Part shown: piece by piece, positions 1 through 64,000 of the stretch
How positions within the stretch are numbered: the first letter of the stretch is position 1
Layout: each line of letters opens with the position of its first letter
Assembly (NCBI GenBank): GCA_041752735.1
Contig: JBGSVW010000006.1
Location: 30,399 to 94,398, forward strand
Direction of reading: 5' to 3'
Length of the DNA stretch: 64,000 nt
Origin: Anaerovoracaceae bacterium
Lineage (GTDB): Bacteria > Bacillota > Clostridia > Peptostreptococcales > Anaerovoracaceae
Program-made: the position numbers and the translations under genes
Notes under the pieces: generated by a model
What the model was told of the DNA's origin: nothing
Seen by the model: the letters and a program-made list of their open reading frames with translations, nothing else
The model's database searches: none

Positions 1-1469
1 TCCAGGTCGTTTTCCCGCAGGGTGTTTCCTGTTTCAACGATATCTACAATCACATCGGACATGCCAAGGATAGGCGCAAGCTCAATACTGCCGTTGAGTT
101 TGATGATTTCAATGTCACGATTTTTTTCCATATAGTATTGTTTAGCGATGTTGACATACTTGGTGGCAATCCGTAGGGTTTTGTCCGTGTCTTCCACATA
201 TCCTTTGGGTGCTGCCACGGCCATACGGCATTTTCCAACCCCCAGATCCATGAGTTCGTACACATCCGGTGTGCTTTCCATGAGAATATCCTTTCCCACA
301 ACCCCCACATCCGCCGCATTGTGTTCCACATAGACAGCGACATCACCGGGTTTCACCAATAGGTATCGAATTCCCAATTCTTTGTTTTCCAGAATCAGTT
401 TCCGGTTCTTGTCGTCAAAATCCGGGCATTCGTATCCTGCCTTGGCAAATATTTTGTACACCTGATTGCCCAGCCTGCCCTTTGGCAATGCCACGGTTAT
501 CATGTCCTTTTTCTTTTCTTTGACAGCAGTTCGTCCATTGATTTCGCTGAGTCGAGCCACTTCGTTTAGGTACAGGGCAAAGCCAATGGCTCCGGCGTTT
601 TTTCCGAATATTTTCATTGCTCGATCATACTGTCCGCCTGCCAGTACGTGACTGGGGAGGCCTTTGATGTATCCTTTAAAAATGATTCCATTATAATAGT
701 CGATGTCGTTGACCATGGAAAAATCCAATTGAAGCTTATCTCCACCTAATGCAAGCGCCAACGGTTCGCACAGGTTCGAAAGAGATTGGAGCAAGTCCCT
801 CATTTCTTGGTTCACAGCCAATTTCCCTGCGGCCTTGATGGTTTTGATTACGGGTCCGTGTAAGGCAGTCAGTTTGCAGAGAGCTTCCTTCTGGTCATCG
901 GTCAGTCCGGCTTCCTCTGAGACCTTGCAGATGCCGTCGGCGTTTTTGTTTCGGATAAGCCTTACCAGTCGAAAATATGTTGGCTCTGGTAGGTTCATGG
1001 TTTTAAGTAGCTCCAACGCGAAATCCATGTGGGAAAGTTCCATTACATACTCGTTACTTATGGTCTTAAGGGTTCGGCCGGCTAGGGTCAAGACTTCCAG
1101 CACTTCGGACTTCCCGATGTCGCCAAGAAACTCCAATCCCATCTGGCTGATTTCCATATAGTTCCGGCTTTCCTTGCTTTCCCTATAGACATTTTCTATA
1201 TAATAAAGCTTCTCCCCACAGTCGGGGGTCGCTTTGGTGTTTTTGATGATGCTTAAGGTCACATCTGGTTTGAGGGCTAATAGTCTTCCATCCAGATCAG
1301 TGAAAGTAATGACCTTGTCCGCGCCAAGAAAATCCTTGTTGGCTGCATACAGGCTATACTCTTCGAATTTGCTCATCTTGTATTTTTTGTAACCGGCCTC
1401 TTCAAAGACCCCTCTTAGTTTCAGAGTTGCGATCTCTTCCGGTCTTAAGTTAGCTGTTGTCAGGTTCAT
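1..1469 (-). CDS. hisZG: HisZ (ATP phosphoribosyltransferase regulatory subunit) fused in frame to short-form HisG catalytic subunit; C-terminus runs off the left edge
   Basis: Own translation from ATG 1469..1467 gives MNLTTANLRPEEIATLKLRGVFEEAGYKKYKMSKFEEY...DYYNGIIFKGY, a HisRS-like HisZ. It reads through ...AVKEKKKD into MITVALPKGRLGNQVYKIFAKAGY...VETGNTLREN (HisG, Met codon 503..501) with no stop. It is absent from the ORF track because there is no stop inside the window. Confidence 0.8.
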   Translation of the reverse strand, partial: MNLTTANLRPEEIATLKLRGVFEEAGYKKYKMSKFEEYSLYAANKDFLGADKVITFTDLDGRLLALKPDVTLSIIKNTKATPDCGEKLYYIENVYRESKESRNYMEISQMGLEFLGDIGKSEVLEVLTLAGRTLKTISNEYVMELSHMDFALELLKTMNLPEPTYFRLVRLIRNKNADGICKVSEEAGLTDDQKEALCKLTALHGPVIKTIKAAGKLAVNQEMRDLLQSLSNLCEPLALALGGDKLQLDFSMVNDIDYYNGIIFKGYIKGLPSHVLAGGQYDRAMKIFGKNAGAIGFALYLNEVARLSEINGRTAVKEKKKDMITVALPKGRLGNQVYKIFAKAGYECPDFDDKNRKLILENKELGIRYLLVKPGDVAVYVEHNAADVGVVGKDILMESTPDVYELMDLGVGKCRMAVAAPKGYVEDTDKTLRIATKYVNIAKQYYMEKNRDIEIIKLNGSIELAPILGMSDVIVDIVETGNTLRENDL

Positions 1470-1666
1470 GGCGTTCTTTGCCCTTTCATACTCTACTTCT
1501 CTAATGCTTTATTGCGTTAAACTGCTACATCACACAAGTGGTATTATAACATATTTCTTTTTGCTGTAAACTCTTTTTTTACCATTATATAAACTTCGGA
1601 GCATTTTTGTGATAAAATATGAAAAAACATATTCTTATTTTAATGAAATTTATGGAGAGGTTTATT

Positions 1667-2011
1667 ATGGATTTTTTCTTTTGGACACCGTTAGTATCAC
1701 TTTTTGCCCTATTGTTCGCCATTGCAATCCCGATTGTAATCATCGTGGTGGTGATTGTGTGGATTTTAAGCCACCGGGACAACATGGAAAAAACCGGCAA
1801 CACAACCGGAGAAACCAGAAAGTTGTATAAATCTGACACGGATAAAATGCTTGCCGGCGTTTGCGGCGGCATCGCTGAGTATTTCCGCATCGATTCCACC
1901 CTGGTCAGAATTGGTCTGGTCTTTTTCACTTTCTGCGGAGGCAGCGGCATTTTACTTTATATCATCGCACTCATTGCCATGCCCCACAGACCTAGCCCTA
2001 CGGCAGTATAG
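1667..2011 (+). CDS. PspC domain-containing membrane protein
   Basis: KLYKSDTDKMLAGVCGGIAEYFRIDSTLVRIGLVFFTFCGGSGILLYIIALIAMP matches the PspC domain. I moved the start from 1619 to the Met preceded by GGAGAGG. Confidence 0.75.
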   Translation: MDFFFWTPLVSLFALLFAIAIPIVIIVVVIVWILSHRDNMEKTGNTTGETRKLYKSDTDKMLAGVCGGIAEYFRIDSTLVRIGLVFFTFCGGSGILLYIIALIAMPHRPSPTAV

Positions 2012-2052
2012 CACGGTCCCATCATCACCCATCCTTACATCGGAGGTGTAAT

Positions 2053-3708
2053 ATGAGAATTATTGTAATCGGCGCTGTTGCTGGTGGCACATCTGCTGCT
2101 GCCAAGGCTCGACGAAATCTGGAAGACGCTGAGATCGTCATCTATGAAAAAGATTCCTTTATCTCATATTCTGGTTGCAGTATGCCCTATTTCATTGGTG
2201 GTGTGATTCCCAATCGTGGAGATCTGTCACCTCGGGATCCACAATTCTTTAAAGGGAAATATAATGTGGACGTCAAAATAGGCCATGAAGTTCTGACCAT
2301 TGATTCTGCATCCAAATCCCTTCAAATAAAGGAACTGGCAACCGGCAAAGTTTTTACCGACAAGTATGACAAGTTGATTTTATCTACCGGAGCAAATGCA
2401 TGGGTTCCACCTATCGTTGGTGCCGACTCTCCCCATGTCTTTACCTTACGTACCCTGACGGATATGGATCGGATTGTGGCTTTTATCGAAAAGGCGCAGC
2501 CAAAAAATGCAGTCATCATCGGAACCGGCTTCATCGGTCTTGAATGTTGCGAAAACTTTTCACATCTGGGTATGACTGTAACGATGATTGAAAAACTACC
2601 TAGTGTGGCGCCTAATATGGATGCAGATGTGGGCGTTCTAATTCAAGATCATCTCGCTGAAAAGCACGTCAAAGTATATACCAATGCAGGGACCGCAGCC
2701 ATTGAACCGTCTCAAGTCCGTTTAGATGACGGTACGGTCATTCCCGCAGAGTTGGTCATCGTGTCAACGGGAATTAAACCTGAAGTTACTCTTGCCAAGG
2801 CGGCTGGTGTGGAACTTGGCCCAACAGGAGCCATTTCTGTTACGCCATCCATGGAAACTAGTATCCCGGATATTTATGCCTGTGGCGACTGCTCGGAACA
2901 ATATCACATCATTACAGGCAAACCGGTATGGCGTCCACTGGGATCCACCGCCAACAAAACCGGCCGTATTGCAGGGGATGTGGCCTCAGGTGGAGACTTG
3001 GCCTTTCGGGGGATCTTGGGCACCGGGATATTTAAAGTCTTTGATCTGGCTGTGGCCATGACCGGTTTGACAGAACGGGATGCCCTTACCGAAGGGTATG
3101 ATGTGGAGGTCTGTCACAATATCAAAAGCAATAAGCCCGAAAATATGGGTGGGCAGGACATGCTCATCAAAGCCATCGCTGACCGGGCAACCGGCAAAAT
3201 GCTGGGTGTTCAAATTGTAGGCAGAGATGGTGTGGATAAACGGATAGATGTGTTCGCCACCGCATTGACTTATGGTGCGCTGGCAGAAGATTTATTCCAT
3301 TTGGATCTAGCCTATTCCCCGCCTTTTTCCAATACCAAGGATCCGGTTATGTATACCGGGATGATTTTGGACAACGCCATAAACAAAGGGCGGAAGTTAA
3401 TGCTCCCCAAAGATCTGATAAAAGCTCAAGCGTCCGGGCAGAAAGTCCAAATTGTCGATACCCGACCTGTTACTCAATTTGATGAAGACCATTTGGATAC
3501 TGCCATTAGCATCCCCCACGAACAAATCCGTGATGTTCTAGTGTCAGAAACTGCGTTGGACAAGGAGGCCCTCACTGTCACCTACTGCAACAAGGGAATC
3601 ACCGGAAATGCAGTCCAAAATATTTTATTGAACAAAGGATTCAAAAACGTCGCCAACTTGTCAGGTGGTCATAAGAACTTCCGGGCATCAAGCAAAAAAA
3701 CGAAATAG
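2053..3708 (+). CDS. CoA-disulfide reductase / NADH oxidase family flavoprotein with C-terminal rhodanese domain
   Basis: It has an IVIGAVAGGTSAA FAD fold, a redox Cys in SYSGCSMPYFIGG and a second dinucleotide fold GTGFIGLE. The C-terminal VTYCNKGITG...LSGGHKNF is a rhodanese-type loop. Confidence 0.85.
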   Translation: MRIIVIGAVAGGTSAAAKARRNLEDAEIVIYEKDSFISYSGCSMPYFIGGVIPNRGDLSPRDPQFFKGKYNVDVKIGHEVLTIDSASKSLQIKELATGKVFTDKYDKLILSTGANAWVPPIVGADSPHVFTLRTLTDMDRIVAFIEKAQPKNAVIIGTGFIGLECCENFSHLGMTVTMIEKLPSVAPNMDADVGVLIQDHLAEKHVKVYTNAGTAAIEPSQVRLDDGTVIPAELVIVSTGIKPEVTLAKAAGVELGPTGAISVTPSMETSIPDIYACGDCSEQYHIITGKPVWRPLGSTANKTGRIAGDVASGGDLAFRGILGTGIFKVFDLAVAMTGLTERDALTEGYDVEVCHNIKSNKPENMGGQDMLIKAIADRATGKMLGVQIVGRDGVDKRIDVFATALTYGALAEDLFHLDLAYSPPFSNTKDPVMYTGMILDNAINKGRKLMLPKDLIKAQASGQKVQIVDTRPVTQFDEDHLDTAISIPHEQIRDVLVSETALDKEALTVTYCNKGITGNAVQNILLNKGFKNVANLSGGHKNFRASSKKTK

Positions 3709-3762
3709 CATTGCTGTAATTCATCGGCGAAAGTCCATATTGCATGGCATTACTTATAAAAC

Positions 3763-3793
3763 AAAACCCCCTCAGGTCAACCTGAGGGGGTTT
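3763..3793. terminator. bidirectional intrinsic terminator between convergent genes
   Basis: CCCCCTCAGG-tcaa-CCTGAGGGGG is a perfect 10-bp hairpin (3767-3790) flanked by an A-run and a T-run. Confidence 0.8.
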
Positions 3794-3803
3794 AAAATTG
3801 CAT

Positions 3804-4739
3804 TTACTTGTTGGCAATCAGTTTATATGTTTCTCCGATTACTTCCGCTATGGTCACCACCATAATGATGATAAAAATGATTTTAAAACCTAGCAACCCG
3901 GTGTCTTGGAGATAAAGTCCATTATCTGATAACATCACTCCAAACAACGCAACAGTGGCCAGCTCTTTGGTCAGTAAGAATAAGCGAAGCCGTTTGGTAA
4001 TTTCCCGGGTCTTAATTAGGAGAAAATCGTAGATTATATCTAGCACATACAAGAGCGTTAAGACCAGCACGTACATTGAAAAGACTTGGATATTGATCGT
4101 ATGCTGCACAGGGATGCCCACGGAAAATGCTTCTTCCGCCATGGTCACAACCTGGGGATAAACGTTGAGCAATACAATAAAGATGGTACTGAAAAACAGC
4201 TCTGCTATGATTCCGGGTAAGGATACCTTTTGATTTCCCACTTGAATTTGATCCAACTCTTTGATGGTCCAGTTTTCGTCCAGGTTAATGACGTTTTCTT
4301 TGGCATATCGGGTTATCAGTATGAAGACTAATGTCAAGCCACCCACGCCACCTATGAAGGCGCTGCAGATCCGAACCGGCACTGTCAGAATAGCTGAGAC
4401 CAATGCCATGCCCTCCGGTTGCTCTGCCAACAACTCGACGGCAAAGACTACGACAAAGGCAATGGCTAGAGCACCCGCAATAATTTTCATTATCATAAAG
4501 TATAAATCATAGTAGCCCATCCCAATGACGTAGCGATTTTCTGTGTAACGAGCTGCCACTTCCCGAGGTGAGCCGAATCCGGTAATCACCTTTTCAACTT
4601 GCTCAGCGTTGGGCTCTGGACCGTATTCTGTTTCGATTTGATCCATCAGCAAGGATTTTAGTTCTTCTTTGATGTCCTGCCTGTTTTTGTAAGGCAAATG
4701 CATGCCAATTGCGTATATGTACGTCTCCAATAGTTTCAT
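3804..4739 (-). CDS. PadR-associated polytopic membrane protein (HAAS/DUF1700-like N-terminal domain)
   Basis: The 311-aa ORF lies 13 nt downstream of a PadR gene. The soluble N-terminus MKLLETYIYAIGMHLPYKNRQDIKEELKSLLMDQIE is followed by several hydrophobic helices. The function is inferred from this pairing. Confidence 0.6.
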   Translation of the reverse strand: MKLLETYIYAIGMHLPYKNRQDIKEELKSLLMDQIETEYGPEPNAEQVEKVITGFGSPREVAARYTENRYVIGMGYYDLYFMIMKIIAGALAIAFVVVFAVELLAEQPEGMALVSAILTVPVRICSAFIGGVGGLTLVFILITRYAKENVINLDENWTIKELDQIQVGNQKVSLPGIIAELFFSTIFIVLLNVYPQVVTMAEEAFSVGIPVQHTINIQVFSMYVLVLTLLYVLDIIYDFLLIKTREITKRLRLFLLTKELATVALFGVMLSDNGLYLQDTGLLGFKIIFIIIMVVTIAEVIGETYKLIANK

Positions 4740-4752
4740 TTTCTTTCTCCCT

Positions 4753-5097
4753 TCAACGGTTTGATATCATTGTTTCGATTACTATGTTGGTTTTTTGCCA
4801 TTCTTTGATTAGCTCATCCAGGATTTCTCTGCCGGTATCACTAATTTTGTAGTATTTCCGGGGTCTGGCCTCAGTTGTATCCCATTCGCTTGACAGGAGT
4901 CCCTGTTTTTCCAAACGTCGCAGTAAGGGGTACAACGTGTTTTGATCGATGGATACGCCGGCCTCCTGTAGCTGGTTAATGAGGGAATATCCGTATCCTG
5001 GTTGACTTGCATTTAGCAATACGATAAACACCAATGTCCCACGATTTAGCTCTTGCAGTAAATTCCCCAAAATAGTTTGCTTTTCTTTTTCACTCAT
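4753..5097 (-). CDS. PadR family transcriptional regulator
   Basis: GYGYSLINQLQEAGVSIDQNTLYPLLRRLEKQGLLSSEWDTTEARPRKYYKISDTGREIL is a classic PadR winged helix. Confidence 0.9.
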   Translation of the reverse strand: MSEKEKQTILGNLLQELNRGTLVFIVLLNASQPGYGYSLINQLQEAGVSIDQNTLYPLLRRLEKQGLLSSEWDTTEARPRKYYKISDTGREILDELIKEWQKTNIVIETMISNR

Positions 5098-5125
5098 TTC
5101 ATCGCCTCCTGTTCTTCATGATTGT

Positions 5126-5155
5126 ATTATAGTGTGTATCACACAGCATTGTCAA
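5126..5155 (-). promoter_or_regulatory. sigma-A type promoter of the PadR operon with overlapping palindrome (candidate PadR operator)
   Basis: On the minus strand, TTGACA (5155..5150) is followed by an 18-nt spacer and TATAAT (5131..5126). The spacer contains the GTGTG-TAT-CACAC dyad (5132-5144). Confidence 0.55.
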
Positions 5156-5193
5156 TACCATAATATTAATTTTTTTAATTTATTTTTTGTGAG

Positions 5194-5232
5194 CAAAAAA
5201 GCACCTCCGATAGTGTCCGCCACCGGGGTGCT
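5194..5232 (-). terminator. intrinsic terminator downstream of the MerR-family gene
   Basis: An AGCACC...GGTGCT hairpin is followed by a T6 run when read on the minus strand. Confidence 0.6.
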
Positions 5233-5280
5233 TCATTGTTGTAATTGATTCTTATAATATTTGGGTTGGGGGGTGCCCCT

Positions 5281-6084
5281 TTACTTTGAAATCGGGATCT
5301 GCAGTTCTGTCAGCCAGTCCGCTTCATTTTGTTTGTTCCAAATGCCGTCGATGTAGTTCTCCCTCGGGTTGTCGGCAATCTGGTACCCGTTCTTTTCAAT
5401 CCAGTCGAAGGCGTAACCGTAGGCATCCCGCAAGTCACTGTAAGGTCCTTTGTGCATGACTGAAACCACGGTTACCGGTGGCATTTCTTTGAATACGATG
5501 TCATCGAAGTTTCCTTTTGCTTCGGCCACCGCTTCGCAAAATTCCACGTTGATGTCTTCTTCTTTGTACTCTTCATCCAAGTATGCGATAAAGCAATATT
5601 CCGGGGATGCGCACTTCAGATCCGGATACTTTTCCATGACCTTGACGCCGATTTCGGGGATTAGATCAAAGTACGCGTCATAGTTGGGCACCGTCATAAC
5701 CTTTGAGTATACCGTGCATGATGGGATTTCTTTGATTGTTGCCTGATAATTCATATTTTCTACCTCCAGTCCGGATAACAAATAGTTTATTCTGGAGAGT
5801 TTCCGTTTCAATTCGTCCATTTCCGCTATCACCTCGTGCCGATGTTGTTCCAACACAAACTGACGGTCGAAACCGGACAAAACCAGCATGGTTTCAGAAA
5901 TTGGCAGGCCAACCTGCCGGAGGGACTGGATGTTGTGCAACTCAAGAAGCTGCTTGGTGGAATACATCCGGTATCCGGTGCTCTCATCTACACGATCGGG
6001 CTTTAGAAGTCCCACTTCATCGTAATATCTGAGGGTTTTGACCGTTACTTTTCCGATTTTTGAAAACTCGCCGATTCGGTACAT
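5281..6084 (-). CDS. MerR family transcriptional regulator with C-terminal GyrI-like effector-binding domain (BmrR-like)
   Basis: MYRIGEFSKIGKVTVKTLRYYDEVGLLKPDRVDESTGYRMYS is a MerR HTH. I set the start at the Met preceded by AAGGAGAG, because the 6147 start of the ORF track would cover the promoter. Confidence 0.85.
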   Translation of the reverse strand: MYRIGEFSKIGKVTVKTLRYYDEVGLLKPDRVDESTGYRMYSTKQLLELHNIQSLRQVGLPISETMLVLSGFDRQFVLEQHRHEVIAEMDELKRKLSRINYLLSGLEVENMNYQATIKEIPSCTVYSKVMTVPNYDAYFDLIPEIGVKVMEKYPDLKCASPEYCFIAYLDEEYKEEDINVEFCEAVAEAKGNFDDIVFKEMPPVTVVSVMHKGPYSDLRDAYGYAFDWIEKNGYQIADNPRENYIDGIWNKQNEADWLTELQIPISK

Positions 6085-6109
6085 GAAATCTCTCCTTGCT
6101 TCTATTGTC

Positions 6110-6140
6110 ATTCTGAACCCTCCCCCGACGGGAGTGTCAA
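6110..6140 (-). promoter_or_regulatory. MerR-type promoter with 19-bp spacer and internal dyad
   Basis: On the minus strand, TTGACA (6140..6135) is followed by the 19-nt spacer CTCCCGTCGGGGGAGGGTT, which contains a CTCCC/GGGAG dyad, and then CAGAAT (6115..6110). A 19-bp spacer is the hallmark of MerR-controlled promoters. Confidence 0.55.
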
Positions 6141-6315
6141 TAGGCAAAAATGTAATTCTATTTCTGACTGATTTTTATGACAGATTGTTCCTATAATATA
6201 TCATAAAGGGGCGAACTTATAAATATGCCCCTCTATACTCCTTGAAAGCCTCACCTACATTGTGCGTATAACATAACTACCGCCCTTGTTTTTTGTGTGT
6301 TGCACACAAATTTGC

Positions 6316-6344
6316 TTGACGAAACCGCCTTTTTCATATATACT
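6316..6344 (+). promoter_or_regulatory. sigma-A promoter of the leu-pheA operon
   Basis: TTGACG (6316-6321) is followed by a 17-nt spacer and TATACT (6339-6344). It lies about 50 nt upstream of the leuA ATG. Confidence 0.55.
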
Positions 6345-6393
6345 CTCCATAATCGAGGCGAGGTTTCACTTGCCCACAGAAAGGATATCGGAC

Positions 6394-8109
6394 ATGAAGA
6401 ATTCTAGTAAATCTGGCAAATACGGCGTCAGCTACTATATGCCTCCAAAATGGAACGCCTCCTGGGTACAAAAGGAGTATATCGACAACGCACCCCTATG
6501 GTGCAGCGTTGACCTACGAGACGGAAATCAGGCTCTCATCGTTCCAATGACCCTGGAGCAAAAACTGGAGTTCTTTACTTTTTTGGTCGAACTGGGTTTC
6601 AAACAAATCGAAGTGGGTTTTCCCGCCGCATCGGACACCGAGTACCAATTCTTGCGAGCGCTAATTGAAAAAAATCTGGTACCTGATGACGTACAGCTTC
6701 AAGTACTGACCCAGTCACGAACCCACATCATCAAAAAAACCTTTGATGCCCTGGTGGGTGCCAAGAATGCCATCGTCCACCTGTATAATTCCACCTCAGT
6801 GGCTCAGCGGGAGCAGGTCTTCCGTGCCTCCAAAGAAGAGATCATCGACATTGCCATCAAAGGCGCTAAGCAAATCAAAAAGACCGCGGAGAAGTATCCT
6901 GAAACGAAGTTTCAGTTTGAGTACTCCCCCGAGAGTTTCACCGGCACTGAGCCGGAATTTGCGTTGGAAATTTGCAACGCCGTCATTGATGTTTGGCAAC
7001 CTACAGCGGATTGCAAAGTCATTATCAACTTGCCCAGCACGGTGCAGATGTCCATGCCTCATGTGTATGCTACACAAATCCAATATATGAACGATAATCT
7101 ACACAATCGGGAGAACGTGCTGATTTCCCTTCATCCCCACAATGACCGGGGTACCGGTGTTGCAGATGCGGAGCTGGGGCTTCTGGCCGGCGCAGACCGA
7201 GTGGAAGGAACCCTCTTCGGTAACGGCGAACGAACAGGCAACGTAGATATCATCACCCTAGCACTGAATATGTACACCCACGGGGTTGACCCGGGGCTCA
7301 ATCTATATGACATGCCACGGATTGTGGCTATGAGCGAGAAATTTACCGACATTAAAGTCCATCCCCGGCAGCCCTACGGCGGCCAGCTGGTATTTGCCGC
7401 ATTCTCCGGTTCCCACCAAGATGCCATCGCCAAAGGCATGGCGTATCGATCCGAAAACAGTCTCCATCGTTGGGCGGTTCCCTATCTTCCCATTGATCCA
7501 ACTGATTTGGGCAGGGAATACGAGGCGGATGTAATCCGAATCAACAGCCAGTCCGGCAAAGGCGGCGTGGCCTTTGTGCTGGAATACAACTTTGGCTACA
7601 TCATTCCACTGAAGATGCGAGAAGAACTGGGTTATATGATCAAGGACATCTCCGACAAAACCCACAAGGAACTAGCCCCTAAAGAAATCCACAAGCACTT
7701 CACCAAAGAATATGTCAATCGTTTCTCACCTCTGGATATCCAGGATGCCACCTACAAAAAGAGCGCGGACATCAAGAAAAGCAGCACCTTTGATGTAGAC
7801 TTGAAAGTCCATCTCTTTGGAGATCATTACGAATTACATGGCGTGGGCAATGGCCGTCTGGATGCAGTCCGCAACGCTTTGAACAATAGTCCATATACCT
7901 TCGATTACACCTTTGTCACCTATTCGGAACATGCGTTGGAATCGGATTCCAACTCCCGTGCCGTGGCCTATGTCGCCATAGCCGACAAAGAAGAAAACGT
8001 TTTCTGGGGTGTAGGGCTTCACGAAGACATCGTCTTCGCATCCATTAACGCACTGGTCAGCGCCATTAACCGGATGACCGAAAAACACACAATGCAGGAG
8101 GAAAAATAA
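6394..8109 (+). CDS. leuA: 2-isopropylmalate synthase (long form)
   Basis: Matches include [14 protein letters not shown] and [11 protein letters not shown], plus a C-terminal LeuA dimerisation/regulatory region. The start is the Met after AAAGGA; the TTG at 6286 was rejected. Confidence 0.9.
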
Positions 8110-9392
8110 TGGCAATGACCATGACACAAAAAATATTAGCTGCCAAAGCAGGCCTTTCCCATGTTACCCCGGGACAATTGATCCGGGTGAAGCTGGATTT
8201 GGTGTTGGGCAACGACATTACCTCACCGGTAGCCATCAACGAATTCAACAAGGGCGGATTTACCCAGGTATTTGATAAGGACAAAATCGCCCTGGTCATG
8301 GACCACTTCACCCCCAACAAAGACATCAAGGCTGCCGAGCAATGCAAGCAGTGCCGAACCTTTGCTGGTGATCTTCAGATTTCCAATTTCTTTGATGTGG
8401 GCCAAATGGGCATTGAGCACGTATTGCTTCCCGAAAAAGGACTGGTGGTTGCCGGAGACTGTGTCATTGGCGCCGACTCCCACACCTGCACCTATGGCGC
8501 GTTAGGCGCGTTTTCCACCGGAGTGGGAAGCACGGACATGGCCGTAGGCATGGCCACCGGGGAAGCCTGGTTCAAAGTGCCTTCAGCCCTGCGATTCCGA
8601 CTGACCGGTTCCCTGCCCCCCTATGTTGGCGGCAAGGATGTGATTCTTCATATCATCGGCATGATCGGCGTTGACGGCGCTTTGTATAAATCCATGGAGT
8701 TTACCGGCCCTGGTCTTGCTTCCCTGTCCATTGATGACCGACTTTGTATGTCCAACATGGCCATTGAAGCCGGCGCGAAGAATGGGATTTTCCCGGTGGA
8801 TGAAATCACCAAAGCGTATCTGGATCAACGATCTTCCCGGTCCTATACGGTCTACGAGGCAGATGCGGATGCGGAGTATGACGAAACCTTTGAAATCAAT
8901 CTATCGGAGATTCGTCCCACTGTGGCCTTCCCCCACCTGCCGGAAAACACAAAAACCATTGACGAAATCCGCAGCCTGGCGCAAGATATTGTTATAGACC
9001 AGGTGGTCATTGGCTCCTGTACCAACGGACGTTTGTCCGACATGGCAGAAGCGGCGGCCATCCTGAAGGAGCAAACGGTTTCCTCTCACGTCCGGACGAT
9101 TATCATTCCGGGCAGCCAGGAAGTGTACAAGCAGTGCATCGTCAAAGGCTATCTTGAGATTTTCGTCGATGCGGGTTGTGTGGTTTCCACCCCCACCTGC
9201 GGCCCCTGTCTGGGTGGTCACATGGGCATCCTAGCAGCCGGCGAACGTTGTGTTGCCACCACCAACCGGAACTTTGTGGGTCGGATGGGTCACGTGGAAT
9301 CAGAAATCTATCTGGCCGGACCTGCCATTGCAGCGGCTTCTGCCATTGCCGGAATCATCACAGCGCCCGGGGAGGTAACATCATGCAAGTAA
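8109..9392 (+). CDS. leuC: 3-isopropylmalate dehydratase large subunit
   Basis: It has aconitase-family motifs ([28 protein letters not shown]). The start overlaps the leuA stop (TAATG). Confidence 0.9.
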
Positions 9393-9871
9393 AAGGATTT
9401 GCCCATCGATACGGAAACAATGTGGACACGGATGTGATTATCCCTGCCCGATATTTGAATACGTCCTCCCATGCCGAGCTAGCGCGCCACTGTATGGAAG
9501 ACATCGACCCGGAATTTGCCGCCAAAGTCAAAGACGGCGACTTGATCGTTGCCGGAGAAAACTTCGGGTGTGGGTCCTCCCGGGAACACGCCCCCATCGC
9601 CATCAAGGCCAGCGGGGTATCCTGTGTCATCGCCAAAAGCTTCGCCCGGATTTTTTATCGGAATGCCATCAACATTGGTCTTCCGATTATGGAATGTCCC
9701 GACGCTGCGGAAGCCATCAAGGCTGGCGACCTGATTGCCGTGGACTTTGATGCCGGCACCATTATCAACGAAACCCAGGGAACCTCCTATCAGGCGGAAC
9801 CTTTTCCATCGTTTATCCTGGATATCATCCGGGCAGGCGGTCTGATCAACAGCATCAAGGAGGTCAAATGA
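9383..9871 (+). CDS. leuD: 3-isopropylmalate dehydratase small subunit
   Basis: Matches are [25 protein letters not shown] and [14 protein letters not shown]. The ATG follows GGAGG. The 9176 start in the track is a spurious 5' extension inside leuC. Confidence 0.9.
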
Positions 9872-10974
9872 ATTACCAAATCGCAGCCATACCCGGCGAC
9901 GGTATTGGCCCTGAAGTAACCATGCAAGCCCTACGGGTTTTGCTGTCCGTCGGTGCTGTCTTTGGACACACCTTTACCATCGAATCCTATCCCGCCGGTG
10001 GCGCTGCCATTGACGAGACAGGGGAATGTCTTCCCGCCTCCACCATTGAAGGCTGCAAGGCAGCCGACGCAGTCCTCTTAGGCGCTGTAGGTGGAGACAA
10101 GTGGGATAGTCAGCCACTGGAAAATCGTCCTGAAACGGCATTGTTGGGACTACGAAAAGCCCTAGGACTTTATGCCAACATCCGTCCCGCCATTATGTTC
10201 GACCAATTGGCTGATGCCTGCCCGCTGAAGCCGGAGTTGGTAGCCGGTGGCATGGATCTAGTGGTGGTTCGGGAACTCATCGGTGGCATTTACTTTGGTG
10301 AAAAAGGCACAAAGCAAACCCCCATGGGTCTGGCCGGCTACGATGTTGAAATCTACGCCGAAGAAGAAGTCCGACGGATTGGCCGGGTCGCTTTTGAAAT
10401 GGCCATGAAACGAAATAAGAAAGTCACCAGCGTGGACAAAGCCAATGTTTTGGAAAGCTCCAGGCTGTGGCGTCGCGTCATGGAAGAGGTTGCCCTGGAA
10501 TATCCAGAAGTCACCTTATCCCATTTATATGTGGATAACGCCGCCATGCAATTGGTCATCCATCCCAAACAATTTGACGTGATTGTCACCGGCAACATGT
10601 TCGGGGACATTTTATCCGACGAGGCCTCCATGATTACCGGCTCCATCGGGATGCTACCCTCTGCCAGTCTGGCTGACAAAGGATTCGGCCTCTACGAACC
10701 GGTCCACGGATCGGCGCCGGACATTGCAGGTCTGAACATCGCCAATCCCATGGCTGCCATCTTATCGGTTGCCATGATGCTCAAATATAGCTTCGGTCTG
10801 ACTGCAGAAGCCGACAGCATCACCAACGCTGTGAAGGAAGTCCTTTCCATGGGCTACCGAACCACGGATTTGGCGCGAATTCCATCGGACTCCAATTACG
10901 CCACGGAACAAAAAATCCTGGGGACCCTGGAAATAGGTAGCCTTATTGCCGCCCGAATCAAAAAGGAGATATAA
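9868..10974 (+). CDS. leuB: 3-isopropylmalate dehydrogenase
   Basis: Matches are [23 protein letters not shown]-like [12 protein letters not shown] and GSAPDIAG. It has an ATGA overlap with leuD. Confidence 0.92.
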
Positions 10975-10975
10975 G

Positions 10976-12112
10976 ATGAAACTTGAAGATATTAGACCAC
11001 AAATCGACCAGGTAGATGACCAGCTGGCAGCCTTGATCCGGAGACGGTTTGAGTTGGTGGAACAAGTGGCCGCCATCAAAAAAGAACAGAATCTACCTGT
11101 GGCAGATAGTAGCCGGGAACGGGATATCATCAACCGACTTTCCAGCGGCGACAACGAGGAAATGCGGGGTTACCTGAAGATATTCTTCCATACACTCTTT
11201 GATATGTCCAGATCTCATCAACTACGTGCCATTCACACCGACTCCAAAACCGCAGAAGTCATGGCGACGGCTCTCAAGGAGACGCCCCAGATGTTCCCAA
11301 AGGATGCGGTAATTGCCTGTCAAGGCGCAGAAGGGGCCAATTCAACCCAGGCTTCCGAGAAGTTCTTTAGCCATCCATCCATTATGTATTTTAATACCTT
11401 TGAAGGTGTTTTTTCGGCTGTGGAAAAAGGGATGTGCCAATATGGTATTCTGCCCCTTGAAAATAATCTCCACGGTTCAGTGACGGAAATTTATGACCTG
11501 ATGCATCAGTACCGGTTCTACATAGCCAAGAGCCTGAAGCTCAAAATCAATCATGTGCTTTTAGCCAAACCGGGAACCAAGCTTTCTGACATCAAAAAAA
11601 TATATTCCCACGAGCAAGCCCTGGCTCAATGCGGAAACTTCCTAAAAAACCTCAAGGCAACCGTAGAGCCCTGTGAAAACACGGCCATGGCAGCAAAACA
11701 CGTGGCTGCTTCCGACGAAAAAGGAGTGGCTGCCATTTCCTCCGCATACTGTGCGGATCTGTATAACCTAGAAGTGGTCAAAGAAGACATTCAAAACAGC
11801 GATAACAACTACACCAAGTTCATCTGTATTTCCAAGAAGCCGGAAATCTATCCGGGTTCCAACAAAATCAGCATTATGGTAATCTTATCCCATAGGCCAG
11901 GTGCGCTGTATCATTTCATGTCCAAGTTTGCGGCCTATGATGTCAACCTGACAAAAATAGAAAGTCGCCCCATTCCGGATAGCGACTTTGATTTCAGTTT
12001 CTTCTTTGATTTTGAAATTTCGATTTATGATGAGGCACTAGCCTCGTTGTTTGCACAGCTGGAAGACTCCACCAAGCAATTTGCTTTCTTAGGTTGCTAC
12101 ACGGAACAATAA
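10976..12112 (+). CDS. pheA: bifunctional chorismate mutase / prephenate dehydratase
   Basis: The N-terminal CM_2 helix (IDQVDDQLAALIRRRFELVEQVAAIKK) is followed by a PDT domain and a C-terminal ACT domain (ESRP motif in TKIESRPI). The ATG lies 1 nt after the leuB stop. Confidence 0.88.
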   Translation: MKLEDIRPQIDQVDDQLAALIRRRFELVEQVAAIKKEQNLPVADSSRERDIINRLSSGDNEEMRGYLKIFFHTLFDMSRSHQLRAIHTDSKTAEVMATALKETPQMFPKDAVIACQGAEGANSTQASEKFFSHPSIMYFNTFEGVFSAVEKGMCQYGILPLENNLHGSVTEIYDLMHQYRFYIAKSLKLKINHVLLAKPGTKLSDIKKIYSHEQALAQCGNFLKNLKATVEPCENTAMAAKHVAASDEKGVAAISSAYCADLYNLEVVKEDIQNSDNNYTKFICISKKPEIYPGSNKISIMVILSHRPGALYHFMSKFAAYDVNLTKIESRPIPDSDFDFSFFFDFEISIYDEALASLFAQLEDSTKQFAFLGCYTEQ

Positions 12113-12463
12113 CCAAAGGAGCAATAGCCCCCCAACCCAGAGGATGACCACAGTAATGGCACAACCCCATTTCTGTGGTTTTTTGTCGGCCCACAAGCCT
12201 TCCGCCTCAATCCGGCATCGGTTCATCAGGTCAGTCGGAATTATTTTAATCAGTAAGGCTACCAAAATCGGCAACAAAATCAGGTCATCCAGCAACCCCA
12301 GCACTGGTATAAAATCCGGGATGATATCAATGGGCGACAGGGCATAGGCGACAATTAGGATCGCCAGAATCTTGGCTGCCCTGGGCGTCTCTTTTTTATG
12401 CATGGCAATATAGATTGCTGGGAGCTCTTTTTTCAGTTGCTTGGCCCGAGACTTCCAGTCCAT
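12089..12463 (-). CDS. DUF1232 (YkvA-like) membrane protein
   Basis: YALSPIDIIPDFIPVLGLLDDL is the DUF1232 signature. The 3' end overlaps the pheA 3' end by 24 nt (convergent). Confidence 0.75.
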   Translation of the reverse strand: MDWKSRAKQLKKELPAIYIAMHKKETPRAAKILAILIVAYALSPIDIIPDFIPVLGLLDDLILLPILVALLIKIIPTDLMNRCRIEAEGLWADKKPQKWGCAITVVILWVGGLLLLWLLFRVAT

Positions 12464-12503
12464 TCCTCTATCCTTTCAAATCATCAAATCCATTATGCTT
12501 GGA

Positions 12504-13205
12504 TTACTCCGATTTACCGATGAAATCGAGAATTGCCTCAACCGTCTGCTTCTGTTGTTCAGCTTTAGAGATTGTGGCGGTTCCATCTCCTTTTTGTTTG
12601 CCGTAGTCTCCATAGTTGGCGTGGTTGCCACCGTCAATGATAAGCACGTTTGTGTCATAGTCTACTTTGGTTTGGTCAAGCACCAGGTCCTGACTGCCAT
12701 AAATGGTCAGCGCCTTGTCCGGGCTCCATCCGCCATAGACATACGCTCCAAGAAGAATGACATTTTCAATTTGATCAGAGTGGTCCACCGCAAAGCTACT
12801 GGCCATGACCCCGCCCAGGGAATGTCCCCCAATGAGCCAATGGGTGATTTCCGGTCTGGCGTCGAAAACTGCTTCGCCTCCATTTTTGTTGAACACTGCC
12901 AGGTTGAAAGGCATCTTCACCAGCACGCAGGTTATCCCTTGTTCCCGCAACTGATCCAATAAGGGCAGATAAGCTTCCGCTTCTACTTTGCCACCCGGAT
13001 AAAAAATCAGTCCCGTATCTCCCGGCACCACCGGATCCAAAATCATCAGATCCCCTTGTGTGGTGACTTGGGTCTTGTCTTCCGCCAACGCCATGGCAGT
13101 TTGATCGGCGTGGGAATAGTCGGAGGCATAGACAAAGAAACCGCCAATGAGTATTATCAGGATTGTCATAATCGATAGAAGTACATTCTTTGTCCGCTTC
13201 TTCAT
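12504..13205 (-). CDS. membrane-anchored alpha/beta hydrolase
   Basis: It has an N-terminal signal anchor, the nucleophile elbow GGHSLGG and a downstream DGGNH. Confidence 0.75.
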   Translation of the reverse strand: MKKRTKNVLLSIMTILIILIGGFFVYASDYSHADQTAMALAEDKTQVTTQGDLMILDPVVPGDTGLIFYPGGKVEAEAYLPLLDQLREQGITCVLVKMPFNLAVFNKNGGEAVFDARPEITHWLIGGHSLGGVMASSFAVDHSDQIENVILLGAYVYGGWSPDKALTIYGSQDLVLDQTKVDYDTNVLIIDGGNHANYGDYGKQKGDGTATISKAEQQKQTVEAILDFIGKSE

Positions 13206-13292
13206 AATTTATTCTCCCTCTAAAAAATTTTTTTATATTTTTATTATACCACAGGTAAATCATGGTCACGCATCCATTCTTTCATGGCCAAA

Positions 13293-13312
13293 AACGTTGA
13301 TATTACAACGTT
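13293..13312 (-). terminator. short hairpin with T-run on the minus strand (weak terminator candidate)
   Basis: AACGTTG-atatta-CAACGTT is followed by extra T residues when read on the minus strand. No obvious gene ends here. Confidence 0.35.
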
Positions 13313-13355
13313 CCTATTTGTTTAAAAAATTTTTTCAATTTTCTGATAATATCTA

Positions 13356-13384
13356 TTGACAAATCAATTTACCGGGAGTATTAT
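13356..13384 (+). promoter_or_regulatory. near-consensus sigma-A promoter of an orphan RNA
   Basis: TTGACA (13356-13361) is followed by an exact 17-nt spacer and TATTAT (13379-13384). An A/T-rich UP-like tract precedes it. Confidence 0.65.
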
Positions 13385-13389
13385 TACCT

Positions 13390-13745
13390 TACTCACCGAA
13401 GAAGAGTTCCCCAAAAGGAATGTCAAGTAGGCGGGCCGCTCCGAAAAATCGTAGCCATAAAACGAATGAACGCCGTGAAAAGCGAAGTTCGAAACAAGGT
13501 TGAAATCCTGTTCACTAAGAGCTAATCGAGAGATTACATTCGAAGGAATAAGGAACAGTCGATGAAGTCGGGATTCAGCGTTTTGTGCCGATATGGTACA
13601 TGAATCTGAGAGATATGATAGTCTTAGTACAGCATATCGAAACCGAATAGGAGTAGTAAAAGAAAGGAGGATATACTCCATTGTGGTATACCCTCAACTA
13701 AAGGGTAGATGAATTCAATAGAATTATCTACCCTTTGTCTTTGCG
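13390..13745 (+). ncRNA. unclassified structured RNA of about 350 nt (orphan leader-like transcript)
   Basis: It is bounded by the promoter above and a 16-bp terminator hairpin. The sense strand is purine/A-rich with several hairpins (for example CGATATG...CATATCG at 13589-13638). No credible ORF is present and no plus-strand gene lies downstream. Confidence 0.55.
13700..13745 (+). terminator. intrinsic terminator of the orphan RNA, with competing antiterminator
   Basis: AAAGGGTAGAT(G)AATTC-aata-GAATTATCTACCCTTT (13700-13736) is followed by a T-rich tail. TACCCT (13689-13694) can instead pair with AGGGTA (13702-13707). Confidence 0.65.
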
Positions 13746-13781
13746 TTTATTTTCTAATTTAGTTCATTCTTTTTTGAAAAG

Positions 13782-14315
13782 CTATAAAAAGTTGGCCCAA
13801 GGGCGATTTTCTTTGTCCACCGATGCCCAGTATGCTAGCCGCACCGATAAAAGATTGGCAGCTTCTGATAGCGTCTTTTCCTGGTCACCTTGAGAATTTA
13901 GAATCACCGCAGCTTGCACGGCATATGCTACATAAGCAGGCGAATGGGTGGCAACATGAACCACGCCGATGATCTGCCCCATGGCATGGGCCGCCGCAAC
14001 TGCAGCATCTAATTTTATATCATCTATTTCCGGATTTCTCTTCGCCAATTTTGCATCTCTTGCTGCCTCATGGGTTTCCCGGGCGGCTTTTTTTGCCTGG
14101 GGCATTTTTATTTCACCGCGAGACCAAGCATCGGCGGCTTCAAAGGCTTGAGCGGGTCGAGGATCTTCCGGAAATGCGGCCATGTAAATCTCCAGAATCT
14201 CTTTCCCGGTGTCCAGTGCCCATAAGACCAATGTCCGGTGGTCCTGCCGGCCGATACTCTCATACAAAGACAGCAGATTGGGATGATCATAAATCGCCTT
14301 TAGGTTTGTCTTCAT
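13782..14315 (-). CDS. all-alpha hypothetical protein resembling the putative-immunity (Imm5-like) family
   Basis: The sequence MKTNLKAIYDHPNLL...LVLWALDTGKEILEIYMAAFPEDPRPAQAFEAADAWSRGE...AAAHAMGQIIGVVHVATHSPAYVAYAVQA resembles that family from memory only. The ATG overlaps the hisD stop (ATGA at 14315..14312). Confidence 0.55.
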   Translation of the reverse strand: MKTNLKAIYDHPNLLSLYESIGRQDHRTLVLWALDTGKEILEIYMAAFPEDPRPAQAFEAADAWSRGEIKMPQAKKAARETHEAARDAKLAKRNPEIDDIKLDAAVAAAHAMGQIIGVVHVATHSPAYVAYAVQAAVILNSQGDQEKTLSEAANLLSVRLAYWASVDKENRPWANFL

Positions 14316-15592
14316 TTTTCGTCCAGCAGCTGTCTGGCTTCCGCAGCACGGGCATGGGCTTCCAGCCCTTCTCCTCTTGCAAGAGTGGATACGATGGGCA
14401 ATATGGTTTTCACTCCTTTGGCATCCAGCTTCTGATGGGTGCATACCTTTAGGAAGGTCCCAACCCACAGTCCACCTGTATACCGAGCGGCACCCAAAGT
14501 TGGGAGTGTATGATTGGTTCCTGTGGCATAGTCTCCAAAGACTTCTGCGGTCCTTTGCCCAATAAATAGGGAACCGTAATTCCGAAGTTGCGCAGTTAAA
14601 GACGATTCTAGTTTTTCTTCAACCATAATTTCCAAATGCTCCGGCGCATAACTGTTGGCATATTCAATTGCCTCGGTCAAATCCGCTGCCAGCAGGATTT
14701 CCCCATAATCTTTCCAGGATTGAGCTGCAATGGCTCGTGTAGACAAGTCCTCCAGTTGATTCTCAACCTGTGCCAGCACCGCCTCGCCCAAAGCAAAATC
14801 TGTAGTTACCAGAATTCCCTTAGCGACTTTGTCATGCTCCGACTGGGCCAGCAAATCTGCTGCGATAATTCTTGGATTGGCTGTGCCGTCTGCGATGACC
14901 AGCACTTCGCTGGGTCCGGCGAGAAAGTCAATGCCAATCTGGCCGAAACACTGCCTTTTTGCCTCCGTAACATAACTATTGCCCGGCCCCACAATCAGGT
15001 CCACTGGTTTGATGGACGCGGTGCCGTATGTGGCTGCGGCAACGGCTTGTGCGCCGCCGACCACATAAATTTCATCCATTCCCGCCATATTCATGGCCAC
15101 AAGGGTTTTTGGGTGAATGTTGGGCGTTCCTTTCATAGCCGGAGAGCATCCGATGACACGTGGCACCCCGGCAACCTTTGCCGGAATTCCCAACATCAAG
15201 GCGGTGGAATAGAGGGGGTAGCTTCCTCCTGGCACGTAACAGCAACACCCGTCAACGGGAATAACTCGGTGTCCTAAGGTAATACCCGGCATGGGCGTAA
15301 CCCCTTCCAATGATGTGAACAATGTCTTTTGCGCTTGGGCAAATGCTCGGATATTGGCTGCGGCCTGCTCCATTTTTTTAATGTCTGAGGCTTCCACTTG
15401 TTGATATGCATCTGCGATTTCCTGATCACTGACCCGAAGGGATTCCCTATGGCACTGATCAAAATCCGAATTATATGTGCGCAGTGCCTGGTCTCCCCGA
15501 GCGCTGACTTCTTCGATGATGTTTGCAACCCGTCCGGCCAACTCAGCCGAGTCTGCCAAGGAACGGGGCATTGCTTGTTTCATGGTTTTCAT
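14312..15592 (-). CDS. hisD: histidinol dehydrogenase
   Basis: It is a full-length 426-aa match to the HisD pattern (PGGSYPLYSTALM, QSEHD, GDYATGTNHTLPT). Confidence 0.92.
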   Translation of the reverse strand: MKTMKQAMPRSLADSAELAGRVANIIEEVSARGDQALRTYNSDFDQCHRESLRVSDQEIADAYQQVEASDIKKMEQAAANIRAFAQAQKTLFTSLEGVTPMPGITLGHRVIPVDGCCCYVPGGSYPLYSTALMLGIPAKVAGVPRVIGCSPAMKGTPNIHPKTLVAMNMAGMDEIYVVGGAQAVAAATYGTASIKPVDLIVGPGNSYVTEAKRQCFGQIGIDFLAGPSEVLVIADGTANPRIIAADLLAQSEHDKVAKGILVTTDFALGEAVLAQVENQLEDLSTRAIAAQSWKDYGEILLAADLTEAIEYANSYAPEHLEIMVEEKLESSLTAQLRNYGSLFIGQRTAEVFGDYATGTNHTLPTLGAARYTGGLWVGTFLKVCTHQKLDAKGVKTILPIVSTLARGEGLEAHARAAEARQLLDEK

Positions 15593-15635
15593 GCTTGCTA
15601 CCTACTCTTTTCTTTAATGGTGGATGTTATGCTTT

Positions 15636-15665
15636 ATTGTAATTGGCAAGGCCTTCCTTTGTCAA
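15636..15665 (-). promoter_or_regulatory. sigma-A promoter of hisD
   Basis: On the minus strand, TTGACA (15665..15660) is followed by an 18-nt spacer and TACAAT (15641..15636). Confidence 0.55.
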
Positions 15666-15728
15666 TGAAAACAGGCCGTCGCAGGCAGCATCAGACAGGA
15701 TTGACTGCAAAATCCATCTGCGTTTTCC

Positions 15729-15757
15729 TTGACTTCACGTTTTCCCAAAGATATACT
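15729..15757 (+). promoter_or_regulatory. sigma-A promoter directly abutting the mntP start codon
   Basis: TTGACT (15729-15734) is followed by a 17-nt spacer and TATACT (15752-15757). The ATG is at 15764. Confidence 0.45.
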
Positions 15758-15763
15758 CTTTTC

Positions 15764-16330
15764 ATGAGTTTATTAGAATTACTGCTGGTAGCAGTCGGTC
15801 TCTCCATGGATGCCTTCGCCGTGGCCATATGCAAGGGCCTTTCCATACAACAAGAACATCAGAAGCGATCTGCCTCACAATCCATTTATACCGGTTTGTG
15901 GTTTGGCATATTCCAAGGTGCAATGCCTCTCATTGGTTACTTTGTCGGGGCCAAATTCAGCACATTGGTCAGCGGCTTCGACCACTGGATTGTTTTTCTG
16001 CTCTTGCTCCTCATTGGAGGCAAGATGATTAAGGAGTCCCGGGAAGCGGATTCATGTCCCAACCCATCATTCAAGCCTATGACCATGCTGCCTTTGGCCG
16101 TGGCAACTAGTATTGACGCGTTGGCTGTGGGGGTCTCGTTCGCTTTCCTAAAGGTTAACATTGTTGAAGCTTCCTCCATCATTGCGGCAACCACCTTTCT
16201 CTTGTCGGCAATCGGCGTCCAGGTGGGCTGTTTTTTCGGCACCCGATTCAAATCCAGGGCAGAATTGGCGGGTGGTTTGGTCTTGATTGCCATCGGCACC
16301 AAAATTCTTATAGAGCATCTTCTGGGTTAG
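15764..16330 (+). CDS. mntP: manganese efflux pump MntP
   Basis: Matches are MSLLELLLVAVGLSMDAFAVAI and the second repeat LAVATSIDALAVGVSF. The 15398 start in the track is an antisense-derived extension. Confidence 0.85.
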   Translation: MSLLELLLVAVGLSMDAFAVAICKGLSIQQEHQKRSASQSIYTGLWFGIFQGAMPLIGYFVGAKFSTLVSGFDHWIVFLLLLLIGGKMIKESREADSCPNPSFKPMTMLPLAVATSIDALAVGVSFAFLKVNIVEASSIIAATTFLLSAIGVQVGCFFGTRFKSRAELAGGLVLIAIGTKILIEHLLG

Positions 16331-16346
16331 TATGAATAATCTACCC

Positions 16347-16375
16347 TTTACAGAATCGGTTTAACGTGGTAAACT
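16347..16375 (+). promoter_or_regulatory. promoter of the aro operon leader
   Basis: TTTACA (16347-16352) is followed by a 17-nt spacer ending in TGG and then TAAACT (16370-16375). This fits an extended -10 of the TGn type. Confidence 0.5.
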
Positions 16376-16407
16376 CTAACAAAGACAAAACGAAAGGAAC
16401 TAGTCCA

Positions 16408-16488
16408 TTGAAACATTCAGCAGTGGTAGCAAAATACTTTTATTACTACTTTACCTACGGTAAGGTGTATTTTGCTGCTGAGAGATAA
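16408..16488 (+). CDS. Tyr/Phe-rich leader peptide of the aro operon attenuator
   Basis: A TTG start lies 9 nt after AAAGGA. The peptide is MKHSAVVAKYFYYYFTYGKVYFAAER, with 6 Tyr and 3 Phe within 13 residues. It is too short for the ORF track. Confidence 0.65.
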   Translation: MKHSAVVAKYFYYYFTYGKVYFAAER

Positions 16489-16518
16489 CTTTCCTTTTGG
16501 AAATCACTCGAAACCTTT

Positions 16519-16553
16519 CTCCACAGGCAAAATATACCTGTGGAGTTTTTTTT
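16519..16553 (+). terminator. attenuator terminator upstream of aroF
   Basis: CTCCACAGG-caaaatata-CCTGTGGAG is followed by T8, and it ends 65 nt upstream of the aroF ATG. Confidence 0.8.
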
Positions 16554-16617
16554 ACCCCAAAGGTAATCTGGCCGGGGGTAAATCAGGAATCATCGTAGAA
16601 AAGCGGAGGAACACCCA

Positions 16618-17634
16618 ATGATTATCGTATTAAAAGAAAATCCGGAACAAAAACAGTTGGACAACCTGGTGGCATGGCTCAAAAGTATGGACATGGAGAT
16701 CCATTACAGTCAATACGGCACCACCACGATTATGGGGATTATCGGGGAGACAGCCATGGTGGACACAGAGCTGATTGAAGCTTTGGATATTGTGGAAAGC
16801 GTCAAACGGATTACTGAACCCTACAAAAACGCCAACCGGAAATTTCACCCCAAAGACACCATCATTGATATTGGTCCGGTTAAGCTGGGGGGCGGCCATT
16901 TTGCTGTCATCGCCGGTCCTTGCTCCATCGAATCCATGAATCAGGTTTGCTCCATTGCGGAAGAAGTCAAAGCAGCTGGTGCCCTATTATACAGAGGTGG
17001 TGCATTCAAACCGCGGACCTCTCCCTATGCCTTCCAGGGCATGCGTGAAACCGGTATTGAATTCTTATTGGAAGCCAAGCGACGTTCCGGGCTACCGGTG
17101 GTCACGGAAGTTATGGACGTGTCCCACCTGCCCCTCTTTGAGGACGTGGATGTGATTCAGGTAGGCGCAAGAAATATGCAAAACTTCGAGCTACTCAAGG
17201 AGCTGGGCAAGTTGGATAAACCGATTCTCTTGAAACGTGGGCTTTCCAGCACCATCAGCGAATTTCTCATGAGCGCCGAGTACATCATGGCCGGCGGAAA
17301 CCATAAGGTCATCCTATGCGAACGAGGCATCCGAACCTTTGAAACCGCCATGCGCAATACCTTGGACTTGTCCTGTATTCCCTTGATTAAAAGTCTTTCC
17401 CATCTGCCCATCATTGTGGACCCCAGCCATGCCACAGGCATTGCTTCCCTGGTGAAGCCCATGTCCATGGCCGCTGTAGCGGCAGGCGCGGATGGTCTGA
17501 TGATCGAGGTGCACAACGACCCGGTTCACGCACTCTGCGACGGAGCTCAGTCATTGACTCCGGCCGCTTTTCAGGATGTGATGAACGCTGTGATGCAGAT
17601 TTTGCCACTGGCATATAAAGGAGAAACAAAATGA
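16618..17634 (+). CDS. aroF: 3-deoxy-7-phosphoheptulonate (DAHP) synthase, type I-beta with N-terminal ferredoxin-like regulatory domain
   Basis: At 338 aa it has the Thermotoga-type architecture. After a roughly 70-aa N-terminal extension it carries GPCSIES, KPRTSPY and DPSHATG motifs. Confidence 0.88.
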   Translation: MIIVLKENPEQKQLDNLVAWLKSMDMEIHYSQYGTTTIMGIIGETAMVDTELIEALDIVESVKRITEPYKNANRKFHPKDTIIDIGPVKLGGGHFAVIAGPCSIESMNQVCSIAEEVKAAGALLYRGGAFKPRTSPYAFQGMRETGIEFLLEAKRRSGLPVVTEVMDVSHLPLFEDVDVIQVGARNMQNFELLKELGKLDKPILLKRGLSSTISEFLMSAEYIMAGGNHKVILCERGIRTFETAMRNTLDLSCIPLIKSLSHLPIIVDPSHATGIASLVKPMSMAAVAAGADGLMIEVHNDPVHALCDGAQSLTPAAFQDVMNAVMQILPLAYKGETK

Positions 17635-18470
17635 TAGGAGTCATCGGACTGGGGCTGGTCGGCGGATCCATGGCCAAAGCTCTGAATCAAAATACGGATC
17701 ATACGGTTTACGGATATGACATCAATGAAACCATCAGCCAAAAGGCCAAACTGGTCAACGCCATTGAAGATGTGCTGACTGATGAAATGCTACCCGAGTG
17801 CGACGTAGTGGTAGTTGCCTTGTATCCGGAAGCAACCATTGAATATGTCAAGTCCCATGCGGGTCTCTTCAAGAAAGGATCCATTGTATTAGACTGCTGC
17901 GGCGTCAAGGAAGTAGTATGTTCAGCATTGGAACCCATCGCCCGGGAAAATGGATTTGTCTTTATGGGCGGTCATCCCATGGCAGGCATCGAACACTCCG
18001 GATTTGAGTATTCCAAGAAAGCTTTGTTTGACAAGGCTTCAATGATTCTTGTGCCTGCAAAGGATACCCGGATTGAGGACATCGAATTGATTCGAAACCT
18101 TTGCAAAGCAATTGGCTTCACCATGATTCAGATGTCCACTCCAAAGGAACACGACCGGATGATCGCCTTCACATCCCAACTTCCCCATGTAATCTCCGGT
18201 GCTTACATCCGCAGCGATGCCGCAAAAGGTCATCAGGGGTATTCCGCCGGTAGTTATTGGGATATGTCCCGTGTTGCAAAGCTCAACGAAGATATGTGGA
18301 CCGAATTGTTTATGGACAATCCCGAATTTCTGGTCAATGAGCTTTCGGCTATGGCCAAACGCCTAACCGAGTACAGTGATGCCATTGCCCGTGGAGATCA
18401 AGAGACATTGCGGCAGCTTCTTCGAGATGGTAGAATAAAGAAAGAGACCATTGATAAAGAATTTTTCTAA
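17631..18470 (+). CDS. tyrA: prephenate dehydrogenase
   Basis: It has an IGVIGLGLVGGSMA Rossmann fold and GGHPMAG. It has an ATGA overlap with aroF. Confidence 0.88.
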   Translation: MIGVIGLGLVGGSMAKALNQNTDHTVYGYDINETISQKAKLVNAIEDVLTDEMLPECDVVVVALYPEATIEYVKSHAGLFKKGSIVLDCCGVKEVVCSALEPIARENGFVFMGGHPMAGIEHSGFEYSKKALFDKASMILVPAKDTRIEDIELIRNLCKAIGFTMIQMSTPKEHDRMIAFTSQLPHVISGAYIRSDAAKGHQGYSAGSYWDMSRVAKLNEDMWTELFMDNPEFLVNELSAMAKRLTEYSDAIARGDQETLRQLLRDGRIKKETIDKEFF

Positions 18471-18510
18471 ACACGTAATGACATTTCACGGTATTGCAAA
18501 GGAGAAAACA

Positions 18511-19596
18511 ATGATTCCTCTGACAATCAATACACATCAACCCTATAAAGTGATTTCGGAACCCGGTGCTTTGACCCAATTGGGCACCATATGTGCCGAT
18601 ATTTTGAAACCCTGCAAAATATGTGTTGTCACAGAAGACAACGTGGATATTCTTTATTCCGATACTGTAACGGGCTCATTGGAAAAAGCCGGATTTTGCG
18701 TACACAAAATTGTATTCTCTCCCGGCGAACACACAAAGAGTCTGGTTTCCGTCGGTTTACTGTTGGATTTTCTTTCAGAAAAAGAATTCACCAGAACCGA
18801 TGTGGTGATTGCCCTGGGTGGCGGTGTCATGGGGGACCTCTCCGGGTTCGCTGCATCCGTTTATCTCCGAGGAATCCGATATATTCAAGTCCCAACCACC
18901 TTTCTGGCGGCTGTTGACTCTTCTGTTGGCGGAAAAACCGGAGTCAATCTGGCCTCCGGCAAAAATTTAGCAGGCACCTTCTGGCAACCAACTCTAGTAG
19001 TCTTTGATCCTATGACAATGGACACCCTGGCGGAGTCAATGATTTTGGACGGCTTGGCAGAAACCATAAAATGTGGCATGATAGCGGATAAAAATCTGTT
19101 GGACTTTATAAAAGACACACCTTGGAATGGGTTGCCCACCGACAAAGCACTTTACGATTTTGTCCAGCGATGTGCCATCGGTGCCATTGGTGTCAAGCAA
19201 AAGCTGGTAGAAGAAGACGAAAAAGATTTGGCACAGCGCCAATTATTGAATTTCGGTCACACCATTGGACACGCCATTGAGCTATCCAGTAGATATACTG
19301 TTTCCCACGGCCAGGCTGTAGCAAAAGGAATGGTCATCGTCACCCGGGCAGCAATGATCAAAGGGTGGACCAAAGAAGACTGTCTAACTCCTTTGCTAAA
19401 TGCCTTGGATAAGTTTGGGTTTTTATTGGATGTGCCATACACTGCCGAAAGCCTGGCAGAGATTGCCCTTCGGGACAAAAAAAGAAAAGGCAAGACCATC
19501 AATCTGGTAATCCCAATCCGTCAGGGAGAAGGCGTCTTGAAGCCCATTGATGTTGACGACTTAAGTGACTTTATAGAAACGGGGTTACAACCATGA
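18511..19596 (+). CDS. aroB: 3-dehydroquinate synthase
   Basis: Matches are ALGGGVMGDLSGFAAS, VPTTFLAAVDSSVGGKTGVN and NFGHTIGHAIE. The start is the Met after AAGGAG. Confidence 0.9.
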   Translation: MIPLTINTHQPYKVISEPGALTQLGTICADILKPCKICVVTEDNVDILYSDTVTGSLEKAGFCVHKIVFSPGEHTKSLVSVGLLLDFLSEKEFTRTDVVIALGGGVMGDLSGFAASVYLRGIRYIQVPTTFLAAVDSSVGGKTGVNLASGKNLAGTFWQPTLVVFDPMTMDTLAESMILDGLAETIKCGMIADKNLLDFIKDTPWNGLPTDKALYDFVQRCAIGAIGVKQKLVEEDEKDLAQRQLLNFGHTIGHAIELSSRYTVSHGQAVAKGMVIVTRAAMIKGWTKEDCLTPLLNALDKFGFLLDVPYTAESLAEIALRDKKRKGKTINLVIPIRQGEGVLKPIDVDDLSDFIETGLQP

Positions 19597-20780
19597 AAAT
19601 GATCATACAACCCGGACCCTTAAGTGGAACTTTATCCGCCATCCCTTCCAAGTCCCACGGGCATCGACTCTTGATTGCTGCTGCATTGTCCAGCCCACAA
19701 GGGCAGGTACAGCTCACCGAAACTTCTGAGGATCTTGAAGCCACTCGCACATGCCTGTCTGCTTTGCATGAAAGCGATCCAGTTCTCCCATGTAGGGAAA
19801 GCGGGTCCACCCTTCGGTTTCTTTTGCCTGTCGCCATGGCACATCAATCTCATGTCAGATTCCTGGGGGAAGGCAGGCTCTTGAAACGGCCCCTTTCTCC
19901 TCTCAAAGAAGAGATGGAGCGACATGGGTGTCGTTTTCATATGGGTAAGGGTGAGCTGGAGGTCAAAGGATTGCTCCAAAGCGGCTCTTACCATTTACGA
20001 GGAGACATCAGCTCACAGTATGTCACAGGTCTTTTATTTGCGCTCCCTTTGCTGGCAGGAGATAGTGAAATACTCCTTACTACCCCTTTGGAATCCTGTG
20101 GTTATGTAGATATGACCGTGCAAGTACTGACGGATGCAGGGATTCAAGTGAACATATCAACACAGGAAGGAACATTCGGGCCTCATCGTGAGGCACTTCT
20201 CAAATACAATATCCCAGGGGGGCAGCATTACCAGAGTCCCGAGTTGGCGATTCCCGAAGGCGACTGGTCCAACGGCGCCTTTTGGCTAGCTGCCAATTAT
20301 GTGGGTTTTGGCAATCGGGTTACCTGCAACGGGCTTTCTGAAGATTCCCTGCAAGGCGACCGGATTATCTCAGACTTGCTCCGTGATTTCCCCAATGTCA
20401 TCGATGGTTCCCAGATTCCAGACTTGATTCCCATCCTTGCCGTTGTGGCATCGGTGCGACCGGGAATCACCACCATCAAACATGCGGAGCGGCTCCGCTT
20501 GAAAGAAAGCGACCGATTGGAAACCACAGTCCGACTCATCCGCGATCTAGGTGGAGATGCGGAGGAGTTACCTGACGGGATGGTCATCCGAGGAAGGCCT
20601 CTGCTTCGAGGCGGTACAGTGGACGGATGTGGAGATCATCGAATCGTTATGTCTGCTGCCATTGCATCTACCGTCTGCACCGAGCCCGTCATCATAACCG
20701 GTGCTGAAGCCGTCAATAAGTCCTATCCCGGTTTTTTCCGGGATTTCAAAGGGTTGGGAGGGAAAATCAATGAAATCTAG
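19593..20780 (+). CDS. aroA: 3-phosphoshikimate 1-carboxyvinyltransferase (EPSP synthase)
   Basis: Matches are PSKSHGHR, SSQYVTGLLFALPL, LKESDR and DHRIVMSAAIA. Confidence 0.88.
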   Translation: MKMIIQPGPLSGTLSAIPSKSHGHRLLIAAALSSPQGQVQLTETSEDLEATRTCLSALHESDPVLPCRESGSTLRFLLPVAMAHQSHVRFLGEGRLLKRPLSPLKEEMERHGCRFHMGKGELEVKGLLQSGSYHLRGDISSQYVTGLLFALPLLAGDSEILLTTPLESCGYVDMTVQVLTDAGIQVNISTQEGTFGPHREALLKYNIPGGQHYQSPELAIPEGDWSNGAFWLAANYVGFGNRVTCNGLSEDSLQGDRIISDLLRDFPNVIDGSQIPDLIPILAVVASVRPGITTIKHAERLRLKESDRLETTVRLIRDLGGDAEELPDGMVIRGRPLLRGGTVDGCGDHRIVMSAAIASTVCTEPVIITGAEAVNKSYPGFFRDFKGLGGKINEI

Positions 20781-21834
20781 CTTTGGGAAAAATTGCAAGG
20801 TCACCATCTTTGGTGGCTCCCATGAAGATCGGATTGGTGTTACCTTGGAAGGATTTCCTGAAGGGTTTACCCCTGATTTTGAAAAACTTCAGCAATTCAT
20901 GAACCGCAGGGCACCGGGGAACAGCCCCTTTTCCACCCCACGCAAAGAAGCGGACTTGGTGGAATTGGAATCCTCAAGCCCTCTGACGATATTCATACGG
21001 AACACCAATGTCCATTCCGGAGACTATGTAAAGTTACGACAAGTGCCACGACCCGGTCATGCGGATTTTACTGCACAGATTAAATATGGTGACTCTATCA
21101 ACATGGCAGGTGGCGGTCCCTTTTCCGGAAGAATGACCGCACCCCTTTGTATTGCCGGCGGACTAGCCATGCAGATTCTGGCACAATACGGCATCCGCGT
21201 GGGCGCTCATATTTCTTCCATTGCAGACAAACAGGATACGTACTTTAATCCCACTAACATTCCGGAAGCCTTGCTAAAGTCCTTAGGTGAATCGAAATTT
21301 CCGGTAATTTCAACAGAAGCCGGTGAAGAAATGCAGCATATAATATTGAATGCTAAAATCAGTGGCGATTCTGTAGGTGGCATTGTGGAAGCCTGTGCCG
21401 TCGGGGTCCCTGCCGGACTAGGCGGTGCGATGTTTGATGGGGTTGAAAGTGTTCTTTCCCCTATTCTCTTCGGAATCCCTGGCGTCAAGGGCGTCGAATT
21501 CGGAACCGGGTTTGCCGCCAGCATGTTACATGGTTCTGAAAATAATGACCCATTTATTGTAGAAAACTACAAGGTACGTACTGTGACAAACCATCACGGG
21601 GGCATTCTGGGAGGAATCACCTCTGGCATGCCTCTGGTATTGCGGGTTGCATTCAAGCCAACTCCTTCCATTGCCATGGAACAACAGTCAGTGAACTTAG
21701 CCACCCTTGAGGCTGAAACGCTTCAGGTGACCGGCCGTCATGATCCCTGCATTGTCCTGCGTGCAGTCCCGGTGGTGGAAGCTGCCATTGCCATTGGGCT
21801 TCTGGATTTGCTCATGGAAAGGACTAACCCATGA
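20770..21834 (+). CDS. aroC: chorismate synthase
   Basis: Matches are FGGSHEDRIGVTLEG, RPGHADF, GGGPFSGR and GGILGGITSG. The start overlaps the aroA end by 11 nt. Confidence 0.9.
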   Translation: MKSSFGKNCKVTIFGGSHEDRIGVTLEGFPEGFTPDFEKLQQFMNRRAPGNSPFSTPRKEADLVELESSSPLTIFIRNTNVHSGDYVKLRQVPRPGHADFTAQIKYGDSINMAGGGPFSGRMTAPLCIAGGLAMQILAQYGIRVGAHISSIADKQDTYFNPTNIPEALLKSLGESKFPVISTEAGEEMQHIILNAKISGDSVGGIVEACAVGVPAGLGGAMFDGVESVLSPILFGIPGVKGVEFGTGFAASMLHGSENNDPFIVENYKVRTVTNHHGGILGGITSGMPLVLRVAFKPTPSIAMEQQSVNLATLEAETLQVTGRHDPCIVLRAVPVVEAAIAIGLLDLLMERTNP

Positions 21835-23066
21835 AATACGGTTTGATTGGCGAACATCTTTCCCATAGTTATTCCAAGCTTATCCACGAAAAATTAGGGC
21901 TTTACCCCTATGATTTATTCCCTATGCCTCCGGAACAGCTCGATTCTCTCTTAGCCGGTCGCAGCTTCGCCGGTTTGAATGTCACCATTCCGTACAAAAC
22001 CATAGTTGGGAAATATTGCGATATCATCGACGCGGAAGCGAAGGCAATCGGCTCCATCAACACATTGTACTTCAAGGATAATACTCTACATGGCGCCAAT
22101 ACGGACTATCACGGATTGTCCTATGCGGCCAACCGGGCAGGTATTTCTTTTAAAGGCAAAAAAGTTCTGATTCTAGGCGGTGGCGGAACTAGCCGAACGG
22201 CAAGAACGCTATGCCACGATTCAGGCGCTGCTGAAATCGTTGTGGCGGAACGTAATCCAGATATTATTGATGGGGTGAAGTCCGTGGCATATTCTAATCT
22301 TCCCCACGATGCTGAAATCATTGTCAACACCACGCCTGTTGGCATGTTTCCCGACAACATAAAAGCCCTCATCCAGCTTACCGACTTTCCCAAATGCATC
22401 GGCGTGCTGGACGTGATTTATAACCCGTTTTCTACCAAGCTTGTCATGGAAGCTCGAGAAATGGGAATTCCGTGCTCGGGCGGATTGCCCATGCTGGTTG
22501 CCCAGGCGACACGTGCTGCCGAGTTTTTCACTGGCCGAACCGGACTGCAAAAGGAGACGGAGCGAATCATCTCTGAATTGGAAACCGAGCTTCGTAATGT
22601 AGTCCTGATCGGAATGCCTGGCAGCGGTAAAAGCACCTTCGGAAAGAAGTTGGCAAAGAAATTGAACAGAACCTTTGTAGATCTTGACAAAGAAATAGTC
22701 AAACTGGCTGGCAAATCCATCCCCGAAATTTTTTTGCAAGATGGAGAACCCCACTTTCGATCACTCGAAACACAGATTGCCTTAGAATTTGGTAAACAGA
22801 ACAGCCTGGTAATTTCCACAGGCGGCGGGATTCTGCTGGATTCGGTCAATGCCCTGGCGCTAAAGCAAAACGGCAAATTGATTTTCATAGACCGACCTAT
22901 CGCCCAATTGGAGACGGATGGGCGGCCTTTGTCTACAAATCAGGCAGCGCTGGCTGACATGGAAAGAATCCGGAAACCCCTTTATGCGAAATATCAGGAT
23001 GCTACTTTAGTGAACCATGGATCTTTTATCCAGGTGTTATTAGAATTGGAAAAGCTATCAACATAA
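21831..23066 (+). CDS. aroE-aroK: fused shikimate dehydrogenase (AroE) / shikimate kinase (AroK)
   Basis: The N-terminal half matches AroE (GLIGEHLSHSYSKLIH, NVTIPYK, NTDYHG, GGGGTSR). The C-terminal half matches AroK (LIGMPGSGKSTFGKKLAKKLNRTFVDLD, STGGG). Confidence 0.88.
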   Translation: MKYGLIGEHLSHSYSKLIHEKLGLYPYDLFPMPPEQLDSLLAGRSFAGLNVTIPYKTIVGKYCDIIDAEAKAIGSINTLYFKDNTLHGANTDYHGLSYAANRAGISFKGKKVLILGGGGTSRTARTLCHDSGAAEIVVAERNPDIIDGVKSVAYSNLPHDAEIIVNTTPVGMFPDNIKALIQLTDFPKCIGVLDVIYNPFSTKLVMEAREMGIPCSGGLPMLVAQATRAAEFFTGRTGLQKETERIISELETELRNVVLIGMPGSGKSTFGKKLAKKLNRTFVDLDKEIVKLAGKSIPEIFLQDGEPHFRSLETQIALEFGKQNSLVISTGGGILLDSVNALALKQNGKLIFIDRPIAQLETDGRPLSTNQAALADMERIRKPLYAKYQDATLVNHGSFIQVLLELEKLST

Positions 23067-23096
23067 TCAAATTCAGCTTATCCATACTATCCCGCA

Positions 23097-23127
23097 TCAA
23101 AAAAGCACCTCACGGTGCTTTCTTATT
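23097..23127. terminator. bidirectional terminator between aroE-aroK and the convergent hemolysin-family gene
   Basis: AAGCACC-tcac-GGTGCTT is flanked by an A6 run and a T-rich run. Confidence 0.75.
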
Positions 23128-23169
23128 ATCAGATACTCGACATTGCATGTGTACAGATTATTTTCCTTC

Positions 23170-24468
23170 CTATTCTTGTGCTAAAATGAGAAGAAACCTG
23201 TCAATTCTTTTTTCTGTAATTCGAAGAGGGCGTAAGGTTATATTTCCTTCTACGATCTCTATCGAACTAATGGTGTCGGGTATGATGCCCAGTCTACTGA
23301 TTGCAAATCCATTCAGCGTTTCATATTCTCCCTCAGGTAATTCTATATCAAGATGCTCTTTCAGTTCCTCCAATGTTACTTTTCCGCTGATATCATAGGA
23401 GTAATCATTTAGTTGAAGGATATCATCGGTCATGCTCTTCTCGTCTTCAATTTCTCCCACAACCTCTTCAATTAAATCCTCGAGTGTTACAATACCGGCG
23501 GTTCCGCCGTATTCGTCAACCACCACAGCGATTTGAGCCTTGGCTAACTGCATAGATCTTAACGCTTCATCTGTTTTCTTCATGATCGGCAAATAAATTG
23601 GGGTTCTGACATATTGGTCCAGATTAAATGTGCCACTAAATGGCTTCCCAACCAAGTGCAGCAAATCCCAGGTATGCAGTATGCCAATAATATTGTCCAG
23701 ATTCTTTTTGTATACTGGAATTTTTGAATACCTTGCTTCGAGTATGAGGTCAATTGCTTCATCAAGTTTCGCATCCAACGGCAATGCTTTGATGTTGACC
23801 CTATGGGTCATAATTTCTTCTAATACCTTATTGTTAAACTCAAATACATTGTTGATCATTTCTTTTTCATAACAGTGAATGGTTCCCCGTTCTTCTCCAA
23901 GATCAATCATCATCCGTATCTCTTCTTCGGTAACATTATCATCCTGCTCACCGGGGTTCACTCCAAAGAATCGGGCAAAGAAATTGGTAGAAAGCGTCAA
24001 CAAATGTACAAACGGTGCAGTTGCTTTTGAAATAAACGTCAGCGGTCCTACCACACGGAATGCGATGGCTTCCGCTTTTTTCATTGCAACCCTCTTTGGT
24101 ACCAACTCTCCAAACACTAGTGTGAAATATGACAAGATTACTGTGATTCCAACAAGCATAATCCCTTTCAACGCAATATCCGAAATTGGCAGGTCATAAT
24201 CATTTAGCCAGGACACTAGAGGGTCTACAAAGGATTCTGCTGCAAAAGCGCTTGCCATAAAACCTGCCAACGTAATTCCAATTTGAATGGTAGCCAAAAA
24301 ACGGCTTGGCTCTTTCAGAAGATCCATGAGCTTCTTGGCTTTCCGATCCCCCGCCTCTGCCATCATTCTTATTTTGTTGTCATTCAGTGTGATCAGCGCG
24401 ATTTCTGATGCTGCAAAGTATGCATTCAACAAAATCAAAAAAATCAACAATAATATTTCTGGTACCAC
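23170..24468 (-). CDS. hemolysin family / CNNM-type protein (DUF21 - CBS pair - CorC_HlyC)
   Basis: N-terminal TM helices with LNAYFAASEIALI are followed by a CBS region and the C-terminal transporter-associated domain. Confidence 0.85.
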   Translation of the reverse strand: MVPEILLLIFLILLNAYFAASEIALITLNDNKIRMMAEAGDRKAKKLMDLLKEPSRFLATIQIGITLAGFMASAFAAESFVDPLVSWLNDYDLPISDIALKGIMLVGITVILSYFTLVFGELVPKRVAMKKAEAIAFRVVGPLTFISKATAPFVHLLTLSTNFFARFFGVNPGEQDDNVTEEEIRMMIDLGEERGTIHCYEKEMINNVFEFNNKVLEEIMTHRVNIKALPLDAKLDEAIDLILEARYSKIPVYKKNLDNIIGILHTWDLLHLVGKPFSGTFNLDQYVRTPIYLPIMKKTDEALRSMQLAKAQIAVVVDEYGGTAGIVTLEDLIEEVVGEIEDEKSMTDDILQLNDYSYDISGKVTLEELKEHLDIELPEGEYETLNGFAISRLGIIPDTISSIEIVEGNITLRPLRITEKRIDRFLLILAQE

Positions 24469-24483
24469 TTTAGTTTCCTCCGT

Positions 24484-25017
24484 TTATTGATGTGCCCACT
24501 CTTCCTTGGTCATGCTAAAGGACAGGGAGTCCCGAATCGAGCCATCATAGATTTTATAACAATGGCGATGGGTGCCTTCATAGGTAAATCCCAGCTTCTC
24601 AATGACCCGCTGGGAACGCAGATTATTCGGTCCGGTGCAGATTCCTACAATCTCCAAATTGAGTTCTTCAAATCCATATTTTAGTGCCGCTTCTGACGCT
24701 TCTGTCGCGAAGCCCTGTCCCCAAAATTCTTCAGCAACCCAGTAACCCAGCTCTTTGCTGGCGATACCCGGTCGGAATCGGTCAATTTCAAGGCCCAAAC
24801 TCCCCATCATTGCACCCGTTGATTTATCTGTGATTTTCCATACTATGCCAGGCAAGAATAAGGTTTGTATAATCTCAAGGGATTCAGCTACATCCGCATG
24901 AGGTTTCCAGCCGGCATGGGGACCCACGTTGGGGTTCTTAGCCAATTGAAAAAGTTCAGTTGCGTCCTCTTCTGACCAGCCTTTGAGAATCAATCTTTTG
25001 GTTTCAAGGGTTTTCAT
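24484..25017 (-). CDS. GNAT family N-acetyltransferase (RimJ/RimL-like)
   Basis: WGQGFATEASEAALKYGFEELNL is the acetyl-CoA binding core. Confidence 0.8.
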   Translation of the reverse strand: MKTLETKRLILKGWSEEDATELFQLAKNPNVGPHAGWKPHADVAESLEIIQTLFLPGIVWKITDKSTGAMMGSLGLEIDRFRPGIASKELGYWVAEEFWGQGFATEASEAALKYGFEELNLEIVGICTGPNNLRSQRVIEKLGFTYEGTHRHCYKIYDGSIRDSLSFSMTKEEWAHQ

Positions 25018-25030
25018 GATTCACCCTCCA

Positions 25031-27007
25031 CTATTCGGATGTGCTTAGGATTTCTTCATTCTTTTCTACCTGGCTGACCTTCATCCTGTCAATGGAAGTG
25101 GGATCCACTTCTTCTAATAGCCCCAGTACAGTTGGAGAAAGGTATATGGTTTTTAGTATTTTACCTTCCAGGTTGATTTTGCTGTACTCTGTAAAGTTTT
25201 TGCCTTTCAGATAATATTTATCACCAATCTGAATGATTTCATCCACGGTAATTGGCTTGACACCCATTTTCATGTTGATTCTTTGAAAAGGTGATTTGCC
25301 ATCATAAATATATTTGCTTCCATAAAGCATATCGTACTGGAGCGCTTCCATGTCCTTCAAATAGGTGCTGCTGTCCCTGTATTTCTGATGATAGGCCACC
25401 ATGGTTCCCTGATGCATGTCAATTTTGTCCAGCACATAGGAGGAAAGTTGGTAAGTAGTTAGCGCTTTATCTTCTTCCTTCATACGGAAGTTGCTCCAGA
25501 TTACATAGTCCGTTTGATACATATTTCGACCGCTAAGTGTCTCATCGCTGATGGCACTGATAGCCGGCAAATGGTCCCCATAAAGGACAACTACGACATC
25601 CTCATTAAATGCTTCCATTTCTTCAATAAGCTGCCCGACAAATTCATCCATTTCGTAGAGCTGGTTGATGTAATACTCCCATGTCCATTTTAGTTCAGGC
25701 GTTGCTGCATTTGTGACCGTAATAACTGGGTTTTCCAGCAACTGCTCTGTGGGATAGTCTCCATGGCCCTGTACCGAAATGGTATAGATGTAATCCGGTC
25801 CTTCACTGGAGTTAAGAGAATCCATAATCTGTTGTGTGAGTACAAAGTCTTTTGCCCAGTTTTTTGGTGTCTTGCTCACATTATTCATGTACTCAAGAGA
25901 TGTGAAGGTGTCAAATCCCAAATTCCCAAATACAATATTTCTCTCATAAAATGCACCTCTATGATTATGAATGGCATGGGTGGAATACCCGGCTTGCTTC
26001 AAATCATAAGGTACGCTTTCGCAAGTTTCTTCCAATAAAACCCCTTTATGTGGGTATTCTCCCGGTCCGAAAAACTTTACGCTCATCCCTGTCATTACTT
26101 CAAACTCAACGTTTGCCGTACCCGCTCCCACTACTGGTGTTTCAAGGGTTCCGGAAGAATAGTTTTCCATCAGTTTTCGGAAATTTGGAATCGCATCACC
26201 TGAAAAGCCCAGACCCTGAACCGTTTCCGGATCCATAAAGGACTCTAATTGTAGAAAAATGATATTCGGTTGATCTCCAGTCCCGTCTTCTCCTTTTGCT
26301 GCAACAAGATTAGCGAAATCCTCCTCAGAAAAGATGGATTGGATGGACTCAGTTGAATAGTTATCAGGTTTGGAAATTCCTGTATTCAGCCAGGTGTTTA
26401 AGAAACAATAAACAAATCCATTGTCCCTGTATCCATAGGCCAGGTTGGGGAAATACGTGTCCACAATATTGGCTTTAGCCGCAAGATTGGTTACCCCTGC
26501 CGCCGATGTGATAATAATAAAATAGATTACAAGATTTCTAATCCAGTTAATCTTGTCTTTTTTCTTAGGGCCCTTTAGCCATAAGAATACAATTCCGGCA
26601 ACCAACAAAATCAGCCCCCCGATTAGAAAGCCGATTTGCACTTTGGATAAATAATTCGTAGCAATGGATAGTCCTTCTTTGACAACCATTATATCGTAAA
26701 CCGTAAACGGTGTCATTCTCTTGGACACAATGACAAAATTAGCGATGCCTCCGGTCAAAAGAATGGTTCCCAACAAGGAAAACATAAACACCCGGCGACG
26801 AAAAAGAATGGAGATGGATAGTATCGCAAAAATGATAAATGCATTGTAGAGAAACACAAGCGTGTGGTCATTCATAAATATAACCGCCGGGGCTATTCCT
26901 TTTCGAGAAAAAGCCTCGATGGCAAAGTTTAACACCAATGCCAGCGCAACACTAAAGCCCAGGGCGTTATGAAAATATTTCAGGTAAAATTCTTTCGCTT
27001 TGTTCAT
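25031..27007 (-). CDS. LTA synthase family protein (membrane sulfatase-domain enzyme)
   Basis: Five N-terminal TM helices are followed by an extracellular sulfatase domain (NIIFLQLESF, TANVEFEVMTG). Confidence 0.8.
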   Translation of the reverse strand: MNKAKEFYLKYFHNALGFSVALALVLNFAIEAFSRKGIAPAVIFMNDHTLVFLYNAFIIFAILSISILFRRRVFMFSLLGTILLTGGIANFVIVSKRMTPFTVYDIMVVKEGLSIATNYLSKVQIGFLIGGLILLVAGIVFLWLKGPKKKDKINWIRNLVIYFIIITSAAGVTNLAAKANIVDTYFPNLAYGYRDNGFVYCFLNTWLNTGISKPDNYSTESIQSIFSEEDFANLVAAKGEDGTGDQPNIIFLQLESFMDPETVQGLGFSGDAIPNFRKLMENYSSGTLETPVVGAGTANVEFEVMTGMSVKFFGPGEYPHKGVLLEETCESVPYDLKQAGYSTHAIHNHRGAFYERNIVFGNLGFDTFTSLEYMNNVSKTPKNWAKDFVLTQQIMDSLNSSEGPDYIYTISVQGHGDYPTEQLLENPVITVTNAATPELKWTWEYYINQLYEMDEFVGQLIEEMEAFNEDVVVVLYGDHLPAISAISDETLSGRNMYQTDYVIWSNFRMKEEDKALTTYQLSSYVLDKIDMHQGTMVAYHQKYRDSSTYLKDMEALQYDMLYGSKYIYDGKSPFQRINMKMGVKPITVDEIIQIGDKYYLKGKNFTEYSKINLEGKILKTIYLSPTVLGLLEEVDPTSIDRMKVSQVEKNEEILSTSE

Positions 27008-27876
27008 TCTTTTACTTCCTTAACTATGGTATTTGCTATCAATGCAAATTCATCCATATCCAGTGTTTCCGCCCGACGTCCCGCATCAATGCCTGCTTTT
27101 TCCAAAATGAAACCGGTTTGTGCCTTGTCCAAGCCATAGATGCCGGTCAACGCATTATGCAAGGTCTTCCTTCTTTGGCCGAAGCCAGCTTTTACTACCG
27201 CAAAAAATGCCGCCTCATCCAGCAGTTTGACCGGACACTCTTTTCGGATATCCAGTCGTATGACGGTGGAGTCAACATTTGGTCTGGGATAAAAAACTTC
27301 TCTGGGCGCAGATATCACTTTAGTCACTGTACAATAATATCGAACCGCAACGGTAATGGCACCGTATGTCTTGTTTCCCGGGGTTGCCGATAGTCTATCT
27401 GCCACTTCCTTCTGAACCATAACTGTTATGCTATCAGCAGGAATCCGGTCCTCCAAAATTTTCATAATAATGGGCGTTGTGATGTAGTAGGGTAAATTTC
27501 CTACAAATCGCACGGCACCTTTCGGCTGATGGGTGGCGATTAGATTGTTCAGGTCGCATCGGAGTACATCTTCATTGACGACTTTCGCATTTGGATAATC
27601 TTCTAGCGTCTCCTTCAGGATGGGTATCAAGGCTTTATCAATTTCGATAGCAACGACCTGCTGTGCCTGTTCTGCAAGCAGCTGTGTCAATACCCCTACG
27701 CCCGGACCGATTTCAATGACCAAATCCTCTGGTCCTATCAAAGAGCCCTCCACGATTTTATCCCGTATATTTTTGTCTATTAGAAAATTTTGCCCCAGAC
27801 TTTTGGAAAGTCTGAAGCCAAATTGTTGTTCAATATCATGTATTGACGATGTGGTGTATAGCTTCATTAAATTCAT
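27004..27876 (-). CDS. rsmA: 16S rRNA (adenine1518/1519-N6)-dimethyltransferase
   Basis: Matches are LGQNFLID, EIGPGVGVLT and GNLPYYITTPI. Confidence 0.92.
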   Translation of the reverse strand: MNLMKLYTTSSIHDIEQQFGFRLSKSLGQNFLIDKNIRDKIVEGSLIGPEDLVIEIGPGVGVLTQLLAEQAQQVVAIEIDKALIPILKETLEDYPNAKVVNEDVLRCDLNNLIATHQPKGAVRFVGNLPYYITTPIIMKILEDRIPADSITVMVQKEVADRLSATPGNKTYGAITVAVRYYCTVTKVISAPREVFYPRPNVDSTVIRLDIRKECPVKLLDEAAFFAVVKAGFGQRRKTLHNALTGIYGLDKAQTGFILEKAGIDAGRRAETLDMDEFALIANTIVKEVKE

Positions 27877-28387
27877 CCTTGCTGATCAGAAACTGATTCA
27901 GCTTTTTGAGAAAACTGTTACAGTTGCCATATCCTATGCCCAGAATTTTGCCTGTCTGCCTCCGCTTTTCGGCTGAATTGGGTCCGCCCCAAAGACCTGC
28001 AACAATTAGATCTTCCCGGGCAAAGACTTCCGGCTCAGTTCGGTTCCTATATTTGCATTTTGAAATGGCTTTCCGTATGGCTTCCGGCGACCCGTTTTCG
28101 ATTCCTACATCCCCAGATGCAGATGCATCCAGTCGATCCAGGTATGCGTGTCCAGCATCAGGAAACCTGTCCGTCAGCCGTTTTCGGATTTGCTCTCCTG
28201 CAAAGTCCGGATCTGTAAATACGATGATTCCAGTGGTATCATAAGCCTTTTGAATCAGTTGCCAGGTAACCTCTGAAATACCAAATCCGTGGGTTTCTAT
28301 GGTATGTGCCTCCAAAGCCCGGTTGATGGCCGCTGTATCATCTCGGCCTTCCACTACAATGGTCTCTTTAATTCTCATCGGTCTCAT
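27836..28387 (-). CDS. rnmV: ribonuclease M5
   Basis: It has a TOPRIM N-terminus (IVVEGRDDTAAI, FTDPDFAGEQIR). Confidence 0.85.
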   Translation of the reverse strand: MRPMRIKETIVVEGRDDTAAINRALEAHTIETHGFGISEVTWQLIQKAYDTTGIIVFTDPDFAGEQIRKRLTDRFPDAGHAYLDRLDASASGDVGIENGSPEAIRKAISKCKYRNRTEPEVFAREDLIVAGLWGGPNSAEKRRQTGKILGIGYGNCNSFLKKLNQFLISKDEFNEAIHHIVNT

Positions 28388-28667
28388 CTTTCAGAATGTA
28401 TAATGTCTCTCCCGGCATAATCAGCTTCAGTTGTTTTCTCGCTTCCTGCTCAATGAATTCAGGGTTGTTGACGTTGGCCAACTGTTCCTTTAGTTTTTCT
28501 TTTTCTTGGAGCAATGCCTCCTGTTGTGCCAAGAGTTGATGTTCCTCCATCTTCAAGTCAATAATCCGAAAAATCGATAAGCCTGCTGCTGAAAGCACAA
28601 TGAAAGCCATCATCAAATAAACGATAATGTTTCGGGATACTTTCTTAAGCTTTCTTTTTGTGGCCAT
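28368..28667 (-). CDS. septum formation initiator family protein (FtsB/DivIC)
   Basis: It is a single-TM protein with a coiled coil, 99 aa long, followed by PGETLY. Confidence 0.7.
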   Translation of the reverse strand: MATKRKLKKVSRNIIVYLMMAFIVLSAAGLSIFRIIDLKMEEHQLLAQQEALLQEKEKLKEQLANVNNPEFIEQEARKQLKLIMPGETLYILKDETDEN

Positions 28668-28680
28668 TGGTCCTCCCTCA

Positions 28681-30396
28681 CTAGATGTAGTTCAGTGGAT
28701 TGACATTGACTCCGTTCTTTAAAACTTCAAAATGGAGATGCGATCCGGTACTATAGCCTGTATTTCCAACACGAGCAATAGTTTGCCCTTCATAAACCTT
28801 ATCTCCCACATGGACAAGCATCGCACTGCAATGGGCATAAACGGTGACAAATCCGTTTTGGTGATTTATCTTGACAGTATATCCCTGGGCGCCATTCCAG
28901 CCTGCGAAAATCACGGTGCCACCATCCGCAGCGCGAATGATATTTCCTGTAGCACAAGCCAAGTCAATGCCCCAGTGCATTCTTCCCCATCTGTAACCAA
29001 AGGTTGAGGTCAACCGTCCGGCAGGACATGGGTTGGTAAATTGTCCGTCCCCCATGGTTGGAGGTATGGGTTTGGTCCCCACCAGAATTACTTCGGTCAC
29101 CGGTTGAGCCATAATTGTTTCATTCAGGATCTCTCTTGCTATCTCTGTACCATTGACTCGCGTAACCCGGGCAACAACCTGTGTTGTTCCATTTTTGCCT
29201 TTCGTCTGTACGGTGTTAATCCCTTTATAGGCGTTGGCGTTGTTTTTTCGTTCTGTACTGTATGCGATGGCAACATTATAGGTTGCTTTTTCTACAGTAG
29301 CAATATGAAGAACAGGGGAAGCTTGTAAAATCGAAAGCTTTTCATCTGCGCTAGGTTCTCGCCCCTGGATGGAAGGATTATCAGCCTTTAGTTTTGCAAC
29401 AGGCAGTCCATATGAGGTGGCGATTGAATCCCAGGATTCACCAATGGCAACCACATGTACTTTTTCAGAAACTTCACCAACAAGTAGGTTCTCAGATACC
29501 TCTGCGGCACGTTGAAGGTTCCCCAGTTTGGTAGCCACCTCTTGAGTCTCCACTTCCTCCTGGAAGGTAACGCTTTCATAGCGAACGCCTTCCTTGGTCG
29601 TAGAGAATTTTTCGAGTAGGCCTGCAAGAACACCATTAGCCTCAGCTTGACTATAGAGCACAGCAGCACGCTTTCCATCTACAAAAATGCCATACGCGGC
29701 AACGTTGATATCTTTCATGTAAGTCAATCGACTTAGGACTTCTTCCATATTGTCAATATCCCGATTCACGGTGACAACTTTACGGAACTCAATGTCGCTG
29801 GTTTCGTCAATTGAAATATTTACATCGTGCTCTTCGGACAGTTGGGCACTGGCAACCTCCAGCACACTAAAAACATCTGACTGATCTTCCACAACACCAA
29901 GAACTTTGCCATGATAGGAGTACTCATACCCAGTGGCGTAGTTAAATAAAGAAAGCACGGCAACCGCAACCATTACAATGATTGCAAAGTGCTTCAATAG
30001 CTGGGCACGTCTGCGGTCGATCATAATCCGGACGAACCGGAATAGACGATTTCCTTCTGATGCTGCCTTTTCAGTTTTAGTGGCAAGCCGCTCATGGGAT
30101 ACGTCAAATCGATCTACAAAATCAGCAACTTTGGTTGAAACTTTGTTTTCTTTAATCATGAACACATTAAAATAGTGAATAAAAGCCCTATTGCTCACTG
30201 TAAAGGCAGTAAGGATTGCCTTTACGCTACGTTTGTATTGAATTCGGCATTTCCTGACCACCGTTCTTTTGGACTGCCCAAAAAAACGGATGAGTTTCCG
30301 CCAACTAAAGGTGATGACTTGCTTTTGCCTTTTTATTAGATTCTTTCCCATTGTTTTTCTTTCGCCTCTTTGGTTCTTTGGAGAAAGCATTCGCAT
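28681..30396 (-). CDS. M23 family peptidase with LysM and G5-like domains
   Basis: The C-terminal HWGIDLA...GNTGYSTGSHLHFEV is an M23 core. A LysM-like SWDSIATSYGLPVAKLKADN is also present. Confidence 0.85.
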   Translation of the reverse strand: MRMLSPKNQRGERKTMGKNLIKRQKQVITFSWRKLIRFFGQSKRTVVRKCRIQYKRSVKAILTAFTVSNRAFIHYFNVFMIKENKVSTKVADFVDRFDVSHERLATKTEKAASEGNRLFRFVRIMIDRRRAQLLKHFAIIVMVAVAVLSLFNYATGYEYSYHGKVLGVVEDQSDVFSVLEVASAQLSEEHDVNISIDETSDIEFRKVVTVNRDIDNMEEVLSRLTYMKDINVAAYGIFVDGKRAAVLYSQAEANGVLAGLLEKFSTTKEGVRYESVTFQEEVETQEVATKLGNLQRAAEVSENLLVGEVSEKVHVVAIGESWDSIATSYGLPVAKLKADNPSIQGREPSADEKLSILQASPVLHIATVEKATYNVAIAYSTERKNNANAYKGINTVQTKGKNGTTQVVARVTRVNGTEIAREILNETIMAQPVTEVILVGTKPIPPTMGDGQFTNPCPAGRLTSTFGYRWGRMHWGIDLACATGNIIRAADGGTVIFAGWNGAQGYTVKINHQNGFVTVYAHCSAMLVHVGDKVYEGQTIARVGNTGYSTGSHLHFEVLKNGVNVNPLNYI

Positions 30397-31565
30397 TGTT
30401 CTCCCGAATCTTTGGTTCCTGTGTCGTTACACAGGCTACACGTATATTTTACATCCATATAGTCAATAGGCAGGTTATACTCAGTCAGTATATTTGCCTT
30501 TTGCCTGGTTAGGTTGTCCATTTCTTGTTTCAGTCGCTCTATCTGGGCTTCTTTGTCGGTGCCGCCGGATACCATGACTCTAGACAGTCCCACGCTGCAT
30601 TGACGCATGGATTCTTCCAGTTTATCCATGGCTGGGATTTTTGCGTAAACCTCATCACGTCTTAACGCGGCATCTGCAATAGACTTTTCACGAAGGTATT
30701 GATAATATGCGGAAACGGTGACCGCAGGGCTTTGGCCTCCGGGTGCCGCTACACCGCTATGGCGGTTGGTCAGGATTTTGCTGACATAGTTGATGTTTGG
30801 ATTAGGGATACCGCTGGTTTTTCCGCAAGCGCTGAGGATGTCTTCCATGTCACAGCCTAGCCCATCAAACCAATTGTTGATTAGTCGCTTCTCTTCCTCT
30901 GTGGCATTGCGTGAAAATCCCAAAGCTTGCATGATGCGTTTATAGGCATAATGGCGCTGGTCATTGTCGGCCAGGTATTTTTCGATTTCGGTGGAGTTGG
31001 TAAGACCTATGGCTGTCCAGCCTTTGACCACGGCACCAACATATCTTACATTGTCTTTCTTTTTTGTCATGCAGTATGCATAGGCATACGCAATGAGTTC
31101 CGGTGTCGCACCATAGTCGTCCATCCAGTTGATCATCTCTGTGGTTTCTGTTCCACTCAGCATTCTACCGATGGTCCGTTCTATGGATTTGTACATCCCT
31201 TTTAGGGGTTTGTTTTCCAGGATGGCGCTTGGCTTTGCTACTCGGGTCTCTGATTCTTTGACCGGTTTTTTGCCGTAAAGGCATTCCTTCAATACGGAAA
31301 ATTCAATGGTGTCATCAGCCTTCCGGACCACGCCCAATCCTTCCCAGTACATCCAGGCCTTCTCTACTTCTTCTTCGGGAAGGGAAAGCATCTTGGCGAT
31401 GGCTTCGTTTTCGATGTCTTGCCCCATGTTGGTATACATCAAAGCGACCAGATAGATTTTGACGTAATCCCCCGGTGCCGAAACCATATATTCATGAATA
31501 AAGATGTTTTCCACGCCGGTATCAAGAAGATAGCAGCTTTGGACCGGTTCTTTCCGAAACTTCAT
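30336..31565 (-). CDS. DnaD domain-containing replication protein (DnaB_2 family)
   Basis: It sits directly downstream of the replicative helicase. It has DnaD-type repeats and a C-terminal Cys cluster CSLCNDTG...CEC. Confidence 0.7.
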   Translation of the reverse strand: MKFRKEPVQSCYLLDTGVENIFIHEYMVSAPGDYVKIYLVALMYTNMGQDIENEAIAKMLSLPEEEVEKAWMYWEGLGVVRKADDTIEFSVLKECLYGKKPVKESETRVAKPSAILENKPLKGMYKSIERTIGRMLSGTETTEMINWMDDYGATPELIAYAYAYCMTKKKDNVRYVGAVVKGWTAIGLTNSTEIEKYLADNDQRHYAYKRIMQALGFSRNATEEEKRLINNWFDGLGCDMEDILSACGKTSGIPNPNINYVSKILTNRHSGVAAPGGQSPAVTVSAYYQYLREKSIADAALRRDEVYAKIPAMDKLEESMRQCSVGLSRVMVSGGTDKEAQIERLKQEMDNLTRQKANILTEYNLPIDYMDVKYTCSLCNDTGTKDSGEQCECFLQRTKEAKEKQWERI

Positions 31566-31766
31566 CTAGATTTGCTCCACTGCCAAATTCAGGCTTTCCA
31601 TTAATTTGTCTACGGAAACCCCATGGGCTGCCGCCGCCTCTTCAACCGATTCGTTGTCCGCTCCGGGGCATCCTCGACAAGGCAATCCGTGGTTCAGGAA
31701 GACATCTTCCAATTGCGGATAGCGATCCAGCAATTCACATACATTCATATCAGGTGTGATTTTCAC
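31566..31766 (-). CDS. DUF1858 small redox-disulfide domain protein
   Basis: A GTG start at 31766 follows AGGAGG. The sequence is VKITPDMNVCELLDRYPQLEDVFLNHGLPCRGCPG... The 150-aa ORF in the track is an extension into dnaB. Confidence 0.65.
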   Translation of the reverse strand: MKITPDMNVCELLDRYPQLEDVFLNHGLPCRGCPGADNESVEEAAAAHGVSVDKLMESLNLAVEQI

Positions 31767-31770
31767 GGCT

Positions 31771-33093
31771 TCATCCTCCTTTGCTCTTATTGGCGAATCT
31801 GGTGTAATTGGCTTGCCAGGTGATTTCGACGGTTCCGATGGGGCCGTTTCTGTTCTTGGCAATAATGACTTCGCAGATACCCGGTTTTTCGGTGGTCTCC
31901 GCGTTATATACTTCGTCTCGATAAAGGAATAGGACCATATCCGCGTCTTGCTCGATGGCACCGGATTCACGCAGATCCGACAGAATCGGTCGATGTTCAG
32001 TCCGCTGCTCCGGGGCACGGCTCAACTGGGAAAGCACCAGGATAGGGCAATTCATTTCCCGGGCAAGCTGTTTCAGTCCCCGAGACATAGCTGTGATTTC
32101 CTGCTGTCTGCTTTCGGAGCGACCTTCGTGCTCCATTAACTGTAGATAGTCCAATATAATCATATCCAAACCGCGTTCGGCTTTGAGCCTGCGGCATTTA
32201 TTCTTGATTTCCATCAGTCGGATGCCGGGGGTGGCATCAATGGTGATGTCGCCTTTGCCCAGGGTATCTAAGGCCATGGTAATCCGGTCCCACTCTTCCC
32301 GTTCCAATTGGCCGGTTTTGAGTTTTTGGGAATCCACTCGGGCTTCCATGGATAATAGCCTTTGGCCAAGCTGTTCTTTGGACATTTCCAAGCTGAAAAA
32401 CAAAATCTTAGCATCGGCTTTGATGGCCGCCTGTTGGGCAACACTAAGGGAAAAAGCGGTTTTGCCCATGGAGGGTCTAGCCGCGATGATGACCAGGTCA
32501 GAGGGTTGAAATCCATTGGTTCTGGAGTCCAGATCTATAAGCCCACTGGTGACACCGGTGAGATCCCCCTTCATCTTGGAGCGCTCATCAATCAGATTCA
32601 GGTTCTCCATGAGGATTTCTCGTAAAGGCGTCATGTCTTTTGCCTGCCGGTTTTGAGCCACTTCGAAAATAGCTTTTTCGGCGAAGTCCAGCACTTGCTC
32701 TGCTTCCAGTTTGTCCTCGTAACTTTTCTCCAGGATATCTCCTGCAGTGGTGATCAAGTTTCGGAGCGCGGCTTTCTCTGCGACGATTTTGGCATATTCT
32801 CCGGCATTAGAAGTGGTTGGCACTTCTCCGGAAAGGGTTGCAATATATCCTCGGCCACCTACCATCTCCAGTACATTGCGTTTTTTGAGTTCTTCCGAAA
32901 CTGTCAACACGTCCACTGCAACATTTCGCCGTGCCAGTTCGCTGATGCCTTCAAAAATCTCTTTGTGGTTTTGGTTATAAAAGTCTCGAGGTCTGACCAA
33001 CTCCAGCACATCATAAAGCGCATCCTTGTCCAGCATGGCTGCGCCTAATACCGACCGTTCGGCTTCCTCATTATGGGGAGGGATTCTTTCCAT
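31771..33093 (-). CDS. dnaB: replicative DNA helicase
   Basis: Matches are PPHNEEAERSVLGA and the Walker A ARPSMGKTAF, within a RecA-like C-terminal domain. Confidence 0.93.
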   Translation of the reverse strand: MERIPPHNEEAERSVLGAAMLDKDALYDVLELVRPRDFYNQNHKEIFEGISELARRNVAVDVLTVSEELKKRNVLEMVGGRGYIATLSGEVPTTSNAGEYAKIVAEKAALRNLITTAGDILEKSYEDKLEAEQVLDFAEKAIFEVAQNRQAKDMTPLREILMENLNLIDERSKMKGDLTGVTSGLIDLDSRTNGFQPSDLVIIAARPSMGKTAFSLSVAQQAAIKADAKILFFSLEMSKEQLGQRLLSMEARVDSQKLKTGQLEREEWDRITMALDTLGKGDITIDATPGIRLMEIKNKCRRLKAERGLDMIILDYLQLMEHEGRSESRQQEITAMSRGLKQLAREMNCPILVLSQLSRAPEQRTEHRPILSDLRESGAIEQDADMVLFLYRDEVYNAETTEKPGICEVIIAKNRNGPIGTVEITWQANYTRFANKSKGG

Positions 33094-33128
33094 GGTGTTT
33101 CTCCTGGCCGGCGTTGCCGGCTACGACA

Positions 33129-33575
33129 TTATTTGACGGATACGACGACGCGAAGTTTCGCTGAAATCTCAGGATACATTTTGATATGGACCTCCGATTC
33201 CCCTGCTACTTTGATGGGGTTGTCTAAAACGATTTTCTTTTTGTCCACCTCGATTTGGTGCTGCGCCATTAGGGCTTCTGCGATATCCTTGGAGGTGATG
33301 GAGCCGAACAGCCGTCCGCCTTCTCCACCTTTTGTTTCAATCTGTACCGTTAGTTCGTTTATGTGCGCTGCAGCCTCAAGGGCCTTGGCTTTGCTCTCTT
33401 CTTCCTTCTGGATTGCAAGGGCCTTTTGTTTCTCCAGGCTTCTCACATTTCCGTCAGTTGCTTCTCGGGCAACACCCTTAGGTATCAATACATTTCGTGC
33501 GTAGCCGTCACTGACTTTCACCACTTCTCCGGCCTTGCCGGTGCCCTTTAGGTCTTTTAATAAGATGACAATCAT
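33129..33575 (-). CDS. rplI: 50S ribosomal protein L9
   Basis: The sequence begins MIVILLKDLKGTGKAGEVVKVSDGYARN. Confidence 0.93.
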   Translation of the reverse strand: MIVILLKDLKGTGKAGEVVKVSDGYARNVLIPKGVAREATDGNVRSLEKQKALAIQKEEESKAKALEAAAHINELTVQIETKGGEGGRLFGSITSKDIAEALMAQHQIEVDKKKIVLDNPIKVAGESEVHIKMYPEISAKLRVVVSVK

Positions 33576-33623
33576 ATCCCTTTTCCTTCTCTGTTTTACG
33601 AGTTATTCTAACACCTTATTGTG

Positions 33624-34328
33624 TTATCTTTGTGATATCCTTGTGCGTAATCCGAACATGATATCAGCAATCCCCAGGAGGAACAATACCGATTTTCCCA
33701 TGGGTAATATCCATGCTACGATGGCCAGCAAAGGCCCCAAACCCCTTGGGACTTTCTTCATGAAAAAAAACATCAATAACAGTGATGTGCCCTGTAATGC
33801 AAAGGCAGCTTCAAAGATATTCTGGACATTGAGCATCACCAGGTCCCCGTCAGGAAAACCGGTTAGACCAACAATCCAGGACATCACAAAAATCAATAGC
33901 CAGCCGTAAATGCCAGTTCTAGGCCATGAAAATTCCCGAAGTCGTGCCATCTGCCAGGCGCCCCGGTCTCCGTTTCGTACAAACTTACTGAGAATCAAAT
34001 ATTCCAAATAGGCCACTACTGCGCCCATCAATAATATCGTGGATGGAAAATCCGAAATGGCAATGTCAATGATTTGTCGGAGTGCTTCCTCCTGATCAGG
34101 AAGACTTTGTAAAAGCATAGGCATGGCTGCCTCATAACTTGCTTCTAGCTCGGCGGCTACACTACTTCCGGATGCAGCTGCAAAAATAAAAATCAGCACG
34201 CTGCTCAATCCCACTGAAACCGTGGCATTCAGCACGCCATTGTAAGGATTTAATCCTCGCCTGATACAAATCACCAGCGATGGAATCGGGAAAACGAGAA
34301 TGCCTAATAAGATTAGCGTTGTGTACAT
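33624..34328 (-). CDS. DUF2232 (YybS-like) membrane protein
   Basis: It is a polytopic membrane protein in the conserved Firmicute position between rpsR and rplI. Confidence 0.7.
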   Translation of the reverse strand: MYTTLILLGILVFPIPSLVICIRRGLNPYNGVLNATVSVGLSSVLIFIFAAASGSSVAAELEASYEAAMPMLLQSLPDQEEALRQIIDIAISDFPSTILLMGAVVAYLEYLILSKFVRNGDRGAWQMARLREFSWPRTGIYGWLLIFVMSWIVGLTGFPDGDLVMLNVQNIFEAAFALQGTSLLLMFFFMKKVPRGLGPLLAIVAWILPMGKSVLFLLGIADIMFGLRTRISQR

Positions 34329-34645
34329 GAAAGCTCCTTTTTGTTTGGAATTTGCCCTAATTATATGCCCTAATAGTATAACATATCAGAATTGGCATAT
34401 CCACTAATCATCACTGCAGTAGTGTGCGAAATTTTAATAGAATTCGCAAACGGGGTGGTCGGTTTTGGATCTTGGTGGTCAAACTTTAATTGGAGGCTCT
34501 ATTACTCTTTCGCGATTATGACAAAACCGGCTTTTTTTGCATTTTTGCATATTCTTTTCCATTTTTGAGTCGGATATTATGCCTATAACGAAGAAAAACT
34601 GAGTTTGGCATAATTTCATTGTTTTTGAATAGGAATGCATAAACT

Positions 34646-34690
34646 GAAAGACAGCTATAACAGATTGTACGAACTATAACCGTTGCAATT
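34646..34690. repeat. degenerate third copy of the rpsR-terminator-like module
   Basis: AGACAGCTATAACAGATTGTACGAACTATAACCGTTGC aligns with copies 1 and 2, but the right arm no longer pairs. Confidence 0.4.
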
Positions 34691-34830
34691 ACAGGTCCGT
34701 GAAAAACACCGATAAGCGCAATTATGTTTTTTGCTAAATTTTCGCCGATTTGTCATAATTGTCTTTTTCTACTAAGTCACAAACGATGCAAAATCGGATT
34801 TATGGGGTTTTTGACATAATATTTTTCCAT

Positions 34831-34875
34831 TAAAACAGCCACAACAGATTGCTCTATTGTGGCCGTTTTTGATTT
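34831..34875. repeat. terminator-hairpin module, copy 1 (terminates the RNase III-like operon)
   Basis: TAAAACAGCCACAACAGATTGCTCTATTGTGGCCGTTTTTGA matches about 37 of 44 positions of the copy at 36351-36398. On the minus strand it forms a 10-bp hairpin followed by a T-run. Confidence 0.7.
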
Positions 34876-34899
34876 CATTCTACATCTCGCTAAAAATCA

Positions 34900-35064
34900 T
34901 TACTCATCCTCATCATCCCACATTGAACGATTTTGCTCTTCTTCCTCACGGCTATATTCACTGTCATCCCAATTACAAACACATTCTCCACGGGTTACAC
35001 TGTATCCATCTTTTTCTATATATTCATAATTACCCGACTCATAATTATAACACCATTTTGTCAT
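34900..35064 (-). CDS. 54-aa acidic Cys-containing small protein, translationally coupled to the RNase III-like gene
   Basis: The ATG at 35064 lies 2 nt after the upstream TAG, and GAGGAGG lies inside the upstream gene end. The peptide is MTKWCYNYESGNYEYIEKDGYSVTRGECVCNWDDSEYSREEEEQNRSMWDDEDE. It is below the ORF track cutoff. Confidence 0.55.
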   Translation of the reverse strand: MTKWCYNYESGNYEYIEKDGYSVTRGECVCNWDDSEYSREEEEQNRSMWDDEDE

Positions 35065-35066
35065 AG

Positions 35067-36128
35067 CTATTCCTCCTCAATGCCTAAAACATATTTCAAA
35101 GCACTGTATGCTGCATCTTTTTTTGCATCTTTTTTTGATGAAGATATCCCCGAAAAGCTATATTTTTCCTCTTTAATATGGCATTCACAACTCCAAACAG
35201 GGTTTCCATTTTTATCATGCTGCTCTATAAAATTATAAATCGGTATTGAAAAATAATCTCTTCTGGCAAGAATTTCTAATTGGTTAATTGCTTGCTCCCA
35301 TCTGGGATTTTCAATTTCATCCCTAATAGAAAATAGCTTATTATTATTCTCTAAATAGTTATATGCAACTTCACAAACTGCACTTCTTGCCTCTTTTTTT
35401 GATTCACCAAAACCTCTGAAAATCGGCATACTATCATCAATTTTTAGAAGGCAATGATATTTCACTTTATTAATTCTACTATCTCCCAATATATTGAACC
35501 CTTGAGAAACACCATTAAACGATAAATAAAATGTACTTTCATAACTACTCTTTTTAAAATGAAATCGTGGGATCGAACCATTGTACCTTGATACCCATTC
35601 CTGAATTTCCTGTATATAGTTAATATTTTCTCCGCTCTCAAGCAAACTGTCCATATCCAGCATTATTTCAACAACACTTTGCATTTCTTCAAGATTCCAG
35701 TTAGCGTCAAGCGCAACAGCACCTAAAATAGCTTCAAATAAGTCTTCTTTTACTGCTGGTTCATTTTGTACATTGTTTTTTAGGTCACCTTTTCCTAATA
35801 TCAGATAATCGGCCAAACCCAGATTGTCAATGCAATTAGCCAGCGTTTCCTTTTTTACCAGTCCTGTTTTAATTTCTGTTAATCTGTCCTCCTGATAATC
35901 GGATATAAACTCATTACAATCTTCAGTAAAACATCCATACATGTCCGTTAGCAGTTTAACAACAACTAAATCCAAGACTTTATCTCCTACAAACTCTAAA
36001 ACCTCATTGTTTTCGCCTCCGTTTTCTTCTGAGTATGATCGTCTGATAAATGCCTGTTGTAACAAGTCCTTGTTTTTAAATTCATATCCTATTTGATCCT
36101 GAACAAATGTTAAATCATTTTTCCGCAT
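35067..36128 (-). CDS. RNase III domain protein with two tandem dsRBD-like domains (accessory paralog)
   Basis: It has the catalytic signature NEVLEFVGDKVLD and the second acidic pair KEDLFEAILGAVALD. Two dsRBD alpha2 signatures follow: GFGESKKEARSAVCEVAYNYL and GISSSKKDAKKDAAYSALKYVL. Confidence 0.75.
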   Translation of the reverse strand: MRKNDLTFVQDQIGYEFKNKDLLQQAFIRRSYSEENGGENNEVLEFVGDKVLDLVVVKLLTDMYGCFTEDCNEFISDYQEDRLTEIKTGLVKKETLANCIDNLGLADYLILGKGDLKNNVQNEPAVKEDLFEAILGAVALDANWNLEEMQSVVEIMLDMDSLLESGENINYIQEIQEWVSRYNGSIPRFHFKKSSYESTFYLSFNGVSQGFNILGDSRINKVKYHCLLKIDDSMPIFRGFGESKKEARSAVCEVAYNYLENNNKLFSIRDEIENPRWEQAINQLEILARRDYFSIPIYNFIEQHDKNGNPVWSCECHIKEEKYSFSGISSSKKDAKKDAAYSALKYVLGIEEE

Positions 36129-36350
36129 AAAAAATACCTCCTATAATTTAATATTACTCGAAGGCATAATATGTTTATTACGTTTCTATCTCCCATTGGT
36201 AAGGAAATAAATCGATAAAACAGTATAAATTCAATTCTTTGTTTCCCTTTGTTTACAACCATTCACTTGCATGAAATAGAAATAAACTGTACAGATACAA
36301 TGTCTTGGATTTAAATTATTATACCTTAAGTTGCCAACATTATAACACTA

Positions 36351-36398
36351 TAATATTAAAAAAGCCACAACAGATTTCTCTGTTATGGCCATTTCTCG
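36351..36398. repeat. terminator-hairpin module, copy 2 (rpsR terminator)
   Basis: The sequence is TAAAAAAGCCACAACAGATTTCTCTGTTATGGCCATTTCTCGA. On the minus strand GCCATAACAG/CTGTTGTGGC is followed by T6, directly after the rpsR stop. Confidence 0.7.
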
Positions 36399-36407
36399 AG
36401 AAAATTC

Positions 36408-36647
36408 TCAGTCGGCTGTGTACGGCAAAAGTGCTACGATTCTTGCTCTTTTGATAGCTCTTGTCACATCTCTTTGATGCATTGCGCAAGTGCCTGTAAT
36501 TCTCTTGGGAAGAATCTTGCCTCTTTCGGTGATGTACTTCTTCAGCTTGTCAACTTCTTTGTAATCTATGGTCTCTGATTTGTCGGCACAGAATTGACAT
36601 ACCTTCTTTTTTCTGAAGCCGCCGCCACGTCTTTTATTATCTATCAT
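36408..36647 (-). CDS. rpsR: 30S ribosomal protein S18
   Basis: Matches are [11 protein letters not shown]...[25 protein letters not shown]. Confidence 0.93.
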
Positions 36648-36667
36648 GTGTAGGTTCTCCTTTCAAT

Positions 36668-37078
36668 TTAGAATGGGATATCATCGTCATCGATGACCTG
36701 GAAGCCGGATGGAATTCCTTCCTCGACCCGTACTGGGTCTGAACCGGACTTAAATTCAGATTTGTCTCCCCATTCGAGGAATTCAACTCTGTTTGCTACA
36801 ACATCGGTCGTATAAACTTTCTGGCCGTCTTTGTTGGTATAGCTGCCTGTCTGTATTCTTCCTTCGATGGCTACCAGTCTGCCTTTTTTGAGAAAGCGTT
36901 CGCAGTTTTCGGCTTGCTTGCCAAATACTGTGACTCTTGGAAAATCCGTTACCTTCTCTTTGTCAGCTCTCTGGGGGAGATCAATGGCTACAGTGAAACT
37001 TGCAACTGCCATCTGTTCTCCGGTGTATCTAACCTCGGGATCTTTTGTTAATCTCCCTATCAATACTACACTGTTCAT
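36668..37078 (-). CDS. ssb: single-stranded DNA-binding protein
   Basis: It starts MNSVVLIGRLTKDPEVRYT and has the C-terminal DDDIPF tail. Confidence 0.93.
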   Translation of the reverse strand: MNSVVLIGRLTKDPEVRYTGEQMAVASFTVAIDLPQRADKEKVTDFPRVTVFGKQAENCERFLKKGRLVAIEGRIQTGSYTNKDGQKVYTTDVVANRVEFLEWGDKSEFKSGSDPVRVEEGIPSGFQVIDDDDIPF

Positions 37079-37091
37079 GTCGACCTCCTGT

Positions 37092-37379
37092 TTACTTATC
37101 GTCTTTGTTGATAATCAAATGTCTCATGATATCATCAAAGATCTTTAACTTTCGGTCAAGCTCTTTTGGCAGATCCGGACCGGCTTGGAATCCGATGACG
37201 ACATAGTAGCCTTCATTTTTCTTGCGGATTGGGTACGCCAGTTTTCTCATGCCCCAGATGTCTACCTTTTCGATGGTGCCTTCTGTTTCGATGATCGCTT
37301 TCACGTTATCAACGGCAACAGCTCTTTTCTCATCATCCAAGATAGGATCTACGATGAACATTACTTCATAATTAATCAT
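37092..37379 (-). CDS. rpsF: 30S ribosomal protein S6
   Basis: Matches are MINYEVMFIV...WGMRKLAYPI. Confidence 0.93.
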   Translation of the reverse strand: MINYEVMFIVDPILDDEKRAVAVDNVKAIIETEGTIEKVDIWGMRKLAYPIRKKNEGYYVVIGFQAGPDLPKELDRKLKIFDDIMRHLIINKDDK

Positions 37380-37569
37380 ACTTTCACCTCCCTGTGGACT
37401 AAATGGCGATGGCTCGTACCATCGCAGGGGTGCACTGCAAATGCACGTGCCTATTTATTATACATTACTTATGTATAATTGCAAGGGGTTTTTTGCTTGA
37501 AAAAGGATTCCACGATGTCCACGGAATCCTTGCTCATTATACTAATTTGCTGCCTCAGTTTGCCAATGG

Positions 37570-38487
37570 CTACCATAAATTGTGAGGGTAAAGTCCTTTG
37601 TCCTTCAGAGACTGCAGGGCAGCTGCCACGATAGGTTTGTCCTCTTTGTAGGTCATACCGTACCATTTGTCAGGTGTTGGCAATACCTTGACTGTAACCT
37701 TGCCGTCGTGAATCAGGTGTCCGGTGATGGTGGGAATCAGATACTCCGCTTTCAGTGGATTGTCCTTCATGGCACTTTCCAAAAATGCAGGGAATCCCTC
37801 TTCAAGTGCATCCATCATGGAATGGGTATAACCCCAGAAATTCATGGAAACAGGTGTGTCTTCCGGCATGGCATGCCAGGTTGCACCATCGTCCTCGGAA
37901 TAACAGATTTCACCTTCCACCCGCATGATTCGGGTTCGTTCCACGATGTGGCGCAGATATCCATCTTTAGAAACATCACAGACGCCACGAGCCACATGGC
38001 CGGCATCGCTGATGGTGTTCTTCAGATGGTATCCAACCATGCAAAAGTCAGACCAGCCCACTTCCCGCTCTCCGGCTAAAACACCGTAGACTGCCTGGAA
38101 CCCATAAGGCCCATAGTAGTCGTCCGCATTGATCACCGCAAAGGTGTCAGGAACCAGGTCTTTGCAGCACAAAATCGCGTGTCCCGTTCCCCAAGGTTTT
38201 TCCCGACCATTGGGCACCGAAAACCCCTTCGGCAAATCGTCAAGCCGTTGGATGGCATAGGCGGTTTCCATGTGTCTGCCTACCCGCTCATCCATATGTT
38301 TGCGGAAGTCTTCTTCCATTTCTTCTTTGATGACAAAAACGACCCGTTTAAATCCAGCCATCATGGCGTCATATAATGAAAAGTCCATGATGATTTCGCC
38401 CTGGTCCGTCACTGCGTCGATTTGTTTCATGCCCCCATAGCGGGAGCCCATGCCTGCTGCCATTATAATTAAGGTTGGTTCTTTCAT
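37570..38487 (-). CDS. nucleotidyltransferase family protein (sugar-phosphate nucleotidyltransferase-like)
   Basis: The N-terminal LIIMAAGMGSRYGGMKQ is an NTP-binding loop. The substrate is not assignable from sequence. Confidence 0.65.
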   Translation of the reverse strand: MKEPTLIIMAAGMGSRYGGMKQIDAVTDQGEIIMDFSLYDAMMAGFKRVVFVIKEEMEEDFRKHMDERVGRHMETAYAIQRLDDLPKGFSVPNGREKPWGTGHAILCCKDLVPDTFAVINADDYYGPYGFQAVYGVLAGEREVGWSDFCMVGYHLKNTISDAGHVARGVCDVSKDGYLRHIVERTRIMRVEGEICYSEDDGATWHAMPEDTPVSMNFWGYTHSMMDALEEGFPAFLESAMKDNPLKAEYLIPTITGHLIHDGKVTVKVLPTPDKWYGMTYKEDKPIVAAALQSLKDKGLYPHNLW

Positions 38488-38584
38488 GTGTATCCCTTCT
38501 TTCTACCCGTTCCCCTTTTACTTTTGCTCAATTTTATAATAATTTTCCGTGAAGCACAATGGTTTTGATGATATAATCGTCTAT

Positions 38585-39094
38585 ATGAAAAAGAATATCA
38601 TTTTTGTCACCGGCTTCATCGGAAGTGGTCGAGTCGGTCTGGCCCGCCAATTGGCGGATGAAAAAGGATTGGAATTTGTCCTATTGGACCAAGAAATCGA
38701 GGCCAAAGATGGTCGCAGTGTCCGACGTATTGTCATGTCCATGGGAGAGCACGAAGTCCGCAACAAAGAATACGAAGCGTTAAATGATTTATTGGAACGG
38801 ACAGCAACCGCTGACCTGAGTGGCGAATCTGAATGGCGTGGATTTGTGGTTGCCTGCAGCGACGGCATCATCTTAGATGACGAGTGCCTCTCTTTGCTTT
38901 GTCAAGGTCAGGTTGTCATTGCCGATGAAACACAAACGCCCGAAAAGCTTTGGGAACAGGCCAAATTAGACCCAAATCCAGCTTACGCTTTCTTGTCTGC
39001 ATTTTTATCTGAAGAAGACGAAGCCGAACAGTATCAAAGGTATTTGGCGCTATATGATGTACGAATGCCTATTTATAGGAGGATATCAAAATGA
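38585..39094 (+). CDS. shikimate kinase-like protein with degenerate Walker A
   Basis: IIFVTGFIGSGRVGLARQLADEKGLEFVLLDQEIEAKDGRSVRRIV aligns to the AroK pattern, but GSGKS/T is replaced by GSGRV. Confidence 0.6.
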   Translation: MKKNIIFVTGFIGSGRVGLARQLADEKGLEFVLLDQEIEAKDGRSVRRIVMSMGEHEVRNKEYEALNDLLERTATADLSGESEWRGFVVACSDGIILDDECLSLLCQGQVVIADETQTPEKLWEQAKLDPNPAYAFLSAFLSEEDEAEQYQRYLALYDVRMPIYRRISK

Positions 39095-39624
39095 ACTACG
39101 AAAAGCCGGATCTCAAGGCCATCACCGGCTGGCGCATAGGCCGTCTCATCGGCCTGATTATTTTTTTGGTCTTGGGGATTGCCGCGAGCATTGTTGTCAC
39201 AGTGGTGGACGAATTGTCACCGGCAACTCTTTGGGTTTATCTAATCAGTGGTGGCATTGTGCTGCTCAACCTGCTTGGATTACTGATTCTTCCCGGAATT
39301 GAATACCGTCAATGGAAATATCTGATTACCGACGAAAAGGTCGAGATCGTCCATGGCATTTTCTTTGTGACAACCAGCATCGTACCCATCGTGCGAATAC
39401 AGCATATCACTGTGGGACAAGGTCCCATCTATCGCAAGCTTGGGCTCTTTAAGGTGACCATCGCTTTGGCTAGTGGTACCTTCGAAATCGTCGGCCTCAG
39501 AGATGAGCGTGCCAGGGAAATCAGTGAGACCCTTCGTGCCAGACTGTATACCCGACTGGATGCACAAGTGGGTGCACAGGTGGATGCGCAGACTTCACCG
39601 GATACCGGGGAGGTGTCCGCATGA
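39091..39624 (+). CDS. bacterial PH domain (bPH_2) membrane protein, YdbS-like
   Basis: Two TM helices are followed by YRQWKYLITDEKVEIVHGIFF...IQHITVGQGPIYRKLGL. The start overlaps the preceding gene. Confidence 0.75.
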   Translation: MNYEKPDLKAITGWRIGRLIGLIIFLVLGIAASIVVTVVDELSPATLWVYLISGGIVLLNLLGLLILPGIEYRQWKYLITDEKVEIVHGIFFVTTSIVPIVRIQHITVGQGPIYRKLGLFKVTIALASGTFEIVGLRDERAREISETLRARLYTRLDAQVGAQVDAQTSPDTGEVSA

Positions 39625-41138
39625 TCCGTTTTGGTCCCAAGCGCAGTCACCCGTTGATTATTTTTAATAACTTCTTTAAGAGTTTTGGACTTTTAATTGC
39701 CCTGCTGGCCTTTTGCCTTTTTATAGGCGATTTTAGCATGTTGTACGACAATCTGGCTTTGCCAGTCATCGTTCTGGTTGGCCCGATTACCCGATTGTTC
39801 AATTATTTGTTTACTCAATACACCATCGACGACGAAAAACTCTTTATCGAAAAAGGTCTATTTAACCGTCAAAAAATAGAGCTTCCTTTGAACACCATCA
39901 CCAGCGTGGATTTCTCTCAAAGTCTACTTTTTCAAGCAACCGGGATTTATCTGGTCAATGTGGAGAATTCCGCCAGCCTTCAAAGCAACCAAACTAAAGT
40001 GCAGTTTGCCTTGAAATCCGCATCCGCTCTGGAGGCCAAGTCATTTCTGTTGGGGAAAGAAAATGAAGGAAAACAACAAGTGGACGAAGAGGGATTGCCC
40101 ATCGGCAATACCCTGCAAAACGATGAAACCATTTTGTCTCGACGGGCCGCTTCCTTTGGAGAAATAATACTGCTGGGATTACTTCAGGCCAAAGCCCTGG
40201 TGATTTTCCAGGTCTTGTCTGTTGCTGCGGTGGTCATCACCTTCGGATCTCAACTGTTTTTTAAAGAAAACATCGACGGGGATCAATACCTGTTGGATTG
40301 GTTCCTGAATCTGAAGGGTCTTCAGGTAATCATTATCGCCGTGGTGGTATTATATGCCGCCGGTATACTTGTCAGCGTCTTTATGTCCAGCCTAAAATAT
40401 TTCGGCTTTTGCGTTACCAACCGATCCGATTCCATTTTTGTGGAATATGGCCTTCTGACCCGCAAAACTCACACCATCATGAAGAATAAAATCAGCGGGG
40501 TGAATTACAAACAACCCTTCCTAATGAAACCTTTCAATATGGGCACGCTTTATGTATTCGTTGCCGGGTTCAGTCTGGAAGATGATAATGCCCCAAAAGA
40601 TGCCATGCTCTTCCCATTGATGCGCCGCCACGAATTGCAGCCATTTCTTGAGCAGCATATTCCGGGCATCACGGTGCAACCGGAATACCATACGCCCGAA
40701 AAAAAGGCATTGCCGTATTTCTTCATTTGTCCACGGTTTGTTTTCTCCGTGTTATTCCTGGCAGCATGTGTCGCCATCGGATGTTTTCAAGGCGCACCGG
40801 CAGCCCCAATTATCGCTTTTAGCGAGTATCTGTGGATGGTGGGTCTGGCCGTACTGGTGTTTACCATCTGCTCTGTGATATTGGAATATCGACACACAGG
40901 AATCTACAGTGGAGATGAAAATGTTTCCCTGACCTACGGCGGATACACCCAAAGCGAGGTAACGCTCCTAACCGCCAAGGTGGAGTCCATCCGGGAGCAC
41001 GCCTCCCTTTCCAAGAAACGCAAGAACATCACCAGTGTGTTGGTCAGCATCATGGCCGCGCCAACCTATGCGAACCACCGGGTGCGCAACGTCAGCCTGG
41101 GTGATTTCCGGCTGATGGAAAGCATCTTGAAATACTAA
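39621..41138 (+). CDS. YdbT-like membrane protein with repeated bPH_2 domains
   Basis: It is 505 aa with three repeats of the TM pair plus PH-like module. It has an ATGA overlap with the YdbS-like gene. Confidence 0.75.
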   Translation: MIRFGPKRSHPLIIFNNFFKSFGLLIALLAFCLFIGDFSMLYDNLALPVIVLVGPITRLFNYLFTQYTIDDEKLFIEKGLFNRQKIELPLNTITSVDFSQSLLFQATGIYLVNVENSASLQSNQTKVQFALKSASALEAKSFLLGKENEGKQQVDEEGLPIGNTLQNDETILSRRAASFGEIILLGLLQAKALVIFQVLSVAAVVITFGSQLFFKENIDGDQYLLDWFLNLKGLQVIIIAVVVLYAAGILVSVFMSSLKYFGFCVTNRSDSIFVEYGLLTRKTHTIMKNKISGVNYKQPFLMKPFNMGTLYVFVAGFSLEDDNAPKDAMLFPLMRRHELQPFLEQHIPGITVQPEYHTPEKKALPYFFICPRFVFSVLFLAACVAIGCFQGAPAAPIIAFSEYLWMVGLAVLVFTICSVILEYRHTGIYSGDENVSLTYGGYTQSEVTLLTAKVESIREHASLSKKRKNITSVLVSIMAAPTYANHRVRNVSLGDFRLMESILKY

Positions 41139-41154
41139 TATAGCCATAAACAAA

Positions 41155-41198
41155 AGAGAGGCATATGTAATGTTACACTACATACGCCTCTCTTTTTT
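41155..41198. terminator. bidirectional terminator
   Basis: AGAGAGGC-ATATGTA ... TACATA-C-GCCTCTCT is a long hairpin followed by T5, lying between convergent genes. Confidence 0.8.
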
Positions 41199-41213
41199 CT
41201 TATTCAATTTTGT

Positions 41214-41885
41214 TTATTCGTGGTCCTCAATTTCCAGCGCATCGCTGGGTTGCAGGAACTTTTTCGGCACGAATTTTGTCCCAAGCATATAAACCGCCGT
41301 TGCCACAAAAATTCCTTCTGCCCAACCCGCCAGCACATCTGTGGGATAATGGACACCTAAGTAGATTCGACTGGGACCGATGAGTGCAATCAATAAGACC
41401 AGAACCACCGACAAGGCCTTGGCCTTTTTTCTATCTTCCATTCTGGTTTGCACCAGGAACAGCAGCATGCCATAAAACGCCATGCTAGTAACCGAATGGC
41501 CACTTGGGAACGCATATCCGCCCTGCTCAATCAATGGTACGATGTCCTCGGGTCTGGCACGCTGAAATAATTGCTTCAAGCCTTTGTTCAGCAGGGTATC
41601 GGCGATGGCCACTGTCGAACCCAGCACCCCATACGGAATTCTGGTTTTGTCATAAGCTAGCAACAACAGACAAATTATCACAATGGACTGCCAATTGCCC
41701 AAATAGGTGATGCCTTCCAACAAGGTGTTTAATCCATTCATCTGTAGACTATAGATAAATTCCCTGATAGGATCATCAAATCCTGTGGCATTGCCTGTTA
41801 TCACAAAATAGGCAATGATGCAAAACAATAGCAACGACCCGCCTAAAATACCAAATCCCGTTAGGGAATTTTTTGATTGATTCAC
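41214..41885 (-). CDS. PAP2 family phosphatase
   Basis: It has the KxxxxxxRP ... PSGHS ... SRIYLGVHYPTDV tripartite motif. Confidence 0.85.
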   Translation of the reverse strand: MNQSKNSLTGFGILGGSLLLFCIIAYFVITGNATGFDDPIREFIYSLQMNGLNTLLEGITYLGNWQSIVIICLLLLAYDKTRIPYGVLGSTVAIADTLLNKGLKQLFQRARPEDIVPLIEQGGYAFPSGHSVTSMAFYGMLLFLVQTRMEDRKKAKALSVVLVLLIALIGPSRIYLGVHYPTDVLAGWAEGIFVATAVYMLGTKFVPKKFLQPSDALEIEDHE

Positions 41886-41897
41886 AATTTGCTCCTT

Positions 41898-42893
41898 CTA
41901 CTTGTTTATGAAATCGCTGGCAGCTTTGAGTCCGTACGCAGGTTCTGCTGCAAGAGCTGCGCGGGTGATGGCCTTGGCCATCACCCTTGTTGCCAGTGCA
42001 CCCAGCGCATCGGGGGAAACTTCCACTTCTCCGGTTGCCATGACAAAAACCGTATCTCCATCAAAAGATGTATGTACCGGTCGAATTGCCAGGGCATATC
42101 CGTTGTGTACAATAGAGGCCAGCTTGTTACATTGGGTTTTGGTTAGCTTTGCATTGGTGATCAGGCAGCTGATGGTGGTGTTGCCGCTGAACACGTTACG
42201 GTTGGATGACATCTCGCCAAGCATGGTTTCCACTGTGTCGGAAAGGGCTGTTTTATCTGCGGTCAGTATCCCAGCGATTATCTTGCCTGTTTCAGTGTCA
42301 ATCACATCACCCAGAGCATTGACGGCAACGATTGCACCGCATTGTACCCCACCTACTTCCACGCAGTAGATTCCGGTTCCGCTTTTCATCATATTGTCCA
42401 CGCCCAGATATTTACCAATGGCGGCACCGGTTCCAGCGCCAACATTGCCTTCGGGGATGGGTTTGCCCGGCTCCATCTTATCTGAATTGGCACAGGCCTC
42501 ATATCCCATGGCATGGTCCGGTCTGGATTTGGGATTTCCCACTACCAGGTCGAACAGGGATGCCCCGCAAACGATGGGTACCACACCCACGCCTACATCA
42601 AAGCCGACGCCTTTTTCTTCCAGATAAGTCATGGCACCGTCTCCCGCTGCCAAACCATAAGCACTTCCGCCGGACAGCATGACGCAATGAATTTGTTCTA
42701 CAAGATTGACCGGTTTGAGTAGCTCCGTCTCCCGGGATGCCGGGCCTCCGCCTCTCACATCCACGCCTGCCCAGGCTCCTTTTTCACAGATGATGGCCGT
42801 GCATCCGGTGGCGCCTTCCAGGTCCTGTGCGTGTCCTATTTTAATTCCGTTGATTTCGGAAAGATTAATCTCTTTCATTTTGATCTCTTTCAT
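41898..42893 (-). CDS. P1 (DmpA/S58) family aminopeptidase
   Basis: Matches are GIKIGHAQD, TGCTAII, and the GTGA...GSAYG pattern. Confidence 0.8.
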   Translation of the reverse strand: MKEIKMKEINLSEINGIKIGHAQDLEGATGCTAIICEKGAWAGVDVRGGGPASRETELLKPVNLVEQIHCVMLSGGSAYGLAAGDGAMTYLEEKGVGFDVGVGVVPIVCGASLFDLVVGNPKSRPDHAMGYEACANSDKMEPGKPIPEGNVGAGTGAAIGKYLGVDNMMKSGTGIYCVEVGGVQCGAIVAVNALGDVIDTETGKIIAGILTADKTALSDTVETMLGEMSSNRNVFSGNTTISCLITNAKLTKTQCNKLASIVHNGYALAIRPVHTSFDGDTVFVMATGEVEVSPDALGALATRVMAKAITRAALAAEPAYGLKAASDFINK

Positions 42894-42967
42894 TTTGTTC
42901 CCCTTGCCTAAAAAGTGAAGGGCACGCCCGGCTTGCAGGGTGCCCTTACCTCTTATGTTTGTTTCAA

Positions 42968-44638
42968 TTAGATTGAAAGCAGGGCCGGAATGGCCTGTGT
43001 CAATGCGATGATAACGCCGACGACGGCTTCGCCGCCCAGAAGTCCGGATGCAATGATGCTGCCTGTTCCTCTTTCTTCATATTTCGGAAAGGCTTTCATC
43101 ACGATGAATCTGACCAAGCCGCCGACAAATGCCGTGGCGGACAGATAGAATGGTAGGTATACGCCAAGTCCCAGTGTCATCACAGGGAAGTTAATAACGT
43201 ACAGGATGACCGCGGCAACTAGGCCGATCAGGAACCAGGTCAGGTTTGGAATACCGCCAACCATGGCAGCAACCATACCTGCTTGTGGCGCAATGAAGCC
43301 TTCGGCTGATCCGAATGCTTCCGGGCCGTAAGCAACCAGGATGACATAAAATACAGCAACAGCGGAGAATGCGCCGACGATTCCGCCAATGCATTCGCCC
43401 AGCCACTGGGCTTTGGGGTTGGATTTCAGGATGTAACCGGCTTTGAAGTCATTCATAACATCGCCTACCAAACCGCAAGCGATGGCAACGATGGCTGCCA
43501 CAAAGAAGGCCTCAGTTTGTCCGATATCGGAAACCGCTTTGGCGGCAATCAGTACGATGATGCCGAAGACTTCCATGGGGTTGATACCGGATTGACCAAC
43601 AGTCTGAGCGGACATGGCGGTAGCCAGCCAAACACCTAAAATCGCAACGACACTTGCAAAGAAAGGCATGTCGGTTACAAAGGTATAAAGTACAACCAGA
43701 AGAATCATGAGAATCGGTGCCCATCGCAAATTGACGATGCTACCGTTGTTATCATAATTGCTCTTGCTGAACATAGGTCCAAATATTTCTTTTGCTTTTG
43801 GCAGGATGCCCTTAACGATGATGCCAACCCCGGTACCGACCATCAGGCCAATACCCAAGGAAGACTTAATATCATTGGCAGCGGTCAGGTCCCACCAGCC
43901 CATTTCAACTCCACCGAAGACGATACCAAAGTTGCCCAGGATTGCGCCTAGGAACCAAACACCGATGAAAATCGGTCCGACAATGTAACCAACCGACATC
44001 AGCATGGGAGATGCCCAGATGGCCGGAATGATTCCGTATGTCGCGGTCAGGTTGGATGCAACTGCATTGCCGGGAAGCAATGCCGGAATGAGTAACGCTT
44101 TGTCCCGTAGGAATGTCCACAATGCAGCGACGCCCAATGATGTAAACAAGGTGATGGCTTTCTTGCCTCCCTCGTCTCCAACAATCAGGGTTTCTGCTGC
44201 TGCTTGGCCCATGGGATAGGATAGCTGCTTGGTTTCGACAAAATATTTACGGATAAGTGCTGTAAAAATCAAACCAAGAAGTACGCCGCCCAAAACGACT
44301 AGTAGTAGGTCTAAGAAGCTAACGTCTGCACCCGGGTCCAGCATGTAGATGCCTGGGATGGTAAAAGCCAAACCCCCGGCTGTCATTGCGCCCGCAGACA
44401 TCGCAGTATGGGTGACGTTAATCTCGTTGATGTTTGTCTTACCCAAGGCTTTCAGGAAGAACATTGAAATCAGCGCGACAAAGATAATCGGAAAAGGCAA
44501 CGCACCCAACTTCAGCGCCACATACATGGAGCTGCAGGTGAGAATCATTGAGCCTGCGGAACCGATTAACATTCCACGCAGAGTGAATTGTTCTCTGAAA
44601 GAAGCGGCATATTTAATGCCTTTAGTTTCTTTTTCCAT
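42968..44638 (-). CDS. OPT family oligopeptide transporter
   Basis: It is a 556-aa polytopic protein with an FTLRGMLIGSAGSMIL N-terminus typical of bacterial OPT. Confidence 0.8.
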   Translation of the reverse strand: MEKETKGIKYAASFREQFTLRGMLIGSAGSMILTCSSMYVALKLGALPFPIIFVALISMFFLKALGKTNINEINVTHTAMSAGAMTAGGLAFTIPGIYMLDPGADVSFLDLLLVVLGGVLLGLIFTALIRKYFVETKQLSYPMGQAAAETLIVGDEGGKKAITLFTSLGVAALWTFLRDKALLIPALLPGNAVASNLTATYGIIPAIWASPMLMSVGYIVGPIFIGVWFLGAILGNFGIVFGGVEMGWWDLTAANDIKSSLGIGLMVGTGVGIIVKGILPKAKEIFGPMFSKSNYDNNGSIVNLRWAPILMILLVVLYTFVTDMPFFASVVAILGVWLATAMSAQTVGQSGINPMEVFGIIVLIAAKAVSDIGQTEAFFVAAIVAIACGLVGDVMNDFKAGYILKSNPKAQWLGECIGGIVGAFSAVAVFYVILVAYGPEAFGSAEGFIAPQAGMVAAMVGGIPNLTWFLIGLVAAVILYVINFPVMTLGLGVYLPFYLSATAFVGGLVRFIVMKAFPKYEERGTGSIIASGLLGGEAVVGVIIALTQAIPALLSI

Positions 44639-44700
44639 TTTTCCTCCCTTTCATCATTACAAATAATTCTCTTCTTTTTATACAATGCAAAACGGCACCG

Positions 44701-46416
44701 TTACGAAGATGAATCTTCATATTCGATTATACCATCTATTACTGTCATTTCAATCTTTACCTCTCTGATTTGATGTGGTAAAGTGTTTAACAAATTGTCG
44801 GATAATACGACCAGGTCTGCCAGTTTCCCCACTTCGATGCTGCCTTTGATTTCCTCCTCTTTGGATGCGATGGCTCCGTTTATGGTGTAAAGCCGCAATG
44901 CCTCCTCTAGGGTAATGCATTGTGTCTGGTCCACCGATTCTCCTGTGATTCGGTCTATCCGGTTAACCGCGGCATCCAGCACGGCCATGGGCTCAATGGG
45001 ACCGGAGGGTGCGTCGCTGGAAATAGAAACCCGAACGCCGGCGTCAATCATAGATCGCAGGGCGATGAAATACTTCATCCGTTCCCCATAGTAATCTGTA
45101 TAGTTGCTGCCGTTCCAGGCGATAAAACCAGGGTTGCAGCTGGGGCAAATTCCCAGTTCGGCCATTCGGTCTATCAAATCCTGATTCACGATGGCGCAAT
45201 GTTCAATACGGTGTCTCGGGTCTTGTCTGGGAAAAGCATTCATGACTTTTTCATAGCCTTCCACCATAAATTCCACCGCCAGATCTCCCACCGCGTGAGC
45301 AGTGACCTGGCAGCCGGCACGGTGCAATTCTTCTATATATTCCGCAGTTTCTTCCCGATTCCAACCAAGAATCCCCGGCAAGCCTGGGTCATGGGAATAT
45401 GGCTCCATTGTGGCGCAGGAAGGAGCGCTGGTGCCTCCGTCAATCATAAATTTGCAGCATCCATACCGGAAATAAGCATCCCCTTCTCCACTGACATGGC
45501 CTCCTTCAATGAAGGCCTTATTGTCTGCCAGAGAAAATGTTTTGCCAAAAATACTGTGTATCATCATGTAGGACCTCGGTTTAAAAATTCGCCGAGTGCA
45601 AAGATCCTGCATGAGGCGGTATGAAATTTCACCACACTCTCCGGGGTCGTGAACAGAGGTAATGCCGTTTTTAAGGAGCAGGTCATTGGATTTCATAGCC
45701 GCATCATATTGCTGTTGCTCCGTGTAGCCGACTTTGCTCCACAGCAAAAAGTGGGTGTGGTCATAAACCAACCCGGTCAGTCGTCCGCTATGTACTTCAA
45801 TTTCGTTTTCGGGGTATCTTGCCGCATCGATAGGCGAAAACACGCCAATAGTGGCAAGGGCTTGACTATTATAAATGGAAATATGGCCACTGACATGCAT
45901 GCATTGAACCGGGTGATTGGGGGCTGCTTTGTCCAGTTCCTCCCGGATTAGATGCCGTTTCTCGGCGATACTGTTTTGATTGTACCCCATCATGGAAATC
46001 CAAGTGCCCGGGGGCCACTTGTCTGCAGCCTTTCGAACCAGGGTCAGGATATCGTCGACGGAAGGGCAGTTTTCGTAAGAGATATCAATAATGGCAGCCT
46101 CTTCATCCAAGCCAAAGAGCCCATTCAAAATCGGATGGTAATGGCTGTCGATAAATCCCGGGAGAAGGGTTTTTCCCTGCAGGTCTACAACTCTTGTGTC
46201 GTGCCCCGCAGTCAGGATGGCTTCTTCCGAAGTTCCGACGCAAATAATTTGATTGCCACTTATGGCCACACCCTGGCATATCCGGTTATCGGCGTCCATG
46301 GTGATGACCTGACCATTGACAAAAACAAGATCTGTCATTGGCCTTTGGCTTTGCATTTCTTTTTCCATTTGTCGCACTCCATTTGTGGTGTCGGCTTTGG
46401 TTATTGTGTTTTGCAT
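44701..46416 (-). CDS. amidohydrolase family metal-dependent hydrolase (Amidohydro_3 type)
   Basis: It has the PGFIDSHYHP HxH motif near the N-terminus and C-terminal SSDAP. The true start is possibly an internal Met. Confidence 0.75.
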   Translation of the reverse strand: MQNTITKADTTNGVRQMEKEMQSQRPMTDLVFVNGQVITMDADNRICQGVAISGNQIICVGTSEEAILTAGHDTRVVDLQGKTLLPGFIDSHYHPILNGLFGLDEEAAIIDISYENCPSVDDILTLVRKAADKWPPGTWISMMGYNQNSIAEKRHLIREELDKAAPNHPVQCMHVSGHISIYNSQALATIGVFSPIDAARYPENEIEVHSGRLTGLVYDHTHFLLWSKVGYTEQQQYDAAMKSNDLLLKNGITSVHDPGECGEISYRLMQDLCTRRIFKPRSYMMIHSIFGKTFSLADNKAFIEGGHVSGEGDAYFRYGCCKFMIDGGTSAPSCATMEPYSHDPGLPGILGWNREETAEYIEELHRAGCQVTAHAVGDLAVEFMVEGYEKVMNAFPRQDPRHRIEHCAIVNQDLIDRMAELGICPSCNPGFIAWNGSNYTDYYGERMKYFIALRSMIDAGVRVSISSDAPSGPIEPMAVLDAAVNRIDRITGESVDQTQCITLEEALRLYTINGAIASKEEEIKGSIEVGKLADLVVLSDNLLNTLPHQIREVKIEMTVIDGIIEYEDSSS

Positions 46417-46497
46417 GTTTGTCGATATTTAGTTGTATTACCCATTGGCTTGATTTCGCTTATGCTTTCGCGTTCAGTCTATCGCCAAATTATAGAT

Positions 46498-47415
46498 TTA
46501 TTTATACTCCATGGTTTTAATCAGATTGGTCAATGCAAGGTTGATGGGTGTTGAAATTCCCAGCGCTCGCCCTTCCCGGACGATGGCACCGTTGATCATA
46601 TCGATTTCAGTTTTTCTTCCATTGGAAACGTCCTGTAGCATGGAGGATCGGTTGGGTGCTGTGGCCTTGCATAAGGCTCGGGTATGTTCCACCGCATCTT
46701 CGTAGCTTAACCTTATTCCTTTGGCATCAGCAACTGCTTTTGCCTCCAAGACAGCCAAGGTCATTAATTCTTCCGTTTCCGGATAGTCCAAGATCTGTCC
46801 ATTGAGCAAGCCGGTGATTGCTGTTAGGGCGTTAAGCCCCACATTACTCAGGAGTTTGCCCCAAATCAAGCCCAGCGCATTGTTGGATGTTTCTGTCTCT
46901 AGTCCTGCTCGAGTGAACATGCTGGCAATCTGCTCTACCCTATCAGTAATTTCTCCGGAAAGTTCACCGATGACGGTTTTTCCTTTGCCTGCGTGTTTCA
47001 TTCTCCCGGCACCTAGCATAGTAGCACCATGGGCGGTGGTTCCTGCCAACACATTGCTAGTGGAAACGGTTTCACAAATGGCATCCACATTGCCCAGTCC
47101 GTTTTGTAGTGTTAACACAGTTGTGGAATCCTTAATCAATGCTTTATTATCCAGCATGGCTTGGCTGGTCATGGTTGATTTTACAAAGACGATGGCCAAA
47201 TCCACGGGACCTACCTCGTAGGCATGTCGGCACGCTTTCAGATTGCTGTAAGTCTGAAAGGAACCGTCCTCTTCCATTTGAACGCCATCGCGGTTGATGG
47301 TATCCAAGTGATCCTGCCAAACGTCAAGTAAATATATTTGATTTTGCGGTAAGGTGGAAAGTCTGGCACCATACAGACAGCCCATGGCTCCCGCACCAAC
47401 GATGGCAATTTTCAT
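46498..47415 (-). CDS. panE: 2-dehydropantoate 2-reductase
   Basis: It has a MKIAIVGAGAMGCLYG Rossmann fold and the ApbA C-terminal domain. It lies adjacent to panB. Confidence 0.85.
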   Translation of the reverse strand: MKIAIVGAGAMGCLYGARLSTLPQNQIYLLDVWQDHLDTINRDGVQMEEDGSFQTYSNLKACRHAYEVGPVDLAIVFVKSTMTSQAMLDNKALIKDSTTVLTLQNGLGNVDAICETVSTSNVLAGTTAHGATMLGAGRMKHAGKGKTVIGELSGEITDRVEQIASMFTRAGLETETSNNALGLIWGKLLSNVGLNALTAITGLLNGQILDYPETEELMTLAVLEAKAVADAKGIRLSYEDAVEHTRALCKATAPNRSSMLQDVSNGRKTEIDMINGAIVREGRALGISTPINLALTNLIKTMEYK

Positions 47416-47456
47416 AGTCTCTCCTTTCCGGCAAACATAATTAGCCGGTGTTGATT

Positions 47457-48293
47457 TTAGTAAAGTCTTTTTAGCTCTTCTTCTGTGACACCGCCGAAGG
47501 TGTGTTTCGCTTCAGGGAAAGCTCCTGTCTTGACTTCTTCTTTATAAGTTTCCAACGCTTTGACGATTTCCGGTGCCAGATTCATATATTGTTTGACAAA
47601 CTTGGGGAGGAACTTCTCGAAGAGTCCTACCATGTCATGGAAAACAAGGACCTGTCCGTCGGTATACCGTCCACCGCCGATGCCGATGGTGGGTATAGTG
47701 AGTTTTTCGGTGATCAGTTTGCCCAATTCTTCCGGAACGCATTCCAGCACGATGGCGAAGGCGCCTGCTTCCTGAAGAGCCAGTGCATCATCCAACACGT
47801 CTTTGGCTGCATCTCCTTTTCCTTGAATCTTGAAGCCCCCCAGCTTAGATACGGTTTGGGGCGTCAGTCCGATGTGTCCCATGACGGGCACACCCGCATC
47901 TACGATGGCCTTGACGGTGTTCGCAATGATTTTGCCGCCTTCCAGTTTAATAACATCACAACGTCCTTCTTTCATGAGTCGGGTGGCGTTTTCGATGGCC
48001 TGTTCTTTGGATATATTATAGGAGCCAAATGGCATATCACCGACAATCATAGGACTTGGCGCACCCAGAACCACCGGTTTTATGTGGTGGATCATTTGTT
48101 CCATGGTGCATGCAACGGTTGAATCGTCGCCCAGAACCGTCATCATCAGAGAGTCTCCAACCAAAATGATTTCGATGCCTGATTGTTCCACCATGCAGGC
48201 GGTGGGAAAATCATAGGCGGTGGTCATACTGATCTTCTCGCCCTTGTCCTTCATTTCCTGTAATTTAAGGGTGGTTATCTTTGCCATAGTCAA
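47457..48293 (-). CDS. panB: 3-methyl-2-oxobutanoate hydroxymethyltransferase
   Basis: Matches are MTTAYDFPTA, VGDSLMMTVLG and KLEGG. Confidence 0.92.
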   Translation of the reverse strand: MTMAKITTLKLQEMKDKGEKISMTTAYDFPTACMVEQSGIEIILVGDSLMMTVLGDDSTVACTMEQMIHHIKPVVLGAPSPMIVGDMPFGSYNISKEQAIENATRLMKEGRCDVIKLEGGKIIANTVKAIVDAGVPVMGHIGLTPQTVSKLGGFKIQGKGDAAKDVLDDALALQEAGAFAIVLECVPEELGKLITEKLTIPTIGIGGGRYTDGQVLVFHDMVGLFEKFLPKFVKQYMNLAPEIVKALETYKEEVKTGAFPEAKHTFGGVTEEELKRLY

Positions 48294-48411
48294 GTCTCCT
48301 TACACTGTTGTTTTGTTTATATTGTACATACATTTACAAATCTTTTTTACAATTATTTTATTATATATCTTTTTTTTCTCGCTGTCATGTGTATAATATA
48401 CTTATTGTCCG

Positions 48412-48488
48412 CGGGACGTAGCGCAGCTTGGTAGCGCGATTGCTTCGGGAGTAATAGGCCGCAGGTTCAAATCCTGTCGTCCCGACCA
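48412..48488 (+). tRNA. tRNA-Pro (anticodon CGG), CCA encoded
   Basis: The hand-folded cloverleaf has acceptor CGGGACG/CGTCCCG, D arm GCGC/GCGC and anticodon stem ATTGC/GTAAT with loop TTCGGGA. It also has T arm GCAGG-TTCAAAT-CCTGT and a 3' ACCA. Confidence 0.9.
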
Positions 48489-48744
48489 AATCAAACACCA
48501 TCTATTGATAAACTTTGTTTGTCGGATAGGCGGTTTTTGTTTTGCCCGAAAGTGCCGTATTTGAGCCACTTTTGGGCTTTGTACTTTTTAGCTTGTAGCA
48601 ATAGTTGGTGGTTTAAAGTAGGCTGTTTCGGAGGATACTTGACCTGAACCATTGCGGTTTTCCTCTATGAAGGCTTTCAAATCGTTAAAATTGAACCCCC
48701 CTTTTAGGGTTAGGGGTGTGCATAATTTAACGATTTCATTTTGA

Positions 48745-48775
48745 CAAAAAAACAGCCCACCCGAAGGCGAGCCGT
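48745..48775 (-). terminator. orphan copy (A) of the recombinase-gene terminator
   Basis: On the minus strand, GCTCGCC-TTCG-GGTGGGC is followed by a T-run. It is nearly identical to 51906-51937. Confidence 0.7.
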
Positions 48776-48787
48776 TGAGTTGCAATT

Positions 48788-48841
48788 TTACGCTGTAATT
48801 TCTGTGCTGTCCCGCCCTGCCGCGGCGGTGTCGATGAGCAG
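48788..48841 (-). pseudogene. 3'-terminal remnant of a large serine recombinase gene
   Basis: The minus-strand frame reads LLIDTAAAGRDSTEITA*. The intact recombinase at 51950 ends LAVVDTATVGRDGTMTFRFRNGTEITT*. A stop codon precedes the remnant. Confidence 0.6.
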
Positions 48842-48945
48842 CAATCATAGCTTGCATAGAGGATACAAGCAAAATGCAGACGGTCAGGGGAATTATTGGA
48901 GACGGCAGCCAACCGCTGACAGATTTTGATGATGCTTGGATTGGA

Positions 48946-48996
48946 GTCGCAGGCAAAGGTGTGATAAACATTGTTGTCTGGGGCTTTTTCTTTTTC
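48946..48996 (+). repeat. copy B of a ~46-nt terminator-like module
   Basis: CGCAGGCAAAGGTGTGATAAACATTGTTGTCTGGGGCTTTTTCTT differs from 51811-51856 at 4 positions plus 1 indel. Confidence 0.7.
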
Positions 48997-49000
48997 TATC

Positions 49001-49030
49001 TTGACAGGTAATAGTATGACGTAGTATTAT
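49001..49030 (+). promoter_or_regulatory. promoter of the island PadR-MFS-uppP-CGGC module
   Basis: TTGACA (49001-49006) is followed by an 18-nt spacer and TATTAT (49025-49030). Confidence 0.55.
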
Positions 49031-49035
49031 ATATG

Positions 49036-49076
49036 TAACGAAAATCGATAACGAAAATCGATTACGATAATCGTAA
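49036..49076 (+). promoter_or_regulatory. tandem-repeat / palindromic operator candidate
   Basis: A perfect 13-nt tandem TAACGAAAATCGA x2 (49036-49061) is followed by the palindrome TACGAT-A-ATCGTA. It lies between the -10 and the PadR start. Confidence 0.5.
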
Positions 49077-49088
49077 AGTGGTGATTGA

Positions 49089-49397
49089 ATGAATAAATAT
49101 GTTACGAAGCGATTGTTTCAAGGTTTTATATGTTTGCATATTCTTCATCATGCGAGTATTGAACCTGTATATGGAAATTGGTTAATAGAAGAATTGGCTG
49201 AACATGGGTATAAGCTAAGTCCCGGAACATTATACCCAATACTGCACAGCCTTGAGAAAGAGACTTTGCTTAAAAGCTTTGAAGAAACAGTTGGAGGGAA
49301 AATCAGAAAAAACTATGAAATAACAAATGAAGGAAGATCGGAATTGGAAGAGGCAAAAGCTTATTTATCAGAACTTGTTAAAGAAATCAAACTGTGA
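49089..49397 (+). CDS. PadR family transcriptional regulator
   Basis: Matches are YGNWLIEELAEHGYKLSPGTLYPILHSLEKETLLKS...KIRKNYEITNEGR. Confidence 0.88.
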   Translation: MNKYVTKRLFQGFICLHILHHASIEPVYGNWLIEELAEHGYKLSPGTLYPILHSLEKETLLKSFEETVGGKIRKNYEITNEGRSELEEAKAYLSELVKEIKL

Positions 49398-49398
49398 G

Positions 49399-50619
49399 GT
49401 GGCAAAATTGGAAAATAAGACATCAAAAATTAATAAAGCTAAGGCTTTTTTTGGAATTAACACAAGCATGATTTCAATGCTTTTGATGGCAATTGTTTTG
49501 GGCTTGGGTGAAAAAATGGGAGAAAGATTTCTTCCTGTATATATTCTCGCAATTGGAGGAACAACATTCGCAGTAGGATTTTTGAATTCAATGGATAATT
49601 TTTTAAGTGCAATATACTCCTACATTGGTGGATACATATCTGACTGGTTAGGGTATAAAAAAGCATTATTCGTCTATACATGTATTGCTATGTTTGGATA
49701 TGCCATAATTATTGCATTCCCAGTATGGCAGGCAGTATTAATTGGGGCTATATTTTTTATTTCATGGACTGCACTTTCGCTTCCTGCTATATTGGCATTG
49801 ATATCAGCCACTGTGAAGAAAGAAAAACAGATTATGGGCGTCTCTCTTCATTCTTTGACGAGAAGGATTCCAATGGCACTGGGACCCGTAATAGGAAGTA
49901 TTTTTATTGCTTTATACGGTATAAAAACCGGAGCAAGAATATCATTTGCAATAGCTTTTTTGCTTGGAATATTTGCATTGTGGTTTATAAATAAGTTCAT
50001 TGAAGAAAAAAGTAAAGAAAAGTGTAAACCTCCAAAATTTAAAGACTCATTTGTTAAAATGTCAAAAGAACTGAGAATATTACTTGTAAGTGATATTCTC
50101 ATAAGGTTTGCCGAGCAGATACCATATGCTTTTGTAGTTGTATGGGTTATGCAGAATATTGGTGCGTCTGCGACAACTTTCAGCATGTTGACTGTAGTTG
50201 AAATGATAACAGCGATGTTGATATATATTCCGGTGGCATATTTATCTGAAAAGACCTCAAGCAAATTATGCATATCTATAACCTTTGTTTTCTTCACATT
50301 ATTTCCACTGGTTTTGTTATTTTCAACAACTATTCCTGCACTAATTTTTGCTTTTGTAATTAGAGGACTGAAAGAATTTGGAGAACCAACAAGAAAAGCT
50401 CTCATAGTAAAGTTAGCTCCGGAAGGAAACAAAGCTTCAGTGTTTGGTACTTATTACCTCGTAAGGGATGTTATTGTTTCAATTGCTGCATTATCAAGTG
50501 CATCCTTATGGAACATATCACCGGAAACAAACTTTCTAACGGCAGCATTATTTGGAGTAATTGGAACAACTGTATTTATACTGTTTGGAAAGGACAAGAA
50601 CTTGACTGATAATAAATAG
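49399..50619 (+). CDS. MFS transporter
   Basis: It has 12 predicted hydrophobic helices. The start is uncertain: the GTG at 49399 lies 1 nt after the PadR stop, and the alternative is the ATG at 49468. Confidence 0.75.
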   Translation: MAKLENKTSKINKAKAFFGINTSMISMLLMAIVLGLGEKMGERFLPVYILAIGGTTFAVGFLNSMDNFLSAIYSYIGGYISDWLGYKKALFVYTCIAMFGYAIIIAFPVWQAVLIGAIFFISWTALSLPAILALISATVKKEKQIMGVSLHSLTRRIPMALGPVIGSIFIALYGIKTGARISFAIAFLLGIFALWFINKFIEEKSKEKCKPPKFKDSFVKMSKELRILLVSDILIRFAEQIPYAFVVVWVMQNIGASATTFSMLTVVEMITAMLIYIPVAYLSEKTSSKLCISITFVFFTLFPLVLLFSTTIPALIFAFVIRGLKEFGEPTRKALIVKLAPEGNKASVFGTYYLVRDVIVSIAALSSASLWNISPETNFLTAALFGVIGTTVFILFGKDKNLTDNK

Positions 50620-50640
50620 ATTGGTAGGAGTGATAACGTT

Positions 50641-51447
50641 TTGGATTTTATAAAAGCTATAATATTAGGTATCATAGAAGGGTTAACTGAGTTTTTACCG
50701 ATTTCTTCAACTGGACATCTTATTATTGCAGGTGACATTTTAAATTTCAAAGGAGATTTTGCGGTCTTGTTTGAAGTTGTAATCCAACTGGGTGCAATTT
50801 TAGCGGTCATTTATTTTTACAGAAGTAAGATTTTTAGCTCAATTAAAGAATTAAAGCCGGGTCAAAGTGGATTTGAGTTATGGTCAAAAGTGATAATTGC
50901 ATTTTTGCCGTCAGCAATTCTGGGATTACTGCTAAAAGATTTTATTGAGGGAAAGCTCTTTACAACAACTACTGTGGGAGTTGCTTTATTGCTTGGAGCT
51001 CTTTTAATACTCATTGTCGAAAAATGGCGTTCTATATCATCAACGGTAAAAATTCAAAGGATAGAAGATGTCACATATAGGTATGCATTAATAATTGGTA
51101 TTGCACAGTGTATGGCATTGTTTCCGGGAATGTCTCGATCTGCTTCAACGATTATTGGGGGTATAATCATAGGAATGACATTAAAGAGTGCTGCCGAATT
51201 CTCGTTTTTTCTTGCCATTCCTACAATGCTATCGGCAACTACACTTTCATTGTGGAATGGCGCATCTGACTTAACTATGCTAAATTGGATTGTATTAGCT
51301 GTTGGATTTTTTGTATCATTCATTACGGCATTGTTAGTAATTGATAAATTTTTAGTTTTTTTAACGAAGCATTCACTAAAGCCTTTTGCATACTATCGGT
51401 TTTTTTTAGGATTTGTGATATTATTATATTTTATATTGAAAGGGTGA
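50641..51447 (+). CDS. uppP: undecaprenyl-diphosphate phosphatase (bacitracin resistance type)
   Basis: Matches are GIIEGLTEFLPISSTGHL and PGMSRSASTIIGG. It has a TTG start. Confidence 0.9.
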   Translation: MDFIKAIILGIIEGLTEFLPISSTGHLIIAGDILNFKGDFAVLFEVVIQLGAILAVIYFYRSKIFSSIKELKPGQSGFELWSKVIIAFLPSAILGLLLKDFIEGKLFTTTTVGVALLLGALLILIVEKWRSISSTVKIQRIEDVTYRYALIIGIAQCMALFPGMSRSASTIIGGIIIGMTLKSAAEFSFFLAIPTMLSATTLSLWNGASDLTMLNWIVLAVGFFVSFITALLVIDKFLVFLTKHSLKPFAYYRFFLGFVILLYFILKG

Positions 51448-51452
51448 ATTAA

Positions 51453-51785
51453 ATGAAGGTTGGATTGATTAGGTGCATGCAGACAGAGGATATGTGTCCT
51501 GCGACAACAGATTTCAAAGTAATGAGAGAAAAGAAATGTGCATTTGAAGGTGTGGAAGGGGAAATTGATATTATTGGCCTTAACACTTGCGGCGGTTGTC
51601 CCGGTAAAAAAGCAGTAACAAGAGCAGCTGAAATGGTTAAAAGAGGTGCTGACACAATAGTCTTGGCATCGTGCATTACAAGAGGAAATCCGATTGGTTT
51701 TAAATGTCCTCATGCAGAACAGATGAAAGAAGCAATAGCAAAGAAATTAGGTGATTCAATTACTATTTTGGATTACACACATTAA
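51453..51785 (+). CDS. CGGC domain-containing protein
   Basis: Matches are GLIRCMQTEDMCPATTDF ... NTCGGCPGKKAV ... LASCI. Confidence 0.75.
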   Translation: MKVGLIRCMQTEDMCPATTDFKVMREKKCAFEGVEGEIDIIGLNTCGGCPGKKAVTRAAEMVKRGADTIVLASCITRGNPIGFKCPHAEQMKEAIAKKLGDSITILDYTH

Positions 51786-51807
51786 TAAGGGACTGAAGAA
51801 AGACTTA

Positions 51808-51856
51808 TGCCGCAGGCAATGGTGTGATGAACATTGCTGTCTGAGGCTTTTTTCTT
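51808..51856 (+). terminator. copy B' of the terminator-like module; terminator of the CGGC gene
   Basis: GCCGCAGGCAATG...CATTGCTGTCTGAGGC is a long imperfect hairpin followed by T6. Confidence 0.7.
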
Positions 51857-51905
51857 AAAGGGATAGAATCTGTTCACACCATTGCATGTGTCATTGAATC
51901 ATGAT

Positions 51906-51937
51906 ACAAAAAACAGCCCACCCGAAGGCGAGCAGTT
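51906..51937 (-). terminator. terminator (A') of the serine recombinase operon
   Basis: On the minus strand, GCTCGCC-TTCG-GGTGGGC is followed by T6, directly after the stop at 51950. Confidence 0.8.
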
Positions 51938-51949
51938 AATTCTCAAATG

Positions 51950-53545
51950 CTATGTTGTAATTTCCGTGCCGTTCCTGAACCTGAATGTCATTGTGCCATC
52001 CCTGCCCACCGTGGCTGTATCGACGACCGCAAGCCACAGCTTATCGTCAAACTCGGTGATGACAAGCGGGCGGCTCTCTATGTCCTTTATGAAGCCCTCT
52101 ATGATTTTCGACTTGCCGAGCCGTTCCCGCTTGGTGGCTTCCAACTCGTCCACACGCCCCGAGGCTTTACGGTGGCGGTCAAGGTAGGCGCTGTTTCGCT
52201 CCGCCCATTCTGTTTGGTTGACTACATTATGGGCGTTCTCAAAGATGGTCTTTCGGGATAACTCGGTGACAACCTCAATCTCGTTACACAATTCAGTAAG
52301 TTGGGCATCAATCGCCGTGGTGTCGCAGAGGACACCTTGTGCCAATTTGCAGTCTTCGATTAACCCATCTCGATTGCTCATCAAGCGGTTGAAAGCGTGT
52401 AAGAACCTCGCCTTAATTTCCTCCTCGGTGATGTGGGGCGTTTGGCAGCCGTTGCCGGGCTTATCAAGTCTTTTATACTTATCATTACACCGCCAGACCT
52501 CTTTGCGGTAGGTCTTATCGCTCTTGTAACTGCCCCAGACCTTCTTGCCGAAATGCCCGCCGCAGTCGGCGCAGACAAGCCTTGATGCGAATATGCTTGT
52601 GGTACTTATGGGGTGACCGAGGCTTTTTCGACGTTCAATCTCAAGCTGAACGGCGTCAAACTCGTCAGGCTCGATGATGGCTGGGTGGCTGTCCTCAACA
52701 TAGTATTGCTGCACTTGCCCCGTGTTCTTGACCATCTTTTTGGTGAGGAAGTCGGTGCAGTAGGTCTTTTGCATTAGGGCATGACCTTTATACTTCTCAT
52801 TGGTCAGTATGGACTGTACCACGCCCGTCTGCCATGTTTTCTTGCCCGCAGGTGATGGAATGCCGTGACGCTCAAGGTATGTGGCAATTGCCGAGAATGT
52901 CTTGCCCTCCATATACAGCCGAAATATCAGCCGTACAATCTCGGCTTCAGCGGGGACTACTTTCGGTAAGCCGTCTTCGCCCTTTTCGTAGCCGAGAAAC
53001 TGTGCGTAAGGCAGGCTGACCTTACCGTCAGCCATACGCTTGCGCTGACCCCAAGTCACGTTCTCCGAAATGGAGCGGCTTTCTTCCTGTGCCAAGGAGG
53101 ACATAATCGTTATGAGCAATTCGCCCTTGCTGTCGAGGGTGTATATGTTTTCTTTTTCGAACCACACCTCGCAGCCGACTTCTTTCAGTTTGCGGACGGT
53201 GGTAAGGCTGTCCACGGTGTTTCGGGCAAAACGACTCACGGACTTTGTAACGAGAAGGTCGAATTTGCCCGCCAATCCATCGGCGACCATCTGCTTGAAA
53301 CCTTCTCGTCGTTTGGTGTTGACCGCCGAAATGCCCTCGTCCGTGTATATGGTGACGAATTCCCAATCAGCCCGCCCCTGAATTAGCTTGGTATAGTAGT
53401 CCACTTGGGCTTCATAACTGGTAAGCTGTTCATCACTGTCCGTGCTGACCCTTGCGTAGGCTGCGACACGACGTTTGAATTCGGAACTTTTGCCCTGTGC
53501 CGAAAGAACGGGAGCGGTGGCGGGGATTACTCTTATGTTAGCCAT
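51950..53545 (-). CDS. large serine recombinase
   Basis: It has a resolvase catalytic domain (VAAYARVSTDSDEQLTSYEAQ, SRFARN). A recombinase domain, a Zn-ribbon (CADCGG...CND) and a coiled-coil C-terminus follow. Confidence 0.9.
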   Translation of the reverse strand: MANIRVIPATAPVLSAQGKSSEFKRRVAAYARVSTDSDEQLTSYEAQVDYYTKLIQGRADWEFVTIYTDEGISAVNTKRREGFKQMVADGLAGKFDLLVTKSVSRFARNTVDSLTTVRKLKEVGCEVWFEKENIYTLDSKGELLITIMSSLAQEESRSISENVTWGQRKRMADGKVSLPYAQFLGYEKGEDGLPKVVPAEAEIVRLIFRLYMEGKTFSAIATYLERHGIPSPAGKKTWQTGVVQSILTNEKYKGHALMQKTYCTDFLTKKMVKNTGQVQQYYVEDSHPAIIEPDEFDAVQLEIERRKSLGHPISTTSIFASRLVCADCGGHFGKKVWGSYKSDKTYRKEVWRCNDKYKRLDKPGNGCQTPHITEEEIKARFLHAFNRLMSNRDGLIEDCKLAQGVLCDTTAIDAQLTELCNEIEVVTELSRKTIFENAHNVVNQTEWAERNSAYLDRHRKASGRVDELEATKRERLGKSKIIEGFIKDIESRPLVITEFDDKLWLAVVDTATVGRDGTMTFRFRNGTEITT

Positions 53546-54854
53546 TTTTACCGCCTCCCTTCAAAGCAAACTCACGGGCGGCTTGCTTCATCTCATCCGT
53601 CCAACTTTCACGGCGTGAGCGGTTCTCCCAATTAAGTGTCCGCTCTGAGCCATCCTTGAATGTAAACACCAGAATGCCGTCGTCGGGGATTGTTATTGCG
53701 GCGACCTTTGCCGTAAACACAGCGGGGTCGTACTCGTAAATTCCCAAAGCCTCGGCGCACTTTTCTTTAAGGATGTCTTCGCGTATACGCTTGGCGGCGC
53801 ATTCGTGCTTGCCCTTATAAGTGAAAGTAGCGCAAGCCCATGTCACAGCAGCATATTTTGTGTTGATAGCGTTTATCTTCTTGCGAAATTTTGCTCCGCA
53901 CCGACCACAGGTGATAAGTCCTGAAAACTCGCTGAATGTCAGCTTGCGAGGGTGGTTTGCCTTTTCTGCCCGTCGTACCATTTCAGCCTGAACAGCCTCA
54001 AAGGTCTCACGGCCGATAATCGCTTCATGGTTGCCCTCAACATAATACTTTTCCAACTCGCCGTTGTTCGGCTTCCAGTTCTTTGTGATGTGGTCGGCAA
54101 TAAAGCCTTTTTGCAGGCACATATCGCCGATGTACTTTTCGTTTGTAAGGATTGAACCTACTGTGCTTTCAGCCCACTGGCCGCCACACTTGGTCGGAAC
54201 GCCGAGCCGTCTCAGCTTTTTCATAATGGCATTCCTGCCAAGCCCCGATAAATAGTCGGCGTATATCATCCGTACGACCTCTGCTTCTTCAGGTATGACA
54301 GTAAACTTACCTGCGTTGTACTCATAACCGTAAATACGGATGTTGCCTGCTGACTTTCCTTCCTTGAAGTCTTTTCGAATACGCCATTTGCAATTTTCTG
54401 AAACGCTGCGGCTTTCCTCCTGTGCATACGATGCGAGGATGGTGAGCATCAACTCTCCGTCACCTGAAAGTGAATGCAAGTTCTGCTCTTCGAAAAACAC
54501 GCCAACACCAAGGTCTTTGAGTTCTCGGACGGTTTCAAGCAGCGTGACCGTGTTCCTTGCAAAGCGGCTGATTGACTTCGTGAGGATAAGGTCGATGCGC
54601 CCCGTTCGGCAGTCGGAAAGCAGTCTCTGAAATTCGGGTCTTGAACCCTTTGTGCCGGTTTCAGCTTCGTCTGCATACACACCAACATACTCCCATTCGG
54701 GATTGCCCTGTATCAGGTTACTGTAAAAGCTGACCTGAGCGGCAAGGGAGTGGAGCATTTCATCTTTTCCGCAGGAAACGCGGGCGTATGCTGCTACCCT
54801 TTGGCGGGTCGGTAACGGTGTCGGTTTCTGTAGTTTAGTTATTTTTCTGCCCAT
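53538..54854 (-). CDS. large serine recombinase
   Basis: Matches are VAAYARVSCGKDEMLHSLAAQ, SRFARN and CGRCGAKF. The start is the Met after AAAGGAGG. It has an 8-nt overlap with the downstream recombinase. Confidence 0.88.
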   Translation of the reverse strand: MGRKITKLQKPTPLPTRQRVAAYARVSCGKDEMLHSLAAQVSFYSNLIQGNPEWEYVGVYADEAETGTKGSRPEFQRLLSDCRTGRIDLILTKSISRFARNTVTLLETVRELKDLGVGVFFEEQNLHSLSGDGELMLTILASYAQEESRSVSENCKWRIRKDFKEGKSAGNIRIYGYEYNAGKFTVIPEEAEVVRMIYADYLSGLGRNAIMKKLRRLGVPTKCGGQWAESTVGSILTNEKYIGDMCLQKGFIADHITKNWKPNNGELEKYYVEGNHEAIIGRETFEAVQAEMVRRAEKANHPRKLTFSEFSGLITCGRCGAKFRKKINAINTKYAAVTWACATFTYKGKHECAAKRIREDILKEKCAEALGIYEYDPAVFTAKVAAITIPDDGILVFTFKDGSERTLNWENRSRRESWTDEMKQAAREFALKGGGKNG

Positions 54855-55068
54855 AATGGCCTCCTTTCGCAGTACCATATATCACTCTGTTTTCCTTACA
54901 AAGCAAGTCATTTTCGAGGTATATGCTACACGATGATAAACCGTATTTATGGGCAAGCATTGTGTCTATTTCCAGCAGGTCGGCGTTTGAAATCACGCCT
55001 TCAGCAAGCCAATTTTTAAACACTGCCATAGCAGCTTTGTAGCGGAGGAGTGCTTCTTTCTTGCTCAT
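54835..55068 (-). CDS. small helical protein typical of serine-recombinase elements (function unknown)
   Basis: The sequence begins MSKKEALLRYKAAMAVFKNWLAEGVISNADLLEIDTML. The ATG overlaps the upstream stop (ATGA), and GAGGAGGG lies upstream. Confidence 0.6.
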   Translation of the reverse strand: MSKKEALLRYKAAMAVFKNWLAEGVISNADLLEIDTMLAHKYGLSSCSIYLENDLLCKENRVIYGTAKGGHYGQKNN

Positions 55069-55466
55069 AGCAAAGCCCTCCTCGCCGCCACGGAGCAAGC
55101 CCGCGAGCAGTATTTGCGGTGGGCGTTCCCGTAGGCTTCAAACGACCTGCTGCAAATCGGGCAGACAAAACGGTAGACCGCCTTGCGGTTCACGGCTTCG
55201 GGGTGTGCCTTCCACCAAGTCATGCGGCATCCATCGGAGCAGAAACGTTTGTGCTTCGCCCCCGGCGTGTGTATGAGCGGACATCCGCAGTTGGCGCAGA
55301 CATCCTTAGCGGTGTGCTGTTCCTGTTTTGTGCCAACACCGACATTGTTTCTGCGGCAGTAAGATTTGATAGTGTTTTCCGATATTCCAAGTGTGTCTGA
55401 AATTCTCGCATAGCTTTCGCCTTGCGAGCGCAGAAGAATTATTCGTTCCTTTTGTAATGTGGTCAT
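55065..55466 (-). CDS. sigma-70 region 4-like HTH protein with C-terminal double Zn-ribbon
   Basis: LQKERIILLRSQGESYARISDTLGISENTIKSYCRR is followed by CANCGC...CSDGC and CPICS...CSRAC. Confidence 0.7.
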   Translation of the reverse strand: MTTLQKERIILLRSQGESYARISDTLGISENTIKSYCRRNNVGVGTKQEQHTAKDVCANCGCPLIHTPGAKHKRFCSDGCRMTWWKAHPEAVNRKAVYRFVCPICSRSFEAYGNAHRKYCSRACSVAARRALL

Positions 55467-55682
55467 ATCTTTAGTGCTAATAGTAATGAAACAATTAAAG
55501 AGTTTACTACTAGAATTAAAATGGAAAGATCGGCAATTTATTTAGTTGTTAATCAATCAATTACTATTACAGATATTGCATTTAAGTATGGATATAGTGA
55601 TTCTAGTTCGTACAATAAAACGTTCAAAAAGTTTTTTGGAATTAATCCAACACAGTATAAAAAAGCAAGAAATGACAAGTAA
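55467..55682 (+). pseudogene. 5'-truncated AraC/XylS family regulator (only linker and second HTH remain)
   Basis: The frame reads ...NETIKEFTTRIKMERSAIYLVVNQSITITDIAFKYGYSDSSSYNKTFKKFFGINPTQYKKARNDK*. There is no first HTH and no start codon, and it begins exactly where the GC-rich block ends. Confidence 0.65.
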
Positions 55683-55726
55683 TAATTTCAAACTACAATT
55701 ATAATATTATTAAAGGAGATGAAATT

Positions 55727-56212
55727 ATGGAAAAGCCTACAATAACAAAAGAAGTTTTAAATATAAAAGTAATCTATATTAGATTTAGAGGAACTTATTT
55801 AGAATTCAGAAAAAACGCTTTAAAAATGCATAAAGAATTAGTTGCTTTTGCTGAAAAGAACAACTTAATAATTCCTGATGTTACAAAAATACTTACTATT
55901 TATCATGACAATCCATTTATAACCAAAGAAACTGATTTGAGAACAAGTATGGCAATGACAGTATCTTTAGATTCTAAATATGAAGAAGATGATAAAATAT
56001 GTACAATGAATATTTCTGGAAATTATGCAATCCTTCATTATAATCTATCTAGAAGAGAGTACGGTGACGCTTGGAATTACGCATATCAAGAATGGTTATT
56101 TAAAAGCAATGAAAAACCTAGAGATTCTTTCCCCTTTGAAATGTACATTACAGCGCCACCAAAAAACGCAAAAGATAAGAGTTTAACAGATATTTACATA
56201 CCAATAGAGTAG
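55727..56212 (+). CDS. GyrI-like small-molecule binding domain protein
   Basis: The ATG follows AAAGGAG. IKVIYIRFRGTY...YHDNP...FEMYI is the GyrI-like pattern, and this domain is normally fused or paired with AraC/MerR HTH. Confidence 0.7.
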   Translation: MEKPTITKEVLNIKVIYIRFRGTYLEFRKNALKMHKELVAFAEKNNLIIPDVTKILTIYHDNPFITKETDLRTSMAMTVSLDSKYEEDDKICTMNISGNYAILHYNLSRREYGDAWNYAYQEWLFKSNEKPRDSFPFEMYITAPPKNAKDKSLTDIYIPIE

Positions 56213-56298
56213 TGCTGTGTTTGTCTTCTGGGTTGCAAAAACGAGGCTGGCTTTCTCTAGTTCTTTTTTGTTTTTTTGCCTAACCCCCGTTACAAATT

Positions 56299-56316
56299 TA
56301 TACCGAGTGGTATAAT
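56299..56316 (+). promoter_or_regulatory. extended -10 promoter overlapped by a 6-4-6 palindrome (CsoR-type operator candidate)
   Basis: TATACC-GAGT-GGTATA (56299-56314) overlaps TGGTATAAT (-10 at 56311-56316). Confidence 0.45.
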
Positions 56317-56356
56317 AAAGGTATCAATCGAAAGATAGAAATTGGAGGACGGTCCA

Positions 56357-56557
56357 ATGAAAACCGTGATAAATGTCGAAGGAATGTCGTGCGCCCATTG
56401 CGTCAATGCCGTGAATCGCGCGTTGAGGGAAGTAGAAGGTGTCGTCGCCGTAGACGTGGATTTGCAGTCCAAAACAGCTACTGTAGAGCATAGTGATACA
56501 ACAACCTTCGACAATATGAAAAAAGCAATTGAAGAAGCAGGGTACGAAGTCGTATAA
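56357..56557 (+). CDS. copZ: copper chaperone CopZ (heavy-metal-associated domain)
   Basis: It has MKTVINVEGMSCAHCVNAV with the MxCxxC motif. The ATG follows GGAGGA. Confidence 0.88.
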   Translation: MKTVINVEGMSCAHCVNAVNRALREVEGVVAVDVDLQSKTATVEHSDTTTFDNMKKAIEEAGYEVV

Positions 56558-56601
56558 ACTAAGTATCCTGCTTTTCTGTTTTATCATTATATTTTATCCT
56601 A

Positions 56602-57924
56602 TTATTTAATTTCCACCAGGTGGAATATTTTTTTGCCCTTTTGGATTAGCAGTTTGCCCTCTTCAAAGTCGGAGACTGCGACCATCCTCTTGGCATCGGT
56701 GACTTTTTCTCCCTTCACCAGCAGCCCGCCCTGTTGAATCGTTCGGAAGCCTTCCGCATTGCTGGGCACCAATCCGATTTCCCGGATTAGGTTCACAATA
56801 CCCATGCCTTCTCCGGCAAACAGCGCCTCGTCCAACTTGGTCGTTGGGATGTTCTCCAAATCGCCACCACCGCCGAAGGCTGCTTTTGCTCCGTCCAAAG
56901 CCTTTTGAGCTTCCTCTTCTCCGTGCACCAACTTGGTTACTTCGAAGGCAAGAATTTCTTTGGCCTTGTTGATTTCCGCATCAGGCAAGGAAGACAACCG
57001 CTCGACTTCTTCCATGGGCAAGAAAGTCAGCATACGCAGGCATTTGGCTACGTCCGCATCCTCCACATTCCGCCAGTATTGGAAAAATTCATAAGGTGAG
57101 GTCTTTTCTTTGTCCAGCCACAGCGCGCCCTTTTGGGTCTTGCCCATTTTGTTGCCTTCACTGTTTGTGAGCAGCGCAAAGGTCATTCCGTAGACTTGCT
57201 TACCCAGCTCACGTCTGGATAGATCAACACCAAATAAAATGTTGGACCACTGGTCGTTTCCACCAAACTGCATTTTGCAGTCAATGTCTCTGGCCATGAC
57301 CATAAAATCATAGGATTGCATCAACATGTAATTGAATTCAAGGAAAGACAAACCGGTTTCCAGCCGCTGCTTGAAGCACTCAGCTCTTAGCATGGCGTTG
57401 ACGCTGAAATGCCTACCGATGTCCCGAATGAAATCAATGTAGTTCAAAGGCATTAGCCAGCTGGCATTGTTGACACAAATGGCTTTGCCCGGATCCGGTT
57501 CTTTGTTTGCCGGAGCTTTTTGTCCAAAAGCGCCGCCTTTGTATTGATATTCGTCGTCAAATTCCAGGTAACGGTCAAAGAGATGTTTAAATTTCCGGCC
57601 GTTTTCCGCAATGGTTTCTTCCGTCATCATCTGCCGCATATCTGTTCTGCCCGAAGGGTCTCCCACCATGGTGGTTCCGGCACCGATGAGAACAATGGGT
57701 GTATGCCCGAATTTTTGCATATACATCATGATGATGACCTGCATGAAATGGCCTACGTGAAGAGAGTCCGCAGTAGGATCAAAGCCGATATAAAAACGGA
57801 TTTTTTCGCTTCCCAAAAGATCCCGGATTTCCTCCTCATGGGTGCATTGCTCTATAAAGCCTCTTTCTTTCAGCACATCAAACACATTGGTATGCTTACT
57901 GACATCATCTCTGATTAAATTCAT
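56602..57924 (-). CDS. tyrS: tyrosine--tRNA ligase
   Basis: It has the HIGH-type motif LHVGH, the KMSKS-type motif KMGKT, and a C-terminal S4 domain. Confidence 0.92.
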
Positions 57925-57987
57925 CTTTCCCTCCTGTTGCCCCGGGAGCGGGGATATTGTTGCGGCGACCCGAGGGTCGCCGGCTTG

Positions 57988-59796
57988 TTATTTATTTAGT
58001 CGCTCTTGGGTGGCAATGAGTTCATCCATTAATTTTTTAGGTAAATGTTCGCCGAATTCATCGTAGAATTTTTTGACGTTTTCCATTTCCACCTTCCAAA
58101 GATCGTTGTCCACGGTCAGTAAATCTTTCATGATATCATCGTTCACATCATCCAAGTGGTCGATGTCGATGTCCTCGGGATACGGCATCATTCCGATGGG
58201 TGTTTCGACAGCCTCAAGGCCATCATGGCAACGTGTCAAAATCCATTCCAGAACTCGAAGGTTATCGCCGAATCCAGGCCAGATAAACTTGCCTGCATCG
58301 TTGGTGCGGAACCAGTTCACATTGAAAATCTTAGGTTTGTGTTCGATTTTCCTTCCCATCTCCAACCAATGTGCCCAGTAGTCACCCATGTGATATCCGC
58401 AAAATGGCAGCATCGCCATGGGATCGCGTCGAACAACGCCCACTGCACCTTCTTTGGCCGCAGTGGTTTCAGAAGCCATGATGGATCCCACGAAAACACC
58501 GTGATTCCAATCTCTAGCCTGATAAACCAGTGGTGCGGTTTTCGCTCTTCTGCCTCCAAAAATAATTGCTGAGATGGGTACGCCTTTGGCGCTGTTGAAT
58601 TCTGATGAAATGCAGGGGCAATTTTCAGCCGGTGCGGTAAACCTTGAATTGGGGTGCGCGCCTTTTTCACCGGAAGCAGCGGTCCAGGGTTCCCCTTTCC
58701 AGTCGAGAGCATGGGTGGGCGGAGTATCCGTCAACCCTTCCCACCAAACTGTATTGTCATCCAGATTCTTCACCACATTGGTAAAGATGGTGTTCTTTTT
58801 TGTGGTCTCAAGTGCATTGGGATTGGTCTTGGCATTGGTACCCGGCGCAACGCCGAAGAATCCATATTCCGGATTCACAGCCCAAAGCCGCCCGTCATCA
58901 CCGACCCGAAGCCAGGCTATGTCATCTCCAACGCAGTATACTTTCCAGCCGGACTTCACGTAATGAGCCGGTGGAATCAACATGGCCAAGTTTGTTTTAC
59001 CACAAGCTGATGGGAATGCTGCTGCTACATAGCGAACTTCTCCTCTAGGGTTTTCGATGCCCAGAATCAGCATATGCTCAGCCAGCCATCCTTCTCTTCT
59101 TCCGTAGAAGGATGCCAGCCTAAGGGCTAAACATTTTTTACCCAAAAGAACGTTCCCGCCGTAACCGGAATTTAGGGACATGATGGTGTTGTCTTCCGGG
59201 AAATGTGCGATGTAACGATTTTCTGGGTCCAGTTTCACTTTAGAATGGACACCTCTGGTAAATTCTTTGGAATCTCCAATGGCATCCAAAACGGATTTGC
59301 CCATTCGGGTCATAATTGCCATAGATATGACGACATAAATGGAGTCCGTTATTTCGACACCATACTTTGCAAAGGGAGATCCAACCACGCCCATGGAAAA
59401 TGGGATGATATACATTTCCCTTCCTTCCATGGCACCATCCAAAATACCGTCCAGTTTGGCGTACATTTCTTTTGGATCCATCCAATTATTGGTGGGACCT
59501 GCGTCCTCCTCCTTGCGGGTGCAAATAAAAGTACGGTCCTCTACTCTGGCAACGTCGTTTGGATGGCTTCGATGTAATACACACCCAGGGAGTTTTTCTT
59601 CGTTAAGTTTTTCAAGGATGCCTAGTTCATATCCTTCTTGACGAAGGGACTCCAATTGATCCTGGTCTCCCGTAATCCAAATAACGGATGATGGTCTCGC
59701 AATTTTTGCGATTCTGTCAACCCACTTAAGCATATGTGCGTTGCCGGTGATGGGATTGTCCTTCCCAAATGTAGCTGTCATTCGATTTTCCTCCAC
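57988..59796 (-). CDS. pckG: phosphoenolpyruvate carboxykinase (GTP)
   Basis: It is 602 aa with FPSACGKTN and the GTP-PEPCK pattern throughout. Confidence 0.92.
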   Translation of the reverse strand: MEENRMTATFGKDNPITGNAHMLKWVDRIAKIARPSSVIWITGDQDQLESLRQEGYELGILEKLNEEKLPGCVLHRSHPNDVARVEDRTFICTRKEEDAGPTNNWMDPKEMYAKLDGILDGAMEGREMYIIPFSMGVVGSPFAKYGVEITDSIYVVISMAIMTRMGKSVLDAIGDSKEFTRGVHSKVKLDPENRYIAHFPEDNTIMSLNSGYGGNVLLGKKCLALRLASFYGRREGWLAEHMLILGIENPRGEVRYVAAAFPSACGKTNLAMLIPPAHYVKSGWKVYCVGDDIAWLRVGDDGRLWAVNPEYGFFGVAPGTNAKTNPNALETTKKNTIFTNVVKNLDDNTVWWEGLTDTPPTHALDWKGEPWTAASGEKGAHPNSRFTAPAENCPCISSEFNSAKGVPISAIIFGGRRAKTAPLVYQARDWNHGVFVGSIMASETTAAKEGAVGVVRRDPMAMLPFCGYHMGDYWAHWLEMGRKIEHKPKIFNVNWFRTNDAGKFIWPGFGDNLRVLEWILTRCHDGLEAVETPIGMMPYPEDIDIDHLDDVNDDIMKDLLTVDNDLWKVEMENVKKFYDEFGEHLPKKLMDELIATQERLNK

Positions 59797-59811
59797 TGTA
59801 ATTATTATTGA

Positions 59812-60441
59812 CTATTTGGTTCCGTATAGACGGTCGCCGGCATCTCCTAGTCCGGGAACAATATACGCATGCTCGTTGAGCTTTTCATCTTTGGCCGCAA
59901 TATAGATGTCCACATCAGGATGTTCCCGCTGGAGCACTTCAATTCCTTCGGGTGCTGCAATAAGACACATAAATACGATGTTTTTGCCACCCTTCTCTTT
60001 GATAAAATCAATGGCTGCCGAAGCACTTCCACCTGTAGCAAGCATGGGATCCACCACGAAGATTTTTCGCTTGTCCAAATCCTGTGGAAGTTTGCAATAG
60101 TATTCAACCGGCTTATGGGTTTCTGGATCTCTGTATAAGCCCACATGCCCCACCTTTGCGTTGGGGACAAGTGCCAGAAGACCATCTACTAATCCTAAGC
60201 CTGCTCGGAGAATTGGCACGATGGCGATGTCTTCCCCTTTGAGCATGTTCATTTTTGCTGAGCAAATGGGTGTTTCGATTTCAACTTCCTGTAAAGGCAA
60301 ATCTCTGGTTGCCTCGTAACCCATCAGCATGGCTATCTCTCGAACCAATTCCCGGAAATCCTTCACGCTGGTTTCGGTTTTTCGAATCATAGCAGTCTTG
60401 TGTTGAATTAGCGGATGATCGAATACATATACTTTACCCAT
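59812..60441 (-). CDS. upp: uracil phosphoribosyltransferase
   Basis: Matches are [21 protein letters not shown] and [12 protein letters not shown]. Confidence 0.93.
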
Positions 60442-60485
60442 TGTTTCCCTCCAATTTTACTATACGATGGTTGCTTGATGAATGA

Positions 60486-60917
60486 TTAAAGTTGATTTAA
60501 TTTATCGATACGTCGCTGGTGGCGGCCGCCCTCAGCATCCGTAGTGAGCCAGGTATCGACGATTTCAATAGCCAAGTCCGGCGGCGTCAGTCTGCCACCC
60601 AAAGAAATAACGTTGGCATCGTTATGGCTCTTGGCCAAAACAGCCATTTCAACGCTGGTCAAGAGTGCGCATCGCACACCTTTGACTTTATTTGCGGCAA
60701 TGCAAATGCCAATGCCCGAACCACAAAATACGATGCCGGCATCTGCCTTTCCTTGTGCTACAATTTCTCCGGCTGCATAACCAAAATCCGGATAATCCAC
60801 TGATTCTTCGGAGGTGGTACCTAAATCCATCATATCATAGCCCTTTTCAGTCAGGTGCTTCTTGATGACCTCTTTTAGGTCGTACCCGCCGTGATCGCTT
60901 GCCAATACAATTTTCAT
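60486..60917 (-). CDS. rpiB: ribose-5-phosphate isomerase B
   Basis: Matches are MKIVLASDHGGYDLK and CGSGIGICIAANK. Confidence 0.92.
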   Translation of the reverse strand: MKIVLASDHGGYDLKEVIKKHLTEKGYDMMDLGTTSEESVDYPDFGYAAGEIVAQGKADAGIVFCGSGIGICIAANKVKGVRCALLTSVEMAVLAKSHNDANVISLGGRLTPPDLAIEIVDTWLTTDAEGGRHQRRIDKLNQL

Positions 60918-60918
60918 G

Positions 60919-61914
60919 TTAAACCCTCACTATGTTATATCCTGCGGATTTGAACATTCTGTTCATTACCGCAAATCCAACGCCATCGGTATCGCTTAAA
61001 GCGCCGGCAAGAATCAAATCCACGTCCTGCGCGTCCAGGTCTCTCAGCTGGGCGAAAAAGTTGTGCGCTGCCTCTACAAAGGCTTTTTCTTCAAATAGGA
61101 TAACGCCAACTTTGTTTCCTATCTTTTCGTTGGCAATCCGGAGCCGCTCTATTTCGGTTTTGACTTTGTCACGACTTCCTTCCACAACCAACATTTGTGC
61201 TTTCGGGGCGTAGTGTTTATATTTCATGCCGGGGGACTTGGCCACCAGTTCTTCCTCCGGAAGTCCTTTGAGTGAAGGATCCAAGTGCACGGGTTTTTCG
61301 AGAACCGCTTCGATGTTGTCCGCTGTGATAATGCCCGGACGTAGAATCATTGGCATTTCTCCCGTCAGATCCAACACTGTGGATTCAATGCCCACTCTGC
61401 AGTCGCTGCCCATCAAAATGGCGTCTACCTTGCCCATCAGGTCGTCTTTGACATGATCTGCTTTGGTAGGACTGGGTTTGCCGGAAAGATTAGCGCTGGG
61501 AGCTGCAATGGGTACACCAGAAAGTCGAATCAGCTCCAGTGCTACCGGGTGGTCCGGCATTCGAACGGCTACAGTTTCAAGACCGCCAGTAGTGCGCAAA
61601 GGTACGTTGTCCTTTTTTTTGACCACAAGCGTCAGGGGTCCCGGCCAAAAATGGTCAATAAGTTTGATCATATCCTGAGTAATAAACGGCGTTAGCTGCC
61701 CTATTTCGCTGGCACGGGAAATATGGACAATCATAGGATTGTCACTGGGTCTTCCTTTGGCCTCATAAATCCGAGCCACCGCTTCTGGGTTTAAGGCATC
61801 CGCCCCAAGACCATAAACGGTTTCGGTGGGGAATGCCACCAGGCCTCCCTCTCGTATAATCAGGGCTGCAGCCTCAATATTTTCTTTTGTGCTTTCGAAT
61901 ATCTTTGTGTTCAT
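60919..61914 (-). CDS. tsaC: L-threonylcarbamoyladenylate synthase (long Sua5/YwlC form)
   Basis: Matches are GGLVAFPTETVYGLGA and SANLSGKPSPT, plus a Sua5 C-terminal domain. Confidence 0.9.
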   Translation of the reverse strand: MNTKIFESTKENIEAAALIIREGGLVAFPTETVYGLGADALNPEAVARIYEAKGRPSDNPMIVHISRASEIGQLTPFITQDMIKLIDHFWPGPLTLVVKKKDNVPLRTTGGLETVAVRMPDHPVALELIRLSGVPIAAPSANLSGKPSPTKADHVKDDLMGKVDAILMGSDCRVGIESTVLDLTGEMPMILRPGIITADNIEAVLEKPVHLDPSLKGLPEEELVAKSPGMKYKHYAPKAQMLVVEGSRDKVKTEIERLRIANEKIGNKVGVILFEEKAFVEAAHNFFAQLRDLDAQDVDLILAGALSDTDGVGFAVMNRMFKSAGYNIVRV

Positions 61915-62981
61915 TAGAAATTTTTCATCTTTTCTGCCTGGTCGTGTGTCGTCAGGCCATCTATGATTTCGTCCATGTCTCCCTTAAGGAAACTGTCCAG
62001 TTTATATAGGGTAACGCCGGTACGGTGATCCGAAATTCTGCCTTGCGGGTAGTTATAGGTACGAATTCGCTCACTTCGGTCTCCGGAGCCGACTTGACTT
62101 TTACGTTGCTCGGATATTTCTTTGTTTTGTTCATTGATCATCAAGTCATATAGGCGGGACTTCAATACCTTGAAGGCCTTGTCTTTGTTTTTGATCTGAG
62201 ACTTTTCATCCTGGCAGGTGACCACCAGTCCAGTGGGTACATGGGTCAAACGAACCGCGGAGTCGGTGGTATTGACGCTCTGTCCTCCGTTGCCGGAAGC
62301 CCGATACACGTCCACTCGAACGTCATTGGGATTCAGGTCCACTTCAACATCTTCCACTTCAGGCAAAACTGCCACTGTGGCCGCTGAGGTATGGATTCTA
62401 CCACTGGCTTCCGTTTCAGGAACTCGCTGGACCCGGTGGACGCCGCTTTCGTATTTCAATCTGGAGAAAGCACCTTTCCCTTTGATCAAGACAACAACTT
62501 CTTTGATTCCACCGATTTCGGTATCATTTATTTCGATGATTTCAGACTTCCAGCGCATTTTTTCGGCGTACATCCGATACATACGCAAAAGCTCCATGCC
62601 AAATAGTGCGGCCTCATCGCCACCGGTACCGGCACGGATTTCTAAAATAACGTTTTTGTCATCGTTGGGATCTTTGGGCAACAGTAATTTTTGGAGATCC
62701 TCTTCCAACGGCGTCAGTTGATCCTGAAGGGAATATAGTTCTTCTTTGGCCATTTCCTTCAGTTCATCATCCATGCCACCTTCGTCCAGCATCTCCTTGG
62801 CACCCTTTAAATCTTCTTTGACTTTTCGGTATTCTTTGTATTTATTTACGATGGGTTCCATCTCAGCCATCTCTTTGATATGCTTCCGCCACAGGTTCTG
62901 ATCCGCAATGATTTCGGGGTCGGAAACCTTGGCTGACAGCTCCTCATATTTGTCAGAAATGAACTCTAATTTATCAAACAT
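61914..62981 (-). CDS. prfA: peptide chain release factor 1
   Basis: It has the PET tripeptide region (VPETEASGR) and the GGQ motif ([16 protein letters not shown]). Confidence 0.93.
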
Positions 62982-63035
62982 TTATATCTCCTTAATGTTG
63001 TATCTCAATCGTATATTATATCATGCTTTGATATA

Positions 63036-63063
63036 TAAAAAAACCGGAAATTGCTTTCCGGTT
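63036..63063 (-). terminator. terminator after rpmE
   Basis: AACCGGAAA-ttgc-TTTCCGGTT has a T-run on the minus strand. Confidence 0.75.
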
Positions 63064-63072
63064 TCTGTATTC

Positions 63073-63273
63073 CTAGTCGATGTTGTACTTGTTTTTGAAC
63101 TTTTCGACACGTCCGCCACGGTTCACAAACTTTTGCTGTCCTGTAAAGAACGGGTGGCACGCTGAGCAAACGTCGAGCCTTAAGTCACTTTCCATTGATT
63201 TTGTGACGAACTCGTTACCGCATGCGCAAGTTACTTTACATTCCTGGTACTTAGGATGGATTCCTTCCTTCAT
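63073..63273 (-). CDS. rpmE: 50S ribosomal protein L31 (Zn-binding type A)
   Basis: Matches are [22 protein letters not shown]...[10 protein letters not shown]. The start is the internal Met of the track ORF. Confidence 0.92.
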
Positions 63274-63354
63274 GCATATCACCTCTTTCCTGCTCAGGGT
63301 TGCCCCTTGCATAATTACCGCAAGTTCTATTGCAGCCTGTTTAATATATCATAT

Positions 63355-64000
63355 TCACCCTTTGCTGGCAAGTGGTTTTTTGCGTCCAGCCAACTGGGCT
63401 ACAACAGTCCGATCATTCTTTGCCAGATCCTTATATACGACGATTTCGTCGAAGACGCCCTGCTCCACTAACAATTTGACAACGGCCTTTGCTTGGTCAT
63501 GGCCAATCTCCAGCACCAGCCATCCAGCTTTTTTTAAGTGCCCGGGAGCACCGGCAATAATCTTCTGGTAAAAATCCAGTCCGGTGGGTCCGCCATCCAG
63601 GGCTTGCTGAGGCTCAAATCGACGCACCTCATCTGCCAAGGTACCAATAATCTCCCTTGGAATGTAAGGAGGATTGCTGACAATCATCTCATATTTTTTA
63701 TGTCCCAGGGGTACAAATAGGTCCCCAATCTGGACATCCATTTTGACATTGTTGCGCTTGATGTTGGATTGGGTCAGGGCTTTTGCTGCTGCGCTGTTAT
63801 CGGTGGCTGTGACTTTCAGCCCAGGATTTCGCTTGGCCAGAGAAATACCGATGACACCACTTCCACAGCACAAATCCAGCACCGTCTTCACTTTGTTGGT
63901 GCGGATGATTTCCTCCGCCTTTTCTACAACAGTCTCTGTGTCGTGACGTGGGATCAATACGTCCTCCCGTACACCAAAGGTCAACCCCATGAAGTCCTGG
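63355..64000 (-). CDS. prmC: release factor glutamine methyltransferase, N-terminus beyond the right edge
   Basis: Matches are LIPRHDTE, DLCCGSGVIG and IVSNPPY. The reading frame stays open to the window end. Confidence 0.85.
   Translation of the reverse strand, partial: QDFMGLTFGVREDVLIPRHDTETVVEKAEEIIRTNKVKTVLDLCCGSGVIGISLAKRNPGLKVTATDNSAAAKALTQSNIKRNNVKMDVQIGDLFVPLGHKKYEMIVSNPPYIPREIIGTLADEVRRFEPQQALDGGPTGLDFYQKIIAGAPGHLKKAGWLVLEIGHDQAKAVVKLLVEQGVFDEIVVYKDLAKNDRTVVAQLAGRKKPLASKG

Follow-up and report, generated by a model that had tools for sequence, protein, structure and literature searches.

A probable stand-alone structured RNA gene, convergent with hisD, in a clade of Anaerovoracaceae

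In the 64,000-nt stretch of Anaerovoracaceae DNA analysed here (“the window”), a promoter and a terminator-like hairpin enclose a region that resembles a riboswitch or attenuator leader, and the next genes lie on the opposite strand. What, then, does such a unit do? The initial annotation had left three options: a stand-alone regulatory RNA, a decoy, or the relic of a rearranged operon. The promoter, the 16-bp hairpin, the Shine-Dalgarno (SD)-like purines and the complementarity of TACCCT and AGGGTA that it had listed were all recovered in place, and the first of its options proved the best fit.

Boundaries, conservation and transcription of the unit

In silico analysis of the + strand revealed a sigma-70-type promoter composed of a -35 hexamer TTGACA (13356-13361), a 17-nt spacer and a -10 hexamer TATTAT (13379-13384). 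The description of this promoter as a consensus one is borne out, since with 11 of 12 matches it is the top promoter-like site within 12400-14600. Across all homologs the -35 hexamer is invariant and the -10 hexamer reads TATTAT, TATCAT or TAATAT. An A/T-rich stretch located 5' of the -35 element (CAAAAATATTTTCAATTTTCTGATAATATCTA, 13325-13355) is near-invariant in 10 genus-level homologs and mostly retained in homologs L016 and L018, while further 5' the sequences diverge; it looks like an UP element or an operator. A Fur box was rejected, being a half-site match only that is not kept in L014 or L018. Transcription is predicted to start at about A13391, near the point at which the RNA coverage starts (13394-13409), and would yield a transcript of about 355 nt, from 13391 to about 13745. 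The conserved unit, from promoter to terminator, covers about 13325-13745 on the + strand: conservation begins about 30 nt 5' of the -35 element and ends just past the terminator tail, and outside these limits the homologs are unalignable. The transcript is indeed purine-rich (A 35%, G 24%, versus A 25% and G 22% for the whole window). That the locus stands out from chance follows from three lines of evidence: its MFE z-score of -3.56 on the + strand, its transcription, and the conservation of the block in 14 other loci.

Within the genus-level Anaerovoracaceae clade the RNA is 92-95% identical, compared with 79-84% for the flanking DNA and 78-85% for the hydrolase protein, the exact window version of which returned no database record. 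In three more distant lineages the RNA is recognisable at 71-79% identity, where hisD is 70-76% identical. As judged from these identities, the promoter-to-terminator block is shown to be under purifying selection much stronger than that on the adjacent protein genes. The family is restricted to one uncultured, anaerobic clade of Anaerovoracaceae (Clostridia), and more distant homologs are known from metatranscriptomes alone: a conserved 25-mer gave one match among 185,579 species genomes, and a sister lineage with 74% hisD identity has no RNA at the syntenic site. The more distant expressed homologs (runs X10, X17 and X30) retain the 5' and 3' modules with a replaced middle, which is the pattern of a putative conserved functional core carrying a variable insert. 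Plasmid and phage searches gave no match to the RNA, and a mobile-element origin was rejected; the sole viral-contig match, of 21 nt, sits within a coding region, and four of the eight 21-mer matches in metagenomes are chance ones. A literature search on sequence fragments, Anaerovoracaceae non-coding RNA and abundant unknown RNAs found nothing relevant.

Behind the terminator lies Imm5_like (13782-14315, - strand), a convergent gene, and after it hisD (14312-15592, - strand). The statement that no gene follows on the same strand can be extended to the homologs: a + strand gene after the terminator occurs in 0 of the 14 loci showing that side (the window and 13 others), the next genes being convergent. 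The RNA is convergent with hisD in all loci; it directly adjoins hisD in L010, L016, L018 and L021, and in L014 a glycosyltransferase gene and an Imm5_like gene lie between the two. The neighbours found across the loci are leu/pheA, DUF1232, Abhydrolase_5, Imm5_like, hisD, mntP and aro genes; IscB, IsrB, TnpB, oapA and raiA genes are absent among them.

Transcription has been detected in metatranscriptomes from sediment, freshwater, wastewater and soil, where at least 16 labelled RNA runs belonging to at least 12 studies contain 41-75% of the 31-mers of the RNA. Contigs from seven of the RNA runs span about 13394-13713 alone, leaving the flanks uncovered. In a 20-kb depth profile the bin holding the RNA reached 278 in run X30 and 285,483 in run X17, against at most 12 and at most 32 in all other bins; the resulting excess, about 20 to 9,000 times any other stretch of the 20 kb, comes from assembled contigs that carry no strand information, the depth of which is a poor proxy for expression. 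The RNA is shown to accumulate orders of magnitude above the neighbouring mRNAs in many environments. The 3' arm of the terminator is reached by no RNA contig in any run, and in the seven runs all contigs stop by about 13713, including where the depth is about 10^6.

Fold of the RNA

Through comparison of 13 sequences a 12-helix fold has been derived, in which 96.3% of the cells are paired. Fourteen pairs are changed on both sides, versus 4.5±1.6 in shuffled alignments (0 of 500 reach 14), and slid controls gave at most 8 double-changed pairs and a covariation score of at most 0.028, versus 0.127 observed, most of this covariation being contributed by only three truly divergent lineages. G·U cells (163) far exceed A·C cells (15), which indicates that the + strand is the folded one. 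The alignment thus shows about 12 covariation-supported helices on the + strand; from 5' to 3' they make up the 5' domain, the three-way junction at the centre, a pair of variable hairpins and the 3' domain. Helices HX1, H4 and H9 and a long-range GCUCC/GGAGU pairing are uncertain. Two further pairings were discarded: a long-range one between 13430-39 and 13683-92, proposed by the first RNAalifold run, is contradicted by L016 and L018, and a local 5' hairpin ACUCA/UGAGU fails in the same two homologs.

The 5' domain (13392-13435) consists of helix H1 (CUCACC, 13392-97, with GGYGGG, 13430-35) closed around hairpin H2 (13406-10 with 13417-21). Two lineages have U-A in place of a U·G pair of H1; H2 combines an invariant stem with a variable loop (CCCAAAA, CUUCA, GAAAAC). 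A local hairpin, 13430-33 with 13437-40, is an alternative as consistent as H1. The conserved 5' module (AAAGGAAUGUCAAGUAGGYGGGCCGCUCCGAAAAAUCG, 13414-13451) is near-invariant in the 13 homologs and is kept with six mismatches in the far more distant expressed homolog of run X30. The central three-way junction (13440-13572) is closed by HX1 (13440-44 with 13568-72) and HX2 (13448-51 with 13560-63). Its first arm comprises H4 and H3 (13452-13502), and its second arm is H5 (13506-13554), with the tip hairpin UAAUC-GAGA-GAUUA. An A-U pair of HX2 is replaced by G-C in L018; in H3 G-C changes to A-U or U-G, and the helix is entirely re-sequenced in L018; in H5 five pairs are double-changed. The strands GAAAUCCUGU and GAAGGAAUAAGGAA of the central domain are almost invariant. 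The following region (13575-13637) contains the variable hairpins H7 (13575-13609) and H8 (13613-13637), both with compensatory changes: U-A to G-C in two sequences for H7, and A-U to G-C and U-A to C-G for H8. Between them a 42-nt insertion is tolerated in L016, and RNA variants in run X17 include 13619 T>A, 13620 A>T, 13625 T>A and 13626 A>T.

The 3' domain begins with an invariant module (GAAACCGAAUAGGAGUAGUAAAAGAAAGGAGGAUAUACUCCAUUGUGGUAUACCCUCAACUAAAGGG, 13639-13706), which has zero substitutions in the 10 genus-level homologs, none at 3% or more among the 728 contigs of run X17, and two to eight changes each in L016, L018 and L021; it is common to the distant expressed homologs of runs X10, X17 and X30. 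The module contains the SD-like GAAAGGAGG (13662-13670), which together with A13661 forms AGAAAGGAGG (13661-70), complementary over 10 nt to the 3' end of 16S rRNA as usual in Firmicutes. This element is sequestered in hairpin H10, with which it occupies 13661-13695, and in which GAGG-A-UAUACU (13667-77) pairs with GGUAUA-C-CCUC (13685-95) and 99.2% of the cells are paired; in L016 a change of CC to UU turns G-C and A·C into G·U and A-U. Both L016 and L021 disrupt a smaller rival hairpin, GGAG/CUCC. In H10 the partner of the purine strand varies, the purine strand itself being invariant, as expected of a putative masked functional site. The RNA ends in an intrinsic terminator (13699-13745), in whose hairpin H11 (13699-13737) 13699-13716 pairs with 13721-13737 through 12 + 4 = 16 base pairs, followed by UCUUUGCGUUUAUUUUC. 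Its main stem is 100% and its apical 4 bp 98% paired, with two pairs double-changed. A simple terminator scan did not call this hairpin because the U-tract is interrupted; H11 probably also ends the convergent hisD operon. Helix H9 may form between the U-rich tail (UCUUU, 13738-42) and AAAGA (13659-63); in it A-U becomes U-A in L016 and U·G in L021.

Attenuator and coding readings of the locus

The reading of the locus as a riboswitch or attenuator platform had rested on an antiterminator/terminator switch. Of this reading, the stand-alone structured RNA running from promoter to terminator stands and the switch does not. TACCCT (13689-13694) is complementary to AGGGTA (13702-13707) in the window, but among the 13 homologs only the terminator stem covaries, the antiterminator having no double changes. 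Terminator pair 13706-13730 changes from UA to CG in three sequences, and pair 13710-13726 occurs as UA, UG and CG; in exactly those three sequences with the compensated terminator, the antiterminator pair 13690-13706 is A·C. The A1 helix flanking the antiterminator is broken in 5-6 of the 13. TACCCT is better explained as the 3' strand of the conserved 10-bp hairpin with the SD-like GAGGAUAUACU, for which 99% of the cells are paired. Conservation is moreover highest in the 3' part of the RNA, where a typical expression platform would show the reverse. On the reading favoured here, the RNA does not work as a ligand-switched leader for any gene downstream. The regions 13667-77, 13685-95, 13699-13716 and 13721-37 can pair as 1:2, 2:3 and 3:4, which are mutually exclusive, and together with a mini-ORF these alternative pairings do look like an attenuator.

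The mini-ORF in question (13681-13701, + strand) has six codons and a stop, UUG UGG UAU ACC CUC AAC UAA, and its frame, UUG-N15-UAA, is kept in 13 of 13 homologs. This frame enters a reading of the locus as a cis-acting sensor, either a riboswitch or an attenuator coupled to translation, that would act by letting RNA polymerase pass the terminator. A signal recognised by the upstream fold would unmask the SD in H10; ribosomes on the six-codon ORF would halt at UAA 13699-13701, covering the 5' strand of H11, and the polymerase would continue beyond the terminator to make an RNA antisense to hisD, lying across the convergent Imm5_like-hisD operon. The alternative pairings and the kept frame speak for it, as do the invariant SD-like strand with a masking strand that varies yet stays paired, the convergence with hisD at every locus and the aptamer-like conserved junctions with variable helices; such a design has a precedent in Clostridium acetobutylicum, whose ubiG operon has an antisense RNA driven by an S-box riboswitch. 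We nevertheless regard it as unlikely. The 2:3 antiterminator is the pairing that lacks covariation and is broken in 3 of 13 homologs, conservation would, atypically, peak in the expression platform, and a near-consensus promoter with an UP-like element fits a stable RNA made in bulk more readily than it fits a regulator serving a single, weakly expressed operon. Against it count also the genes intervening in L014, the sister lineage that keeps hisD without the RNA, and the contigs that all end by about 13713.

Could the locus encode a peptide instead? A micropeptide expressed from the strong SD, by an mRNA or a dual-function RNA, would be MWYTLN or, in an overlapping frame, MVVYPQLKGR. AGAAAGGAGG lies 10 nt upstream of the UUG codon, and frame and stop are kept throughout; yet all four substitutions in the mini-ORF are non-synonymous (giving MWYTLN, MRYILN, MQYTLN and MWYTLK) and non-conservative (W to R or Q, T to I, N to K). 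These changes are located in the H10 loop, in H10 pairs or in the linker after H10. The overlapping frame changes length in L016 and L021, the SD is buried within the conserved 10-bp helix, and about 290 nt of conserved upstream structure would be left without explanation. The peptide is probably not functional, and we give a micropeptide gene very little credence. A sense ORF of 39 aa (13593-13712) was rejected, its ATG at 13593 being ACG in homologs.

On the - strand, an ORF of 105 aa (13364-13681) is publicly annotated as a hypothetical protein and is spurious. A protein gene on that strand, or else the decaying relic of a leader with its operon rearranged away, could be argued from the lack of a + strand gene downstream and from the antisense ORFs of 105-134 aa called in several public assemblies. 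In this ORF, however, variable columns are distributed evenly over codon positions 1, 2 and 3 (19/17/15), amino-acid identity is below nucleotide identity, and 1-nt indels with a changed frame occur in L011, L003, L015, L016 and L018; the protein has no Pfam match and forms only 14 clusters, all within the same clade. The relic is contradicted by an RNA that is more conserved than the neighbouring genes, under strong purifying selection, and very highly expressed. Both forms of this explanation are already refuted as far as the tools used here allow, and we assign them almost no probability.

Relation to known RNA classes and proposed role

The window was searched against Rfam 15 both with the gathering thresholds and with E values up to 10, and neither search revealed a known aptamer class or any other catalogued class to which the RNA could be assigned; with the gathering thresholds the divergent homologs gave no match either, nor did L018 with E values up to 10. 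Three weak matches are attributed to chance: group-II-D1D4-3 (14 bits, E 1.2), the GNRA loop of which is not kept in L018 and L021; mir-1252, which covers the terminator hairpin only; and Clostridiales-3 (E 0.043), outside the RNA and on the other strand. A T-box, suggested by the similarity of AUUGUGGUAUACC to the T-box sequence and of GUGAAAA and UUCGAAA to T-loops, was rejected: UGG (13684-86) becomes CGG in L016 and CAG in L021, conservation is also lacking in the helix that would flank the bulge, and RF00230 gave no match at E up to 10. No tmRNA was found in the window by ARAGORN or by Rfam, and RNase P RNA (P4 region) and SRP RNA (domain IV) gave no match at E up to 10. OLE, raiA, ROOL, GOLLD and HEARO are without an Rfam match, and their characteristic neighbours are absent. 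A by-eye check for ANTAR, TRAP, HutP and PyrR motifs gave no convincing pattern.

The properties of a generic stand-alone non-coding RNA gene are all present: its own promoter and terminator, conservation limited to the unit, covarying structure and transcript evidence. With OLE and raiA it shares the status of a highly expressed, multi-helix, stand-alone gene of Clostridia, with near-invariant blocks between covarying helices and a function not deducible from gene context. In contrast to OLE (about 610 nt) and raiA (about 200 nt), it is of intermediate length, matches no Rfam model, has no oapA-type or raiA neighbour, and has a far narrower range, one Anaerovoracaceae sub-clade. The 5' structured domain, the overlapping pairings, the intrinsic terminator, the mini-ORF with an SD and the convergence with an amino-acid biosynthesis gene recall the terminator/antiterminator leaders (riboswitch, T-box or leader-peptide), relatives of which include, besides the ubiG antisense of C. 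acetobutylicum, the riboswitch-controlled decoys EutX/Rli55. It differs from them in the antiterminator that does not covary, the UGGN that is not conserved, the missing Rfam riboswitch match and same-strand downstream gene, and the highly conserved 3' platform. Like the STAB-SD of cryIIIA mRNA, GAAAGGAGG is a maximal complement of the 16S 3' end that does not start a normal gene; unlike the STAB-SD, it is found close to the 3' end, where H10 keeps it base-paired, and therefore cannot shield the RNA body from 5'-to-3' decay. The RNA recalls the CsrB/RsmZ sponges in being abundant and stand-alone and in having several conserved purine blocks with GGA; a CsrA sponge was rejected, as the GGA count (about 7) is that expected from composition and the motifs lie mostly in helices, not in hairpin loops. 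We know of no Csr sRNA in Firmicutes.

A likeness exists also to 6S and Ms1 RNA, which are very abundant and stable, with a strong promoter of the housekeeping type; the present RNA may be processed at the 3' end as well. It might accordingly be a highly diverged, clade-specific housekeeping RNA missed by the Rfam models, most plausibly a 6S/Ms1-like binder of RNA polymerase. Housekeeping RNAs typically share its abundance, its strong promoter of constitutive appearance and its extreme conservation of sequence, 6S RNAs are poorly conserved in sequence, and the uncovered terminator hairpin is compatible with 3' processing. The fold is nevertheless branched (a 5' domain, a three-way junction, two independent hairpins and a 3' junction) and not a long rod with a large central bubble and paired termini; the length, 355 nt, is about twice that of 6S RNA; no 6S (RF00013), RNase P, SRP or tmRNA match was obtained at E up to 10 for the window or L018; and the family is limited to one sub-clade and missing at the syntenic site of the sister lineage. 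A diverged housekeeping RNA is hence quite improbable.

The reading that we favour, with a confidence slightly above even, is that of an independent gene for a stable, constitutively transcribed, highly expressed, trans-acting structured non-coding RNA of about 355 nt, which represents a new family of the Anaerovoracaceae clade. Judging from its anatomy, abundance and conservation, the RNA would act in trans as a folded molecule, most likely as a ribonucleoprotein component or a decoy, and the placement of both termini in helices would make it long-lived. A protein or the 30S subunit could bind the long, invariant, purine-rich single strands GUCAAGUAGG, GAAGGAAUAAGGAA and AUAGGAGUAGUAAAAGAAAGGAGGAUAUAC, the last of which includes the 10-nt complement of the 16S 3' end. 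More tentatively, and with a chance that we place well below even, the RNA could be the founder of a new large, ornate and highly expressed class, with a core of 5' and 3' modules (ribonucleoprotein, catalytic or ribosome-interacting) and a variable centre, extending beyond the genus to the distant metatranscriptome homologs. In that case the invariant 16S-complementary element would point to direct contact with the small subunit of the ribosome, a mode of action for which we know of no described precedent in a stand-alone Firmicute RNA.

Large, abundant and structurally complex bacterial RNAs without an assigned function are few (OLE, raiA, ROOL and GOLLD), and each of them has been a route into new biochemistry. 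The RNA described here is as conserved as a housekeeping RNA, and it is publicly annotated as a hypothetical protein on the wrong strand; its recognition allows a spurious protein family to be removed from the databases. With its fold, boundaries and invariant blocks it is a well-defined candidate for pull-down, probing and structural work, and it provides a marker transcript for the clade in metatranscriptomes. Should the SD-complement module engage ribosomes, or should hisD be under signal-driven antisense control, the RNA would represent an unusual regulatory design.

Genomic context and distribution of the RNA gene

The RNA, encoded on the plus strand from 13391 to about 13745, is the product of an independent gene that is strongly selected, structured and very abundant, and its family is absent from Rfam. 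The sequence elements described in the initial annotation are all present. TTGACA (13356-61), a 17-nt spacer and TATTAT (13379-84) give 11 of 12 matches and form the top promoter-like site in 12400-14600. The transcript, with an A+G content of 59% (vs 47% window-wide) and an MFE z-score against shuffles of -3.56 (-2.80 for the minus strand), carries the Shine-Dalgarno-like (SD-like) stretch GAAAGGAGG (13662-70) and TACCCT (13689-94), complementary to AGGGTA (13702-07), and ends in a 16-bp hairpin (13699-13737) followed by a U-rich tail. The initial annotation assigned the RNA to no class, and the catalogue agrees: Rfam 15 at gathering thresholds left the RNA unmatched in the whole window and gave no match in six homologous loci, while searches at E up to 10 (13200-13850, 13386-13750 and the divergent L018 homolog) returned chance-level matches only, the best inside the RNA being group-II-D1D4-3 (14 bits, E 1.2). 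The sole Rfam or ARAGORN match in the 64-kb window is a tRNA-Pro (CGG) at 48412-48488 (+); ARAGORN found no tmRNA there, and plasmid and phage similarity searches with the RNA found none.

As initially noted, the next genes lie on the opposite strand, namely Imm5_like (13782-14315, -) and hisD (14312-15592, -). Upstream are a divergent Abhydrolase_5 gene (12504-13205), DUF1232 and pheA. At ATGA, the Imm5_like ("immunity protein") gene shares bases with the stop codon of hisD, so the two may be translationally coupled. The HisD-family gene is solitary: no his genes accompany it, and the operons on either side serve aromatic and leucine biosynthesis. Its substrate is uncertain, since several near homologs carry the JGI name 'sulfopropanediol 3-dehydrogenase'. 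With AAA and UUU at its two borders, and as the sole hairpin 3' of the Imm5_like stop codon, the hairpin at 13699-13737 probably terminates transcription in both directions, that of the RNA and that of the convergent hisD operon. Between the hydrolase gene and the RNA promoter lies the inverted repeat AACGTTG-ATATTA-CAACGTT (13293-13312, +), whose right arm (TTCAACGTT) is kept in all genus-level homologs; it was scored terminator-like by the terminator scan and may be an operator common to both divergent promoters. The hydrolase 5' leader (13200-13291, -) partially matches the first 96 positions of Rfam Clostridiales-3 (16 bits, E 0.043), probably by chance, as the score is far under gathering and the match is missing from the whole-window scan.

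A conserved 25-mer of the RNA matched one of 185,579 species genomes, an Anaerovoracaceae MAG (L010). Further homologous loci were obtained from a metagenome pattern scan (L002, L003, L008, L009), from hydrolase homologs (L011-L014, L020) and from hisD homologs (L015-L018, L021); hisD homologs at 65-67% identity carry the names Anaerovorax, Lentihominibacter and Anaerovoracaceae. Each locus holds one copy, in a constant gene order: leuCDB-pheA-(DUF1232)-(hydrolase), the RNA, then convergent (Imm5_like)-hisD, mntP and the aro operon. The RNA-hisD interval is variable and looks like an insertion hot spot, because Imm5_like is missing from L010, L016, L018 and L021 and L014 has an additional glycosyltransferase gene there. 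The RNA is missing at the syntenic site in two hisD lineages, L022 (74% identity) and L019 (68% identity).

Expression and conservation

The transcript on whose existence the initial annotation depended is present: the 31-mer index gives 20 runs of any kind (50-100% of its words) and 16 runs labelled as RNA, drawn from 12 studies or more. The samples are aquatic, lake, sediment, soil and wastewater, some runs being very small. Contigs of seven RNA runs span only ~13394-13713 and cover neither flank. Within 4000-23999, the mean depth of the RNA bin is 278 in run X30 and 285,483 in run X17, and that of the remaining bins at most 12 and 32, respectively, with matches there mostly below 90% identity; these data are assembled, strandless contigs, from whose depth abundance can be read only approximately. 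Even at ~10^6 depth, all contigs stop short of the terminator 3' arm, and in X17 adaptor sequence immediately follows 13669 and 13703. The abundant species may thus be 3'-processed near 13703-13713, which fits poorly with the compensation in helix H9 described below; alternatively, the terminator hairpin may be lost technically. X17 is a soil 'metatranscriptomic WGA' library in which the RNA word depth exceeds one million; its 728 variant contigs of the RNA (70-91 nt) and adaptor read-through suggest a short-insert library with the RNA among the dominant species.

Conservation in relatives, equally decisive for the earlier proposal, is pronounced. RNA identity in the genus-level clade is 92-95%, compared to 79-84% for the surrounding 9 kb and 78-85% for the hydrolase protein. 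The conserved block begins ~30 nt 5' of the -35 hexamer and runs to the terminator tail, and the homologs are not alignable outside it. Positions 13639-13706 show zero substitutions in ten genus-level sequences and no variant at 3% or more among the X17 contigs; this 3' module is nearly unchanged in the deep lineages (L016/L017, L018, L021), which are 71-79% identical overall. The L016/L017 homolog bears a 42-nt purine-rich insertion (GAGAUGAAAAUCAAAGAUAGACAUGUGAAAAUCAAUGAUGGAC) between H7 and H8 (L016 6470-6455 region; columns 228-269 of alignment A5), with an internal near-repeat (GAAAAUCAA twice). Other expressed contigs in RNA runs X10, X17 and X30 match only at 13647/13653-13688/13699, with 5-6 mismatches, one from X30 also matching 13414-13451; in these, another hairpin replaces H8, or the centre has 160 nt vs 195 nt. 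The family is thus probably wider still, its 5' and 3' modules conserved and its middle variable.

Secondary structure

A 12-helix model (M1) was derived from RNAalifold runs and inspection of divergent sequences. Its helices are H1 (13392-97 with 13430-35), H2 (13406-10 with 13417-21), HX1 (13440-44 with 13568-72), HX2 (13448-51 with 13560-63), H4 (13452-56 with 13498-13502), H3 (13463-73 with 13482-91), H5 (13506-27 with 13532-54), H7 (13575-90 with 13594-13609), H8 (13613-22 with 13629-37), H9 (13659-63 with 13738-42), H10 (13667-77 with 13685-95) and H11 (13699-13716 with 13721-37), all on the plus strand. Across the 13 sequences of A5, 96.3% of cells hold standard pairs. Fourteen pairs changed on both sides, vs 4.5±1.6 after column shuffling (none of 500 shuffles attains 14) and at most 8 with partners slid by 1-3 columns; the same slide lowers the covariation score from 0.127 to 0.028 or less. 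Compensations are clear in HX2, H3, H5, H7, H8, H9 and H11, and the excess of G·U (163) over A·C cells (15) identifies plus as the folded strand. H1, HX1 and H4 are uncertain in the model: for H1 there is a competing local hairpin and for HX1 a competing long-range GCUCC/GGAGU pairing, invariant and thus without covariation information, and H4 has an A·C pair in all three deep lineages. H10 pairs GAGG-A-UAUACU with GGUAUA-C-CCUC and so sequesters the SD-like stretch; in L016, CC to UU turns G-C and A·C into G·U and A-U, and a smaller GGAG/CUCC hairpin is broken in L016 and L021.

Alternative readings and proposed role

The antiterminator/terminator switch of the initial annotation gained no support from the comparison. 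Terminator pair 13706-13730 changes from UA to CG in three sequences, a compensation, and pair 13710-13726 has UA, UG and CG variants, whereas the antiterminator has zero double changes and its pair 13690-13706 is broken in the same three sequences. The TACCCT strand belongs to H10, and a ligand or translation switch is therefore not supported, though unlikely rather than refuted. That pattern also weighs against a cis sensor by which the RNA drives antisense read-through into the convergent hisD operon, a reading we regard as unlikely, even though the H10 purine strand never varies while its partner can, as for a masked site, and 1:2/2:3/3:4 pairings with a mini-ORF ending on the terminator 5' arm could couple translation to read-through. 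As for a T-box, the hallmark UGG is CGG or CAG in homologs, and a lower helix of the T-box type is disrupted in 5-6 of 13 sequences.

A six-codon ORF after the SD-like stretch is in frame in all homologs; its changes are exclusively non-synonymous (MWYTLN, MRYILN, MQYTLN, MWYTLK), which leaves a micropeptide mRNA little weight. The ATG of a 39-aa sense ORF is not kept in homologs. The antisense ORF of 105-134 aa (13364-13681, -) is annotated as 'hypothetical protein' P0121-P0134 in several public assemblies. Its 105-aa form has no Pfam match, no third-position excess (variable columns 19/17/15), an amino-acid identity below the nucleotide identity and frameshifting 1-nt indels; the protein family thus looks spurious, a product of a purine-rich ncRNA.

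Selection, fold and abundance bear out the stand-alone RNA gene among the options first offered; the same selection and abundance speak against a relic, which deserves little weight. A diverged 6S-type RNA is very improbable. The RNA is of the same kind as the OLE- and raiA-type orphan structured RNAs but a member of none of them. One invariant purine-rich stretch is complementary over 10 nt to the usual Firmicute 16S 3' end. On balance, the reading we slightly favour is that of a long-lived RNA, both termini of which would be held in helices, acting in trans, whose invariant purine-rich single strands, including this complement, would serve as the binding surface for a protein or for the small ribosomal subunit.

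Follow-up and report, generated by a model that had tools for sequence, protein, structure and literature searches.

The leader that precedes aroF in the 64,000-nt stretch of Anaerovoracaceae DNA analysed here (the window) is very probably a ribosome-mediated leader-peptide attenuator, one that would match the expression of the aroF-tyrA-aroB-aroA-aroC-aroE/K operon to how much charged tRNA-Tyr and tRNA-Phe is available. This reading is based on the anatomy of the leader, its thermodynamic plausibility, and conservation and covariation in approximately 68 related genomes, and from these we infer the remaining steps of the attenuator model, namely ribosome stalling, a response to Phe and Tyr, and the relative timing of ribosome and polymerase. 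A trp/phe-type mechanism had already been proposed in a preliminary description of the locus, and it has since gained support from conservation, covariation, and folding of the leader with the ribosome's footprint masked. The parts involved, including a -10/-35-like site, an SD, an ORF, alternative helices, and a terminator followed by T8, are all confirmed at the sequence level between 16347 and 16553 (Table 1).

Table 1. Positions in the window of the aroF leader's features and of the genes downstream
Feature	Coordinates	Strand	Details and source
Candidate promoter	16347..16375	+	-35 TTTACA 16347-16352, 17-nt spacer, TG-extended -10 TAAACT 16370-16375
SD AAAGGA	16393..16398	+	9 nt 5' of TTG 16408; sequence
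Leader ORF, 26 codons	16408..16488	+	TTG 16408-16410 to TAA 16486-16488; product MKHSAVVAKYFYYYFTYGKVYFAAER
Outer-helix 5' strand (region 1)	16418..16437	+	partner 16467-16480; MFE folds
Putative main regulatory codon run	16435..16458	+	TAC TTT TAT TAC TAC TTT ACC TAC (YFYYYFTY); constraint folding
Hairpin H	16447..16467	+	UACUUUACC-UAC-GGUAAGGUG; -7.7 kcal/mol; UAUUUUG directly 3'
Region 2	16463..16480	+	16463-16476, antiterminator 5' strand; 16467-16480, outer-helix 3' strand
Intrinsic terminator	16519..16553	+	CTCCACAGG 16519-16527, 9-nt loop, CCTGTGGAG 16537-16545, T8 16546-16553
Region 3, antiterminator 3' strand	16526..16539	+	GGCAAAAUAUACCU; folding
aroF, DAHP synthase with N-terminal ferredoxin-like domain	16618-17634	+	Pfam
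tyrA	17631-18470	+	Pfam
aroB	18451-19596	+	Pfam
aroA	19593-20780	+	Pfam
aroC	20701-21834	+	Pfam
aroE-aroK fusion	21831-23066	+	Pfam

The putative regulated operon extends from 16618 to 23066 on the forward strand and encodes the common aromatic pathway together with tyrA. On its 5' side, the leader is preceded by mntP, whose stop codon is located at 16330, and by hisD on the opposite strand. The gene order aroF-tyrA-aroB-aroA is kept in most of the related loci, and the genes upstream of the leader fall into 59 clusters among 65 loci, with MntP being found upstream in only one relative, L001. Because the upstream neighbour differs in almost every locus, the leader can be assigned to aroF and not to the gene that happens to precede it. 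When the 64-kb window was searched for other leader peptides, using small ORFs, amino-acid runs and T-runs and including the region 5' of hisD, none was found to be convincing.

The sigma-70-like candidate promoter was identified by a consensus scan, where it matched nine of twelve consensus positions in addition to its TG, and its position predicts a transcript start at approximately 16382. The site is identical in L001 (98% AroF identity), and the AAAGGA SD is kept in both L001 and a second relative, L002. The 26-codon ORF, its SD, and the richness of its product in aromatic residues (nine Tyr or Phe among the 13 residues of YFYYYFTYGKVYF) were all verified in sequence as they had been described. 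The leader frame is also open further 5', as far as GTG 16366, a codon that lies upstream of the likely transcript start. The window's start codon, TTG 16408, is a point against the attenuator reading in that relatives employ ATG, yet the two codons are aligned and the SD is kept. A look-up in the public protein collection found no entry for the window's own leader peptide and unnamed entries for three of five leader peptides from relatives.

The whole leader (16382-16560) folds at -50.5 kcal/mol (z = -4.7), and none of 200 shuffles folded as well. Its unconstrained MFE fold contains the 1:2 helix, an inner hairpin at 16447-16467, and the terminator together. The pairing of region 1 (16418-16437) with region 2 (16467-16480), as originally proposed, was therefore recovered; it comprises 12 pairs in this fold, and the duplex has a z-score of -2.5. 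The inner hairpin, here termed hairpin H, did not figure in the preliminary description; it is the stem-loop enclosed by the region 1/2 helix proposed there. Aromatic codons make up the hairpin's 5' strand, and its 3' strand overlaps the 5' strand of the antiterminator; together with its U-tract, the hairpin was scored as terminator-like by a simple scan. Region 2 lies inside the ORF, and its end is 6 nt 5' of the stop codon.

The terminator and its T8 were verified at the coordinates first given for them (16519-16553), and the structure folds at -15.0 kcal/mol (z = -5.9). An antiterminator had likewise been proposed, in which region 2 would pair with 16524-16535. This alternative pairing is recovered by folding, but its extent had to be corrected, as the predicted helix is longer, at 14 bp (16463-16476:16526-16539), and continues past the loop into the terminator's 3' arm. 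With the 3' arm left out, the antiterminator folds at -27.1 kcal/mol (z = -5.6). Region 3 thus begins with the final 2 nt of the terminator 5' arm, takes in the entire loop, and ends 3 nt into the 3' arm.

The consequences of a ribosome's position were explored by masking 30 nt per position and refolding 16382-16556, an equilibrium calculation in which the size of the footprint is assumed. With the A site at 16435, 16441 or 16447 (codons 10-14), all 14 antiterminator pairs formed and none of the nine terminator pairs did, whereas an A site at 16450 or later gave no antiterminator pairs and 8-9 of the nine terminator pairs. A ribosome on the stop codon likewise gave no antiterminator pairs and 8/9 terminator pairs, in agreement with the original suggestion that it would mask region 2 and allow termination, and the same values were obtained with no ribosome at all. 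Because mask folding yields the antiterminator only there, the sensing codons would be those at 16435-16449, the first five in the run. It had been suggested that a stall on any of the Tyr/Phe codons between 16435 and 16473 would favour the antiterminator, and mask folding upholds this for codons 10-14 but not for the last Tyr-Phe (16468-16473), which lies within region 2 and where a stall produced the terminator under the 30-nt mask. This last pair of codons is predicted to be a by-product of region 2's UUUGCUGC sequence and would give no readthrough.

In the proposed mechanism, the transcript would start near 16382, and a ribosome would translate the leader ORF before RNA polymerase has left the leader region. 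When Tyr or Phe is scarce, the ribosome would stall at 16435-16449 and cover the 5' strands of both the outer helix and hairpin H. The stalled ribosome would leave 16463-16476 free to pair with 16526-16539, the terminator would not form, and the operon would be transcribed. When both amino acids are plentiful, the ribosome would instead reach TAA 16486-16488 and cover region 2, allowing formation of the terminator (16519-16545 plus T8) and termination at approximately 16553. Without translation, the outer helix and hairpin H would sequester region 2, and termination would again result.

In the E. coli trp leader, the 1:2 hairpin pauses polymerase until the ribosome arrives. By analogy, hairpin H and its U-tract make up a candidate pause site, at which polymerase might be detained until the ribosome arrives, thereby synchronising the two. 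A TTT occurs within 8 nt after hairpin H in 54 of the 68 leaders of the family described below, with UAUUUUG in the window, and a NusG-type TTNTTT pause motif follows the hairpin in only 16 of the 68 and is absent from the window. The question of timing matters, as the B. subtilis polymerase is described as outrunning the lead ribosome (Johnson et al. 2020, as cited in PMC9226507), a circumstance in which ribosome-mediated attenuation should be difficult. If Clostridia resemble B. subtilis in this respect, a pause would be required, and this pause is one that we infer.

The strongest argument for the attenuator comes from related genomes. Comparisons were made among the 80 loci with the closest AroF proteins (62-98% identity), of which 77 offered 300 nt or more of upstream DNA and were used. 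Nearly all of the 80 belong to Clostridia, including Oscillospiraceae, Lachnospiraceae, Christensenellaceae, Eubacteriaceae, Anaerovoracaceae, Faecalibacterium, Ruminococcus, and others, and the nearest among them is an Anaerovoracaceae MAG (98% AroF identity), Anaerovoracaceae being a family of Clostridia in the order Peptostreptococcales. Cultured bacteria with such a leader include, for example, Angelakisella massiliensis Marseille-P3217 and strains of Agathobacter and Faecalibacterium. A small ORF with at least five of eight residues Phe/Tyr was found upstream of aroF in 68 of the 77 loci, as opposed to 1/77 on the reverse complement and 5.6% in dinucleotide shuffles; homologous leaders therefore keep both the small ORF and its aromatic codons, as would be expected from the preliminary description. 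A stricter screen, calling for an ATG-started ORF with at least six of eight aromatic residues and a T-run within 120 nt, produced only three matches elsewhere in the loci (~520 kb, both strands). The leader had also been called an unusual solution for Firmicutes, a view that holds against Bacillus-type models only, since within this clade, among the loci compared, such a leader is the rule.

Features of translation are similarly widespread. Among the 68 leaders, of which the window's is one, 65 have an ATG start with an SD in front of it. A second test relied on the most-upstream in-frame ATG and is thus independent of the analyst's choice of start; here, an SD-like 4-mer was present in 46 of 65 leaders, versus 10.7% of the other ATGs in the same regions. 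In nearly all of the loci, an in-frame ATG with an SD is located 5-15 codons upstream. A terminator scan detected a terminator upstream of aroF in most loci and, in 68 including the window, located it after the leader ORF. Across these 68 leaders, the stop codon and terminator are 14-67 nt apart, and aroF starts 14-131 nt after the terminator, with one case of 299 nt. In composition, the family's peptides are 18.9% Phe and 14.6% Tyr (33.5% combined) and only 0.1% Trp, and at least two Phe plus at least two Tyr are present in 65 of the 68. The order and positions of F and Y vary among leaders; the aromatic richness is kept, and the aromatic specificity of the run persists over large sequence divergence.

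Comparison of the relatives' leaders for compensatory changes, as had been recommended at the outset, found the alternative pairings to be both conserved and covarying. A whole-leader MAFFT alignment recovered hairpin H and the terminator, and compensatory changes were observed in eight of the nine aligned stem pairs of the terminator. The spacer is too variable to give common antiterminator columns, and covariation of the antiterminator was therefore tested through per-locus duplex energies, in which the stretch downstream of each run was paired with part of the terminator of the same locus, from its 5' arm through the loop to the third nucleotide of the 3' arm. Relative to shuffled partners, the region 2:3 duplex had a mean z of -2.66, with 68% of loci below -2. 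Moreover, region 2 paired with its own terminator at -18.3 kcal/mol, versus -12.6 kcal/mol with the terminators of the other 67 loci, and the own terminator was among the top 10% for 39 of 68 loci when ranked by rows and for 43 of 68 when ranked by columns, against an expectation of approximately seven. This preference for the own terminator over others is antiterminator covariation, measured in an alignment-free manner.

Hairpin H is also a family-wide feature. It folds at -5 kcal/mol or better in 63 of the 68 leaders, and 64 leaders have aromatic codons in its 5' strand. In 44 leaders, 3 nt or more of its 3' strand are shared with region 2, and in a further 14 the hairpin's end is no more than 5 nt away from region 2. 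In a 47-sequence alignment, the eight pairs of the hairpin were paired in 84% of cells, compared to 69% in shuffles, and the covariation score was 0.563 versus 0.303 in shuffles, a value reached by none of 500 shuffles (slid controls, 0.06-0.20). The long-range 1:2 helix of the preliminary description, by comparison, was significant only in a long-leader subtype where region 2 lies inside the ORF, and whose paired GCAGC / GCUGC segments encode recurrent AAE and FAAE peptide motifs. Because the inner hairpin, and not the outer helix, is family-wide, hairpin H corresponds to the classical 1:2 element; the outer helix would appear, from these sequence comparisons, to be an extra around it that is confined to the long-leader subtype. 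In 67 of the 68 leaders, the first nucleotide of region 2 lies at most 11 nt beyond the stop codon. The start of region 2 is thus within reach of a terminating ribosome, and the geometry fits the model in silico.

A comparison over a shorter evolutionary distance, between the window and L001, found the promoter, ORF, hairpin H and both switch helices to be almost identical, with substitutions concentrated 3' of the terminator. Within the leader, the two differ by a TAC to TAT substitution that is synonymous, by one Ala to Thr replacement, and by a U to C change in the terminator loop at 16535. This last substitution converts a G-U pair of the antiterminator to G-C in L001, where the antiterminator duplex is -25.3 kcal/mol, compared to -18.6 kcal/mol in the window.

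Alternatives to the attenuator were also considered. Under one of these, the leader would be an untranslated RNA switch with a protein, tRNA or small ligand as its binding partner, the UAY/UUY triplets would serve as a TRAP-like binding motif, and the ORF would be incidental. The nucleotide sequence of hairpin H (CUUUACC/GGUAAGG) is indeed strongly conserved in one subgroup, and a repeat of UAY/UUY triplets is open in one frame by construction. Such a switch is nonetheless highly improbable, given that no Rfam family, T-box included, matches the window or 17 related loci, that (G/U)AG repeats and a T-box core motif are lacking from the leader, and that the in-frame ATG with its SD occurs in nearly all loci at a frequency far above background. 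The changing order and positions of F and Y among leaders that remain rich in aromatic residues also argue against a binding motif, and the stop codon's position is constrained relative to region 2 in 67/68 leaders, a spacing that only a translating ribosome would explain. It might otherwise be supposed that the terminator serves only to end mntP transcripts constitutively, or as an insulator, with the ORF and alternative pairings being fortuitous. As no other terminator occurs between the mntP stop codon at 16330 and position 16519, transcripts reading through from mntP would in fact end at the 16519-16553 terminator. However, the leader and terminator occur beside aroF in 68 loci in which the upstream genes belong to 59 unrelated clusters, and MntP is upstream in L001 only. 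The antiterminator, moreover, covaries with the terminator, and the window has a promoter-like site of its own, making this explanation extremely improbable.

The remaining alternative accepts a ribosome-dependent attenuator and differs in what is reported, be it general translation capacity (through antibiotic-induced or global stalling) or the supply of a single amino acid, e.g., Phe alone. Any slowdown of the ribosome within the run would give readthrough, and, in the account given in PMC11802643, transcription regulated by the Corynebacterium glutamicum aroR leader is unaffected by Tyr availability; dual sensing of Phe and Tyr should therefore not be taken for granted. We nevertheless regard this alternative as very unlikely, since at least two F and at least two Y are retained in 65/68 leaders to the exclusion of Trp, the operon contains tyrA, and the run's aromatic specificity withstands large sequence divergence. 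Retention of both F and Y, exclusion of Trp, and the presence of tyrA in the operon would, as judged from sequence, fit selection for the sensing of both amino acids by the attenuator.

It is conceivable, although rather doubtful in its full extent, that the window's leader typifies a large and so far undescribed family of attenuators responding to both Phe and Tyr, one that provides the default control of shikimate operons in gut and environmental Clostridia, with hairpin H and its U-tract acting as a programmed pause that forces ribosome and polymerase into step. If true, functional coupling of transcription and translation in leaders would be widespread in a major class of Firmicutes, as opposed to the "runaway transcription" of B. 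subtilis. An attenuator family conserved across many Clostridia would imply that ribosome and polymerase keep in step, at least within leaders, and such leaders could serve as a natural test case for kinetic ribosome-polymerase coupling in Clostridia. They also suggest that the host bacteria, including many gut commensals, may gauge charged tRNA-Phe and tRNA-Tyr by means of the ribosome, and not by T-boxes, at the first committed step of aromatic synthesis. At present, the ~170 nt located 5' of aroF are unannotated in many Clostridia genomes, and the leader peptides are uncalled or unnamed. Possible uses include a covariance model for RNA family libraries and a Phe/Tyr-responsive part for the engineering of anaerobes.

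In Bacilli, aromatic genes are controlled by T-boxes, which bind uncharged tRNA, and by TRAP, a Trp-activated protein. The proposed attenuator would share with these systems both its goal and its output, a choice between terminator and antiterminator in the 5' leader, and would differ in the sensor. As for the presence of such systems here, a T-box was rejected since RF00230 matched neither the window nor the 17 related loci and the TGGNACC core is absent from 16200-16620, while TRAP-type attenuation was rejected because the leader has five scattered (G/U)AG triplets with a longest chain of 1, and no series spaced 2-3 nt apart. At the gathering score, Rfam identified just one tRNA in the whole 64-kb window and left the leader without a match, and with E-values of up to 10, only chance matches to eukaryotic or viral families were obtained for 16250-16700. 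The 17 related loci gave no Rfam match, and neither these loci nor the window matched Phe_leader, Trp_leader, the leu/phe leader or the other curated leader models at the gathering score. A description of the Clostridia aroF leader family was found neither in Rfam nor in the full-text literature searched, and the family, with its predicted mechanism of the known trp/phe type, is apparently undescribed.

Classical attenuation by leader peptides has, however, been reported in Firmicutes for other amino acids. Examples include the His leader-peptide attenuators of C. difficile, other Peptostreptococcaceae, the B. cereus group, and Erysipelotrichales (PMC9413887, PMC2965389), as well as the Leu-rich attenuator peptide of the S. 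aureus ilv-leu operon (PMC5794164). These cases, which extend to Peptostreptococcales, involve other operons and have no sequence relationship to the aroF leader. Nearer to the present case is uORFC-13-1, a candidate uORF with 24 representatives found exclusively 5' of aroF in Acholeplasma and unassigned environmental sequences (Brewer et al. 2021, PMC8632094). It is described as having a promoter, RBS, start codon, "at least one phenylalanine", an extra base-paired element, and an adjacent intrinsic terminator (PMC8632094). As compared through its published description only, uORFC-13-1 has a similar layout to the Clostridia leader and occurs in a Firmicutes-related lineage.

A functional counterpart is aroR of C. 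glutamicum, a Phe-Tyr-Phe leader peptide encoded directly 5' of aroF (Neshat et al. 2014, as cited in PMC11802643 and PMC7356990). According to the summary in PMC11802643, its attenuation is relieved by Phe limitation, with no effect of Tyr (Neshat et al. 2014). Both aroR and the window-type leaders precede a DAHP synthase gene and contain Phe and Tyr codons, with three aromatic codons (Phe-Tyr-Phe) in the former versus 6-12 in the latter. The attenuators of C. glutamicum are reportedly leaderless transcripts, unlike the window's ORF with its SD. The aroR leader, compared here by its functional description, belongs to Actinobacteria, and an independent origin of aroR and the Clostridia leader seems likely.

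The most familiar parallels are the pheL-pheA and trpL-trp systems of E. coli. The window's leader resembles them in having an ORF rich in codons for end products, a region 2 with two alternative partners (region 1 and region 3), and a terminator, and it is further alike in the placement of the stop codon so as to mask region 2 and in its predicted super-attenuation without translation. Unlike pheL and trpL, its run mixes Tyr and Phe, it matches no Rfam leader model, and it precedes the common pathway (aroF through aroE/K, plus tyrA) and not a terminal branch. It differs, finally, in residing in a Clostridium-class Firmicute and in possessing an outer helix that encloses the classical 1:2 hairpin.

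Phenylalanine codon choice sets the leader ORFs apart from the genes that they precede. Across the loci of the 80 closest AroF relatives, TTT accounted for 82% of the Phe codons in the Phe/Tyr-rich leader ORFs (282 TTT, 60 TTC), versus 47% in the adjacent aroF genes, while the Tyr codons of the same leader ORFs were without comparable bias.

Hairpin H, the inner stem-loop whose 5′ strand is made up of aromatic codons and whose 3′ strand overlaps the antiterminator 5′ strand, was present in 63 of the 68 leaders found among the related aroF loci, and a TTT occurred within 8 nt 3′ of it in 54 of the 68. In the window, UAUUUUG lies directly 3′ of the hairpin, and a simple terminator scan rated the combination terminator-like. 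Hairpin H and its U-tract could cause RNA polymerase to pause, or could act as a first, weak terminator. A smaller hairpin (UUUCC-UUUU-GGAAA) is also kept in L001, an Anaerovoracaceae MAG locus, and, in the antiterminator fold, falls within the internal loop.

Hairpin H also contains a UAA that did not vary across a 16-sequence subgroup alignment. Located immediately 3′ of a slippery, U-rich run, it is a stop in the −1 frame relative to the leader ORF and might serve as a catch for frameshifted ribosomes; frameshifting has been documented in pheL of E. coli (PMC3082878).

Features of the window
Feature	Position	Remarks
mntP ORF	15398-16330	as listed
Hairpin H with U-tract	16447-16473	
UAA	16461-16463	within GGUAAGG of hairpin H
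Small hairpin	16490-16503	between leader stop codon and terminator
aroF	16618-17634	
aroE-aroK fusion	21831-23066	final gene of the operon; 411 aa

Upstream of the leader, the true start of mntP is probably much further downstream than listed, since the listed ORF overlaps hisD on the opposite strand and its Pfam domain covers residues 159-304 only. The sequence upstream of mntP gave no yybP-ykoY (manganese) riboswitch at the Rfam gathering score, and no terminator lies between mntP and the aroF leader.

Three loci come from MAGs labelled Spirochaetia, Spirochaetales and Treponema (L021, L030 and L047), with AroF proteins 65-69% identical to that of the window. Neither an aromatic leader ORF nor a terminator was found upstream of aroF in these loci, which suggests that the gene was transferred without its leader or that its control takes another form.

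Regarding the operon's proteins, the aroE-aroK fusion joins shikimate dehydrogenase and shikimate kinase domains, and AroF carries an N-terminal, ferredoxin-like DAHP_snth_FXD domain. The latter probably corresponds to the domain that regulates DAHP synthases of the Thermotoga type, enzymes that Tyr and Phe inhibit; in that case, both amino acids may be sensed at the level of the enzyme as well as that of the transcript.

Follow-up and report, generated by a model that had tools for sequence, protein, structure and literature searches.

Introduction

RNase III of Escherichia coli limits its own expression by cutting an irregular hairpin within its 5' UTR (PMC3867540), and YmdB shows that the enzyme can also be controlled by a protein inhibitor. 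According to reviews and primary papers, prokaryotic enzymes of class 1 carry a single dsRBD; an RNase III domain followed by two dsRBDs has been called unique to RTL2 of Arabidopsis and R3B2 of Mucor (PMC4395119), and R3B2 is without the canonical catalytic signature (PMC8136814).

Here we describe a cassette found in a 64-kb stretch of clostridial DNA (referred to as the window) that encodes an RNase III with two dsRBDs. Like E. coli Rnc, the cassette enzyme has one catalytic domain with the full acidic signature and a dsRBD, it is presumed to be a homodimer, and the 5' UTR of its gene contains an irregular hairpin. It differs from E. coli Rnc in having a second dsRBD, in its length (353 aa against about 225), in scoring under the TIGR02191 cut-off, in being accessory and mobile instead of housekeeping, and in the translationally coupled acidic partner that its family adds. 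The leader differs from rncO in forming a three-way junction of ~200 nt with an alternative, SD-sequestering hairpin. With RTL2 and R3B2 the enzyme shares the three-domain architecture, but its family is bacterial and, unlike R3B2, has kept the canonical catalytic signature. This likeness is one of architecture and not of aligned sequences, and it is as likely to have arisen by separate duplications of the domain as by descent from a common ancestor. Either way, an architecture held to be peculiar to one plant and one fungal protein now belongs to a large bacterial family.

Two other systems deserve comparison. Mini-III of Bacillus, which coexists with Rnc in Firmicutes, is likewise a second, specialised enzyme of the RNase III family; however, it has no dsRBD and a defined role in rRNA maturation, whereas the family described here has two dsRBDs, a patchy distribution and a regulatory leader of its own. 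In the barnase-barstar and colicin-immunity pairs, too, a nuclease gene is immediately followed by that of a small and very acidic protein whose synthesis keeps pace with that of the nuclease. In contrast to these, the cassette RNase carries no secretion signal or toxin-delivery domain, and many lineages do without its partner; neither in sequence nor in fold does the small protein resemble barstar, the immunity proteins or YmdB.

Our literature and database searches found no paper or curated family describing the RNase family, the partner or the leader. The first-pass annotation had recognised no described system here, and rightly so: this cassette of gut and rumen Clostridia, with its extra two-dsRBD RNase III, is undescribed. 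On balance, we consider it probable that it is a mobile cassette in which an accessory RNase III is controlled by a leader, probably autoregulated, and modulated by the acidic partner; the case is built on sequence comparison and computed structures.

Layout and boundaries of the cassette

The features of the cassette are collected in Table 1. In the 5' to 3' direction it consists of a hairpin, a promoter, the leader, the RNase III gene, a small ORF and a second hairpin. It lies in the gene order rpsF-ssb-rpsR / [insert] / yybS(DUF2232)-rplI-dnaB. Its GC content is 32.7%, compared with 46.5% for the remaining window; along the sequence, GC was 31–35% over ~34250–36400 and 45–52% in the flanks. 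Both the GC profile and the gene order thus agree with the earlier description of an AT-rich insert splitting this arrangement.

Table 1. Features of the cassette. Coordinates are positions in the window.
Feature	Position	Strand	Evidence or remark
Whole cassette	34816..36407	(-)	Present in the window and L089; missing from empty-site alleles
Upstream hairpin terminator GGCCAUAACAGAGAAAUCUGUUGUGGCU + U-run	36363..36390	(-)	Terminator scan
Extended -10 promoter element TGTTATAAT	36339..36347	(-)	Sequence
Structured 5' leader, ~204 nt	36129..36332	(-)	Alignment A4, covariation, covariance model R1
P1 5' strand AAGGUAUAAUA	36317..36327	(-)	
Leader arm 1	36225..36314	(-)	Long, conserved; P2, P2b, P3, P3b
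Arm 1 P2	36309-36314/36225-36230	(-)	
Arm 1 P2b	36297-36300/36239-36242	(-)	
Arm 1 P3	36282-36287/36251-36256	(-)	
Arm 1 P3b	36271-36277/36261-36266	(-)	
P1 3' strand UAUUAUGCCUU	36161..36171	(-)	
SD-sequestering hairpin	36137..36164	(-)	Covariation, ensemble calculation
353-aa class-1-like RNase III	35067..36128	(-)	Pfam, NCBIfam, AlphaFold2, Foldseek, PDB sequence matches
RNase III catalytic domain	aa 1-163, nt 35640-36128	(-)	
dsRBD1, divergent	aa 168-262, nt 35343-35627	(-)	
dsRBD2, canonical	aa 275-350, nt 35079-35306	(-)	
Small-ORF SD GAGGAGG	35072-35078	(-)	Lies within the RNase gene, at its 3' end
54-aa acidic, aromatic-rich 'type A' partner	34900..35064	(-)	Coding signature, AlphaFold2 model
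Downstream hairpin GGCCACAAUAGAGCAAUCUGUUGUGGCU	34837..34864	(-)	Core of right 53-nt direct repeat, 34816-34868

The cassette is flanked by a direct repeat, D1, of 53 nt and 79% identity. The upstream hairpin is the core of its left copy (36342–36394), and in the window allele this hairpin has replaced the native rpsR terminator. The downstream hairpin is likely the cassette terminator. The hairpin motif occurred twice in the window against no occurrence expected by chance, and the cassette of locus L001 was flanked by the same hairpin. Clear flanking repeats were observed for the window, L001 and L078 but were missing from most loci, and therefore no general insertion mechanism can be claimed. 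In the window the native terminator region has been replaced, and a clean insertion flanked by a short duplicated target was considered and rejected.

When 70 upstream regions were aligned, other family members showed TTGACA-17-TATAAT at the position aligned to the -10 element of the window. Judged from its sequence, the cassette is best read as a single transcription unit with its own promoter. It may be noted that neither the promoter nor the structured 5' leader appeared in the first-pass annotation. The neighbouring element at 34413–34815 was considered as a repeat or a known RNA; it gave no Rfam match and no further copy, and both possibilities were rejected.

The RNase III enzyme

In the Pfam search, Ribonucleas_3_3 (PF14622) matched aa 19–143 with an E value of 2.7e-20, and PF00636 with 1.1e-15. 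Two stretches of the protein passed for dsrm, the better one at aa 287–346. The AlphaFold2 model (pLDDT 88.5, pTM 0.75) contained two alpha-beta-beta-beta-alpha units, at aa 171–261 and aa 277–348, and the top Foldseek and PDB matches were RNase III and Dicer. The two C-terminal dsRBDs that had been proposed for this protein were therefore recovered both by Pfam and in the model. dsRBD1 is divergent, an insertion replacing its beta1-beta2 loop. In dsRBD2 the canonical GNP and SKKxAKK RNA-contact motifs are present, and among 23 family members K332, K336, K337, G308, N309 and P310 were invariant or nearly so. In the same 23 members, whose catalytic domains carry the acidic residues of the RNase III superfamily intact, E42, E45, D49, D129 and E132 were invariant, as expected from the earlier claim that both acidic clusters are kept. 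The enzyme thus keeps every catalytic residue and presumably cleaves dsRNA as a homodimer. Members of the family are 320–400 aa long.

The gene might be taken for the housekeeping rnc with a duplicated dsRBD. Its catalytic domain is complete, TIGR02191 (the NCBIfam equivalog for housekeeping RNase III) aligns over aa 10–257, and tblastn with E. coli and B. subtilis Rnc queries found no second RNase III within the 64-kb window. However, the TIGR02191 score was 140.3 bits, below the cut-off of 166.25, and a protein of 353 aa with two dsRBDs does not match the single dsRBD and ~220–250 aa of housekeeping Rnc. Only 25% of its residues were identical to those of the E. coli enzyme, and 31% to those of B. 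subtilis Rnc. Moreover, the family formed a separate high-scoring group, with 293 representatives at E<=1e-30 compared with 9496 at E<=1e-3. The gene is also missing at this site in contigs with identical RpsR, and its genomic context differs from locus to locus. A housekeeping rnc is hence hardly credible.

Accessory status and mobility

Contigs encoding an identical RpsR protein, found by exact RpsR look-up, were aligned over the rpsR-yybS interval; a similar exact search with the window protein gave no contig. The interval was polymorphic. In L087, L090 and L092 the site was empty (~150 nt), in L086 and L088 it held a non-coding insert of ~520 nt, and in the window and L089 it held the cassette. 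Variation of this interval among relatives, and the accessory nature of the RNase pair, had both been suggested beforehand, and the three kinds of allele beside identical RpsR support them. A core gene would be expected to hold a stable position; here there are empty-site alleles, and no neighbour was conserved across 80 loci. The accessory status rests on these alleles together with the patchy distribution.

In 65 of 75 loci the cassette was poorer in GC than the flanking sequence. Apart from the RNase, no gene cluster was common to more than 8 of the 80 loci, and the 149 immediate neighbours belonged to 102 different Pfam families, including recombinase, TnpV, HTH_17 and restriction-type genes. 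Many loci sit among housekeeping genes. The cassette is horizontally mobile and is found in unrelated genomic contexts. An origin from a phage or plasmid was considered and rejected: the phage and plasmid records searched held no full-length, high-identity counterpart, the only finds being distantly related rnc genes of the canonical type and, on a Ruminococcus albus megaplasmid, a paralog of 506 aa, and only three IMG/VR contigs carried the leader.

The structured leader

The conserved structured leader is the most informative part of the cassette. A promoter followed by a conserved region of ~200 nt was found in 74 of 80 loci, and 70 loci entered the leader alignment (A4). The leader folds as a three-way junction closed by P1, with arm 1 and a variable arm 2, followed by the SD-sequestering hairpin. 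In the main fold 97.1% of cells were paired, compared with 40–54% in slid controls; compensatory (double) changes occurred in 16 of 33 pairs, and none of 500 shuffles was as good. Arm 1 contains the near-invariant stretches ACAUUGU, AUGCAAGUGAA and AAACAAAGAAUU. A 13-codon upstream ORF whose start would be the AUG conserved in the P3b loop was rejected, because no SD precedes it and the flanking helix shows compensatory changes that fit the constraints of an RNA and not those of a peptide.

The covariance model R1 gave a single match in the window (121 bits, E 1e-18), and one strong match per locus, in the correct orientation, elsewhere (120–213 bits). Rfam includes an rncO model. No Rfam family matched the leader at E<=1 over 33500–37500 of the window, so that homology to rncO was not detected, and none matched at the gathering score in 10 other loci. 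The leader does share with rncO that it is structured and that it lies in the 5' UTR of a gene for RNase III.

A search for the leader pattern in viral and metagenome contigs gave 123 independent matches. The RNase gene followed in 109 of them; 10 ran off the contig, 3 were chance matches in AT-rich sequence and 1 was a real leader cut by an IS. The leader therefore precedes the RNase gene in 109 of 110 informative matches, the IS-cut copy being the exception. It is a conserved RNA structure exclusive to the front of the RNase family gene.

A proposed two-state switch at the Shine-Dalgarno sequence

The anti-SD CCUUCGAGUA (36155–36164) pairs with UUAUAGGAGG (36137–36146), which contains the SD AGGAGG (36137–36142). 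The first nucleotides of the anti-SD strand, CCUU (36161–36164), are common to the 3' strand of P1. In the alignment, P1 occupies columns 7–18/223–233 and the SD hairpin columns 230–239/252–261; columns 230–233 are common to both, and the hairpin and the end of P1 are mutually exclusive. The SD hairpin was paired in 95.4% of cells, against 42–60% in slid controls, with compensatory changes in 6 of its 10 pairs. The design is clearly two-state.

Ensemble calculations with ViennaRNA gave a mean probability of 0.55 for P1 and 0.46 for the SD hairpin. Deletion of the 5' part lowered the accessibility of the SD in all 70 leaders, from 0.28 to 0.03. In the window leader the SD hairpin was weak (P = 0.16, as against 0.84 for P1).

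From the exclusive association of leader and gene, and from the refolding calculation, we infer that the encoded enzyme reduces its own expression by cutting the leader. As long as P1 is intact, CCUU would be held in P1 and the SD would be open to translation. P1 and arm 1 would offer a long irregular duplex that the RNase III encoded downstream may bind and probably cuts. Loss of the 5' strand of P1 would then allow the 3' fragment to refold into the SD-sequestering hairpin, and translation would stop. Such negative autoregulation, similar to that at E. coli rncO, could keep the enzyme at a low set-point in any host that the cassette enters. The enzyme acting on the leader could, instead of the paralog, be the canonical RNase III of the host.

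The same fold can be read as a ligand-sensing riboswitch or a sensor of some other trans-acting factor, in which a small molecule or a cellular RNA or protein would stabilise P1 and turn RNase translation on. A three-way junction closed by P1, whose 3' strand overlaps the anti-SD, is a classic aptamer with its expression platform. The internal and hairpin loops (the three near-invariant stretches of arm 1) are conserved above the helices, and these unpaired nucleotides, together with the junction and the P1/platform layout, would fit a ligand sensor equally well. However, metabolite riboswitches usually control several gene families of one pathway, whereas this leader precedes one gene family only; an exclusive link to one RNA-binding protein is typical of autoregulatory leaders, and the regulated product here is itself a dsRNA-binding nuclease. 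Since the leader is tied to a single gene, a metabolite ligand is less favoured, and we hold the sensor to be unlikely. Autoregulation by the encoded RNase III is the explanation that we prefer.

The small acidic partner

The ATG of the small ORF (35062–35064) lies 2 nt past the TAG of the RNase gene (35067–35069). This unlisted ORF, with its SD in the end of the RNase gene, had been placed at exactly these coordinates before. At 39 homologous loci a GGAGG-like SD is kept 6–10 nt 5' of the ATG, and the start ranges from a few nt before to 13 nt past the RNase stop codon; on this arrangement, translational coupling of the small ORF to the RNase gene is predicted. The entropy at codon positions 1, 2 and 3 was 0.37, 0.34 and 1.18, respectively (39 homologues). 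As the variation is concentrated at the third position, the ORF behaves as a typical coding sequence, and it is under purifying selection.

The type A protein has a conserved core of 38 aa, M.KWCFNYESGEYEYI.KDGFS..RGEYVYNWDDSEY, and behind it an acidic tail whose last residues are often W/F-DDEDE or W. All three Cys residues remarked upon earlier are present, but only Cys5 is conserved, Cys28 and Cys30 being replaced by Tyr in almost all homologues. Its AlphaFold2 model (pLDDT 80) consists of beta-hairpins and an acidic helix. Searches of Pfam, NCBIfam, PADLOC and PHROGs, and of the PDB by Foldseek, gave nothing significant. The protein family comprises 2753 clusters of 53–89 aa, none of which has a Pfam domain or a name.

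Directly downstream of the RNase, the small ORF was found in 39 of the 80 loci from genomes and in 62 of the 109 from metagenomes, and a divergent 'type B' ORF occupies the same place in other loci. The RNase has a small ORF behind it in roughly 55–60% of loci, while in about 40–45% any small ORF is missing and the catalytic residues are kept. Conservation of the ORF beside RNase homologues, as first supposed, is thus frequent but not universal. The partner is scattered over deep, separate clades of the RNase tree. Pseudogenised remnants were seen in L025 and L030, and a large Lachnospiraceae clade has lost the ORF with the RNase active site intact; the ORF has thus been lost repeatedly. When alignment columns were compared by mutual information, no RNase residue clearly separated members with the partner from those without it, and the signals were weak and phylogenetically confounded. 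All 7 further loci reached through the small protein had an RNase III paralog upstream or, on two short contigs, an unannotated ORF there.

A nuclease gene followed by a tiny, coupled acidic protein brings to mind a toxin-antidote pair or an abortive-infection module. The RNase III would be toxic, degrading cellular or phage dsRNA, and infection or stress would free it from a labile acidic inhibitor. The accessory, patchy and low-GC distribution agrees with this, and so do some of the neighbours, namely ResIII/RE_endonuc, a type I MTase, a type IV REase, PbeA, a pAgo-like protein, HepT, AEP-TOTE, serine recombinases and a prophage lysis module, although this is a list with no background rate. 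On the other hand, neither protein matches PADLOC-DB 2.0 at E<=1, and many loci lie between housekeeping genes. In a type II TA system the antitoxin always accompanies an active toxin and binds DNA; here the small ORF is absent from about 40–45% of loci, and the partner has no DNA-binding domain of that kind, with no Pfam, NCBIfam, PADLOC or PHROG match and no significant fold match. The loss or decay of the ORF beside an intact active site, as in L025, L030 and the Lachnospiraceae clade, is unexpected for a lethal toxin, and the repeated loss argues that the small protein is not an obligatory antidote. We regard the toxin-antidote pair as rather doubtful.

We favour a modulator over an obligatory antidote. 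Made in step with the enzyme, the small acidic protein would most likely bind it, for example at the basic dsRNA-binding surfaces, and damp or redirect its activity. Given its absence from 40–45% of loci, the partner is dispensable, and what it does may have nothing to do with inhibition.

Distribution and possible roles

Relatives of the RNase were found in 313 species genomes, all of them Clostridia, and the family has about 290 representatives at 50% identity (293 at E<=1e-30). Lachnospira multipara LB2003, Pseudobutyrivibrio sp. ACV-2 and Lachnospiraceae bacterium RM5 are among the carriers of the cassette with complete assemblies. Candidate substrates of the enzyme would be dsRNA of mobile elements or phages; alternatively, it might take part in controlling toxin genes by antisense RNA. 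The cassette may possibly serve in defence or genetic conflict. In a more speculative form, to which we give only a modest chance, the cassette would be an autonomous dsRNA-surveillance or genetic-conflict module, with a Dicer/Drosha-like RNase III, a switch-like leader of a new class and a new family of acidic inhibitors that mimic dsRNA. The second dsRBD would grip long dsRNA, whether of phage or plasmid origin or made where mobile elements are transcribed convergently, and the leader would restrain the enzyme by sensing either the enzyme itself or an infection signal. A eukaryotic-type RdRP homologue adjoining the cassette in one lineage would then echo the RdRP and R3B2 of Mucor.

That adjacency also raises a bacterial RNAi-like pathway, in which the two-dsRBD RNase III would dice dsRNA made by an RdRP-like polymerase. 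[quoted passage not shown] In L031, L074, L146 and L218–L221, the cassette is followed, 90 nt further downstream, by a convergent gene for a 1019-aa protein, and this protein passes the gathering score of PF05183 RdRP (49.6 bits, E 3.4e-13). However, these loci belong to one lineage, the only one with such a neighbour among about 220 loci, and the convergent polymerase and cassette genes are not co-transcribed. Bacterial relatives of PF05183 such as YonO are, moreover, DNA-dependent RNA polymerases of mobile elements. An RNAi-like pathway is hence very improbable.

Besides the enzyme, the cassette brings two more undescribed components, the family of small acidic proteins (~2750 clusters) and the ~200-nt leader missing from Rfam. 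The system is compact and testable, and could show how a risky dsRNA nuclease stays safe as it moves between hosts. An autoregulatory RNA switch of a new kind may come to light here, or a new protein that inhibits RNase III, or RNA-level defence in gut Firmicutes. The RNase family was abundant in human, mouse and ruminant gut metagenomes.

Domain structure of the RNase III protein

Pfam placed an RNase III domain at aa 19-143 of the 353-aa protein (E 2.7e-20), together with two dsrm stretches. An AlphaFold2 model, built on 23 homologues (pLDDT 88.5, pTM 0.75), consisted of a helical catalytic domain (aa 1-163) and, C-terminal to it, two alpha-beta-beta-beta-alpha domains (aa 171-261 and 277-348), in agreement with the two tandem dsRBDs proposed in the first-pass annotation. 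Bacterial RNase III, Dicer, DCL3 and Drosha were matched by Foldseek and by a profile search of the PDB. The acidic clusters are intact, as had been noted earlier, the catalytic residues E42, E45, D49, D129 and E132 being invariant across the family alignment. The usual RNA-contact motifs (GNP loop, SKKxAKK) were kept in dsRBD2; dsRBD1 carried an insertion of ~30 residues at the expected beta1-beta2 loop, and its alpha2 motif was modified. Domains, model, invariant residues and motifs together point to a class-1-type RNase III that looks catalytically competent and has an extra dsRBD. The original observation is confirmed and its structural interpretation supported. Relative to its closest relatives, the window protein lacks 9 residues after about aa 71.

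An accessory insert between rpsR and yybS

Both ORFs and the embedded GAGGAGG were found where they had first been placed (see the table). The GC content was 31-35% over about 34250-36400, compared to 45-52% on either side, with rpsF, ssb and rpsR upstream and a DUF2232 (yybS-like) gene, rplI and dnaB downstream, which bears out the reading of an AT-rich insert in this gene order. The cassette (34816-36407) starts right after the rpsR stop codon, and the native terminator region is replaced.

Positions of the cassette features and of related elements
Feature	Coordinates	Strand	Remark
Left 53-nt repeat	window 36342-36394		hairpin core 36363-36390
Right 53-nt repeat	window 34816-34868		hairpin core 34837-34864
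Flanking hairpin repeats, Parasporobacterium MAG (L001)	L001:5741-5775 / 7300-7335		same sequence as the window's
Extended -10 promoter element TGTTATAAT	window 36339-36347		
Leader, ~200 nt	window 36129-36332		
RNase III ORF, 353 aa	window 35067..36128	-	TAG at 35067-35069
Small ORF, 54 aa	window 34900..35064	-	ATG at 35062-35064, two nt after RNase TAG
GAGGAGG of small ORF	window 35072-35078	-	within end of RNase gene
1019-aa protein and 279-aa ORF	L219:5088-8147(-) and 4256-5095(-)	-	

When the rpsR-yybS intervals were aligned for contigs encoding exactly the RpsR protein of the window, three alleles were seen. In L087, L090 and L092 the site is empty, about 150 nt long, and has a different terminator, the native one; L086, L088 and L093 have a non-coding insert of ~520 nt; and the window and L089 carry the cassette. 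The cassette is accessory, as the initial reading had supposed. Describing the gene as a putative paralog rests on these empty-site alleles, on a sub-threshold score with TIGR02191, the NCBIfam housekeeping model (aa 10-257 aligned, 140 bits, under the 166-bit cut-off), and on its patchy distribution.

A non-coding insert of ~400 nt (34413-34815) separates the cassette from the yybS promoter. It accompanies the cassette in the window and, partly, in L089, occurs without it in L086, L088 and L093, and is missing from the empty alleles L087, L090 and L092. It gave no Rfam match and had no second copy in the window or the loci; the ORFs within it were short and unconvincing.

The cassette is bounded by a 53-nt repeat in two copies, each with a terminator-like hairpin at its core; the motif had no further copy in the whole 64 kb. 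The same hairpin pair brackets the cassette in a Parasporobacterium MAG (L001), there too after rpsF-ssb-rpsR, despite the two RNases being only 65% identical. At another locus, L078, a different 47-nt hairpin pair was located at ~320-370 and directly after the small ORF. Most loci had no flanking repeat, bracketing direct repeats being present in these three. The Parasporobacterium MAG also has TTGGTGTAAAA in four direct repeats between rpsR and the cassette (L001:5640-5740), and the cassette is followed by a truncated 82-aa ParA-like ORF (recorded under L001:5640-5740 and L081:9510-9758); both may be remnants of a plasmid-like or integrative element.

Distribution and genomic contexts

More than 120 database proteins of 350-400 aa shared 54-65% identity with the RNase, and carried automatic names only ('putative dsRNA-binding protein', 'hypothetical protein', 'ribonuclease III'). 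A scan of one genome per species yielded 313 genomes with relatives. The best 80 of these were Clostridia MAGs or isolates, or MAGs that had only higher-rank names or were apparently mis-binned; Lachnospiraceae, Oscillospiraceae, Acutalibacteraceae, Ruminococcus, Blautia, Lachnospira and Pseudobutyrivibrio were represented among them. An exhaustive HMMER search over 1.8 billion cluster representatives gave 293 proteins at E<=1e-30, mostly of 320-400 aa and matching end-to-end, and 9496 at E<=1e-3.

Other than the small ORF, the RNase had no conserved neighbour gene. Its 149 immediate neighbours fell into 102 Pfam families, ranging from housekeeping proteins to HTH_17 (excisionase-like), TnpV, transposases, ResIII/restriction enzymes and a type I methylase, with HepT, AEP-TOTE and pAgo-like proteins likewise among them. 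The gene was found between rnf/tatD and apbE in one context, and beside three serine recombinases in another. On an IMG/VR contig (L095:1-4212), the cassette adjoins a phage tail-fibre-like gene, a holin-like gene and a GH25 endolysin, which puts it in a typical 'moron' position, at the end of a prophage lysis module. Cassette GC was lower than flank GC in 65 of 75 loci, and catalogued phages and plasmids held no full-length, high-identity counterpart. Varied neighbours, low GC and the lack of such a counterpart argue for a cassette that moves as cargo, or by itself, into many contexts.

A divergent RNase subclade (L040, L053, L056, L062, also L047) has neither the full leader nor the small ORF, and two conserved genes of its own follow the RNase gene; it is possibly a domesticated operon version. 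In L040, arm 1 alone of the leader was kept (41 bits). The 420-kb megaplasmid pRUMAL01 of Ruminococcus albus 7 (L225, 76931-78451) encodes a different, 506-aa 'ribonuclease III domain-containing protein' with 26% identity to the window RNase over aa 6-316; Clostridia may therefore hold further accessory RNase III paralogs.

The small acidic partner

By tblastn, a 54-aa ORF was detected directly 3' of the RNase gene in 39 of 80 genome loci and 62 of 109 metagenome loci, with a GGAGG-type SD 6-10 nt ahead of its ATG. Over 39 codons of the conserved core, column entropy was 0.37, 0.34 and 1.18 bits for codon positions 1, 2 and 3; this third-position bias shows it to be a translated gene under purifying selection. 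The consensus of this type A protein is M.KWCFNYESGEYEYI.KDGFS..RGEYVYNWDDSEYRREEEE, after which comes an acidic tail that varies and whose last residues are often (W/F)DDEDE or a terminal Trp. In the window's small protein, residues 28 and 30 are Cys; nearly every homologue has Tyr there.

In another clade, the same position is taken by a Met/Asp-rich type B protein, MGK.FFDFEDGDF...MDSDGNMMMRMGDNMAMDMDSG...SLWDDEDE, which aligns with type A at both ends, sharing its N-terminal pattern and a WDDEDE-like C-terminus. Type B (L003, L004, L007, L020, L070, L148, L162, L168, L196) is acidic, 55-75 aa long, and directly follows the RNase stop codon in place of the KWCFNY-type partner.

A profile search with the small protein returned 2753 clusters, the best 120 of which were 53-89 aa long and had neither a Pfam domain nor an informative name. 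When the encoding loci of two of these proteins were looked up, an RNase III paralog lay upstream in five of seven; four were annotated so, and the fifth (L220) had a 383-aa ORF at the same position with no Pfam match on record. The remaining two, on short contigs, had a truncated unannotated ORF at the RNase position. An AlphaFold2 model of the small protein (pLDDT 80) combined short beta-hairpins with an acidic helix at the C-terminus, and no significant fold match was obtained.

The coupling claimed in the first-pass annotation thus holds as a frequent association, with several clades lacking the partner. In a neighbour-joining tree of the RNase, the partner occurred in deep, scattered clades, and pseudogene remnants of it were seen in L025 and L030. 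Such a pattern marks the partner as ancestral and co-inherited, yet dispensable, and dispensability argues against a strict toxin-antitoxin relationship.

A conserved leader RNA

Conservation in the 200-300 nt preceding the RNase gene exceeded that of the protein at 74 of 80 loci, although the surroundings were unrelated. The promoter is sigma-70-type (TTGACA-17-TATAAT). An alignment of 70 leaders defined the elements of the fold. In P1, a long-range helix, AAGGCAUAAU pairs with AUUAUGCCUU; arm 1 (P2, P2b, P3, P3b) is long and conserved, and the second arm is variable. The Shine-Dalgarno sequence is sequestered in a 10-bp hairpin (CCUUUUAGUA / UACUGAAAGG) immediately 3' of P1. Standard pairs were held by 97.1% of cells in the P1/P2/P3 fold, compared to 40-54% with partners slid by 1-3 columns; compensatory double changes occurred in 16 of 33 pairs, and none of 500 shuffles was as good. 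The SD hairpin was paired in 95.4% of cells (42-60% in slid controls), with double changes in 6 of 10 pairs.

The covariance model built from the alignment gave one match per locus (120-213 bits), on the sense strand just upstream of the gene; its single match in the window was at 36123-36332 (121 bits, E 1e-18), and its only other matches were weaker antisense echoes at these same positions. A degenerate 38-nt pattern drawn from arm 1 occurred once in each of 62 collected loci, every time upstream of the RNase. It gave 123 further matches in IMG/VR and a metagenome collection: 109 were followed by an RNase gene at the expected distance, 10 ran off the contig end, 3 were chance AT-rich matches, and one was a true leader truncated by an IS21-like insertion. 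In the last (L198:~5600-5900), the leader is cut after arm 2 by an insertion with an IS21-like transposase; it is the only real leader without an RNase gene behind it among the 123 scan matches and the 62 loci.

The leader as a possible switch

P1 and the SD hairpin share a CCUU segment (alignment columns 230-233, window 36161-36164), which belongs to the 3' strand of the former and to the 5' anti-SD strand of the latter, so both helices cannot fully form together. ViennaRNA ensembles, computed for the 70 leaders, gave mean probabilities of 0.55 for P1 and 0.46 for the outer part of the SD hairpin; the window's own SD hairpin was weak (P = 0.16). Without the 5' part, the SD strand was less likely to be unpaired in every one of the 70 leaders (mean probability down from 0.28 to 0.03). 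These ensembles suggest that intact P1 favours an open ribosome-binding site, and that loss of its 5' strand would close it.

We infer that the RNase acts on its own leader to stop its own translation: it would recognise, and probably cut, the long P1/arm-1 duplex, and translation would then be shut off. The main rival is a ligand-sensing riboswitch, which would have the same architecture. Autoregulation is supported because the regulated product is a dsRNA-binding nuclease, because the leader was never found with another gene, and because E. coli RNase III cuts a hairpin in the 5' UTR of its own mRNA and so limits its synthesis (PMC3867540). On paper the leader works like rncO, and it is homologous to no Rfam family (no match in Rfam 15). 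Autoregulation by the RNase is a plausible mechanism. With a promoter, a switch-like leader and two partner types besides, the cassette is richer than first described.

Relation to known systems and possible function

The RNase is a member of the RNase III superfamily. Compared with the housekeeping Rnc equivalog, it fails on its score, the number of its domains and its behaviour as a core gene. In domain architecture it matches Arabidopsis RTL2 and Mucor R3B2, an arrangement that the literature has treated as exceptional and set against prokaryotic enzymes with a single dsRBD (PMC4395119, PMC8136814). The nuclease-plus-acidic-protein layout recalls barnase-barstar and colicin-immunity pairs, with no sequence or fold similarity to them, and also the RNase III inhibitor YmdB, to which the partner has no such similarity either. 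Neither cassette protein was covered by a PADLOC, PHROG (with function) or NCBIfam family, and no description of the system was found in the literature, in line with the earlier impression that the pair is not a described system. The RNase was therefore classed as an RNase III subfamily that has a partner and an RNA operator of its own.

A conflict or defence function would fit the mobility, the low GC, the frequently variable or element-borne location and the inbuilt self-control of the cassette; no defence-family membership of the cassette proteins was found in PADLOC. The same traits would suit the control of antisense/toxin RNAs, a role described for B. subtilis RNase III with the RNAs of prophage toxins (PMC3531473).

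In one Oscillospiraceae lineage (L219, also L218, L220, L221, L031, L074, L146), a 279-aa ORF and a 1019-aa protein are encoded convergently 90 nt downstream of the cassette. Neither had a PADLOC match. The 1019-aa protein scored over the Pfam gathering score of the eukaryotic-type RdRP (PF05183, 49.6 bits, E 3.4e-13), and this RdRP-like gene beside the cassette is a striking echo, in one lineage only, of the fungal RdRP and R3B2 pathway.
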